A DNA stretch of 32,000 nt, taken from contig NZ_QLME01000001.1 of the NCBI RefSeq assembly GCF_003259895.1, positions 26,152 through 58,151 on the forward strand, read 5' to 3'. The notes beneath the pieces were generated by a model. That model was not told where the DNA came from. It did not search any database and was given only the letters and a program-made list of their open reading frames with translations. Made by a program: the position numbers and the translations under genes. Positions 1-32,000 of the stretch are shown here, one piece after another (position 1 is the first letter of the stretch; the number at the start of each line of letters is the position of its first letter). The stretch is from Halanaerobium saccharolyticum (GTDB lineage Bacteria; Bacillota; Halanaerobiia; Halanaerobiales; Halanaerobiaceae).

Positions 1-1703
1 CAGACCTCCTTATCTAAAATTAAATTTGTATATTCAAACTCAGTGTAAGAAAGACCGTGTCCAAAGGGGAATTGAGGCTCAATTTTTTTCTTTTCGTAAT
101 ATCTATAACCTACATAAATACCTTCTGCATAATTAACTTCCTCATTTACTCCAGGGAAATTAAGATAAGAAGGATTATGCGCTAAAGAAAGTGGAAAAGT
201 CTCAGCAAGCTTCCCGGAAGGATTAACCTTCCCCTTAATTACATTAACTATCGCTTTTGCCCCTGCCTGTCCGGGCAGCCATCCTTCTAAAACAGCAGGA
301 ACTTTGTCAATCCAGTCAGATATATTTACAGCTGAACCGTTATTTAGCACTACTATAAGATTTTTATTAACTTCTGCAACAGCTTTAATTAACTTATTCT
401 GTCTTTCTGGTAAATTAATATTCTTACGATCAAAACCTTCTGATTCAAATTTTTCAGGAATTCCAGCAAAAATAATAACATAATCCGATTTAACAGCTTT
501 CTTTATAGCCTCATCAATTTGACTTTCTAAATTCTGATCGTTATTATAGCCGGAGGCATAGTTTAATTCTACAGCAGGCGGAATTGAATTTTTGATTTCT
601 GATAAACCATCAGCTAAAATATATGGAGTAACCTTTGAACTTCCATTTCCCTGATAACGAGGATTAACAGCCATCTCGCCAATTACGGTAATTGAACTCA
701 TATTATTAAAATCCAGCGGCAGTAACTTATTCTCATTTTTCAACAATACCACAGACTCTTCAGCTGCAGTTTGTGCTATTTTGTCATGTTGATCATAGTC
801 AACAGTTATTCTTTCTGGTGACGATTTAAATACTGTCTTCAAAACTCGTTTTACAGATTGATTTAAAATCTCTTCTTTCAGTTCCTTTTTATCCAGCTGC
901 ATCTGAATTTTTTCTTTATTGACTCTGGAAGGTCCAGGCATTTCCAGATCAAGACCAGATTTTAATGCTGCTGCCCGATCATGGATCGCCCCCCAGTCAG
1001 AAATAACTAAGCCCTGGTATCCCCATTCAGCTCTTAAAATCTGATTTAAAAGATAATCATTCTGAGTAGCTGGAGTTCCATTAACCCGATTATAAGCAGC
1101 CATAACAGTCCAGGGTTCTGCCTCTTTAACCACCCGTTCGAATGCCAGCAGATATATTTCTCTTAAAGCTCTTTCTGCTACTTCTACATTAACCGAAAAT
1201 CTTTTATATTCCTGATTATTGCAGACATAGTGTTTTAATGAAGTACCAACTCCTTGATCCTGGACCCCCTTAACAAAGCAGGAAGCCAGATCTGCTGTTA
1301 AAATTGGATCTTCAGAAAAATATTCAAAATTTCTCCCACCTAAAGGAGATCTTTTGATATTTACTCCTGGCCCCAGAATAATGTTGACACCTAAACTCTT
1401 TGCCTCCTCTGCCAGAGTCTCTCCCACCTGATATAAAAGTTCTTTATTCCAGCTGGAAGCAAGAGCAGAAGCAGTTGGGAAACAGGTAGTTTTTTTATTG
1501 GAAGTAGCTCCAAATTCATTTATCTCGACCACATAGCGCAGACCATGAGGACCATCTGACATCACAATAGCTGGTATGTTCAGCCTTTTTATTTCTTCTG
1601 TAGTCCACATACTTGCACCACTGCATAGTTTAATTTTTTCTTCTAATGTTAATTCGGCTATCAGCTCATCTATTTTTTTGTCTATATCTATATTATTTTC
1701 CAA
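1..1703 (-). CDS. Glycoside hydrolase family 3 beta-glucosidase (BglX-like); the C-terminal end runs off the window edge
   Basis: Absent from the ORF track because it is open to the window edge. My reverse-strand translation from TTG at 1703 (GGAGG at 1711-1715) gives IVMSDGPHGLR, GGRNFEYFSEDP, KHYVCNNQE, GLVISDWGA (GH3 nucleophile SDW motif) and FPFGHGLSYT. Confidence 0.9.
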   Translation of the reverse strand, partial: MENNIDIDKKIDELIAELTLEEKIKLCSGASMWTTEEIKRLNIPAIVMSDGPHGLRYVVEINEFGATSNKKTTCFPTASALASSWNKELLYQVGETLAEEAKSLGVNIILGPGVNIKRSPLGGRNFEYFSEDPILTADLASCFVKGVQDQGVGTSLKHYVCNNQEYKRFSVNVEVAERALREIYLLAFERVVKEAEPWTVMAAYNRVNGTPATQNDYLLNQILRAEWGYQGLVISDWGAIHDRAAALKSGLDLEMPGPSRVNKEKIQMQLDKKELKEEILNQSVKRVLKTVFKSSPERITVDYDQHDKIAQTAAEESVVLLKNENKLLPLDFNNMSSITVIGEMAVNPRYQGNGSSKVTPYILADGLSEIKNSIPPAVELNYASGYNNDQNLESQIDEAIKKAVKSDYVIIFAGIPEKFESEGFDRKNINLPERQNKLIKAVAEVNKNLIVVLNNGSAVNISDWIDKVPAVLEGWLPGQAGAKAIVNVIKGKVNPSGKLAETFPLSLAHNPSYLNFPGVNEEVNYAEGIYVGYRYYEKKKIEPQFPFGHGLSYTEFEYTNLILDKEV

Positions 1704-1721
1704 AGTCCTTCCTCCCTGTAC

Positions 1722-2564
1722 TTAACCTTTTACCGCTCCTGCACTCATACCTTTTACCAACTGATCTTCCATCAATAAATAAATTGCAATAATCGGAACT
1801 AAGGCCATAGATAATCCAGCCATCTGCATTCCATAATCAGTACTAAATTGACCTGAGAACAAAGAAAGACTTAAAGGTAAAGTCATTAATTTATTGTCAT
1901 TAATTAAAACTAAAGCAAAAGAAAATTCATTCCAGTTATAAACAAAATTCAAAATTCCCACTGTTGCCAGAGCCGGTCTGGTCATTGGTAAAATAATCGA
2001 CCAGAAAATTCTAAGATAACCTGCTCCATCAACAATTGCAGCTTCTTCTACTGCTTTCGGTAAACTTTTCATAAAACTGCTCAAAATAAAAATAGTTAAG
2101 GGCAGGTTAAAAGCAACATAAGGTAAAATTAGTGATGCTCTGGTATTAACAAGCCCAATATTTCGCATCAAAATAAAAATAGGGACTAAAGTACCATGGA
2201 TTGGAACTAAAAGGCCAAAAATAAAAAAACTATAAATTAATTTTTTACCAGGAAATTCAAAACGAGAAATAAAGTATGCTGCTAGAGAACCAATAGATAC
2301 AGTAATCAAAACAGCAATACCAGCTACAATAAAACTATTCATAAAACTCCTGCCCAGAGATACCGCATTCCAGGCTCTAGTGTAATTACTCAGCATCAAT
2401 GACTTTGGCAGTGAAAATGAATTGATAGAAATCTGATTTTCGGTTTTAAACGAGTTCATAACCATCCAGAAAATCGGATATATATTTATTAAAGCAAAAA
2501 ATATCAAAATTGCATATGTAGCATATTTTTTCAATTTATCTAGTTTTTTAATTTTATTACTCAT
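1722..2564 (-). CDS. Carbohydrate ABC transporter permease (CUT1 family, MalG-like)
   Basis: 280 aa polytopic membrane protein with an EAA-loop-like segment (EEAAIVDGAGYLRIFWSIILPMTRPAL). AGGAGG lies upstream of the ATG. It sits in an operon with a second permease and a binding protein. Confidence 0.9.
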   Translation of the reverse strand: MSNKIKKLDKLKKYATYAILIFFALINIYPIFWMVMNSFKTENQISINSFSLPKSLMLSNYTRAWNAVSLGRSFMNSFIVAGIAVLITVSIGSLAAYFISRFEFPGKKLIYSFFIFGLLVPIHGTLVPIFILMRNIGLVNTRASLILPYVAFNLPLTIFILSSFMKSLPKAVEEAAIVDGAGYLRIFWSIILPMTRPALATVGILNFVYNWNEFSFALVLINDNKLMTLPLSLSLFSGQFSTDYGMQMAGLSMALVPIIAIYLLMEDQLVKGMSAGAVKG

Positions 2565-2581
2565 GACTACCTCCTTTTAAT

Positions 2582-3460
2582 TTAGTCTCCAAATTTAGCA
2601 AAAAGATTTCTGACTATAGTAACTAAAACAATACCAAATATCACAATAAATATTGAAACCGCACTTCCATAACCAAATTTCATTCCATTAAAGGTATTGT
2701 CATACATATGTATCGCCATCACTTCTGTGGCATGTGAGGGACCACCATTTGTCATTACATAAATCAAAGCAAAAGTTTTAAGGCTGCCGCTAATACATAA
2801 GACTACTGCAGCTAAAATCGAATCTTTAACTAAAGGAATTGTTATATATAATGTTCTTTTCCAACCCTGAGCTCCATCAATTTTTGCAGCCTCTAAAATT
2901 TCATCCGGTACTGTCTGTAAGGCCGCCAGAAATATAATAAAATAAAGACCAACAAACTGCCAGATTATAACAGCAGCTACAGAAAACATTGCTATATCTG
3001 GATCGCTTAACCAGTTCTGGATCCATGATTCCAGTCCTACAAAACTTAAAATATTATTTAAAAGTCCAAAATTATAATTATATACCATACTCCAGACTAA
3101 AGAAATAATTACGGCCGAAATTACTACTGGCATAAAGATAATTGTTCTAAAAAAATGTCTTCCTTTTATTTTCTGATTCACAAGCAAAGCTAATAAAAAA
3201 CCTATTGGTACCTGTCCCAGTACTGAAGCCAAAACAACTACCATATTATTTTTTAAAGAACGCCAGAAAATATTATTTCCAAACATTTCAGCATAATTTT
3301 CTAAACCTACAAATGAAGGGGGAGAAAAACCATTCCACTCAACTAAAGAATAGCGAGCAGAAATAAAGATTGGAATAATTACAAAACCTAGATAGAGTAA
3401 AAAAGCTGGCAAAATACCAAGATATATTAGTTTTTTCTTATGCTTATAAATATGTTCCAC
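2582..3460 (-). CDS. Carbohydrate ABC transporter permease (CUT1 family, MalF-like)
   Basis: 292 aa membrane protein with an EAA motif (LEAAKIDGAQGWKRTLYITIPLV). GTG start at 3460 with AGGAGG 9 nt upstream. Confidence 0.9.
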   Translation of the reverse strand: MEHIYKHKKKLIYLGILPAFLLYLGFVIIPIFISARYSLVEWNGFSPPSFVGLENYAEMFGNNIFWRSLKNNMVVVLASVLGQVPIGFLLALLVNQKIKGRHFFRTIIFMPVVISAVIISLVWSMVYNYNFGLLNNILSFVGLESWIQNWLSDPDIAMFSVAAVIIWQFVGLYFIIFLAALQTVPDEILEAAKIDGAQGWKRTLYITIPLVKDSILAAVVLCISGSLKTFALIYVMTNGGPSHATEVMAIHMYDNTFNGMKFGYGSAVSIFIVIFGIVLVTIVRNLFAKFGD

Positions 3461-3480
3461 TTTCTAAACCTCCTGAATAA

Positions 3481-3505
3481 AAGGGGGAGGTTTTTCCTCC
3501 CCCTT
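3481..3505 (-). promoter_or_regulatory. Intercistronic GC-rich stem-loop between the binding-protein gene and the permease genes
   Basis: AAGGGGGAGG (3481-3490) and CCTCCCCCTT (3496-3505) are perfect reverse complements with a 5-nt loop. The site lies in the 56-nt gap between the stop at 3517 and the start at 3460. No clean U-tract follows on the minus strand. Confidence 0.6.
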
Positions 3506-3516
3506 AATTATTTATT

Positions 3517-4782
3517 CTATAAGTTATCCTGCATCTGTTGAGCTAACTCTTCTGATGTCATTTCTCCTGTAGTTAATGACTGCAGACCATTATTAATTGT
3601 TTGAATTAAATTAATAGGTAAGACAGCATCATAAACTGGTCCAATTTGATGTTCATTGACTAAATTAATAACATCCTGGAACTGAGGTGAAATATCAGCA
3701 GGTAGATCAACTTTTGCTGGCACAAATGATCCTGTTCTTAAAAGATCTACATATGTTTCTTCGGAGTAGAAAAACTTCAGAAACTTAATTGCAGCTTCTT
3801 TTTGTGCTTCAGAAAGGCCGGATCTAATTGAAAAAGCACTTCCTGTAACTCCAGATAAAGCTTTAGGAGCTACTTCTCCTTCAATTTGAGGGAATGTTGC
3901 AATTCCAACATTCATATCTTCTTCTTTAGCAGTTTCTATTACTCCACCAATATCCCAGGCTCCACCAAAGAACATTGCAGCTCTTTTCTGATAAAATGCC
4001 TGTCTCATTTCCATATCATTTAAACTATTAGCATCTTTATTGAAGTATCCTTCGTCAGCAAGCTCTTTTATAACATCAAGTGCTTTAATAAAAGCAGGGT
4101 CAGTAAATTTGCGTTCTCCTGCTAAAACATCTTCTAAATAATCAATTCCTGTCAATCTATCTCCGATAGTTGAAATATAAATTGACTGCAGTACCCATTT
4201 AGCTTTATTACCTAAAGAAATTGGAACAATATCATTTTCCTTAAGAGCGTCTCCCATCACTTTGAATTCTTCGTATGTTTCAGGCCATTCTGTATAGCCC
4301 GCTTCTGCTAGCATATCTTTATTATAGAAGGCAAAGTGAGTATAATTTACTTTAGCGGGAATTGCATAAACTTTATCATTAAAAGTATATGCAGAAAGAC
4401 TATCTCTTGGAATTAAATCATCAGTCCAGTAGTCAATTATTCCTTCTAAATCCATTAATAATCCTGCTTCAACTAGAGGCTGCACTTCAGATCCTGGATA
4501 TGTCTGCATAATATCAGGAATTTGACCCCCGGCTGCTTGAGTTCTCAGTTTAGTTCTATAACTATCATTTGGAATAACCTGAATCTTAAGTTTTATATTT
4601 GGATTGTTTTCCTGAAACTCTTCGATTTTAGGCAGTAAAACTTCACTTGCAAAAGCATCCTGACCTGTCCAGGCATGCCACATCTCTAATTCAACAGTTT
4701 CCTGAGCCATTACTGAACTTGTAAACAAAATTCCAACAATTAAAACTATAAAAATAATCAGACTATTTTTTTTATTAATCAC
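3517..4782 (-). CDS. Extracellular sugar-binding protein of the ABC transporter (family 1 SBP)
   Basis: 421 aa with an N-terminal signal/anchor (IIFIVLIVGILFTSSVMAQE). The length and composition are typical of CUT1 binding proteins. GTG start at 4782 with GGGAGG 7 nt upstream. Confidence 0.85.
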   Translation of the reverse strand: MINKKNSLIIFIVLIVGILFTSSVMAQETVELEMWHAWTGQDAFASEVLLPKIEEFQENNPNIKLKIQVIPNDSYRTKLRTQAAGGQIPDIMQTYPGSEVQPLVEAGLLMDLEGIIDYWTDDLIPRDSLSAYTFNDKVYAIPAKVNYTHFAFYNKDMLAEAGYTEWPETYEEFKVMGDALKENDIVPISLGNKAKWVLQSIYISTIGDRLTGIDYLEDVLAGERKFTDPAFIKALDVIKELADEGYFNKDANSLNDMEMRQAFYQKRAAMFFGGAWDIGGVIETAKEEDMNVGIATFPQIEGEVAPKALSGVTGSAFSIRSGLSEAQKEAAIKFLKFFYSEETYVDLLRTGSFVPAKVDLPADISPQFQDVINLVNEHQIGPVYDAVLPINLIQTINNGLQSLTTGEMTSEELAQQMQDNL

Positions 4783-4898
4783 ATTAATACCTCCCTGGTT
4801 TTTAAAACATTAAAAAGCCAAAATCAACTGATATTTCAAAACTGATATATCACCTCCGATAAAATTTAATGGCTTATAAGCTTATAATGTTATAATTT

Positions 4899-5933
4899 TT
4901 ATATAGTATCTGTTGATTCCCTTGTGATGAGTTCAACAGGTATAACTATCTTTCTAGTTTTTGCAGCCGGGTTTTTAATTAGTTTATATAATCTTTCCAT
5001 TGCAGTAAGTCCCATTTCCTGTTTAAATATTCTAACAGTTGTTAAAGATGGAGTAATATGTCTTCCAGTTTCAATATCATCAAAACCGCAAACAGAAAAA
5101 TCCTCAGGAACGGAAAAACCAGCATCCTGAATTGCTTTAATTACACCAAGAGCTCTTGAATCATTCACAGCAAAAAAGGCTGTAGGCAAATCCTTTTCTT
5201 CTTTTAACATTTTTGATACAACTTTATAAGCACTTTCTGTTCCATAAGTTGAGTCCCCAATCTTTATAAACGAATCTTTTACTTCTAAAGCATGATTTCT
5301 CAAGCTGTTAATATAACCAGTATATCTTTCTTCAAAAGAAGTATTGTCTAACGGTCCTGAAATAAAGGCTATATCTTGATGTCCCAGCTCAAGCAAATGG
5401 TTCATCATCTTTTTTGCACCAGCAATATTATCATTCAAAATACAATCAATATTTTCCTGCCAGAAATGATTATCAATAACAACAACAGGCATTCCAGCTT
5501 CTTTAATTTCCATAATTAGCTTTTCATCAATCAGATAACCTATAAATACCATTCCAGCAATGTCCTGACTGGAAATCATTTCATCTATTATTTTTTTATC
5601 TTTTTTACTTTCTCCAGTTATTGATTTAATTAACAGTTCATAATTGTGACTTTTAGTAAAATTTTCTAACCCCAGAGCTATCTGAGCATAAAAAGGATTA
5701 CCTAAAATACCACCCTGTTTATCCAGACGATTATTAAAAATCGTAGCAATATATTGAGACTTCTGGTTTAAATCTTTATTATATTTTCTAAACTCATAAC
5801 CCATTTCAGAAGCAGTATCTAAAACAACAGACCGGGTTTGAGCAGAAATATTACCCTTTTCGTTAATAACTCTTGAAACTGTTGAAACAGAAAATCCAGT
5901 TTTTTCTGCAATATCACTTAATGTAGTTGGCAT
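4899..5933 (-). CDS. LacI/GalR-family transcriptional regulator
   Basis: N-terminal HTH (TLSDIAEKTGFSVSTVSRVINEKGNISAQTRSVV) followed by a periplasmic-binding-protein-like sugar-binding core. 344 aa. Confidence 0.92.
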   Translation of the reverse strand: MPTTLSDIAEKTGFSVSTVSRVINEKGNISAQTRSVVLDTASEMGYEFRKYNKDLNQKSQYIATIFNNRLDKQGGILGNPFYAQIALGLENFTKSHNYELLIKSITGESKKDKKIIDEMISSQDIAGMVFIGYLIDEKLIMEIKEAGMPVVVIDNHFWQENIDCILNDNIAGAKKMMNHLLELGHQDIAFISGPLDNTSFEERYTGYINSLRNHALEVKDSFIKIGDSTYGTESAYKVVSKMLKEEKDLPTAFFAVNDSRALGVIKAIQDAGFSVPEDFSVCGFDDIETGRHITPSLTTVRIFKQEMGLTAMERLYKLIKNPAAKTRKIVIPVELITRESTDTI

Positions 5934-6332
5934 AATTCAATCCTCCAATTAAAATTTATGCAAAAAAATATTTTTGCTTAAATAATTTTATTAATATTCA
6001 AATAACATTTAATGATAATCATCCCTGTTATTACAACAAATATATGTTTAAAATAATTTTGATAACTTGTTTTTAACTCACTATATGAAAATTCTAACAC
6101 AAACTTTTACGCAAATCAAGCAAATTATATATTTAATTTGCGCAAAATTTATATTATTTATGCAAAAGTATGAAAATTAGCTCATTAATTAGGCTTTATT
6201 ATATTCTTTTATCAATAATAATTATTTACACAAACAAAAACTACAGCAAAAATATTCTGCTGCAGTTTTTATCAAATATTAAATTTACGATTAAATTAAC
6301 AAAATTTTTTTCTAGACACCAAACAGTCTTAC

Positions 6333-6644
6333 CTATAACAAAACCACTATTTTTTTAGCTTCCTGATCCGGAATGATTTTAATGCCATTTTCAATTTCCT
6401 CCACTTTACCATTGTCAACTTTTTTATAATCCCAGATATTATTCAGCACAATTGAATAATCTTGAGCTGCATTTTCAACTTAAATTACTTCTCCACTTAA
6501 AAAAATAGTCCAGCAACCTTCTGGCAAATAGTATTTAACTTTGCCATCTTCATTAAATACCGGAGCAACCATTAAAGAATCACCGAGCATAAACTGTCGA
6601 TCCAGATAGTCACAGCCAGGATCATCCTGAAATTCTAAAAGCAT
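6333..6644 (-). pseudogene. Remnant of a GH31 alpha-xylosidase/alpha-glucosidase (YicI-like), C-terminal part only, with an in-frame TAA
   Basis: Minus-strand translation from 6644 gives LLEFQDDPGCDYLDRQFMLGDSLMVAPVFNEDGKVKYYLPEGCWTIF, which matches the conserved GH31 C-terminal region as I remember it from YicI. There is an in-frame TAA at 6480-6482, and the frame then stays open to 6333. The ~600 aa of N-terminal and catalytic sequence are absent. Confidence 0.7.
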
Positions 6645-6961
6645 TGGCCTTAAAACAAGAGTTCCAGTATAAGATTAATAAACTTCAGCCGGATATTATA
6701 ATCACAGATATCAGAATGCCCGAAATGAATGGTCTTGAAATGGCAGAAGAAATCCGAAAAAATAACCAGAAGACTAAAATAATTGTACTCAGCGGTTACG
6801 ATAAATTTGAGTATGCCAAAAAATTAATTAAAGAAAATAGGGAGATTAAATTTTATCAAATTGCTGAAGCTGTAGGCTTTAATGATTATAAATATTTTTC
6901 TACTATTTTTAAAAAATACACCGGAACAACTCCCAGTAAATATAAAAATAATTTATATTAA
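6644..6961 (+). pseudogene. Remnant of a YesN/AraC-type two-component response regulator, 5'-truncated and internally deleted
   Basis: The 105-aa ORF joins a partial receiver domain (QPDIIITDIRMPEMNGLEMAEEIRK...IIVLSGYDKFEYAKK) directly to the last AraC helix-turn-helix (IKFYQIAEAVGFNDYKYFSTIFKKYTGTTPSKYK). The phospho-acceptor region at the N-terminus and about 150 aa of the middle are missing. TTG 'start' with no RBS. Confidence 0.7.
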
Positions 6962-7176
6962 TAATAAATTATACTGCCATTGTTTAATCCCTTCGTTAGA
7001 TAATGTGAATAGTTGTACATTATGCTGATTAATGATATAATTAATCCCAGAAAATAATCCAGCAGAACTTTAAGTCTGGTAATAGTATTCTTCCTGAGTC
7101 CAGGGCAGCTGCCTGAAACAGGGGAAGGGTCTTTATAAAATCTGATTTTTTATCAGCTATATTTCATAAAGCAGCC

Positions 7177-7209
7177 CTATCCCTATTCAATATAGAGGAT
7201 AGTTTTTTT
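7177..7209 (+). terminator. Rho-independent terminator-like hairpin plus T7 tract
   Basis: CTATCCCTAT (7177-7186) pairs with ATAG-A-GGATAG (7192-7202), a 10-bp stem with one bulge and a 5-nt loop, followed by TTTTTTT (7203-7209). Confidence 0.55.
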
Positions 7210-7344
7210 ATTTAAGCTGATTTTAAGTAAAAAGATAGATTATTTAGCTATCACAACTTGCTTAACAAATTTAGACTATCAATATGCTCTTTGTCATGTT
7301 TTTATAAATTTTTTTACTAACATTTATTAGAGAGGTGAAAGATT

Positions 7345-8592
7345 ATGCAGGAAACACCGAAAGGTAATCGACCGCACATTGGAGTTTTTGGACGCAGAAA
7401 CGCAGGTAAATCAAGTTTGATTAACAGTCTAACTAATCAGGACCTGGCTCTTGTTTCCAGTATTCCCGGAACAACAACTGATCCCGTTTATAAAGCAATG
7501 GAACTCCTGCCCCTTGGTCCCGTAATCATAATCGACACAGCAGGTATCGATGATACTGGTGAGCTGGGCGAGCTGAGAGTAAAGAAAACTCTGGAAGTTA
7601 TCAGGAAAACTGATCTGGCAGTTCTTGTAATTGATCCTGAGCAAAAAATTGGTGATTATGAGTCCGATCTGCTGAATAAATTTTCCGAATCAGAGACTCC
7701 AGTAGTTCTCTGTCTGAATAAAATTGATTTAGAAACTGAAAAAGAAACTTTAATTAACAAAATAAAAGAAGAATATCAGCTGCAGGCTGTGCCAGTCAGT
7801 GCAGCCACAGGAGCAGGAATTGAAAATTTACGTGATCAGATAGCAGATAAAATGCCTGCTGACACGGAAGAAGCATTTATTGTAGGAGATCTGGTTGACC
7901 CGGGTGATACTATTGTACTGGTAACTCCTATTGATCTCGCAGCTCCCAAAGGGAGACTAATTCTACCTCAAGTTCAGACTATTCGCGATGTACTTGATCA
8001 TGATGGAATAACTATGGTCTGTAAAGAAAGAGAATTAAAGCTAACTCTGGATAAATTAAAAGAAGCTCCTAAACTGGTAATCACAGATTCTCAGGCTTTT
8101 ATGAAAGTAGATGCAGATGTACCTGAAGATATTCTGCTGACAGGCTTTTCAGTTCTATTTGCCCGCTACAAAGGTGATCTGGAGATCTTCCTCCGGGGAG
8201 CCAGAAGGTTAGAAAAACTGCAGGCAGGTGATAAAATTTTGATTGCTGAAGCCTGTACCCACCGCCGTCAGGCTGATGATATCGGAACTGTTAAACTGCC
8301 CCGCTGGCTGAGATCAAAGGTCGGCGCTGACTTAGAGTTTGACCATGTTTCCGGTAGAGATTATCCAGACAATTTAACTGATTATGATCTTATACTTCAC
8401 TGTGGTGGCTGTATGCTGAATCGAAAAGAAGTGATTTCCCGCCTGCAAGAGGCAGATCAGGCAGGAATCCCGGTAATTAATTATGGAATGGCAATTGCCC
8501 AGCTGCACGGTATTCTTGACAGAGCTTTAAAACCCTTTCCTGCCGCCTATCATCTCTGGCTGGAAATGAAAGATGAGACAGCTTTAGTTTAA
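7345..8592 (+). CDS. hydF: [FeFe]-hydrogenase H-cluster maturation GTPase HydF
   Basis: N-terminal GTPase motifs (GRRNAGKSSLINSL, DTAGIDD, NKID) and the C-terminal HydF FeS-cluster motif (EACTHRR ... LHCGGCMLN). 415 aa. Confidence 0.9.
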   Translation: MQETPKGNRPHIGVFGRRNAGKSSLINSLTNQDLALVSSIPGTTTDPVYKAMELLPLGPVIIIDTAGIDDTGELGELRVKKTLEVIRKTDLAVLVIDPEQKIGDYESDLLNKFSESETPVVLCLNKIDLETEKETLINKIKEEYQLQAVPVSAATGAGIENLRDQIADKMPADTEEAFIVGDLVDPGDTIVLVTPIDLAAPKGRLILPQVQTIRDVLDHDGITMVCKERELKLTLDKLKEAPKLVITDSQAFMKVDADVPEDILLTGFSVLFARYKGDLEIFLRGARRLEKLQAGDKILIAEACTHRRQADDIGTVKLPRWLRSKVGADLEFDHVSGRDYPDNLTDYDLILHCGGCMLNRKEVISRLQEADQAGIPVINYGMAIAQLHGILDRALKPFPAAYHLWLEMKDETALV

Positions 8593-8617
8593 ACCCTTTC
8601 TAAATAAGGAGGAAATA

Positions 8618-10045
8618 ATGCTTAAAGACGAAACTAATAACTCAGCCAGAAATATCAGGACTGAGGAAGACAGTATCGGCAAAAAAGAAATTTCTGCTGC
8701 AGCCTATACAGGTATCAATACTGCCCGGGCCCGGGAAAATTTTTCTATCAGCCGGGAAAGTGTTCATCCAGAGTTAATTAAGGCTATTGTAATGGTTAAA
8801 CAGGCAGCAGCATTAACCAACCAGGAACTTGGACTGCTTGAGCCAGAAAAAAGCGATGCCATTGTTAAAGCTGCAGCAGAGATCACAGCAGGTAAGTTAA
8901 GTCAGGAATTCAAACTGGAGGCACTGCAGGGAGGAGCCGGAACCTCAACCAATATGATGGTCAATGAGGTAATTGCCAACCGGGCTCTGGAGATTCTGGG
9001 CCATAAAAAAGGTTCTTATCAAATTATCCATCCCAATGATGATGTTAATCAGGGCCAGTCAACAAATGATGTCTACCCAACTGCTCTCAGAATTGCAGTT
9101 TTAAAACTGCTGCAGCCGCTTACTGAATCTGCGGCCAGTCTGCAGCAGGCACTGCAGGAAAAAGAAAAAGAATTCGCTGCCATAATTAAGCTGGGCAGAA
9201 CCCAGCTTCAGGATGCAGTTCCCATTACTCTGGGGCAGGAATTTTCTGCCTATGCAGAAGCTGTCAATAGAGACCGCTGGCGCCTGTATAAAATTACAGA
9301 CCGCCTTAAAAAAATAAATCTGGGAGGAACTGCAGTTGGAACCGGGCTCAATACTTCCCGCAGCTATATTTTTAAGATAGCCAAACATATACGGCAGATT
9401 AGTGGTTTAAGCCTCTCTCATTCTGAAAATATGATAGATATAACCCAGAACATGGATCTATTTGTTGAAGTCTCCGGCTTATTAAAAGCTACAGCTGTTA
9501 ATCTGAATAAAATTGCCAGTGATCTGAGGCTGCTGGCTTCAGGACCAGCAGGTGGAATTGGAGAAATAAAGCTGCCGGCAGTTCAGGCAGGTTCTTCTAT
9601 TATGCCGGGAAAGGTTAATCCGGTAATCTGTGAGCTGATTAATCAGCTGTCAATTGAAATAATCTGCAGTGACCAGGCAGTAACCATGGCAGCCAGAGAC
9701 GGTCAGCTGGAACTGAACGCCTTTTCCCCACTTATCGCTCATAAAATTTTAAATATGCTCGAAATGATGCGAAAGGGAATAGATAAATTTATTAATAAAT
9801 GTATTCAGGGAATTGAGGCCAATCCGGATAGATGCAAAAATTTACTGGAAAGCAGTCTGGCTGTAGTTACAAGTTTAGTTCCCTATATTGGTTATGATCA
9901 GGCCAGCAAACTGGCTGAAGAGGCTATGGAACGGGACAGGACTCTAAAGGAATTGGTTTTAGAAAAAAATCTTTTAAGTCCACAAAAGCTGGTAGAAATC
10001 TTAAAAACAGAAAAAATGACTTCACCAGGCCTAGTAAAAAATTAA
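8618..10045 (+). CDS. aspA: Aspartate ammonia-lyase (fumarate-lyase superfamily)
   Basis: Lyase signature GSSIMPGKVNPV. AspA-like N-terminus (RTEEDSIGKKEISAAAYTGINTARARENF), plus TNDVYPTA and TQLQDAVPITLGQEF. AAGGAGG lies 25 nt after the hydF stop. Confidence 0.85.
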   Translation: MLKDETNNSARNIRTEEDSIGKKEISAAAYTGINTARARENFSISRESVHPELIKAIVMVKQAAALTNQELGLLEPEKSDAIVKAAAEITAGKLSQEFKLEALQGGAGTSTNMMVNEVIANRALEILGHKKGSYQIIHPNDDVNQGQSTNDVYPTALRIAVLKLLQPLTESAASLQQALQEKEKEFAAIIKLGRTQLQDAVPITLGQEFSAYAEAVNRDRWRLYKITDRLKKINLGGTAVGTGLNTSRSYIFKIAKHIRQISGLSLSHSENMIDITQNMDLFVEVSGLLKATAVNLNKIASDLRLLASGPAGGIGEIKLPAVQAGSSIMPGKVNPVICELINQLSIEIICSDQAVTMAARDGQLELNAFSPLIAHKILNMLEMMRKGIDKFINKCIQGIEANPDRCKNLLESSLAVVTSLVPYIGYDQASKLAEEAMERDRTLKELVLEKNLLSPQKLVEILKTEKMTSPGLVKN

Positions 10046-10057
10046 CAAATAAAATAA

Positions 10058-10105
10058 CCCCACCTTAAAAGCACCTGTTAAAAAATAGTGCTTAAGGTGG
10101 GTTTT
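10058..10105. terminator. Hairpin terminator between convergent aspA and the MetE-like gene
   Basis: CCCACCTTAA..GCAC (10058-10074) pairs with GTGCTTAAGGTGGG (10088-10101), followed by TTTT. An A-rich tract upstream could let it serve the opposite strand too. Confidence 0.75.
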
Positions 10106-10130
10106 AACACTCACAGCTGTTTTCAAATTT

Positions 10131-11234
10131 TCAGCCCCAGATCTCTTCTGCAATTTCAACAATTAATTTTAACTTCTGCCACTGATCTTCCTGACTCAGC
10201 TGATTACCATGATGGGTAGAAGCAAAACCACACTGAGGACTGAGGCAGAGCTGACTAAGAGGTATATATTCTGCTGCCTGCCTGATCCTGGCTTTTACTT
10301 TTTCTTTATCCTCCAGCTGACCATCCTTGGAAGTAATTAGACCCAGCACTACCTTTGTCTTTCCTTCAGGAATGTACTTTAAGGGTTCAAAACCACCTGA
10401 ACGCTGATCATCGTATTCCAGAAAAAAACCATCTACCTTTTCCCTGGCAAATAAAGTAGGGGCAATTAAATCATAACTGCCAGAAAAAGCCCAGCTTGAC
10501 TTATAATTCCCCCGACAGAGATGAGTAGTTAGCGATAGATCAGGCGGCTTCACTTCAAGTACACCATTGACCACTTCTAATGCCAGTTCAATTAGATATT
10601 CTCGTGAGAATGGCGCGTCTTGATAAGAAATATCGGGAGAAGAAAGACTGGCAATATAAACATCATCAAACTGCAGATAGCGAACTCCAGCCTCGTAAAA
10701 AGCTTTAAGTGCATCCTGATAGGTCTCAATTATATCCTGTGCATAGTCTTTAATATCTGGATAAATTTCTGAATTCCTAATTCCAAAATGAAACAGCTGA
10801 TTGGGACTCGGGATTGTCTGTTTAGCTGCTGCCCTTCCGTCAACAATTTTATTAAATTCTTTAAAATACTTAAGAAAAGAATGATCAGAATTAAAACTAA
10901 TTTTACCAGTATTACGGACATCATAGGCTTCTGTTTCCAGGTCAGCAAACTGATAACCTTTTTCCGGTACATACCCTTCAAAACCATTCAACTCTTCCAG
11001 AAAGTCAAGGTGCCACCAATCACGTCTAAACTCACCATCTGTAACAAGTTTAAGTCCGGCTTCCAGCTGTTTATTTACCGCTTTTTCTACTTCTTCTCTT
11101 TCAATCTGATGCAGTTCAGCTGCTCCTATTTTCCCTTGCTTAAAATTACTTTTAGCTTTCAACAGCCTCTTCGGCCTCAGTAAACTTCCAACATGATCAG
11201 CCCGAAAAGGTGCCTGAATTTGATCTGCTCCCAT
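10131..11234 (-). CDS. Cobalamin-independent methionine-synthase-like protein (MetE C-terminal domain family, YxjG/YxjH type)
   Basis: Contains FRADHVGSLLRP, TDGEFRR and a C-terminal ...SPQCGFAS, typical of the MetE-like Zn/homocysteine-binding fold. I moved the start from 11321 to the ATG at 11234 because AGAGGAGGAG sits 8 nt upstream of it. The 29-aa extension in the ORF track covers the predicted promoter. Confidence 0.8.
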   Translation of the reverse strand: MGADQIQAPFRADHVGSLLRPKRLLKAKSNFKQGKIGAAELHQIEREEVEKAVNKQLEAGLKLVTDGEFRRDWWHLDFLEELNGFEGYVPEKGYQFADLETEAYDVRNTGKISFNSDHSFLKYFKEFNKIVDGRAAAKQTIPSPNQLFHFGIRNSEIYPDIKDYAQDIIETYQDALKAFYEAGVRYLQFDDVYIASLSSPDISYQDAPFSREYLIELALEVVNGVLEVKPPDLSLTTHLCRGNYKSSWAFSGSYDLIAPTLFAREKVDGFFLEYDDQRSGGFEPLKYIPEGKTKVVLGLITSKDGQLEDKEKVKARIRQAAEYIPLSQLCLSPQCGFASTHHGNQLSQEDQWQKLKLIVEIAEEIWG

Positions 11235-11262
11235 AATTAAAACTCCTCCTCTTAAAAATTTT

Positions 11263-11291
11263 ACTTTACTTAAGTATATCATTTTAAGCAG
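11263..11291 (-). promoter_or_regulatory. Sigma-A type promoter for the MetE-like gene
   Basis: On the minus strand: TTGGAA (11291-11286), a 17-nt spacer, then TATACT (11268-11263), about 30 nt upstream of the ATG at 11234. Confidence 0.55.
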
Positions 11292-11357
11292 TTTTTTCCA
11301 ATTATCAGAGCAGGACAGCATAATTTTTACTGAAAGAGCAAAATATATATCTATCTT

Positions 11358-12623
11358 TTACAGAAAGCTCTCCCCACTTTCAGGTGCCCTGACTTCAAAA
11401 TAATCCGCAATTGCTGCTGCTATATCAGCCAGACTTTCGCGGGGCGGCAGTACTTTTGCTGGTAAATCTTTTTTGTAAACTAAAAGGGGGACGTTTTCTC
11501 TGGTATGATGGCTGTGGCCTACAGTTGGATCATCACCATGATCAGCTGTAATAATAAAAAGGTCGTCTTCTCGTAAATTATCTATAATCTCCGGTATCTG
11601 CTGATCCACCATTTTTAAGACTCTGGCAAATTCTGCCGGATCCTGCTGATGACCTGCCAGATCAGTTTCCTGGACATTAACGGCAATCAGACCGGAATCA
11701 GCCTCCTCCATTTCCTGCTGCATCAGTTCCAGCACTTCTTCGGTTGCAACAGCAGGCAGTGATTTTCTGGCTTCTGGACAGTAGATTACATCCTGCACTT
11801 TACCAATCAAGCGGACATCTATCCCCTGGCCGGCCAGAATTGAAGTGATCTGTTTTTGATGATCAATTCCATAACCAAGATGGATTACCTGATAACCCTC
11901 TCCATAAACCCCGGAAGCTGTAGAATTAACACCTGTAATCTCAGAATTAGCATTCTCAATACTGTTAACAATCCTCTCAGTGCTTGTATTCTTACCGCCC
12001 AGCGCGATTACCCGACTGACTTTAACACTTGCTCTTACAATTTTTCCGATTGCAAGTATTTCTTCAAAATCTATCTCTTCTAATGAACCGCTGACATTGT
12101 AAATCTGCCCGTAATCAGCCTCAATATTATCCGCAACCACAACCCGCCGATCAACAAGCAGATAGGGATTTTCCTGGTCAGGCACACTAACTTTGTGCCC
12201 TTCATTTTCCAGAGCAGTCTTAACCTTTTGATGCACAACTTTAAAAGGCTGTATTTTAGGATGGGTCGGACTGGAACCCATAATTTCCTGATGTCCCATA
12301 AATGTATCTGCTCCATCATAACTTAAAGCAGCATAAGTATAAGCAGCTTTAAGTTTTTGTTTTTCACTTCCATTTTCCGTCAAATTTCGCTGTTCCGGAT
12401 CCATTTCCAATGTACTTTTGGGAAAACTTGGATCAAGTCTGCTTAAATTATAAGCCGCCTCCAGACCCAGCTGATTAAGGTTATTCAATTTTAAATCTTT
12501 ATTACTTTTTAAAACATTTCCCAGTGTATCTGCGGCCTGATCCTGCAGCCGCTGCTGTTCTTTGAGGTCATCCATTGCTCCAATTCCAAGTCCATCTAAA
12601 ATTAATAAAATTACTCTCTTCAA
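11358..12623 (-). CDS. yhfW: YhfW-like phosphopentomutase-family metalloenzyme (alkaline-phosphatase superfamily)
   Basis: N-terminus KRVILLILDGLGIGAMDD and C-terminal ITADHGDDPT...HTRENVPLL are DeoB/metalloenzyme motifs. 421 aa, against ~408 aa for E. coli YhfW. The start overlaps the upstream gene stop by 4 nt. Confidence 0.8.
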   Translation of the reverse strand: MKRVILLILDGLGIGAMDDLKEQQRLQDQAADTLGNVLKSNKDLKLNNLNQLGLEAAYNLSRLDPSFPKSTLEMDPEQRNLTENGSEKQKLKAAYTYAALSYDGADTFMGHQEIMGSSPTHPKIQPFKVVHQKVKTALENEGHKVSVPDQENPYLLVDRRVVVADNIEADYGQIYNVSGSLEEIDFEEILAIGKIVRASVKVSRVIALGGKNTSTERIVNSIENANSEITGVNSTASGVYGEGYQVIHLGYGIDHQKQITSILAGQGIDVRLIGKVQDVIYCPEARKSLPAVATEEVLELMQQEMEEADSGLIAVNVQETDLAGHQQDPAEFARVLKMVDQQIPEIIDNLREDDLFIITADHGDDPTVGHSHHTRENVPLLVYKKDLPAKVLPPRESLADIAAAIADYFEVRAPESGESFL

Positions 12624-13816
12624 AGCCTGCTCCCTCCTTTTTCGTCTAGCAGTTGTCCCTGACTATTATAAATTCCATGCAGTTTTAATTTACCGTTTTG
12701 TATACCGCTAATCACAGCCACTCTGGCTCTGGTAACAAAAATCTGAGTTCTAAAAGCATAGAGTACTGTGTCTCCAATCTTCAATTTTCGATCTCTATTT
12801 TCCAGCGAAGCATAATAATCAATCATCTCAGAATCTGGCTGTGAGGCTGAATAAACTCGACTATTATTTTGATAGTCATCAGCAGCTACCAGTCCATTTT
12901 TTAAGTGGGAACGGCTGTAAAAGCCGCCGCCAAAAGTATATGCCTTGTCATCTTTTAAATGAGATATTTCAGAAATATAGATCATTGCCGGTTTTTCTCC
13001 CTGATCATAATAACCGTGATAAGGGGTAGTTCCTGTCAGGGCATGTCCCGGCTCCCCGTGAGTTGCTCCAGCAGCAGCCAGCCTTGGAATCGTCTTCTGA
13101 CAGCTGACACTTGGGGTATTTAACTGTTCAATTTCCAGCCCAAATTTTTCATTTAAAATTTCCCCTGTCTTTATCACCAGCTCTAAATTGGGAGTAGTTT
13201 CAATTTTTTTAGTCTGATAGTTAAATAAAAGGCAGGGAAAAGCTGTCAGCCCTTTAATTTCAACTCCCTTAAGCTTCATCAATTCAGGGATTACCTGATC
13301 TATATTTTTTAAATCAAAACCTCCAATCTGACCTTCATAATTAAATGAATCCTGACTGTAGATTCTGAGCATTATCGGCTGCACCCTATTCTGCTCCAGG
13401 GCCAACTTCGAAATTTGTTCTGCTTTTTGAAGGCTGTAGACAGTCATAATTTCCGGCTGATAAGCTATCATTTCTGAGAGCATAGAAGTCGGAACCTGAA
13501 CTAGATGACCGACATTTCCCAGTTCAATCCCTGCCTGCGCCAGAGTTCTGGCCTCCCAGGGATCCACAGCAACCGCCTTTTTAATTCCCGCTTCCACTAC
13601 CGCCTGAGCTGCCAGTGGATTTCTCCCCAGCTGTTTGCTCATAAAGTAGAGACTCAAATTATTCTCTGCTGCCGCTTCTGCCATCATAGCCGTATTAGCC
13701 TGAATCTGGTCCAGGTCTAAAATATATGTATTTGGTTCTAAAATATTTTTTCTGTGTAAATAAAAAGCTGTCTCAATTAATTCTGGATTTCTCTGCTGCA
13801 TTTTTTTTAAAAACAT
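12620..13816 (-). CDS. yhfX: YhfX-like fold-type III PLP enzyme (alanine-racemase N-terminal domain; predicted amino-acid racemase family)
   Basis: 398 aa. The N-terminus MFLKKMQQRNPELIETA...LDLDQI...LYFMSKQLGRNP resembles E. coli YhfX as I remember it. The Lys in MSKQ is the likely PLP lysine. Confidence 0.75.
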   Translation of the reverse strand: MFLKKMQQRNPELIETAFYLHRKNILEPNTYILDLDQIQANTAMMAEAAAENNLSLYFMSKQLGRNPLAAQAVVEAGIKKAVAVDPWEARTLAQAGIELGNVGHLVQVPTSMLSEMIAYQPEIMTVYSLQKAEQISKLALEQNRVQPIMLRIYSQDSFNYEGQIGGFDLKNIDQVIPELMKLKGVEIKGLTAFPCLLFNYQTKKIETTPNLELVIKTGEILNEKFGLEIEQLNTPSVSCQKTIPRLAAAGATHGEPGHALTGTTPYHGYYDQGEKPAMIYISEISHLKDDKAYTFGGGFYSRSHLKNGLVAADDYQNNSRVYSASQPDSEMIDYYASLENRDRKLKIGDTVLYAFRTQIFVTRARVAVISGIQNGKLKLHGIYNSQGQLLDEKGGSRL

Positions 13817-13818
13817 GA

Positions 13819-14928
13819 TTATCCCTGCCCTTTTAAAGCGGATATAGTTTCTTTAATGATTCTAATAACTGTATCAGCACCGGCCCGCATCGGATTAATC
13901 CGCACCAGATATTTTTCTGCTTCCGGATTTTCCTGTCTAAAAGTTCCCGAAATCCTGTAAAACATGGCTCCAATCTCATAGCGTGATTCTGAACCAACAG
14001 GATAGGGCACCCCTCCCTGCTCATTAACTGCTGCCAGAAAATCACGGGCTATTGCCTGCTCAAATTCTATAATCACAACTTTAGACTGAGCATTGGCAAT
14101 AAATGAATTTTTAACCGCTTCAACTTCTCCCTGATTGAGGCGCTGATTAACCTCTTCTACAGTCTGAGCCTGAATTGCCAGACTGACAGGTGTATTTACC
14201 ATGGACCGGAGAGCATCCATCGCCTCTGGACCCTGCACCTGACTGCCGCCCGAATAATTAATTGCTTCAACTTTATCTAAATATTTTTTCTTACCCACAA
14301 GCAGTCCGATTCCAGGTGGTCCCTGCAGTTTAAAAAGCGAAAAAGTACTCAAATCAGCACCTCTTTCAACCCCAATTTGCTCAACTTTCATTGCTGCATA
14401 GTTGTCATCTGTGATTATTGGTGTTTCGGGATATTTGGCCTTCAATATTTTTATAACTCTGCCAAAATCATAGCTGTCATCTATTTTCTGACGGCTGTGC
14501 TGAACTAAAATAGCTGCAAAATCTTCTGCCGGCAGCAATTTCTGAGCTTCCATTTCCTTTAAGCGATTGAAATCAAATTTTTTAGTTTCTAAATCCATGC
14601 TTTTAAATGTTACTTCAGTTGTTGGATAAACTGCTGCCTCGTGAATTAAAACTTTAGACCCCACCTCAAGATTGGCATTGAAAAAAGCTCTAATTGCACC
14701 AGTGCCTGCTCCTCTAACTAAAAGAGCCTTTTCCGCCCCAAAAAAGTCTGCCAGAACCTTCTCGACTCTGGCTGTATAGCGGGGCTTTTTAAATTCGGGG
14801 TCAAGTCCATAGTCACCTGCCTGCAAAAGCTCTGCTCCCTTAAATTGGCGCTGAATTGCATCTACAAGTTTCTGCTGCAATTTTATGGCTTGTTCCAGGC
14901 TAAGTGATTTAAGAGGATAAGTCTGCAT
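13819..14928 (-). CDS. yhfS: YhfS-like fold-type I PLP-dependent enzyme (aminotransferase/SelA-like)
   Basis: The motif FSLFKLQGPPGIGLLVG resembles the PLP-lysine loop of SelA-like enzymes. I chose the start at the second ATG (14928) because GGAGG lies 8 nt upstream of it, whereas the ATG at 14943 has no RBS. The resulting N-terminus MQTYPLKSLSLEQA resembles E. coli YhfS. Confidence 0.75.
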   Translation of the reverse strand: MQTYPLKSLSLEQAIKLQQKLVDAIQRQFKGAELLQAGDYGLDPEFKKPRYTARVEKVLADFFGAEKALLVRGAGTGAIRAFFNANLEVGSKVLIHEAAVYPTTEVTFKSMDLETKKFDFNRLKEMEAQKLLPAEDFAAILVQHSRQKIDDSYDFGRVIKILKAKYPETPIITDDNYAAMKVEQIGVERGADLSTFSLFKLQGPPGIGLLVGKKKYLDKVEAINYSGGSQVQGPEAMDALRSMVNTPVSLAIQAQTVEEVNQRLNQGEVEAVKNSFIANAQSKVVIIEFEQAIARDFLAAVNEQGGVPYPVGSESRYEIGAMFYRISGTFRQENPEAEKYLVRINPMRAGADTVIRIIKETISALKGQG

Positions 14929-14960
14929 TTTTAAAACCTCCATTTATAAAATAATAGCTT

Positions 14961-15857
14961 TTATGAAAATAATTTTGCCGGATTATGAATCAGGATGCCT
15001 TCAATCTCTTCTTCGCTTACAGCTGCTGCTTTTAATTTAGGAATAAATTTTTCAAAAAGATACTGATAACTGTGGCCGTCATTTGCTTTTAAATGTGACA
15101 TCCGGGTAATATCTGTCGAAATTAAAACTTGATCTTTAAACCCTGCTTTAAGCAGGGCCTTAATCAGTCTAATTCTGAATTGATCACTCTGGTATTTTAA
15201 CTTACCAATGGTATCAATGCCGATAAATACTCCTCTGGCGGCAAGCTCCAGCACATAATCAATATCAGCTGCCAGATCAAGATGACTGAGGGCCACCCGG
15301 GATAAATCTGCACCGGCTTTTTCTAAAATTTCAAGCTGCTCCAGACCACAGCTGCCAAGTGTCAGGTGGGTAATAATCGGAACTCCTGTCTCCTTCTGGG
15401 CGAGGGCGGCAGCCTGCAGTAATTTTTTCTCAGCTGCAGTTATTTCCTGACTGGTGCCAACTTCTCCAATCACACCGGCTTTAATATCTGTCCCCTCAAT
15501 CCCTTCCTTAATTTCGCTGACCATTAATTCGACCAGTTCCTGTTTAGTCTTTTGGTAGAAAAAATCTGGCAGATAGGGTTCTTTGTAAAAGCCTGTGCTG
15601 GCAATAATATTCATTCCCAGCTGATCAGCCAGATAGCGGAGTCTTGCTGTATCTCTTCCCATCCCGATATTAGTCAGTTCGACAATCGTTTTAACTCCGG
15701 CCTTTTTTATTTCTTTAAGATCCTGCAGCAGAGCCTCACCTTCCAGCCGGGCATCGGGATCATTTTTCTGCTCTGTAAGATCTATAGTTAAATGTTCGTG
15801 ATACATTGTAATTCCCATCGCTTCTGCTTTTATTTGTTTATTCAAAGTATTGATCAA
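14961..15857 (-). CDS. php: Phosphotriesterase-homology protein (Php/YhfV; amidohydrolase superfamily, COG1735)
   Basis: Metal-binding HxH near the N-terminus (MYHEHLTIDL), TIM-barrel-length protein of 298 aa. TTG start at 15857 with AGGAG 9 nt upstream. Overlaps the upstream gene by 20 nt. Confidence 0.85.
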   Translation of the reverse strand: MINTLNKQIKAEAMGITMYHEHLTIDLTEQKNDPDARLEGEALLQDLKEIKKAGVKTIVELTNIGMGRDTARLRYLADQLGMNIIASTGFYKEPYLPDFFYQKTKQELVELMVSEIKEGIEGTDIKAGVIGEVGTSQEITAAEKKLLQAAALAQKETGVPIITHLTLGSCGLEQLEILEKAGADLSRVALSHLDLAADIDYVLELAARGVFIGIDTIGKLKYQSDQFRIRLIKALLKAGFKDQVLISTDITRMSHLKANDGHSYQYLFEKFIPKLKAAAVSEEEIEGILIHNPAKLFS

Positions 15858-16962
15858 AATTATCAGCTCCTAAAAAATCATTTTCTTTTTCAGCATAATT
15901 TTTGAGAAAATATCTTGCAAAAAGTTCCGGCCGCTTATAGCATTTTTGTAAACGCTCAGCCAATTTAATCACTTTAAATCCATTTTTTATACCTGGTCTG
16001 GCCAGTAAAACTATAGCAAGACCGAGCCTGTCAGTGGGGATAGTAACAGCAGTTGCATTGACCAGATTGGCTGCCCGCATTAGATATTTACCGCTCTTTT
16101 TCTGGGCAGCCTCAGCAATTTTAAAACTGCCGGCAACAGAATCACCATAACCATAATAATCAACAGGTCCTTCTGCAGTTATTATAATCTCATTTCCCTG
16201 CTCAAACGCCTTTTCTATAATCTGAATTGCCTGTTTTCGATCTTCACTGCCCTTAAGATTAATTCTATTTAGATTAAAATCACTCAACTCAGCTTCTATT
16301 TCTGCAGTTACAGCAGCCATATCTTCTCCCTGAGGTAATAAAACACTTTTCACCTCAGGCAGAGCAATAGTCAGATCTTTGTTTAACTCAACATCTTTAC
16401 TCAAAGCCCACTGCTCTGGGGCAAGAATCTTTTTTAAAGCCAGAGTGCAGAGTTTAAAATCGTGAGAAATAAAGCCGATTCCAGGCCTGAATTCTAAATT
16501 ATCAGTTGAAATTCTCTTGTTAGTTGCCTGAAGTCCCATACCTTTAGCCATCAGGGAAGACAGAGAAACCGAGGCTGCAGGAGCTAAAACTGAACCTCCA
16601 CCATCTGTTCCCACCGCAAGATCGTTTATTCCCCGGAGAATATTTAGACAGCCTCCACTGCTGGAACCAGTCATCACTCTCAAAGTTAAAGGATTGATTA
16701 GCTCAGGATCGACTGCTCTCCCACCTCTGGCCATCTTATCAATTGTATGTAAAAGAAAAGTCTGATCCTCAGTTAATTTATCCACTAATTTTTTTGAAAT
16801 TTGAGAGGTGTTTTTAATACCCAGCAGATAATGTTCTTGCCTGGATTCGGCCAATTCTGACAGCCTCTTTTTCAGGCCGCTGTTGTGATAAACCACTGCT
16901 TTAGAACTGCTGGCAAGAGCATTATTAAATTTTTTCTTTAAATCCAGGTTTAAATTATTCAT
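15838..16962 (-). CDS. Short amidase-signature (AS)-like protein
   Basis: The core MTGSSSGGCLNILRGINDLAVGTDGGGSVLAPAA aligns by eye to the AS motif GGSSGG...G(S/T)DxGGSIRxPAA. At 374 aa it is ~100 aa shorter than typical AS amidases. Confidence 0.65.
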   Translation of the reverse strand: MNNLNLDLKKKFNNALASSSKAVVYHNSGLKKRLSELAESRQEHYLLGIKNTSQISKKLVDKLTEDQTFLLHTIDKMARGGRAVDPELINPLTLRVMTGSSSGGCLNILRGINDLAVGTDGGGSVLAPAASVSLSSLMAKGMGLQATNKRISTDNLEFRPGIGFISHDFKLCTLALKKILAPEQWALSKDVELNKDLTIALPEVKSVLLPQGEDMAAVTAEIEAELSDFNLNRINLKGSEDRKQAIQIIEKAFEQGNEIIITAEGPVDYYGYGDSVAGSFKIAEAAQKKSGKYLMRAANLVNATAVTIPTDRLGLAIVLLARPGIKNGFKVIKLAERLQKCYKRPELFARYFLKNYAEKENDFLGADNFDQYFE

Positions 16963-16976
16963 ATTTACTCCTTAAT

Positions 16977-17010
16977 TTGAGCCCGAAAATTTTAGAATTC
17001 CCGGGCTCAA
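16977..17010 (-). promoter_or_regulatory. Intercistronic stem-loop between the yhfT-like and amidase-like genes
   Basis: TTGAGCCCG (16977-16985) and CGGGCTCAA (17002-17010) are perfect complements with a 16-nt loop. No U-tract follows on the minus strand, and the amidase RBS (AAGGAG) comes immediately after. Confidence 0.5.
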
Positions 17011-17022
17011 TTTCAATTGTAT

Positions 17023-18303
17023 TTAGACTAAAGAAAATAAAGCGAAAATATTAGCAATAATACCAACCATTATAGCTGCTGTAGGTCCAACTGCCATTCT
17101 TACTATTGGCTGATCTCCAATTTCGTTTAAAATATAGAGTCCGGCCACAAAGAAAAACCCAAATCCTGGTATGATTGCATTGGCAGCATTCATACCTCCA
17201 ACTAAGAGGGCTACTTCTAAAACTTTAGACATCGAAGTCCTAATATTATCACCGGCTTTTTTAATTCCAGGAAACTTATCAAGCAGAGTTGCAACTTTAC
17301 CCAGTAATAAAATCTCTATGGAAATAATTACAGCACCTACAATTGCAGCAATCAATGGGTTCTGAATAAATAGAGCCGCTGCAAAAATAAATGTCATTCC
17401 TACAGGCCCATATACTCCTGTAGCTATTGCTGTAGTAGCAATTAAAGGAACAAAACCAACTGCTCTGGCTAAAGCAGCAAGTGCAGCTTCATTTATTGCA
17501 CCCTCACTTACTAAGTTTAAGGAAATAGGATCTCCTGCCAGAATTAGATAAGCAGTAGCAGCCGAAACTAATCCACCCATCACAGCTAAATAGGGTAAGT
17601 TGCTTTTAATTCTTTCCACCCTTTTACTAAAAATTGAAACTAAATCACCAACATTACTTTCTTCTCCCTTTTCTCCAGCGGCGAAGATTAATAAGGTTGT
17701 CATACCAGCAATTAGTGCCATTCCTTCGGGATTAATACTTATTTCAAGACCATTAATCATTAAGGGGCTAACAACAACTGCAATTTGTCTCACTATTCCA
17801 GTAAGGATTAAAGTAAATCCACCTTTTTTGATTCCAAACTGATAAGCAACAGCCAGGGCAGGGAAAGCAGCAAAGGCTACAACTATTGGACTACCTACAG
17901 CTCCCAGATCTTCTAAAAAGTTAACAGGTAAAACTTCAAATAAATTTACAATTGCTTCCAGACCATAAGTTAAACCAACACCATATAGAGCACCAACTAC
18001 TCCAGCGCCAGCTGCACCTTTGTTATTATCTGGGGCCCAGGTACCAATAATATCTGTACCCAATAAAATACTATGTATTAAAATAATATTTGCCGATAAA
18101 CTAAATGGAATTCCAAAACCAACAACCAGACCAAAACTCATAGCAAAAGAAGTAGCAGCAAGTTCTTTACGGCTCATTCTATTTTCTACATATTCTGGTA
18201 TTACCGGACGCAAACTATCATTAAATACAGCAATCCCCTTATTTGCAAGTATAGCAGCCATTCCACCAATTAAAGCCATTAGTATTAATTGCATTATTCT
18301 CAC
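17023..18303 (-). CDS. yhfT: YhfT-like polytopic inner-membrane protein (putative transporter)
   Basis: 426 aa, highly hydrophobic and Gly/Ala/Ile-rich with at least 10 predicted helices by eye. Its size matches E. coli YhfT (434 aa) and it sits next to a DUF2620 gene, as in E. coli. Confidence 0.75.
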   Translation of the reverse strand: MRIMQLILMALIGGMAAILANKGIAVFNDSLRPVIPEYVENRMSRKELAATSFAMSFGLVVGFGIPFSLSANIILIHSILLGTDIIGTWAPDNNKGAAGAGVVGALYGVGLTYGLEAIVNLFEVLPVNFLEDLGAVGSPIVVAFAAFPALAVAYQFGIKKGGFTLILTGIVRQIAVVVSPLMINGLEISINPEGMALIAGMTTLLIFAAGEKGEESNVGDLVSIFSKRVERIKSNLPYLAVMGGLVSAATAYLILAGDPISLNLVSEGAINEAALAALARAVGFVPLIATTAIATGVYGPVGMTFIFAAALFIQNPLIAAIVGAVIISIEILLLGKVATLLDKFPGIKKAGDNIRTSMSKVLEVALLVGGMNAANAIIPGFGFFFVAGLYILNEIGDQPIVRMAVGPTAAIMVGIIANIFALFSLV

Positions 18304-18327
18304 TCCCGTTTTTTGTTAGACTTTACT

Positions 18328-18684
18328 TTAGTTTAAAATGTTCTTTAATAAAAGAGTCACAGCTTTTTCTAAATGATCTGAAGTAAAACCAAAAGCAACT
18401 TTTCCTGCTTCAAGTTCTTCAACTATTTTTTCCTCTTTAGGTGGCTTAGCAGGCATTGAAATCGTAGCGCATTTAGTGCTGCTCAAGATTGCCATGGCCA
18501 TTCCTAATGCTCCTCCACCACCGGTATGACAGGCACCAAAATAATAATCAGCTTTTCCCTGCTTAATTGTATTCGCCGCTTTAATATCATCCATGATCTC
18601 TACCTCTACTTGATCACCGGCAATTTCTTTAATTTTTTTAGCAATTTTTTGTTTGTCAACCTGACCGCCTACAACTATCTTCAT
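18328..18684 (-). CDS. yhfU: YhfU-like DUF2620 protein
   Basis: 118 aa. ADYYFGACHTGGGGALGMAMAIL and GKVAFGF match the E. coli YhfU sequence as I remember it (DYYIGACNTGAGAAL, GKVAFG). The start codon overlaps the yhfY-like stop by 1 nt (TAATG). Confidence 0.8.
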   Translation of the reverse strand: MKIVVGGQVDKQKIAKKIKEIAGDQVEVEIMDDIKAANTIKQGKADYYFGACHTGGGGALGMAMAILSSTKCATISMPAKPPKEEKIVEELEAGKVAFGFTSDHLEKAVTLLLKNILN

Positions 18685-19058
18685 TATTTATTCCCCCCCT
18701 CTTTTTTTATTAAATTACCAAAATGTAAAACTAAATAATTTTTTTCTCCAGCTGGAATTTCAATTTCGGTTTCAGCTTCAATTTGCTCTATAAAATCCAT
18801 ACAGTCAGAATAAAATTTTTCTTTTTTTAACTCTGCTAAAACCATCTCATTTAAATCTTCTACTTCTTCACCTTTTTTTATCCTCATCAGAGCCATCGGT
18901 AAATGGGTTACCAGCATTGCTGCATTCTCATTTTTTAATTCTAAATTAAAATCTGATTCAAACTTTTTCAATAAACTTTCTATCTTTTTCTTTAGTTCTG
19001 TTTCCAGTTGATCACCTTCAACTAAAATCTCTAATCTCTGTTTTAATTTAGGATCCAT
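18684..19058 (-). CDS. yhfY: YhfY-like stand-alone PRD-domain protein
   Basis: 124 aa all-helical protein with two His-centred segments (AAMLVTHLPMALMR and NYLVLHFGNL) resembling PRD phosphorylation sites. Same size as E. coli YhfY (~120 aa). Confidence 0.7.
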   Translation of the reverse strand: MDPKLKQRLEILVEGDQLETELKKKIESLLKKFESDFNLELKNENAAMLVTHLPMALMRIKKGEEVEDLNEMVLAELKKEKFYSDCMDFIEQIEAETEIEIPAGEKNYLVLHFGNLIKKEGGNK

Positions 19059-19068
19059 TCTCTTCCTC

Positions 19069-20004
19069 CTAATACTCAGGAATTAATTTGTGATTATATA
19101 CTTCTTTTTGAGCTTTAATTACCTCTTCAGGATCAATTGTCTTGGCTAAAATCCTCTTAATCATTCTGCTGTTTTTATTAACCAAAATTACCGCATTACT
19201 GATATCTTTATTTTTGGCAGTCGATTTATCATTCTGCAGTTCAGTAAAGTTTATATTATCAAGGTCTTTAATCTCATCATAATTCCAGACTGCTGCATCT
19301 ATAGTTTTATTTTTTATATGCTCCATTATTTTCATGTAGGTCAATTCTATAAATTCTACATCCTGATTTTGACATTCCAGCTTTGTTAGTATCTTATGAT
19401 CAATAGAAGTTGAATCAAGTCCAACTTTCATCCCATTTTCAATTTTTGCAGCTTCCGGATCCGAAAAAACTATCACATGTTTAGAAAGATAGGTACCCGG
19501 TCCAAATTCACAAAAAAGTTCAAATTGATCCCGATCTTCATGATTCTGGGCAGCAAATTTAGATAAAACAATAAAATCATATTTATCATCTTTTAAGACA
19601 TTCAATCGTTTTTCCGCACCTCTGGTATAGGCAATACTGTAATTAAAATCTGCTTTTTTAAACTCCTGATTTAATCCAGTTGCCAGCCCCTCATAACGCA
19701 GAGAATAAGGCAGTGGTAAAAGTCCCATTATCATTCCTAAATCTGCAATTTCCCAGAGCAGGTGATAATCTAAATCAAGAATATAGCTGCCTAAATGTCC
19801 TTTTGATTCCAGCTCTACAGCCTGATGTTCAGTTAAAAATGATATTGCAGACTGGATAGTGCCTCGTCCGGTGTTATAGCGCTCCGCATAACCACTAATT
19901 GTATCAATTCTTTCGCCTTTGTTTTTTAAGAAAAAATCCCGGGCCAGCATTGAAGTTATGAAGCCGATTTTTGACATCATTTTGCTCTTTATTTCAGAAA
20001 CCAT
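19069..20004 (-). CDS. yhfZ: YhfZ-like transcriptional regulator (N-terminal winged HTH plus C-terminal binding-protein-like domain)
   Basis: 311 aa, against ~301 aa for E. coli YhfZ. HTH-like segment ISGYAERYNTGRGTIQSAISFLTEHQAVELESKGHLGSYI. GGAGG lies 6 nt upstream of the ATG at 20004. First gene of the operon. Confidence 0.75.
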   Translation of the reverse strand: MVSEIKSKMMSKIGFITSMLARDFFLKNKGERIDTISGYAERYNTGRGTIQSAISFLTEHQAVELESKGHLGSYILDLDYHLLWEIADLGMIMGLLPLPYSLRYEGLATGLNQEFKKADFNYSIAYTRGAEKRLNVLKDDKYDFIVLSKFAAQNHEDRDQFELFCEFGPGTYLSKHVIVFSDPEAAKIENGMKVGLDSTSIDHKILTKLECQNQDVEFIELTYMKIMEHIKNKTIDAAVWNYDEIKDLDNINFTELQNDKSTAKNKDISNAVILVNKNSRMIKRILAKTIDPEEVIKAQKEVYNHKLIPEY

Positions 20005-20023
20005 TTAATTCCTCCTTTTTAAT

Positions 20024-20080
20024 ATACAATTTTCTGTACAATAGAATAAAAATAAAATACAATGTACTGTATTCTGTATA
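20024..20080. promoter_or_regulatory. Two inverted-repeat operator candidates, ATACA-N6-TGTA(C/T), plus an extra TCTGTATA half-site
   Basis: ATACAattttcTGTAC at 20024-20039 and ATACAatgtacTGTAT at 20057-20072 are 33 bp apart centre to centre. TCTGTATA lies at 20073-20080. All sit between the predicted -10 and the yhfZ-like RBS. Confidence 0.5.
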
Positions 20081-20082
20081 TT

Positions 20083-20111
20083 AGTTTAGCATAAGATTTA
20101 AAATTTTGCAA
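20083..20111 (-). promoter_or_regulatory. Sigma-A type promoter of the yhf-like operon
   Basis: On the minus strand: TTGCAA (20111-20106), a 17-nt spacer, then TAAACT (20088-20083), directly downstream of a terminator. Confidence 0.5.
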
Positions 20112-20130
20112 CTATTAATCTAAGTTATCT

Positions 20131-20164
20131 AAAAACTGCAGCCCATAACTGCCTGAGCTGCAGC
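20131..20164 (-). terminator. Rho-independent terminator after the NagB-like gene
   Basis: On the minus strand, GCTGCAG/CTGCAGC stem arms (plus-strand 20136-20142 and 20157-20163) are followed by TTTTT (plus-strand A-run 20131-20135). Confidence 0.65.
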
Positions 20165-20201
20165 CATTACAATCTTAAAATCATTTATTTAAACTCATAT
20201 T

Positions 20202-20939
20202 TTATAACAATTTAGCCGAATCTTCATCTAAAAAGACATCTGTACTTTTATGCTCTTTTAAAATTGAGGCAGGACAGTCAACTGTAACTTCATCACCAGC
20301 TAAACAATTCTTAACTGCCTCAGCTTTTCTGGCGCCGGGTACTGTGCAGATAATATTTTCGGACTTCATAATTTGTTTAACTGTCATCGTAATCGCATTT
20401 TTTGGAACATCAGCAATAGTCTCAAACCAGCCTTCTTTAACCTGCTGTTTTCTGGAAACATCATCCAGCTCAACAATAATAAATGGATCCTCTTCTTCAA
20501 AATCTGCAGGTGGTTCATTAAAAGCCAGATGACCATTTTCACCTATGCCAACAAATGCAGCCTGAATTTTATCTTCTTCCTTAATTTTTTGATTTAAGCT
20601 CTGACATTCTTTTTCCGGATCATTCATCCCATCTATTAAGTTAATTTCTTTTAATTCACCAACTTCAGAGATAAAGTTTTCTTTAATATATTTTCTAAAA
20701 CTAGCCTTATGAGTTTCGTCTAGCCCGAGATATTCATCTAAATGATAAAGTTTAGTTTTGGACCAATCTATATCATCGAATTCTACTAATTCAGCTAAAA
20801 AATCAAGTTGAGAATTACCGGTAGCGATGATAAATACTGCTTCCCCATCTTTTTCGATGCTTTCAATCAAAATTTCTCTAGCTCTTTCTGCGGCGTATTT
20901 ACTTGTTGTTTTTTTGTCCTGATAAACATTTATTTTCAT
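20202..20939 (-). CDS. Glucosamine-6-phosphate deaminase/isomerase family protein (NagB-like)
   Basis: 245 aa. Motifs ATGNSQLDF, YHLDEYLGL and GIGENGHLAFNEP align by eye to NagB motifs (PTGGTP, NMDEYVGL, GVGNDGHIAFNEP). AGGAGG RBS. Confidence 0.8.
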   Translation of the reverse strand: MKINVYQDKKTTSKYAAERAREILIESIEKDGEAVFIIATGNSQLDFLAELVEFDDIDWSKTKLYHLDEYLGLDETHKASFRKYIKENFISEVGELKEINLIDGMNDPEKECQSLNQKIKEEDKIQAAFVGIGENGHLAFNEPPADFEEEDPFIIVELDDVSRKQQVKEGWFETIADVPKNAITMTVKQIMKSENIICTVPGARKAEAVKNCLAGDEVTVDCPASILKEHKSTDVFLDEDSAKLL

Positions 20940-21069
20940 TTTTTGTTTCCTCCTAAGAAGATTGTATGGCTTAAATTTTTAGACTTAATTTATATTTCAC
21001 GGTCAGTATTACTCTCCCTGCATTTTAGAAAATATTTTTAAACTTATTAAATCCTTAAATTGCAATGAT

Positions 21070-21109
21070 AAAAATCCTGCCGTTTTTAAAATTACTTAAA
21101 ACAGCAGGA
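21070..21109 (-). terminator. Rho-independent terminator after the aldolase gene
   Basis: TCCTGCCGTTTT (21075-21086) pairs with AAAACAGCAGGA (21098-21109) with one mismatch. A plus-strand A-run at 21070-21074 gives the U-tract on the minus strand. Confidence 0.65.
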
Positions 21110-21195
21110 CTCTAGTTACTATTTAATTAGATTTATTAACAACACCCAGGCCGCAATTTGATTTCAGGACTTATTCTTTATATTTTATATCAGCT

Positions 21196-21834
21196 CTAAA
21201 CTTCTCTGGCCTTTGCTATTTTTTCAACAAAAGCCGCCGCAGTTTGAGTCACTTTATCAAAATCTCCAGTTTTGGCACCAGCAGTAAGGGAACTGCCAAC
21301 TCCAACCGCTGCACTTCCGGCCTTAATCCATTCTGCAACATTATCCAGACTAACTCCTCCAGTAGGCAGCAGTGGTGCCTGGGGTACTGGTCCTTTAATT
21401 GCTTTGATGATCTTTGGTCCAAAAAGCGAGGCCGGGAAAATTTTAACTAAATCAGCACCCGCTTCCATAGCTTTTACTACCTCAGTTACTGTCATTGCTC
21501 CCGGGATTACAGGCTTCTGATATCTATTAGCTAACTTAACCATCTCCTCATTAAAAGAGGGACTGACAATGTATTCCGCCCCTGCCAGAATACAGGTTCT
21601 AGCAGTTTCGGCATCCAGAACAGAACCAGCTCCTATTATGATCTCCTCTCCCTCAAATTCTTTACTTAATTCAGAGATAACATCCACCGCTCCGGGAACT
21701 GTCATGGTGATTTCCAGACCTTTTATTCCTCCTTTTTTGACTGCCCGCGCAATCTTGACTGCCTCATCTCCATTTTGAGCTCTAATCACAGCAACGATAC
21801 CTGTTTCCTGCAGTTTATTAATTGTATTCATCAT
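21196..21834 (-). CDS. eda: KDPG / 4-hydroxy-2-oxoglutarate aldolase family protein (Eda-like)
   Basis: TIM-barrel class I aldolase pattern (GIVAVIRA, GGIKGLEITMT, VKIFPA, PTGGV). I moved the start to the ATG at 21834 (GGAAGG upstream). The longer ORF-track start at 21882 lies inside the kinase gene. Confidence 0.8.
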   Translation of the reverse strand: MMNTINKLQETGIVAVIRAQNGDEAVKIARAVKKGGIKGLEITMTVPGAVDVISELSKEFEGEEIIIGAGSVLDAETARTCILAGAEYIVSPSFNEEMVKLANRYQKPVIPGAMTVTEVVKAMEAGADLVKIFPASLFGPKIIKAIKGPVPQAPLLPTGGVSLDNVAEWIKAGSAAVGVGSSLTAGAKTGDFDKVTQTAAAFVEKIAKAREV

Positions 21835-23287
21835 AATCATCCTTCCGCTTAGTTTTTTGATACCAGTATTTATACTTCTCAAACCGCGACTGATAAAATT
21901 GATGCCGCTCTAAATTAAAATCGATAACTTTACCAGCTTCTGGCTGATAATTACTTAAATCTTTAATTTCTCCCAGAGCCTTTAGCCCCAGGATTATTGA
22001 TCCCATCGTCGAAGAATCTTTAAATTCCGATACAATCATTTTTCTTCCAAAAATATCGGCAGCCATCTGCAGCCACTTCTCAGAATTTGTAATACCACCA
22101 GAAATCCTTATTTTTTCCGGTTTTAAACCCATTTCTTCAATAATTAAATAGGACTGGTAAAGGTTGAATAAAACTCCTTCCAGAATTGAATAATATAAGT
22201 CGGCAGATAAATGGCTGCCTTTCAGCTCACAGAACTGGGCTTTTCGCTTATCCTGCCAGCCGGGACATCGCTCACCATAAATAAAAGGCAAAAAAATTGG
22301 AGCTTTATTTTTGTTTACATCTTTGAGAGAGTTTTCTAATTCCATGAAGTTAGAATCATTTTCTTTTATCTTATTTTTAAACCACTGAGTACAGTTGCCG
22401 GCCCCAGAAGTAGCTGCCCCGACTATCCTTTTTCCTTCAGCCCCATAATAGCACCAGGTAGCTGGTGCAGACGGAATTTTAGCTTTACTGGATGTAACCC
22501 GCAGGGCCCCGCTGGTGCCAACCGAGAGGGTCATCAGCTTAGATTTTAAACCACCTGCCGCTATCTGATTAAGAGCTCCATCTGGTCCGGGAATTAAGAC
22601 AGGCAACCCAGGTTTTAAGCCAAGTTTTAGCGCCGCTTTTTTAGTTAAGCCAGCCTGATAATTAAGTTTTTTTAGTGGTGATAACTGTTTGGCTGAAAGA
22701 CCGGCAAAATCAAGTATTTCCTGGTCCCAGCTGAGATCATGAATATTAAAGATCCCTGTTCCCGAAGCTGATGCTAGAGAAATTGCCCGGCTTTTAGTTA
22801 ATTTCTCAAAAATATATTCTGGTTTAGATGAAAGATAGATTTGATCCACTTTAAAGCTGCTTTTATCTAAATTCATAAACTTCCAGAGAGGATAAATACT
22901 GTGCACAGGACAGCCTGTTTTTTGATATATCTTTTGAGCTAATTTTTTCTTTTTTCTGTACTTTGACACTGTCTCACCGGCAGAGGTATCAGCCCAGGTT
23001 AAAATCTCAGTCAGGGGCTTTCTATCCTGATCTAAAAGCAGGAAGCTGTGCCAGGTGCTGACCAGAGTTATTAATTCTATCTTGTTTTTTTCTGCCTGAG
23101 TCAGATCATTAATTAACTGCACAGCAGTCTTGATAATAAAATTATATAAAAGCTGGGCTGACTGCCTTTCCATATCTCCAGTCGTCTGCTCATAATTTTT
23201 GCTTAGATTTTTAATAATTCCCTTTGCCCGGGAAAACAGTGTCACTTTAACAGCTGAAGTACTAAACTCCAGAGCCAGAATGTACAT
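21818..23287 (-). CDS. FGGY-family carbohydrate kinase (gluconokinase/xylulokinase-like)
   Basis: 489 aa. The N-terminus MYILALEFSTSAVKVTLF aligns to the FGGY phosphate-1 motif, and the C-terminal RISGGITNSEKWLQMAADIFG to the FGGY signature-2 region. GAGGAGG RBS. Confidence 0.8.
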   Translation of the reverse strand: MYILALEFSTSAVKVTLFSRAKGIIKNLSKNYEQTTGDMERQSAQLLYNFIIKTAVQLINDLTQAEKNKIELITLVSTWHSFLLLDQDRKPLTEILTWADTSAGETVSKYRKKKKLAQKIYQKTGCPVHSIYPLWKFMNLDKSSFKVDQIYLSSKPEYIFEKLTKSRAISLASASGTGIFNIHDLSWDQEILDFAGLSAKQLSPLKKLNYQAGLTKKAALKLGLKPGLPVLIPGPDGALNQIAAGGLKSKLMTLSVGTSGALRVTSSKAKIPSAPATWCYYGAEGKRIVGAATSGAGNCTQWFKNKIKENDSNFMELENSLKDVNKNKAPIFLPFIYGERCPGWQDKRKAQFCELKGSHLSADLYYSILEGVLFNLYQSYLIIEEMGLKPEKIRISGGITNSEKWLQMAADIFGRKMIVSEFKDSSTMGSIILGLKALGEIKDLSNYQPEAGKVIDFNLERHQFYQSRFEKYKYWYQKTKRKDDYDEYN

Positions 23288-23311
23288 TTTTTACCTCCTC
23301 AAATATCAATA

Positions 23312-24127
23312 TTAAACTCCAGAGTAAGCTGCAAAGCCGCCGTCAATTGGGATAATCGAACCATTTACAAAAGAAGAGGCATCTGAGGCCAGCCAGATTA
23401 CAGCTCCTATTAATTCTTCCGGACTGCCGTAGCGGTTCATTGGCGTATTATTTTTAATCTTTTTACCTCTTGCGGTTTCCTCGCCGGTTTCCTGATCAAT
23501 CAGTAAATACTTGTTTTGAGTTGTTAGTAAAAAGCCGGGAGCAATTGCATTTACTCTTATTTTTTCCGAAATATTTTGATTTAGATAAACCGCAAGCCAC
23601 TGGGTAAAATTACTGACAGCAGCCTTAGCTGCAGAATAAGCAATGGTTTTAGTCAGGGGACTGATAGCTGCCATCGAAGAAATATTTATAATACTCCCCT
23701 TCTCATTATTTGCAATTTCTTTTCCAAAAACCTGAGAAGTTAAAACAGTGCCTAAAAAATTAAGATTAAAGACCCATTTTATGGCATCCTCAGGCAGATC
23801 AAAAAAATCAAGCTCTTCACTGGTAGTTGCTTCTTTTTTATTACCGCCTGCCCCATTGATCAGAATATCCACTCTGCCAAATTCAGCTAACACTTCCTCT
23901 CTGGCATTTTTTAGACTCTCTTTATTTAAAACATCAGTTTTGACAGCTAAAACCTCACCGCCATTTTCTTTAATCTCAGCTGCTATCTCCAGGGCAGGCT
24001 CCAGATTAATATCTAAAAGTCCTATTTTCGCTCCCTGTTGAGCAAGTTCCAGCGCAATTTTGCTGCCTAAAACTCCACCGGCACCGGTTATTACCGCAAC
24101 TTGATCTTTAATATCAAAAATATCCAT
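23312..24127 (-). CDS. Short-chain dehydrogenase/reductase (resembles SDR-type mannonate/fructuronate oxidoreductases)
   Basis: TGAGGVLG cofactor motif and YSAAKAAV catalytic YxxxK. 271 aa. Confidence 0.8.
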   Translation of the reverse strand: MDIFDIKDQVAVITGAGGVLGSKIALELAQQGAKIGLLDINLEPALEIAAEIKENGGEVLAVKTDVLNKESLKNAREEVLAEFGRVDILINGAGGNKKEATTSEELDFFDLPEDAIKWVFNLNFLGTVLTSQVFGKEIANNEKGSIINISSMAAISPLTKTIAYSAAKAAVSNFTQWLAVYLNQNISEKIRVNAIAPGFLLTTQNKYLLIDQETGEETARGKKIKNNTPMNRYGSPEELIGAVIWLASDASSFVNGSIIPIDGGFAAYSGV

Positions 24128-24250
24128 TTTAAACCTCCTAATTTTCTCGCTAAATTTAATCTGTTATCTCCAATCAATCTTTTCTGAGCCTGAGTCCAGT
24201 CCTCTCCTAATTTCAGGCCAATCATTTGCATCCTAATTCTGGCTAATTTT

Positions 24251-25555
24251 TTATAAATCCCGGGCTGTCCAGAGACCGGTTGTCGGGTTGTCAATATAAA
24301 ATACTCGCTCAGCGTTGATCAAATTATTGAATCCATAATCAAACTGCGAAATTGGGTAGCGGGCAAGTGCTTTATCCAGGGGCAGACAACTGTGATTTAC
24401 CCCCTCTACTTCCTCCCGACTCAATTTATCAGTGGCAAAAGTGACTTTAAACCTGCCCTCAGTTGAGCCATGGATTAAGTGTGCTGCAGCTGATAAATTA
24501 TTTTTTAAATCAGCATTATTCTCGACTTCCTGCCTGATCTGCTCACTACCTCGATATCCATATTTTCTAATTAGCTGATCAACTTCTTCGTATTCTCCAA
24601 ATTCCTTTAAGCCGGGAGCGATTACAATTAGCTCCCCTCCGTCAGCAATAGCCAGTCTGGTTCTATAAATTGCCTTACAGCTTAACCAGGTTGATTTAAA
24701 TTCTTTTTTGTCCATGTAAACAACTACCTTTTCCAGCGGCTCGGAGACTTTAGTTATATTGTGCTTCTGACTTAATTTAACCGCCCACTTAAATATTTCT
24801 TTATCCCGACCAATATAAAGACCCAGCAGATCAGTCGTTCCGGTCTCTTTATTAACTTCGGTAGAATTAACAGTTAAAATATAATCAACATTTACATTTT
24901 TTAAGAAATGTTCTTCTGCATAATCATATAATTTGCGGACAGGAGTCTCCCCTCTGCCAAGTAAACGCTCTATCCCATAAACAGCACCCAGATAGTGAGA
25001 GATATTTATCATTTCTGCGCCACCACAGCCGACAAAAATATTTTTGTTGAAGTTTGACATACCAACAACCCCGTGGGGTAAAACCTGACCAACAGAGATT
25101 ACAAGATCATATTCGTCATTGACCAGTCTTTTATTTATTTTGACTTCAATTGACCTCTGCAGCTTCCCCTCAGAAATATTTTCGACAAAATCAGCGGGGA
25201 TTTCTCCTATTTTCTGAATTTCATTTTTAAAGTCATGAACCAGAAAATTATCAGGTGGAATCTCCTGGCCAAACATATCTCTTATTTCCTGTTCGGTCAT
25301 TGCTTTATGGGTTCCCAGGGCCGGCATAATATCAACTTGATAATCAGCCTGCAAAAGATTATATAATTCCCTGGTCAGTCTACCCGAACCCGAGTGTTTC
25401 CGGGTATAATCAGGTGGTACAATTAATATCCTGTCAATATCAGAAGCAATTTGAGCTGCATATTTCCTTAACAGTTCTTTTTCTTCTGCAGTCGATATTC
25501 TGTTAGAAACAGTTTTTCTTTCCAGGGCGAAACTTTTATTATTAATTTTTAACAC
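24251..25555 (-). CDS. LarA-like (DUF2088, lactate-racemase N-terminal domain) putative nickel-pincer-dependent 2-hydroxyacid racemase/epimerase
   Basis: 434 aa. The segments PPDYTRKHS, ALGTHKAM, VLPHGVVGMSNFNKN and NISHYLG line up by eye with the L. plantarum LarA motifs SDHTRP, ATGFHRP, ESHFFAGFSGGRK and ANHS. The start is uncertain: the GTG at 25555 directly abuts AGGAGG. Confidence 0.6.
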   Translation of the reverse strand: MLKINNKSFALERKTVSNRISTAEEKELLRKYAAQIASDIDRILIVPPDYTRKHSGSGRLTRELYNLLQADYQVDIMPALGTHKAMTEQEIRDMFGQEIPPDNFLVHDFKNEIQKIGEIPADFVENISEGKLQRSIEVKINKRLVNDEYDLVISVGQVLPHGVVGMSNFNKNIFVGCGGAEMINISHYLGAVYGIERLLGRGETPVRKLYDYAEEHFLKNVNVDYILTVNSTEVNKETGTTDLLGLYIGRDKEIFKWAVKLSQKHNITKVSEPLEKVVVYMDKKEFKSTWLSCKAIYRTRLAIADGGELIVIAPGLKEFGEYEEVDQLIRKYGYRGSEQIRQEVENNADLKNNLSAAAHLIHGSTEGRFKVTFATDKLSREEVEGVNHSCLPLDKALARYPISQFDYGFNNLINAERVFYIDNPTTGLWTARDL

Positions 25556-26492
25556 CTCCTGCTGAATTATTCTCTAACATTGCAATTAAATTTCTGGTGG
25601 CTGCAGCTGCCATTTTCTCCACTGCCTCTTTTGTATTGGCACCCATGTGGGGAGTCAGCAGAAAATTATCAAGTTCTAACAATTGATGTTTACCTGGAGG
25701 TTCTTCCGAAAAAACATCACAGGCTGCTGACTCAAGCTCATTGTTTTTCAGTGCCTGATATAACTCAGCTTCATCAATCAGACCTCCCCGGGAAGTATTG
25801 ACCAGCACAGCATCACCTTTCAGGAGGGAAAGTTCTTTTCTGGAAATGAAATTTTGGGTTTCCTTATTTAAGGGTAAATGCAGCGAAATAAAATCTGCTT
25901 CCTGCAGCAGTCTATCCTTATCCAGCATCTGCAGCTTATATTTTCTGATGAATTGACTATCATCAAAATAGGGGTCATAGACTTTGATAGACTTAAATAT
26001 TCCAGCAGCTCTTTTTACTACTTCTCTGCCAATTTTTCCACAGCCAATTAAACCTAAAGTCTTGTCAGTCAGTTCTACTCCTTTGATCCGCTTCCACTCC
26101 CCTTTTTTTACGCTTTTAACTGCCTGAGGCAAATTACGGGCAGCTGCAAAGATCAGACCCAGAGCTAACTCTGCTACAGAAACATTATTGGTGCCGGGAG
26201 TATTGTCCAGTTTAATGTTTTTCTCTCTGGCAGCTTCCAGATCAATATTATCCATTCCCACCCCATATTTAGAAATTGCTCTGAGATTGGAAGCATTTTC
26301 AATTACCTTGCTGCTGATTGGATCAATACCAATTATGATTCCAACCACATCTTCTGCTAAATTGAGCATCTGTTTTTCAGTAAAAGTTTTTCCGGTATCA
26401 TTAAAAATCGGCTGATAATCTCCCAGCAGCGGCATCATTTTATCTCTAATTTTGTAATATGATTTTGGGGTAATCAAAATTTTTTCTGACAA
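25542..26492 (-). CDS. D-isomer-specific 2-hydroxyacid dehydrogenase (PGDH-like)
   Basis: NAD motif GLIGCGKIGREV, NTSRGGLIDE and TPHMGANT (catalytic His). TTG start at 26492 with GGAGG 7 nt upstream. 316 aa. Confidence 0.85.
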   Translation of the reverse strand: MSEKILITPKSYYKIRDKMMPLLGDYQPIFNDTGKTFTEKQMLNLAEDVVGIIIGIDPISSKVIENASNLRAISKYGVGMDNIDLEAAREKNIKLDNTPGTNNVSVAELALGLIFAAARNLPQAVKSVKKGEWKRIKGVELTDKTLGLIGCGKIGREVVKRAAGIFKSIKVYDPYFDDSQFIRKYKLQMLDKDRLLQEADFISLHLPLNKETQNFISRKELSLLKGDAVLVNTSRGGLIDEAELYQALKNNELESAACDVFSEEPPGKHQLLELDNFLLTPHMGANTKEAVEKMAAAATRNLIAMLENNSAGGVKN

Positions 26493-26538
26493 CTTTATTC
26501 CTCCTATAGGTTATTCCATTTGTTTTTCTATTTAATGA

Positions 26539-27279
26539 CTAATCCATTAGAAATCCACCATTGACATCAATTATTTCGCCAGTGATAAAACTGGCAGCAT
26601 CTGATAAGAGGAAACTTACAGCTCCTGCAACATCTTCCGGCTGTCCCAGCCTCTTAAGTGGAATCTCAGAAATTATTCGCTTTCTTTTTTCTTCCGACCA
26701 TTCTGAACTCATATCGGTTTCTATTGCATGGGGAGCAACTCCATTAACTGTAACATTATAGGGAGCTAAATCTCTGGCAAATGTTTTAGTCATTCCATCC
26801 AGGGCTGCCTTGGAGGGACCATAGCCTGGAGCAGAAGTTATATCTCCCATTTTGCCAGCTATAGAAGAGATATTTACAATCCTTCCCTGCTTCTGTTCTT
26901 TAAATTGAGGCCGTAAATATTTGCAGAATAGAAATGCACCTCTGGTATTTACTGCAAAAACCTGATCCCAGTCAGAGATACTTATTTCTTCTCCTACTCT
27001 TCTTTTGATAATCCCCGCATTATTTACCAGGGCCTCAATCTGACCGTATTCTTCTATAACTCCCTTAACCACTCTTGCAACATCTTCTTCCCTGGCTACA
27101 TTGCAGTGTTTAAATCTGTACTCTCCCTCAAAATCAGAACTCTTTTCTTCTAATTTCTGACCTTCATCCTGATTAATGTCACATATTACTGCAGTAAAAT
27201 TATTTTCAACCAATCGGTCAGCAATTGCTCTTCCAATCCCATTAACAGCACCTGTTACAATTGCAACTTTAGTTTCCAT
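26539..27279 (-). CDS. Short-chain dehydrogenase/reductase (FabG-like)
   Basis: TGAVNGIGRAIA cofactor motif, NNAG, and YGPSKAAL catalytic YxxxK. 246 aa. Confidence 0.85.
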   Translation of the reverse strand: METKVAIVTGAVNGIGRAIADRLVENNFTAVICDINQDEGQKLEEKSSDFEGEYRFKHCNVAREEDVARVVKGVIEEYGQIEALVNNAGIIKRRVGEEISISDWDQVFAVNTRGAFLFCKYLRPQFKEQKQGRIVNISSIAGKMGDITSAPGYGPSKAALDGMTKTFARDLAPYNVTVNGVAPHAIETDMSSEWSEEKRKRIISEIPLKRLGQPEDVAGAVSFLLSDAASFITGEIIDVNGGFLMD

Positions 27280-27327
27280 TTAAATCTCCTTTCTTAAGCT
27301 TAAATTAGATCTTAATCTCAAATCATC

Positions 27328-28608
27328 TTAGTTAAAAATCAAATTCGGTAAAAATATTACTAATTGAGGAAAAAACACTAACAAGATTATGACTGAAAAT
27401 AATGCTAATAAAAATGGATAACTTTCTTTCATATATTCACCAACTGAGCATTCCATCACCGAGCAGACTGAGTACATGGCAACTCCAACCGGAGGTGTTA
27501 ACAATCCCATGGCACAGATTATAACCATCACTACTCCAAAATGTACAGGGTCAATTCCAATTCTGGTAATTACAGGCACCAGAATTGAGGTTAAAAGCAA
27601 GATTATAACTGTTGAATCAATGAACATTCCCAGAAAGAATAAAAATGTGAGGATTATTAAAAATATTACCTGAGGACTGTCGCTAATATTTAATAAAAAA
27701 CTTGTTAAAATAACAGGTATTCTGTCCCAGACAATTCCGTAGCTAAATAGTGAGGACAGCGATATTAAAAAGATGATCATTCCTACATCACCAATTGTAT
27801 CCTTAACCGAATTGACAAATCGCTGCCAGCTCAGTTCTTTATAGATCAGGACTCCAATTACAATTGCATAGACTGCTGCAAATGAGCCAGCCTCTGAGGG
27901 AGTCATTAAACCAAATCTTAAACCAACAATTAAAATCACCGGAAATAAAAGGGCCCAGATGCTTTTAATAAAAGTTGGTATAATTTCATCAATCGAGGCC
28001 ATTTCTTCTCTTTCTGGAGCATAGCCTTTTTTCCTGGAGGTGATAGTAACAGCAATCATTAAAAAAGCCATCATCATTAATCCAGGCACAATTCCACCTG
28101 TAAAAAGTCTTCCAATTGAGATTTCACCAATGTTTCCATAAAGCACCAGACCAATCCCCGGAGGAACCGCGATACAAATCAGGGCTGAAAAACCAATAAT
28201 TGCAGCTGAATAGCCTTTTTCATATCCCTTTTTTGTCATATCCGGCCCCAAAATTCTGGCCTGCATTGAAGAATCGGCAATTGCAGATCCGGATACTCCT
28301 CCCATTAAGGTACTTAATACTACAGTAACCTGAGCCAGGGTTCCATATAAATGGCCGGCCAGTACTGACGCTAAATCTAATAATCTGCTAGTAATTCCTG
28401 TATTATTTAATAAATTTCCGGCCAGCATAAACATGGGTATTGCCAGCAGAGTAAAGCTCTGTGTTTCTGATAAAACTAATTGAACTGGCATTGTATAGGG
28501 CAGTGCCGGTTCCTGCATGAAAAAGAAAAACCCGGAAATTCCAATTGCAAAAGCAACGGGCATCCCCATTATTAAAAATAATGCAAATATAATTATTACT
28601 TCCAGCAT
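27328..28608 (-). CDS. dctM: TRAP transporter large permease subunit
   Basis: 426 aa polytopic membrane protein of the size and composition typical of DctM, next to DctQ-like and DctP-like genes. Confidence 0.85.
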   Translation of the reverse strand: MLEVIIIFALFLIMGMPVAFAIGISGFFFFMQEPALPYTMPVQLVLSETQSFTLLAIPMFMLAGNLLNNTGITSRLLDLASVLAGHLYGTLAQVTVVLSTLMGGVSGSAIADSSMQARILGPDMTKKGYEKGYSAAIIGFSALICIAVPPGIGLVLYGNIGEISIGRLFTGGIVPGLMMMAFLMIAVTITSRKKGYAPEREEMASIDEIIPTFIKSIWALLFPVILIVGLRFGLMTPSEAGSFAAVYAIVIGVLIYKELSWQRFVNSVKDTIGDVGMIIFLISLSSLFSYGIVWDRIPVILTSFLLNISDSPQVIFLIILTFLFFLGMFIDSTVIILLLTSILVPVITRIGIDPVHFGVVMVIICAMGLLTPPVGVAMYSVCSVMECSVGEYMKESYPFLLALFSVIILLVFFPQLVIFLPNLIFN

Positions 28609-28627
28609 TTATTATCTTCCTCCTAAA

Positions 28628-29155
28628 TTAATCACTTAATTGATCTACCTTTTCTTTATCTTTCATTTTAAGAGATGCTGCCTCTTTTGTTTTATAGACC
28701 TGACGCATTTTATTAACTGTGGAAATTAATAATAAAATTGAGCCAATGGGTACACTGAGGGTTGCCCAGGCATAACTGAGCTCCGGGATCCCCTGGAATG
28801 TTCTAAATCTCGTATTATAGGTCTGGATAAAACCAAATCTAATTAGATAGCCCAGAAAAACAACAATAATTAAGTAATTTGCTAAAGTAATATAGTACTG
28901 AGCTTTTTCCGGAAGTTTTAATACTATAAATTTTACACTTAAATGTCTATCCTGCCGCATCGCAACATCTGCACTAAAAAAAGCTGCCCAGGCAAAAAGA
29001 AAAGCAGAAATATCAATCGCCCAATTTAAAGGATGCCCTACTGCCCTGCCGATAGCGGACAGAAACACAATTATCATAATCAAAACTAAGAATACTCCTG
29101 AAATTATTTTTTCGACCTGACATATTTTATGATAAATATTTTTAGCAGTCTCCAA
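28628..29155 (-). CDS. dctQ: TRAP transporter small permease subunit
   Basis: 175 aa with 4 hydrophobic helices, located between the DctP-like and DctM-like genes. Confidence 0.8.
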   Translation of the reverse strand: METAKNIYHKICQVEKIISGVFLVLIMIIVFLSAIGRAVGHPLNWAIDISAFLFAWAAFFSADVAMRQDRHLSVKFIVLKLPEKAQYYITLANYLIIVVFLGYLIRFGFIQTYNTRFRTFQGIPELSYAWATLSVPIGSILLLISTVNKMRQVYKTKEAASLKMKDKEKVDQLSD

Positions 29156-29212
29156 CTATAAACCTCCTTAAGAACCCCGGCCAATTTTGACCGGGGCCAG
29201 CCTTATTAATTT

Positions 29213-30196
29213 TTACTCTATTGCTTCCATTTCTTCATAAATTTGCTCTCGCTCATCCATCAAATCTAATTCCTCATAGGCCTGCATTCCGGCTTCTCTA
29301 AATGCTTCCAGATCAACATCTTCCACAATAGTCATTCCTTCTTCCTGCACAGTCTGCTTTATTTCTTCAGTCTGTTCGGCTAATTTGCGGGAAGTTTCCA
29401 GACCGGCTCTATTGGACTCTTCAACTAAGACCTCCTGATAAGCTTCGGGTAAGCTCTCAAACCACTGATTACTTACAACCTGAAAGTTAACTAATAAAAA
29501 ATGTCTGGTTTCATTTACATAATCTAAAACTTCAAATAAATTTCCAGCAGGAATATTACTGTAAACTAACTCTGCTCCATCAACAGAACCCTGCTGAATA
29601 CCTGTATAGATATCACCAAAATTCATTGCTGTCGGCACAGCACCTAAAGCCTCAACCGACTGATGCCAGATTGGTGCAGGGGGTGTCCTGATCCTTAAAC
29701 CATCCAGATCCTCCGGACTTCTGACAGGTTCATTTGTCATAAAATGCCTGAATCCCTGAACCCAGGAGAAGGAAAGAATTTTAATTCCATATTCTTCTGC
29801 CAGTTCTTCTTCCCATTTTTGCATTGTCGGTGTCTGACGTAATTTTTCTACATCTTCTATTGTGTCAACAAAATAAGGAGCGTTAACCACTGCCAGTCCG
29901 GGCACATAACTGCCTAACCTTGCTGCATCAGTATTCCAGGCTATAGGTACTCCAGATCTCAGCTGTTCCAGAACATCTTCCTCTACTCCTAATTGCGAAC
30001 TGGGAAAAACCTCAATCTGCAAATCTCCATCAGTTCTGTTTTCTACCCTTTCTGCCATGTTTACAAAACCTTCGTGAAAGGGATGGCTTTCATTTAGAAC
30101 ATGCCCATATCTTAATGTATACTCCTGGGCTGAGGCTGAAGCGGTGAGAACCAAAAGCAGTGATACTAAAACTACTAAACTCAAAATTTTCTTCAT
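29213..30196 (-). CDS. dctP: TRAP transporter substrate-binding protein
   Basis: 327 aa with a signal peptide (LLLVLTASASAQE) followed by the DctP-like start YTLRYGHVL. AAGGAGG RBS. Confidence 0.85.
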   Translation of the reverse strand: MKKILSLVVLVSLLLVLTASASAQEYTLRYGHVLNESHPFHEGFVNMAERVENRTDGDLQIEVFPSSQLGVEEDVLEQLRSGVPIAWNTDAARLGSYVPGLAVVNAPYFVDTIEDVEKLRQTPTMQKWEEELAEEYGIKILSFSWVQGFRHFMTNEPVRSPEDLDGLRIRTPPAPIWHQSVEALGAVPTAMNFGDIYTGIQQGSVDGAELVYSNIPAGNLFEVLDYVNETRHFLLVNFQVVSNQWFESLPEAYQEVLVEESNRAGLETSRKLAEQTEEIKQTVQEEGMTIVEDVDLEAFREAGMQAYEELDLMDEREQIYEEMEAIE

Positions 30197-30253
30197 AATT
30201 TAAAATCCTCCTTATTATTTTGCAAAATCAATCCCAATTGTGGACTTTTAGAA

Positions 30254-30287
30254 CAAAAAAAGAGACCGGGAAAAATAAATTTCCCGG
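30254..30287 (-). terminator. Rho-independent terminator upstream of the TRAP operon
   Basis: CCGGGAAA (30266-30273) pairs with TTTCCCGG (30280-30287). A plus-strand A-run at 30254-30261 gives the U-tract on the minus strand. Confidence 0.65.
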
Positions 30288-30310
30288 CCCATGGCCCCAG
30301 GTTAGTCTTC

Positions 30311-30556
30311 TTATTTGACTTTTTTGATCTGTATAACAAAATTTTCTTTTTGCCCTTTGACTAAAACCTTTTGATGTTTAAAAAGTTTATATATCTTATC
30401 TCCAGGTTGAAACTTCACTAAATCTGTCAGCTCTTCTTTATAATTTTTACTCAAAAAAGATCCCTCCCGGGAACCACCAAGACTAATTAAACCGACTGTT
30501 TGAAAGATTCTGATTTTTGAAACAAAAAGGGGGTCTTTAAAATTTACACCCTTCAA
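30311..30556 (-). CDS. Hypothetical 81-aa ORF, possibly the 3' part of a decayed small gene
   Basis: The frame is open but the only start is a TTG with no RBS. A strong orphan RBS lies ~95 nt upstream (30651-30659) and a terminator follows (30254-30287). I recognise no family with confidence. Confidence 0.3.
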   Translation of the reverse strand: MKGVNFKDPLFVSKIRIFQTVGLISLGGSREGSFLSKNYKEELTDLVKFQPGDKIYKLFKHQKVLVKGQKENFVIQIKKVK

Positions 30557-30744
30557 CGAATGTGATATAATTATTTAGTATTAACCCTAACAGAACAGCG
30601 CCAACTGAAATCTGTTACCCTTTTTATCTAATCTACTATCAATATTTAATCCCTCCTTTGTCTGCAAAAAGAGCAAGGGATAACTCTGTCCATTTATTGT
30701 TTCTGGACTTTAGTTTATAATTATCACATTTCAAGTTTATTATA

Positions 30745-30759
30745 GTTCTAATTTAGAAC
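30745..30759. promoter_or_regulatory. Palindromic operator candidate GTTCTA-ATT-TAGAAC upstream of the XRE gene
   Basis: Perfect 6-bp arms at 30745-30750 and 30754-30759, about 70 bp upstream of the ATG at 30828. Confidence 0.4.
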
Positions 30760-30827
30760 AATGTCAAGCTATTTTTATAAGTTTTTTTGTTAATTTTAAT
30801 TATTCGACAAAATTGGAGGAATTTTTT

Positions 30828-31181
30828 ATGACTTTCGGTGAAAACCTCAAAAAAGCTCGCAAAAATAAAGGTTTTACACAAAAAGATCTGGCAGAAATCG
30901 TGGGAATTAAACGCTCAACCATTGCCGGCTATGAAAGCAAAGATCAGGAACCAGCTTACAAAGTACTGAAAAAAATTGCTAAAGCATTAGACTGCAGCAT
31001 TGATACCCTGCTTGCTGTTGATTATGATAATTATAAAGTAAGTGAAAGTAATGTAACTAAAGAAATACTACATAATGATCAACTTAAATTATTATTTAAC
31101 GAAATACGAGAGATGTCTAATGACAAAATTGAGTTTTATAGAAATTTGATCAAATTTATTGAGTCTGAAAAAAATGAGTGA
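30828..31181 (+). CDS. XRE-family helix-turn-helix transcriptional regulator
   Basis: FGENLKKARKNKGFTQKDLAEIVGIKRSTIAGYESKDQEP is a canonical Cro/C1 HTH. I moved the start to the ATG at 30828 (GGAGG 8 nt upstream). The ORF-track TTG at 30813 overlaps that RBS. Confidence 0.85.
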   Translation: MTFGENLKKARKNKGFTQKDLAEIVGIKRSTIAGYESKDQEPAYKVLKKIAKALDCSIDTLLAVDYDNYKVSESNVTKEILHNDQLKLLFNEIREMSNDKIEFYRNLIKFIESEKNE

Positions 31182-31195
31182 GTTTAGTAAAAGAA

Positions 31196-31234
31196 AACTC
31201 CTGTCAGCAATCGTACAAATGACCAACAGGAGTT
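31196..31234. terminator. Hairpin terminator between the convergent XRE and SIS genes
   Basis: AACTCCTGT (31196-31204) pairs with ACAGGAGTT (31226-31234). The A-rich tract upstream gives a U-tract for the minus-strand gene. Confidence 0.6.
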
Positions 31235-31295
31235 CTTAATTATCTATTCTTTTTAGTTTTACCCGATACAAATTAAATAAGCTGATGTATCCAGT

Positions 31296-32000
31296 TTATA
31301 AGTCTTTAATTCTTTTCCCATACTTTTGAGCCAATTTTTTATTATCTGCATCTGCTCCATCTATATTACCACTTTTATAAACTGGTATTTCCAGATCTTT
31401 TTCTTTCATAATTGCAATGACTTCGGCAATAATACCATTAATAATATAGGAAGCTGCAATAGTGGAAGCCGGAACAGCCTTTGTTATTTCAAAATCTATT
31501 ACTGCATCTCCATAAGGAGTATGGTTATCAAGCACATAATCTGCCACTTCAAATAATCTTTTCCCACTCTGATGTCTGGAGTCATTAGCTTTAGAATATT
31601 CTAGAGAAGTAAGAGCAATTACTTCTAAACCTTCTTTCTGGGCTTTAAGAGCTGCATCTATAGGGACAGAATTACGGCCAGAATTGGAAACCACCACCAT
31701 TAAATCTTTTTCCTGCAGCTCATAATTATCTAGAATAATCTCTCCATAAGCTTCTAAACGCTCCATCTTAGTGCTTTTAATAGCACCTTGATCCAGCATA
31801 ACTCCCGAGTCAAAAATTGGGCTCATAACTGCCAGTCCTCCAGCTCTGTAAAAAACTTCTTCTGCCAACATATGAGAATGACCTGAACCAAAAACATGGA
31901 TTATACCCTCATTATTAATTGTTTCTACAAACTTTTCTGCTATTTTCTTTACTTTATCTCTTTCATTTTTATCGATTGCTTTTATAATCTCAGATATTTT
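31296..32000 (-). CDS. SIS-domain protein (UPF0309-like sugar-phosphate isomerase/binding family); the N-terminus lies outside the window
   Basis: The reading frame continues in phase upstream of the ORF-track Met to the window edge (...AEKFVETINNEGIIHVFGSGHSHMLAEEVFYRAGGL...). VVSNSGRNSVPID is a SIS phosphosugar-binding loop. Confidence 0.8.
   Translation of the reverse strand, partial: KISEIIKAIDKNERDKVKKIAEKFVETINNEGIIHVFGSGHSHMLAEEVFYRAGGLAVMSPIFDSGVMLDQGAIKSTKMERLEAYGEIILDNYELQEKDLMVVVSNSGRNSVPIDAALKAQKEGLEVIALTSLEYSKANDSRHQSGKRLFEVADYVLDNHTPYGDAVIDFEITKAVPASTIAASYIINGIIAEVIAIMKEKDLEIPVYKSGNIDGADADNKKLAQKYGKRIKDL

Follow-up and report, generated by a model that had tools for sequence, protein, structure and literature searches.

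Background

The locus analysed here is of the type known from the yhfS-yhfZ cluster of Escherichia coli, whose gene order we confirmed to be Z-Y-X-W-php-U-T-S. The cluster abuts the fructoselysine operon, is near-core in the species (5084 of 5426 genomes) and is present in hundreds of bacterial species. Its PHP protein has been reported to act in vitro as a weak esterase of acetylated glycerol-3-phosphate, and the PHP of Geobacillus caldoxylosilyticus is said to be an esterase in the title of one paper. As a preliminary description of the present DNA had maintained, no physiological substrate has been assigned to the cluster in the papers that could be searched; nor did the literature searched contain a substrate, inducer or phenotype established by experiment. 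Articles of 2025-2026 still term YhfW and YhfZ uncharacterised or putative, RefSeq likewise uses 'putative', and in the literature searched the two genes turn up in screens for stress and antibiotic responses alone.

An intact yhf cluster in Halanaerobium saccharolyticum

The window, that is, the whole 32 kb stretch of H. saccharolyticum DNA analysed, holds nine co-directional minus-strand ORFs running from 20004 to 11358 (Table 1). All were found where they had been placed before, and the tight coupling reported for them was recovered: neighbours overlap by 1 nt (Y/U), 20 nt (amidase/php) and 4 nt (X/W), and the other gaps are 2 to 60 nt. The 20-nt overlap hinges on a TTG start, 9 nt upstream of which lies an AGGAG. 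For yhfT and yhfS, the true starts are probably ATG 18294 and ATG 14928, both backed by the position of the RBS and by the public gene call (423 and 369 aa); this corrects the longest ORFs, which extend to 18303 and 14943, respectively.

A BLASTP comparison of the nine window proteins with the eight proteins of the K-12 cluster gave each of the latter a full-length mutual best hit (E 1e-15 to 1e-124, 27-49% identity), mutual being understood within these two protein sets. On family models, YhfZ scores 373 bits on the NCBIfam equivalog YhfZ_full (cutoff 260), YhfW 515 bits on the mutase model PRK12383 (cutoff 254) and YhfT 574 bits on its family model. On the other side, Php scores 284 on its NCBIfam equivalog, below the cutoff of 486. 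The best solved-structure matches of the window proteins are E. coli PHP, YhfS, YhfX and YhfZ themselves. Homologues of all eight E. coli members are thus present, as had been claimed, and the region 20004-11358 is an intact copy of the eight-gene cluster with one amidase gene added.

Table 1. Features of the yhf region and its upstream flank (positions in the window)
Feature	Coordinates	Strand	Description
yhfW	11358..12623	-	Phosphopentomutase-like, alkaline-phosphatase superfamily; metal-ligand set and D106-(T/S)107...GHQE kept
yhfX	12620..13816	-	Fold-type III PLP enzyme; Lys61; YhfX-like_C and Ala_racemase_N
yhfS	13819..14928	-	Fold-type I PLP enzyme; Lys205, Asp179; YhfS-like_C and Aminotran_5
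php	14961..15857	-	PTE-family binuclear metallohydrolase, E. coli PHP subgroup
Amidase-signature-like gene	15838..16962	-	Short, 374 aa; Lys50, Ser100, Ser124 conserved; accessory member
Intercistronic hairpin, yhfT/amidase	16977..17010	-	15-bp stem, without U tract; -21.8 kcal/mol, z -4.7
yhfT	17023..18294	-	Polytopic membrane protein, presumed permease
yhfU	18328..18684	-	DUF2620; modelled RpiB-like alpha/beta fold; invariant loop GAC52-x-T54-GGGG, invariant H104
yhfY	18684..19058	-	Stand-alone PRD protein
yhfZ	19069..20004	-	GntR-like HTH_41 and YhfZ_C ligand-binding domain; predicted repressor; PDB 2OZZ match
Predicted operator O2	20023..20040		TGTACAGAAAATTGTATA; exact TRTACA-N6-TGTAYA; just upstream of yhfZ RBS
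Predicted operator O1	20063..20080		TATACAGAATACAGTACA; one mismatch to TRTACA-N6-TGTAYA; starts 2 nt after -10 box
Predicted sigma-70-type promoter	20083..20111	-	-35 TTGCAA (20111-20106), 17-nt spacer, -10 TAAACT (20088-20083); read from sequence
Terminator-like hairpin	20131..20165	-	CTGCAGC...GCTGCAG, then T run; ends NagB-like gene and parts it from yhf promoter
NagB/AgaI-family amino-sugar-phosphate deaminase-like gene	20202..20939	-	Divergent member; outside the region described earlier; possible accessory

Gene order, conserved pairs and accessory genes

The order found here, Z-Y-U-T-amidase-php-S-X-W, differs from that of E. coli, as had been pointed out. At least 557 species loci hold a YhfT relative, and the cluster is also found in Petrotoga and Treponema. 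Z-Y-U-T-(amidase)-php-S-X-W is the prevailing order in Bacillota and no peculiarity of this genome; E. coli is the rearranged outlier. A survey of 81 loci revealed at least five arrangements, through which four pairs stayed adjacent: U-T (76 loci), php-S (70), Z-Y (64) and X-W (64). The module proposed earlier has thus come through several rearrangements. Every enzyme retains its catalytic residues, the active sites being kept in at least 95% of the 49 to 79 sequences.

The same survey brought out recurrent accessory genes. The amidase-like gene, whose product matches the Amidase family weakly (30 bits), is present in 48 of the 81 loci, at four different positions. The NagB-like gene was found in 10 loci in addition to the H. 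saccharolyticum window, and lies directly after yhfW in nine of the other loci; in the window the gene ends in a terminator of its own and lacks a YhfZ box. Serine hydrolases of family PF00144, all with export signals (signal peptides or lipoboxes), are encoded in 14 of 80 loci. MupG adjoins 3 loci and an M23 peptidase 2, and PfkB ribokinase-like genes occur in 3. Each of the four loci without YhfW, all of them from Bacillaceae, has a PHP-domain phosphoesterase.

Regulatory region

The promoter/operator segment previously delimited at 20024-20111 is real and conserved. The block is shared by three Halanaerobium species: H. saccharolyticum L002 and H. salsuginis L003 have it in near-identical form but diverge further upstream. 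Within the 32 kb window the pattern TRTACA-N6-TGTAYA is confined to two sites at the promoter, compared to 0.12 expected. This inverted repeat recurs upstream of yhfZ across phyla: the exact pattern is present in 26 of 75 other loci, including those of Petrotoga, Thermoanaerobacter, Clostridium and Bacillaceae, and the 7-mer AATATAC in 45 of the 75 yhfZ upstream regions (8.9 expected). E. coli and the Enterococcus-type loci do not carry the exact pattern ahead of yhfZ. We predict that TRTACA-N6-TGTAYA is the YhfZ operator. As for the 'PTS-style regulation' suggested in the preliminary description, what stands is the PRD domain of YhfY, its sole basis, in which His52 is invariant and His112 is found in 63 of 71 sequences; on the other side, the fold of YhfT is unlike that of PTS EIIC.

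Properties of the individual proteins

Comparison of YhfT with solved transporter folds, EIIC included, gave no match (best TM 0.22), and because of this we infer its role as a permease from topology and context. The YhfU model (pLDDT 96) gave its best TM-scores with RpiB (0.61-0.69), and Cys52 and Thr54 align with Cys66 and Thr68 of RpiB. Family-level matches are weak (LacAB_rpiB and Gly_rich_SFCGS, Pfam E 0.0087-0.065; hhalign probability 2%), and YhfU lacks the N-terminal Asp-His pair of RpiB, so that the modelled likeness is one of fold only. One natural-looking DUF2620-PRD fusion protein was found; its order is U-Y, which a read-through of genes in their usual Y-U order would not give.

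Php keeps all six metal ligands (H20, H22, E132, H164, H192, D249) and several conserved Lys/Arg residues. The analogy drawn earlier with the phospho-sugar lactonases of COG1735 has to be loosened: the characterised lactonases form a different PTE subgroup, and the Php proteins of the cluster score 100-131 bits on the phospho-furanose lactonase model (NCBIfam NF045706), compared to a cutoff of 630 bits. Another member of the PTE family, PTER, hydrolyses the N-acyl amide of an anionic amine (PMC11374699). YhfS bears a distant resemblance to SelA, to DgaE and to Cys/Met lyases; its matches to the SelA and DgaE families are weak, and that to DgaE is marginal (E 4e-4). Among solved structures, the YhfX profile comes closest to alanine racemases and to the aldolases for D-threonine and D-3-hydroxyaspartate.

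Possible function of the cluster

The explanation that we favour, with moderate confidence in it as a whole, is that the region forms a single yhf-type catabolic operon, predicted to be transcribed as one unit, which is repressed by YhfZ, possibly with modulation by the PRD protein, and which serves to import and degrade an ester, amide or lactone that bears an amine and is anionic, probably through a phosphate group. YhfZ would bind its sites, which cover the predicted start of transcription and precede the RBS, and would let go when an effector occupies its binding-protein-like domain; YhfY may tune this repression depending on whether its conserved histidines are phosphorylated. YhfT, with its constant partner YhfU (small, RpiB-fold, with a Cys-x-Thr glycine-rich loop), would import the substrate, whose ester, amide or lactone bond Php would cleave, aided by the amidase-signature protein where present. 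YhfX and YhfS would next act on the amino-bearing carbon, by inversion plus elimination or transamination, and YhfW would shift or remove the phosphate. A phosphorylated, amine-bearing substrate had been suggested before; what the comparison of loci adds fits this suggestion. Counting against transcription as one unit are a strong hairpin and promoter-like matches inside the cluster; at the place of the yhfT/amidase hairpin, L002 has one of different sequence. Neither the cluster nor the 32 kb window contains a kinase or canonical PTS gene, which leaves the source of the presumed phosphate unexplained.

Alternatively, the substrate might be a phosphorylated derivative of an amino sugar (for instance its acid, its lactone, its lactam or a glycated amino acid), which Php would open or deacylate, with YhfS as a DgaE-like ammonia-lyase, YhfX epimerising C2, YhfW and YhfU rearranging the sugar phosphate and the NagB-like protein, where present, deaminating an amino-sugar phosphate. 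This is possible, if rather unlikely. The RpiB-like fold and motif of YhfU, the phosphopentomutase-like YhfW, the SelA and DgaE matches of YhfS, the PfkB genes, the lactonases in other PTE subgroups and the fructoselysine operon next to the E. coli cluster all speak for it, as does the NagB-like gene, which follows W in nine diverse loci and adjoins the cluster here. However, most loci lack that gene, which in the window is a separate transcription unit; the lactonase score of Php is far under the cutoff, the YhfS-DgaE similarity is marginal, and the conserved core includes no aldolase or kinase. The lack of a kinase among phospho-enzymes would be accounted for if YhfU and YhfT were a non-canonical PTS-like group translocator, in which the YhfU cysteine, charged by HPr or an EIIA, would work with YhfT as membrane partner to phosphorylate the substrate on entry, and the PRD of YhfY would read the state of YhfU for YhfZ. 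Elsewhere, PRD domains are not known to be anything but targets of PTS proteins, and the invariant His52, the invariant cysteine in a glycine-rich loop, the U-T adjacency (the most conserved of all) and the U-Y fusion fit such a scheme. We nevertheless consider it unlikely: YhfT matches no solved EIIC or other transporter, the YhfU cysteine follows strand 3 as in RpiB whereas the P-loop cysteine of EIIB follows strand 1, the window has no EI, HPr or EIIA gene, the cluster is present in Petrotoga and Treponema, and the U-Y link comes from one fusion protein.

A quite improbable alternative is that the substrate comes from the cell envelope and carries a D-amino acid; it might be a piece of peptidoglycan or, from teichoic acids, glycerol phosphate or ribitol phosphate esterified with D-alanine. 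The exported PF00144 proteins, from a family of DD-peptidases, D-aminopeptidases and D-amino-esterases (FmtA, a teichoic-acid D-amino esterase, is a member), would release it; Php or the amidase would free the amino acid for conversion by YhfX and YhfS, and YhfW would isomerise the polyol phosphate, a phosphatase taking its place in some Bacillaceae. The MupG and M23 neighbours, the handling of D-centres by all the nearest characterised YhfX relatives, the absence of YhfW exactly where the PHP-domain phosphoesterase is present and the reported action of E. coli PHP on acyl glycerol-3-phosphate esters agree with this, but wholly indirectly. The accessory genes concern a minority of loci, the four YhfW-less Bacillaceae may reflect a single event, YhfU and the NagB-like gene are left without a role, and neither E. 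coli, where the cluster is near-core, nor Halanaerobium makes teichoic acid. That the module is not nutrient-catabolic at all, serving metabolite repair, detoxification or biosynthesis with a membrane protein that exports or senses, seems very improbable. Decades of phenotyping have yielded no E. coli growth substrate in the literature searched, and the stress and antibiotic screens would suit such a role; but the layout (ligand-binding repressor, PRD protein, membrane protein, hydrolases) is typical of catabolic operons, the neighbouring genes include exported hydrolases and deaminases, and the core families include no ligase, synthetase or ATP-grasp enzyme.

The H. saccharolyticum copy is an ordinary new member of a known orphan cluster type; its substrate, to judge by the recurrent exported PF00144 hydrolases and NagB-like deaminases, may be a fragment that bears an amino acid or amino sugar and is set free extracellularly.

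Composition of the cluster and comparison with E. coli

The window maps to contig SOEH01000005.1 of GCA_004368825.1, and its amidase-like protein is 100% identical to an NCBI entry from Halanaerobium saccharolyticum. The preliminary description placed nine minus-strand open reading frames between 20004 and 11358, overlapping by 1, 20 and 4 nt and otherwise separated by 2 to 60 nt, and all of these values were recovered. It also held that they include the complete set of eight yhf families, contiguous and on a single strand, and searches with Pfam and NCBIfam models and BLASTP confirmed this. Reciprocal BLASTP against the K-12 yhf proteins gave eight full-length mutual best matches, at 27 to 49% identity, within a test that took in the nine window proteins and the eight K-12 cluster proteins only. 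RBS context and public gene calls shifted two start sites, that of yhfT to 18294 and that of yhfS to 14928; the rest were unaffected. YhfZ and YhfW scored above their NCBIfam cutoffs and Php below its own (PRK09875, 284 versus 486 bits), while YhfT, YhfU, YhfS and YhfX were matched by no NCBIfam model as families.

Features of the yhf region and of the rest of the window (window positions)
Feature	Positions	Strand	Assignment
yhfZ	19069-20004	-	HTH_41 + YhfZ_C (Pfam); NCBIfam equivalog YhfZ_full, 373 bits (cutoff 260)
yhfY	18684-19058	-	PRD-only protein (Pfam/NCBIfam)
yhfU	18328-18684	-	DUF2620 (Pfam/NCBIfam)
yhfT	17023-18303 (longest ORF)	-	YhfT family, 574 bits
amidase-like gene (Ami)	15838-16962	-	weak Amidase match, about 30 bits
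php	14961-15857	-	PTE (phosphotriesterase) homology (Pfam/NCBIfam)
yhfS	13819-14943 (longest ORF)	-	YhfS-like_C + Aminotran_5
yhfX	12620-13816	-	YhfX-like_C + Ala_racemase_N
yhfW	11358-12623	-	YhfW-type mutase, PRK12383, 515 bits (cutoff 254)
terminator-like hairpin	20131-20165		closes the NagB-like gene
predicted -35 box	20111-20106		TTGCAA
predicted -10 box	20088-20083		TAAACT
18-bp inverted repeat	20063-20080		predicted operator site
18-bp inverted repeat	20023-20040		predicted operator site
intercistronic hairpin	16977-17010		yhfT/amidase junction
NagB-like gene	20202-20939	-	NagB/AgaI family
MetE-like gene	10131-11234	-	short cobalamin-independent methionine-synthase-like
MetE-like gene promoter	11301-11273		extended -10
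sugar-acid utilisation cluster	21196-30196	-	upstream of yhf
hydF, aspartate ammonia-lyase gene	7345-10045	+	convergent with the yhf operon end
105-aa ORF	6644-6961	+	partial receiver + partial AraC HTH
lowest-GC stretch	5000-7000		GC 0.275-0.307

The E. coli K-12 cluster (b3376-b3383) contains the same eight families, tightly packed on one strand and with the same catalytic residues. With single letters standing for the yhf genes, the order is Z-Y-U-T-Ami-php-S-X-W in the window versus Z-Y-X-W-php-U-T-S in E. coli, and the amidase-signature gene is additional to the K-12 set. The closest solved structures are those of E. coli proteins: 1BF6/4LEF for Php, 4J8L for YhfS, 4KBX for YhfX and 2OZZ for YhfZ. 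The last three depositions are still titled uncharacterised or hypothetical, Php is labelled only by homology, and the E. coli genes are still 'putative' in RefSeq. A full-text literature search found no functional study of the yhf cluster, in agreement with the earlier statement that no substrate has been assigned to it; papers of 2025-2026 still term YhfZ and YhfW putative or uncharacterised. The Halanaerobium copy adds a member to a cluster type that is known but uncharacterised, and is an unsurprising instance of it.

Conservation and gene order

Among 8000 scored candidates, 1568 were YhfT relatives at E <= 1e-10, and when a single genome was scanned for each species, loci with a YhfT relative numbered at least 557, in several phyla. 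The cluster is near-core in E. coli, where 5084 of the 5426 complete genomes (94%) have it. For the neighbourhood survey, 80 loci were fetched with 10-kb flanks and the window proteins were mapped onto their ORFs. The order Z-Y-U-T-(Ami)-php-S-X-W turned out to be the prevailing one in Bacillota, and was found in Petrotoga and Fusobacteriaceae too. Enterococcus, Vagococcus and Streptococcus have the order U-T-php-S-Z-(Y)-X-W-Ami, and Treponema, Symbiobacterium and some Negativicutes show further different arrangements. The window cluster had been called 're-ordered'; its order does differ from that of E. coli, but it is the E. coli cluster that is re-ordered.

Four adjacencies were kept through rearrangement in most of the 81 loci: U-T (76), php-S (70), Z-Y (64) and X-W (64). 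As these pairs outlast such varied arrangements, the argument that the genes form a functional module holds. Besides the stable pairs, the survey yielded a recurrent set of accessory genes (amidase, PF00144, NagB-like and PHP-domain). Two Negativicutes loci (L040 and L046) have two YhfT copies each, in the order Y-T-php-S-X-W-T-U-Ami. YhfT homologues are also carried by large non-mobilizable plasmids or chromids of Cetobacterium somerae (NZ_CP092520.1), Bacillus thuringiensis (NZ_CP126475.1) and Vibrio halioticoli (AP024877.1).

A predicted operator upstream of yhfZ

One transcription unit would fit the spacing and overlaps of the nine genes and their sole conserved promoter/operator. Upstream of yhfZ, beyond the terminator-like hairpin of the preceding gene, a promoter is predicted with a 17-nt spacer, and the two inverted repeats lie downstream of it. 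This promoter/repeat block is near-identical in two other Halanaerobium, and the flank further upstream diverges. Two 7-mers were strongly over-represented in the 75 regions upstream of yhfZ that were compared: AATATAC (45 observed versus 8.9 expected) and TGTACAA (24 versus 2.7). Of these regions, 26 (including some from Clostridium, Thermoanaerobacter, Petrotoga and Bacillaceae) contain the exact pattern TRTACA-N6-TGTAYA, usually just past the -10 box; in the 32-kb window it occurs at the two yhfZ promoter sites only, versus 0.12 occurrences expected. We read it as the predicted YhfZ operator, positioned for transcriptional repression. It was not found upstream of yhfZ in Enterococcus-type loci or in E. 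coli, a further difference between the window and the K-12 cluster.

In the PRD protein YhfY, H52 is invariant and H112 is present in 63 of 71 sequences. The hairpin at the yhfT/amidase junction has 15 bp and no U tract (-21.8 kcal/mol, z -4.7), and another H. saccharolyticum strain (L002) has a hairpin of different sequence at the same position. Possibly it serves in mRNA stability or processing, which would lead to differing levels of the regulator and transport genes versus the enzyme genes. No riboswitch or other known RNA was found in the window.

Active sites of the enzymes

Residues were considered conserved when kept in at least 95% of the 49 to 79 sequences available per protein (69 to 79 for Php, YhfS, YhfX, YhfW and YhfY). 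By this threshold, all six metal ligands of Php (H20, H22, E132, H164, H192 and D249) are kept, as are its K31, R68, K219, R228 and R252, K205 and D179 of YhfS, and K61 of YhfX. YhfW retains a metal set of the alkaline-phosphatase type, together with the motif D-(T/S)-x-x-G-H-Q-E. With their active sites intact, the cluster enzymes look active. The nearest solved relatives of the YhfX profile are alanine racemases and D-threonine and D-3-hydroxyaspartate aldolases.

Scores of 248 bits to 1BF6/4LEF, 134 to PTER and 132 to 3PNZ place the window Php in the subgroup of E. coli PHP. In a substrate-profile study in Biochemistry, E. coli PHP reportedly hydrolysed acetyl esters of glycerol-3-phosphate. 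The phospho-furanose lactonases (NCBIfam NF045706) form another PTE subgroup, with Lmo2620 and Bh0225 as characterised members. Cluster Php proteins, that of B. halodurans included, reach 100 to 131 bits versus a lactonase cutoff of 630; the yhf cluster of B. halodurans has a Php that scores 100 bits, and the possibility that this is the lactonase Bh0225 was accordingly rejected. PTER and the lactonases share the fold and the binuclear metal centre of cluster Php. They act on esters, amides or lactones that are small and anionic, which fits the conserved Lys and Arg residues of cluster Php. Mammalian PTER, a member of the PTE family, is an N-acetyltaurine hydrolase (PMC11374699), so the family is able to cleave amides of small anionic amines. 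The PHP of Geobacillus caldoxylosilyticus is reported to be an esterase, and a related Parageobacillus genome holds a full yhf cluster (L048).

The amidase-like protein matches PF01425 with 30.4 bits (gathering score 27), over residues 90-207 only, and NCBIfam amidase models give 19 to 32 bits versus cutoffs of at least 390. With 374 aa, and relatives of mostly 325 to 380 and at most 413 aa, it is short of the approximately 450 to 500 aa of the amidase architecture. Its K50, S100 and S124 are conserved in at least 95% of 49 sequences; they are the Lys/cis-Ser/Ser triad of the amidase-signature motif, GGSS...GxDxGGS, which can be aligned to GatA.

Accessory and neighbouring genes

In the 81 loci, the amidase-like gene was found 48 times and took up four different positions. 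Exported serine hydrolases of the PF00144 (beta-lactamase/DD-peptidase) family accompany 14 loci, all with a signal peptide or lipobox; rarer neighbours are MupG (3 loci), a PfkB kinase (3) and an M23 peptidase (2). Five Bacillaceae loci have a PHP-domain phosphoesterase, and four of these (L036, L056, L059 and L062, where it is HisJ-like) are the only complete loci without yhfW. In two of the four, the gene takes the place of yhfW, directly after yhfX in L059, and in L056 after the exported PF00144 gene that follows yhfX. From this it seems that the YhfW mutase can be replaced by a phosphatase. The pattern may, however, reflect a single evolutionary event.

A divergent NagB/AgaI-family gene directly follows yhfW in nine diverse loci (L008, L009, L011, L013, L022, L027, L030, L035 and L064). 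The NagB-like gene of the window lies directly upstream of the cluster; as a terminator follows it and it has no YhfZ box, it was rejected as part of the yhf transcription unit here. It scores below the curated nagB cutoffs (TIGR00502, 141 versus 237; NF001684, 150 versus 326), its GHxxFNxP core is conserved, and its nearest structure is that of B. subtilis NagB (98 bits). At the other end, a MetE-like gene (first delimited as 10131-11321) was rejected as a tenth operon gene: its true start is an ATG at 11234, preceded by an AGGAGG RBS and 123 nt downstream of yhfW, it has its own promoter (TTGGAA, 17 nt, TGaTATACT) and no YhfZ box, and it does not lie beside the yhf cluster in other genomes, two Halanaerobium species included. 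Its product matches PRK06520 (443 bits, cutoff 313).

Elsewhere in the window, the sugar-acid utilisation cluster encodes TRAP DctP/Q/M, two SDRs, a D-2-hydroxyacid dehydrogenase, an FGGY gluconokinase-like kinase, a KDPG/KHG aldolase and a LarA-family protein (NCBIfam 'nickel-dependent putative hexonate epimerase', 592 bits, cutoff 500). The product of hydF is the [FeFe]-hydrogenase maturase. The 105-aa ORF, in which both the response-regulator receiver and the AraC HTH domain are partial, is probably a gene remnant; it falls within the part of the window with the lowest GC.

YhfU and YhfT

YhfU (DUF2620) has an invariant loop, ADYYxGAC-x-TGGGG, and an invariant H104. Its predicted model is confident (pLDDT 96) and superposes best on ribose-5-phosphate isomerase B (RpiB; TM 0.61-0.69), the top matches being 1O1X and 3K7O (TM 0.69, rmsd 3.3 Å); as modelled, YhfU has an RpiB-type fold. 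In an hhalign alignment of negligible probability (2%), the Cys-x-Thr-Gly loop after strand 3 falls on Cys66-Gly-Thr68-Gly of E. coli RpiB, with C52 and T54 opposite the catalytic C66 and T68. YhfU is approximately 30 residues shorter than RpiB, is always encoded beside a membrane protein and presumably lacks the N-terminal Asp-His pair of RpiB. DUF2620 is a small family: a profile search of 1.84 billion proteins gave 180 representative clusters. RpiB was not reached among these matches, and with the low hhalign score a link at sequence level was rejected; the window YhfU had no match to PF02502 (LacAB_rpiB), and E. coli YhfU a sub-threshold one (E 0.065, 13.6 bits versus 24.7).

The extra-long matches of the profile search that were checked by Pfam are DUF2620 proteins. 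One metagenomic, high-GC protein of 267 aa (P0418) appears to be a natural fusion, with an N-terminal DUF2620 part that keeps a C-x-S-GGGG loop, a Pro/Ala/Ser-rich linker and a C-terminal PRD. As its domain order is U then Y, it does not arise by read-through of the usual gene order. Two other fusions, PTE-DUF2620 (P0380) and DUF2620-YhfT (P0425), were put down to artefacts of read-through or frameshift. A functional connection between YhfU, YhfT and YhfY is plausible.

The window YhfU also gave a weak, sub-threshold match to the Gly_rich_SFCGS family (E 0.0087). By TIGRFAM descriptions, the EF_0829-EF_0839 / AHA_3910-3917 cluster encodes a PRD-only protein, a glycine-rich SFCGS protein, membrane proteins, a SelA-related enzyme and an amidohydrolase. 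Its layout parallels that of yhf, with a stand-alone PRD protein, a small Cys/Gly-rich protein beside membrane proteins, a SelA-like PLP enzyme and an amidohydrolase-superfamily hydrolase; its protein families are however other than the yhf ones, the likeness is sub-threshold, and this cluster is itself uncharacterised.

Possible function of the cluster

The analysis shows the composition and conservation of the cluster, its intact active sites and its operator motif. On the best-supported interpretation, the region is a YhfZ-repressed and possibly PRD-modulated operon through which the cell takes up and degrades an ester, amide or lactone that bears an amine and is anionic, probably by phosphorylation. 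The substrate class is what we infer, as are the order of steps, the role of YhfU and a link to the PTS. Rival sub-hypotheses diverge mainly over the identity of the substrate and the role of YhfU. One is a PTS-like group translocator. YhfU was rejected as an EIIB, as its invariant Cys52 follows strand 3 and residues 6-8, after strand 1, are Gly-Gly-Gln. The YhfT model is an all-helical polytopic membrane protein (pLDDT 80) that resembles no solved structure (best TM 0.22) and does not show the EIIC fold, and no EI or HPr genes were found in the window. A canonical PTS is not supported by the YhfU and YhfT results.

The other two sub-hypotheses concern the substrate, which would be a cell-envelope D-aminoacyl conjugate or an amino-sugar derivative. 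The Salmonella dga (D-glucosaminate) operon encodes a SelA-related PLP ammonia-lyase, DgaE. By analogy, dga and yhf would both be inducible catabolic operons with a SelA-like fold-type I PLP enzyme, a phosphorylated 2-amino substrate and dedicated uptake. The dga operon, however, relies on a mannose-type PTS of the canonical sort and on a KDPG-type aldolase and is not known to have the PTE hydrolase, the fold-type III PLP enzyme or the mutase of yhf, and YhfS matches the DgaE-family model (TIGR01437) only at E 4e-4. A more far-reaching reading, which we consider quite unlikely as a whole, makes the yhf module a PRD-coupled uptake-and-breakdown system of a hitherto unrecognised kind. Exported PF00144 hydrolases would release its substrates from cell-envelope polymers; these would be polyol or sugar phosphates that carry an aminoacyl group, such as D-alanyl, in ester or amide linkage. 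YhfT, taken to have a novel fold, would partner the RpiB-fold cysteine protein YhfU, which would phosphorylate or chemically trap the entering substrate and signal to YhfY. YhfW would convert an otherwise unusable phosphate isomer, a phosphatase acting in its stead in some Bacillaceae.

By itself, the Halanaerobium copy adds no new biology. The comparison yields four testable handles: the predicted YhfZ operator, the RpiB-like fold and candidate catalytic Cys of DUF2620, a membrane protein without solved structural relative, and a recurrent accessory gene set. With the amidase, the PF00144 hydrolases, the NagB-like deaminase and the phosphatase replacing YhfW, candidate substrates narrow down to anionic esters or amides that bear an amine and may derive from the cell envelope. 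The yhf operon ranks among the larger fully conserved ones of E. coli K-12 and still has no assigned function; identifying its substrate would allow thousands of genes of gut and environmental bacteria to be annotated.

Follow-up and report, generated by a model that had tools for sequence, protein, structure and literature searches.

For Thermotoga GntE2 (LarAH20), epimerisation of D-mannonate to D-gluconate has been demonstrated (Desguin et al. 2020, PMC7583248), and the hexuronate shunt of T. maritima combines an SDR fructuronate reductase, GntE2, an FGGY gluconate kinase and Gnd. LarA group 18 (LarAH18) is described by the model NF052594 as a 'nickel-dependent putative hexonate epimerase' and corresponds to G2E3 in dataset S2 of Desguin et al. 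(PMC7583248), who found gnd and SDR genes to be its commonest neighbours. Haemophilus influenzae has an L-gulonate pathway composed of the GulPQM TRAP transporter, GulD, UxuB, UxuA, KdgK and KdgA (PMC5788505).

We analysed a window of Halanaerobium DNA (the whole stretch, 32,000 nucleotides long) in which nine co-directional minus-strand ORFs, identified by ORF calling and family profiles, fill positions 21196–30196 (Table 1). They were confirmed to form one unit closed by a terminator, with intergenic gaps of 19–123 nt and overlaps elsewhere. The gene order is kept gene for gene in H. saccharolyticum (83–96% amino acid identity), the same gene set was found again in four genomes of other genera, and conservation of the operon goes far beyond chance. 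The families agree with those listed in the preliminary description, and so does the content: judged by family profiles, none of the nine ORFs encodes a dehydratase, a PfkB kinase or a transcription factor.

The same description had called the operon regulator-less. This stands for the operon itself and not for its surroundings: an XRE-family gene lies 617 nt upstream of dctP in an arrangement kept in H. saccharolyticum and is the sole candidate for a regulator in the operon's vicinity, while homologous clusters in other genomes carry GntR/FCD, RpiR or LacI regulators. The consensus promoter faces dctP from about 540 nt upstream, and no clear sigma-70 promoter was found between the terminator directly upstream of dctP and the dctP RBS. 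That terminator may either end a separate short upstream transcript or serve as an attenuator.

Table 1. Features of the operon and of its flanking regions
Feature	Position	Strand	Basis
Intrinsic terminator at operon end, downstream of eda	21070..21112 (about)	-	stem TCCTGCTGTTTT...AAAACGGCAGGA then T-run, read from sequence
Eda-type KDPG/KHG aldolase	21196..21882	-	NF005119 291.8 bits vs cut-off 238; TIGR01182 189.9 vs 156
FGGY kinase, gluconokinase-like subfamily	21818..23287	-	PF00370, PF02782, both FGGY domains present
SDR2, D-mannonate oxidoreductase (fructuronate reductase) type	23312..24127	-	NF006132 376.9 bits vs cut-off 281
LarA group-18 homologue, putative nickel-pincer-nucleotide-dependent hexonate 2-epimerase	24251..25555	-	NF052594 592.1 bits vs cut-off 500
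D-isomer-specific 2-hydroxyacid dehydrogenase (2HADH), phosphoglycerate-dehydrogenase-like	25542..26492	-	PF02826, PF00389
SDR1, generic FabG/glucose-1-dehydrogenase-like oxidoreductase beside transporter	26539..27279	-	NF009466 239 bits; NF005559 225 bits
DctM large TRAP permease	27328..28608	-	TIGR00786 417 bits vs cut-off 268; PF06808
DctQ small TRAP permease	28628..29155	-	PF04290, 88.9 bits
DctP-type TRAP solute-binding protein	29213..30196	-	PF03480, 270 bits
Strong terminator directly upstream of dctP	30263..30290	-	11-bp stem + T-run; kept in H. saccharolyticum
Consensus sigma-70 promoter (TTGACA-17-TATAAT)	30739..30767	-	12/12 match; identical in H. saccharolyticum
Divergent XRE/RstR-family HTH regulator gene	30813..31181	+	NF041951 73.8 bits, below cut-off of 80

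We consider it probable, with moderate confidence, that the operon serves the catabolism of an imported six-carbon sugar acid via mannonate and gluconate to 6-phosphogluconate with the help of a nickel-cofactor epimerase. We observed directly which genes are present, the families to which they belong, their conserved synteny and the cofactor-biosynthesis genes; from these we infer all substrates and the order of all steps. The TRAP transporter, whose three components are adjacent, would import a carboxylate. The absence of a linked uronate isomerase makes a hexonate or keto-hexonate (such as L-gulonate, D-mannonate or D-fructuronate) a likelier substrate than a hexuronate; since all liganded structures of solute-binding proteins (SBPs) are at most 30% identical to that of the operon, homology does not specify its ligand. 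SDR1 and SDR2 would then carry out redox steps ending at D-mannonate, the nickel-pincer-dependent group-18 enzyme would invert C2 to give D-gluconate, and the FGGY kinase would produce 6-phosphogluconate, which could enter the pentose-phosphate pathway via the genome's Gnd. In a second, conserved exit, 2HADH and Eda might act on the 2-position of a (phospho)hexonate to give triose-level products. The core of this pathway, mannonate/gluconate interconversion followed by FGGY phosphorylation, is its best-supported part, because LarAH18 elsewhere has SDR2-type enzymes, members of this FGGY subfamily, gnd, a uronate isomerase and UxaE as neighbours. C2 epimerisation and FGGY phosphorylation had been raised speculatively before; the group-18 score and these neighbourhoods support them.

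Like other members of LarA group 18, the operon's protein scores above the curated cut-off and keeps the catalytic and cofactor-binding positions. In an alignment with 17 homologues and 4nar, it retains the catalytic and NPN-cofactor motifs PPDYTR, LGTH, LPH, NFNK, ISH and CK, with equivalents of the catalytic Asp/His/His/Lys and of the NPN-binding Arg/Lys/His all present. A larE-larB-larC operon at C2:193818-196861 represents the cofactor-biosynthesis genes of this genome (LarC, 480 bits; its neighbours, an AIRC-type ORF resembling LarB and a PP-loop ORF resembling LarE, match generic Pfam models only). The protein departs from the group signature in the specificity regions as given in Desguin 2020 (an E-V loop following the catalytic His and an Asn preceding the catalytic Lys), with Gly after the catalytic His (PHGV for PHEV) and Cys before the catalytic Lys (WLSCK for WLGNK). 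Outside Halanaerobium, 15 of 16 homologues have PHEV with GNK or GGK, and the remaining one (L051) has PHEV with ACK. Among the 120 nearest database relatives, 93 have PHEV; Glu is replaced by Gly or Ala in 26, and Asn by Cys in 38, of the 120 nearest cluster representatives. The operon's protein belongs to a subclade departing at two proposed specificity positions, and its substrate may therefore differ, being for instance a phosphorylated or another hexonate.

Orthologues of SDR2 (56–63% identity) adjoin LarAH18 in nine other loci. An SDR1 orthologue (62%) adjoins dctM in G227, and the SDR occupying its position in four long clusters is only 31–36% identical. Both SDRs match gluconate 5-dehydrogenase models below threshold, and neither reaches the cut-offs of KduD models. 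The 2HADH gene has 14 nt in common with the LarA-like gene; the best PDB matches of its product are PGDHs and glyoxylate reductases, and matches to specific reductase models all fall far below cut-off. That neither SDR1 nor 2HADH receives a specific assignment counts against the proposed pathway.

The best PDB match of the FGGY kinase is gluconate kinase 3gbt, and its score against the gluconokinase equivalog TIGR01314 is 262.6 bits vs a cut-off of 648.55. An LE-x-ST motif (LEFSTSAVK) replaces the canonical N-terminal phosphate motif D-x-GT, and the same motif is common to all FGGY kinases adjoining LarAH18 and SDR2, including those of gnd clusters. The kinase and eda genes overlap as called, and the more probable start of Eda is the ATG at position 21840, which agrees with the H. 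saccharolyticum orthologue of 214 aa. Eda shares about 50% identity with the T. maritima KDPG aldolase 1wa3 and keeps the Schiff-base Lys, the general-base Glu and the carboxylate-binding Arg (VKIFP, LEIT, AVIRA). Two points here stand against the proposed pathway: the kinase, without D-x-GT, lies far below the GntK cut-off, and Eda is left without a demonstrated substrate source.

Related clusters extend this picture. The SDR, LarA-family and FGGY triad is present in the operon with gnd unlinked (at C33); elsewhere SDR2-FGGY-LarAH18 directly adjoins gnd (G040, G262), gnd lies between SDR2 and LarAH18 with no FGGY called (G183), or gnd adjoins LarAH18-SDR2 (G227). In seven loci LarAH18 is flanked by a BH0493-type uronate isomerase and/or UxaE (448 bits to 2q08 and 520 bits to 6il9, respectively). 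G158, G037, G281 and G160 each have the complete gene set together with a GntR/FCD regulator; neither UxaC nor an isomerase of the BH0493 type was detected in these four genomes, which argues against a hexuronate as TRAP substrate. In 10 other genomes, relatives of 2HADH (38–56% identity) are encoded beside or close to Eda, LarAH18 or both, and every Eda-containing LarAH18 cluster has 2HADH adjacent to or near Eda. The two are also adjacent in a LarA-less PTS cluster of the complete genome G042, together with an L-specific Ldh_2-family dehydrogenase and a short Gnd.

HMM searches gave no IlvD/Edd match in six cluster-bearing genomes: G037, G281, G160, G003, G227 and the complete G042. UxuA, UxaA, Gnd, uronate isomerase and acid-sugar-type enolase members were also not detected in G037, G281 and G160, where the cluster's Eda is the sole Eda of the genome; the draft genomes searched are 95–97% complete. 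LarC was not detected in G281 and G160, which may point to gaps in these assemblies or to an inactive enzyme in the two genomes. The recurrence of a 2HADH-Eda pair in bacteria without a detected known enzyme to feed Eda presents a small biochemical puzzle.

One solution would be a classical Entner-Doudoroff route completed in trans, which we regard as rather unlikely. The operon would make 6-phosphogluconate or gluconate/mannonate, a dehydratase encoded elsewhere would yield KDG or KDPG, and KDPG would be cleaved by the operon's Eda, whose sequence is that of a canonical KDPG aldolase. Candidates for the missing activities are an IlvD/Edd-family paralogue, or UxuA together with a PfkB KDG kinase. 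This genome encodes four IlvD/Edd paralogues (one true IlvD, one IlvD-scoring copy adjoining an IclR regulator near UxaC, and two divergent sugar-acid-dehydratase-like proteins), four UxaC, four UxuA, and two PfkB kinases adjoining a second Eda. The preliminary description had the pathway feed an Edd encoded elsewhere and suggested a genome search for edd and uxuA homologues; the search returned the UxuA copies, but none of the four paralogues qualifies as Edd (best 279 bits vs cut-off 708), and equivalent clusters occur in genomes without IlvD/Edd, so the proposed Edd finds no support. In addition, the second Eda already has PfkB kinases at its side, which would make a further copy reserved for the operon superfluous. 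The absences in G037, G281 and G160, with their sole Eda, and the lack of an IlvD/Edd match in G003, G227 and G042 also speak against this route.

The same absences, including those of Gnd, UxuA and UxaA, favour a branch that dispenses with the dehydratase, although we hold its existence to be doubtful. Here 2HADH would oxidise 6-phosphogluconate, or gluconate before phosphorylation, to give 2-keto-6-phosphogluconate, which Eda would cleave to hydroxypyruvate and glyceraldehyde-3-phosphate; hydroxypyruvate would be reduced to glycerate, possibly by the same 2HADH, and enter glycolysis via glycerate kinase. The epimerase is proposed to supply the D-configured C2 needed by a D-specific dehydrogenase. 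The constant pairing of 2HADH with Eda, in the LarA-less G042 cluster as well, fits this scheme, as do the gene order of the long clusters (SDR2-LarAH18-FGGY-2HADH-Eda), collinear with the proposed steps, and the closeness of 2HADH to dehydrogenases of phosphorylated 2-hydroxyacids. Glycerate kinase was found in four of five genomes checked, but G281 gave no match. We know of no Eda-family enzyme that uses a 3-hydroxylated 2-keto acid, and the operon's Eda has no obvious active-site change. The incompleteness of the drafts, two of them also without a LarC match, weakens the absences, and an unrecognised dehydratase family could exist. In favour of the branch, cleavage of 2-keto-6-phosphogluconate has been proposed as chemically plausible and new to nature (bioRxiv 10.1101/2025.11.21.689712). 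If true, it would be a natural Entner-Doudoroff variant with an epimerase feeding the correct C2 epimer, and would account for Eda-containing sugar-acid clusters without detected Edd, UxuA, UxaA or Gnd.

It is clearly unlikely that the operon is a ketogluconate/idonate-type funnel importing a keto-aldonate or similar compound (such as 2-keto-D-gluconate, 5-keto-D-gluconate, 2,5-diketogluconate, 2-keto-L-gulonate or L-idonate), with everything converging on 6-phosphogluconate and Eda accessory. 2HADH would then be a 2-ketoaldonate reductase or a KguD-like 2-keto-6-phosphogluconate reductase, the SDRs would act at C5 and the epimerase would correct C2. The 2HADH family does include 2-ketogluconate reductases (GhrB hit, 176 bits; PDB 9m0t, 144 bits), the sub-threshold gluconate 5-dehydrogenase matches agree, and the G042 gene context fits C2 redox on phosphohexonates; however, the specific reductase models are matched far below their cut-offs, the invariable Eda partner is left unexplained, and so is the fate of 6-phosphogluconate where neither Gnd nor Edd was detected. 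A substrate that is already 3-deoxy (for example KDG, 5-keto-4-deoxyuronate, 2,5-diketo-3-deoxygluconate or a 3-deoxyhexonate, with the epimerase and 2HADH converting 3-deoxyhexonate to KDG, a KduD-like SDR, FGGY forming KDPG and Eda cleaving it) would account for an operon that has its own Eda but no dehydratase and suits the overlap of the kinase and eda genes and the altered LarA specificity residues, but is highly improbable, given that elsewhere the same FGGY subfamily and SDR2 have gnd, a uronate isomerase and UxaE as neighbours, a context that calls for 3-hydroxylated 6-phosphogluconate, and that neither SDR scores as KduD.

We compared the operon, read as a mannonate/gluconate pathway to 6-phosphogluconate, with the known systems. 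It shares with the classical Entner-Doudoroff gluconate route (GntK, Edd, Eda) a gluconokinase-like kinase and Eda in one unit, but the kinase is FGGY-type and neither operon nor genome has an Edd by score. From the Ashwell set (UxaC, UxuB, UxuA, KdgK, KdgA), the isomerase, the mannonate dehydratase and the PfkB KDG kinase are absent from the operon. As in the H. influenzae L-gulonate pathway, a TRAP-imported hexonate would undergo two C5 redox steps to D-mannonate, with a KDPG aldolase at the end; in contrast to it, UxuA and the PfkB KdgK are replaced by a LarA-type epimerase, an FGGY kinase and a D-2HADH, and the two SBPs are only about 23% identical. Compared with the T. maritima shunt, the epimerase is of group 18 and not group 20 (about 118 bits to GntE2, PDB 4nar), gnd, isomerase and UxaE are unlinked, the local regulator type differs, and a TRAP transporter, a second SDR, a D-2HADH and Eda are added. 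Both nevertheless cluster an SDR, a LarA-family C2 epimerase and an FGGY kinase, with NPN cofactor chemistry in common, and the operon's SBP shares 53% identity with TM0322 of T. maritima (PDB 2hpg; Z 42.9). Relatives of the operon's triad in the phylum also carry gnd, a BH0493-type isomerase and UxaE, which matches the Thermotoga route through fructuronate, mannonate, gluconate and 6-phosphogluconate.

Nine minus-strand reading frames fill the interval from dctP to eda, as judged by ORF calling, with families assigned by Pfam and NCBIfam. Intergenic gaps are 19-123 nt where genes do not overlap; the genes for the D-isomer-specific 2-hydroxyacid dehydrogenase (2HADH) and the LarA-like protein overlap by 14 nt, and those for the FGGY kinase and the aldolase overlap likewise. 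All nine genes are found in the same order in the H. saccharolyticum comparison genome (locus L011, separate from the genome of the window), with amino acid identities of 83-96%; this genome was the only match when a single protein was used as the query for related loci. Reading frames, family assignments and synteny agree, confirming the nine co-directional genes of the preliminary description. We conclude that this is a real, conserved sugar-acid operon.

NagB was considered as a tenth operon gene and ruled out: it has its own terminators, and in the comparison genome, where a ROK regulator, NagA and a second TRAP system sit between eda and nagB, it ends a module that is absent here. The NagB of the window is a remnant of this amino-sugar module (ROK regulator, small ORF, NagA, TRAP, NagB), which is intact in the comparison genome and of which ~6 kb is missing from the genome of the window. 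A yhf-type operon lies past NagB.

The short reading frame upstream of dctP is driven by the consensus promoter, is divergent from the XRE-family gene and stops just ahead of the strong terminator. It differs from the comparison genome mostly by synonymous changes at third codon positions and hence probably encodes a genuine small protein. Downstream of the terminator, no convincing promoter was found ahead of the ribosome-binding site of dctP. Transcription of the operon may start at the upstream promoter and read through the terminator, or a weak promoter that depends on an activator may serve it. An Rfam scan of positions 20000-32000 (E up to 1) returned chance-level matches only, so dctP has no known riboswitch or leader ahead of it. 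None of the GntR, LacI, IclR or RpiR regulators is present at the operon; homologous clusters in other genomes carry GntR/FCD, RpiR or LacI genes.

Features of the operon and its surroundings, with loci used for comparison (G, genome; C, contig; L, fetched locus; G000 is the genome of the window)
Feature	Position	Strand	Remarks
XRE-family gene	30813-31181		divergent from the operon
Consensus sigma-70 promoter	30767-30739	-	first of three elements ahead of dctP in minus-strand order
Short conserved ORF, ~47 codons (LSKNYKEELTDLVKFQPGDKIYKLF...)	30311-30454, in frame open from 30556	-	GGGAGGG ribosome-binding site
Strong terminator	30290-30263	-	between short ORF and dctP
Nine-gene operon	21196-30196	-	DctP, DctQ, DctM, then the six genes below
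SDR1 (generic SDR)	26539-27279	-	
D-isomer-specific 2HADH	25542-26492	-	
LarA-like	24251-25555	-	
SDR2	23312-24127	-	
FGGY kinase	21818-23287	-	
Eda-type aldolase	21196-21882	-	
Stem-loop and T-run	~21070-21112		3' of eda
NagB	20202-20939		downstream of the operon, separate unit
Intact amino-sugar module	L011:14649-21139		H. saccharolyticum comparison genome
Second group-18 LarA cluster (L046)	G000:C6:1-9000		
UxaC and UxuA-like pair	C1:75925-79355		~18-21 kb past window end
G042 cluster (L093)	G042:C1:1897000-1916500		sigma-54 DagR-like regulator, mannose-class PTS, Ldh_2-family dehydrogenase, D-2HADH, Eda, short NAD-type 6-phosphogluconate dehydrogenase (Gnd)

The LarA-like protein matches NF052594, 'nickel-dependent putative hexonate epimerase', with 592 bits against a cut-off of 500. 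This family is LarA group 18 of Desguin et al. 2020 (PMC7583248), for which a hexonate substrate was a hypothesis only and the commonest neighbours were SDRs and 6-phosphogluconate dehydrogenase; groups 19 and 20, its sisters, were shown to have D-gluconate 2-epimerase activity. The protein keeps the residues for catalysis and cofactor binding, and the genome encodes LarC with LarB-like and LarE-like genes adjoining. Beyond two surveys from the Desguin group, we found no literature linking nickel-pincer enzymes with mannonate and glucuronate.

Both the epimerase of the window and its H. saccharolyticum orthologue carry PHGV and WLSCK. The first motif is PHEV in 16 of 18 aligned homologues (the genome's own second group-18 copy, the rest from outside Halanaerobium), and in 15 of those 16 the catalytic Lys is preceded by (G/A)(N/G)K. 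The two altered regions are two of the three substrate-recognition regions proposed by Desguin et al. 2020 (PMC7583248). Among the 120 nearest database clusters, Gly or Ala occupies the first site in 26 and Cys the second in 38. The PHGV/WLSCK-type epimerases are thus a genuine subclade, and their substrate may be a different one, for example with another charge at its distal end. The genome encodes five LarA homologues in total. Its second group-18 copy (594 bits, canonical PHEV) belongs to a separate cluster, together with a dehydratase-like gene of the enolase superfamily (MR/MLE), two GntR/FCD regulators, a further D-2HADH and a further TRAP system.

SDR2 scores 377 bits to a D-mannonate oxidoreductase subfamily model (cut-off 281). 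Of the proteins in the SDR1 position, none scored high enough for a KduD model. Gluconokinases are the nearest match to the FGGY kinase (best in the PDB, 3gbt), whose score lies far below the equivalog cut-off. An LE-x-ST-x-SAK N-terminus is common to all FGGY kinases that adjoin SDR2 and the epimerase; these kinases therefore form one orthologous group, in gnd-holding and eda-holding clusters alike, and more distant paralogues keep the canonical D-x-GTT motif. Replacement of the D-x-G-T-T phosphate motif by L-E-x-S-T-x-S-A-K sets the group-18-linked kinases (the window; loci L036, L038, L042, L047-L050) apart as a subfamily. DctP gave a confident AlphaFold model (pLDDT 92.7), from which no ligand could be inferred by structure comparison, since the only close structure, 2hpg, is ligand-unassigned and the others are at most 30% identical; a literature search on TM0322 and TM0441-0443 yielded nothing useful.

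We sampled 300 genomes of the phylum, counted group-18 enzymes above the NF052594 cut-off and fetched the neighbourhoods of the matches. Such an enzyme is present in 19 genomes, repeatedly adjoined by orthologues of SDR2 (56-63% identity) and of the FGGY kinase (37-42%). The gnd gene directly follows this triad in G040 and G262, lies between SDR2 and the epimerase in G183, and adjoins the epimerase in G227. A uronate isomerase of the BH0493 type (448 bits to PDB 2q08) and/or the fructuronate-tagaturonate epimerase UxaE (520 bits to 6il9) is found in seven loci. The triad loci with gnd, uronate isomerase and UxaE have the same gene set as the Thermotoga-type route. That route runs from hexuronate through fructuronate, mannonate, gluconate and 6-phosphogluconate to ribulose-5-phosphate, and GntE2 has been validated for it (PMC7583248). 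For this reason C2 epimerisation followed by FGGY phosphorylation is the best-supported part of what had been proposed from the sequence.

A core pathway from TRAP import to exit through Gnd or the 2HADH/Eda pair is, in our judgement, somewhat favoured by these data. A hexonate-class acid would be imported by the TRAP system; the SDRs would carry out redox chemistry at C5, ending at D-mannonate; NPN-dependent inversion at C2 would yield D-gluconate, and FGGY phosphorylation 6-phosphogluconate. Searches of the four long-cluster genomes (G158, G037, G281 and G160) detected no uronate isomerase, which argues against glucuronate or galacturonate as the TRAP substrate; better candidates are L-gulonate, D-mannonate, D-fructuronate and keto-aldonates.

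How Eda would obtain its substrate admits four options. A dehydratase acting in trans is possible in the genome of the window, which encodes elsewhere four UxuA, four UxaC and four IlvD/Edd paralogues, one Gnd, and a second Eda adjoining two PfkB kinases. With its five LarA-family genes and several TRAP systems it is unusually rich in sugar-acid genes, a further UxaC and UxuA-like pair lying past the end of the window. One IlvD/Edd paralogue is a true IlvD adjoining ilvE; another exceeds the IlvD cut-offs and has an IclR regulator beside it, close to UxaC. The remaining two are divergent; a DapA-like aldolase adjoins one and a TRAP permease the other. None is an Edd: their best Edd scores are 260-279 bits, far below the cut-off of 708, so the suggestion of an Edd encoded elsewhere finds no support in its literal form.

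In G037-type genomes, as judged by homology searches of draft assemblies, a dehydratase in trans is not possible. The long set (GntR, SDR2, epimerase, FGGY, 2HADH, Eda, DctPQM, SDR) is shared by the four long-cluster genomes, and six-frame HMM or protein searches of G037, G281 and G160 (drafts, 95-97% complete) found no IlvD/Edd member, UxuA, Gnd, UxaA/GarD-type dehydratase, UxaC or BH0493-type isomerase. Each has a single Eda, the cluster's own. Their enolase-superfamily proteins are dipeptide-epimerase/MLE-like only; hidden dehydratases among them were ruled out, two of the four adjoining NlpC/P60 peptidases. LarC is present in G037; it was not detected in G281 or G160 (L049 and L050, one genus), though their group-18 LarA gene is intact, and the assemblies or the pathway may therefore be incomplete there: either the assemblies missed LarC or the LarA enzyme is not loadable.

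G003 and G227 hold partial versions of the set together with RpiR, Gfo/Idh/MocA and Zn-ADH genes, and likewise gave no IlvD/Edd match. The complete single-contig genome G042 also has no such match, and there a 2HADH relative (46% identity) directly adjoins Eda. Its cluster has no LarA homologue; L-specific and D-specific 2-hydroxyacid dehydrogenases could together replace the nickel epimerase. Because it is found in the long clusters, in G003/G227-type loci and in G042, the 2HADH-Eda pair is a module that recurs in sugar-acid clusters where the genome has no Edd-family gene that could be detected. The missing dehydratase is thus conserved and no peculiarity of a single operon, and the pairing suggests either a dehydratase that has escaped recognition or a novel mode of phosphohexonate cleavage.

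The latter would be a branch without a dehydratase: 2-keto-6-phosphogluconate would be formed by the D-specific 2HADH and split by Eda to hydroxypyruvate and G3P. Every conserved enzyme would then have a use, in agreement with the gene order of the long clusters, and the epimerase a reason, since mannonate is no substrate for a D-specific dehydrogenase. Of five genomes checked for glycerate kinase, four have it. However, the operon Eda looks like an ordinary KDPG aldolase, and we regard this branch as unlikely. A preprint gives the cleavage of 2-keto-6-phosphogluconate only as a hypothetical new-to-nature step (bioRxiv 10.1101/2025.11.21.689712); the reaction has so far been discussed only as synthetic-pathway design. 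The other two options are a ketogluconate funnel with Eda as an accessory and a substrate that is already 3-deoxy.

Compared with the gnd-linked versions, the operon adds the TRAP transporter, SDR1, 2HADH and Eda and is without gnd, isomerase or any dehydratase. The core adds a new member to a route that is predicted and only partly validated, and the extension by TRAP, 2HADH and Eda, with no dehydratase, represents a new variant. As an annotation the core is useful: through it, the mannonate-to-gluconate shunt of Thermotoga takes in LarA group 18 and a distinctive subfamily of FGGY kinases, in anaerobes of the phylum that include halophiles.
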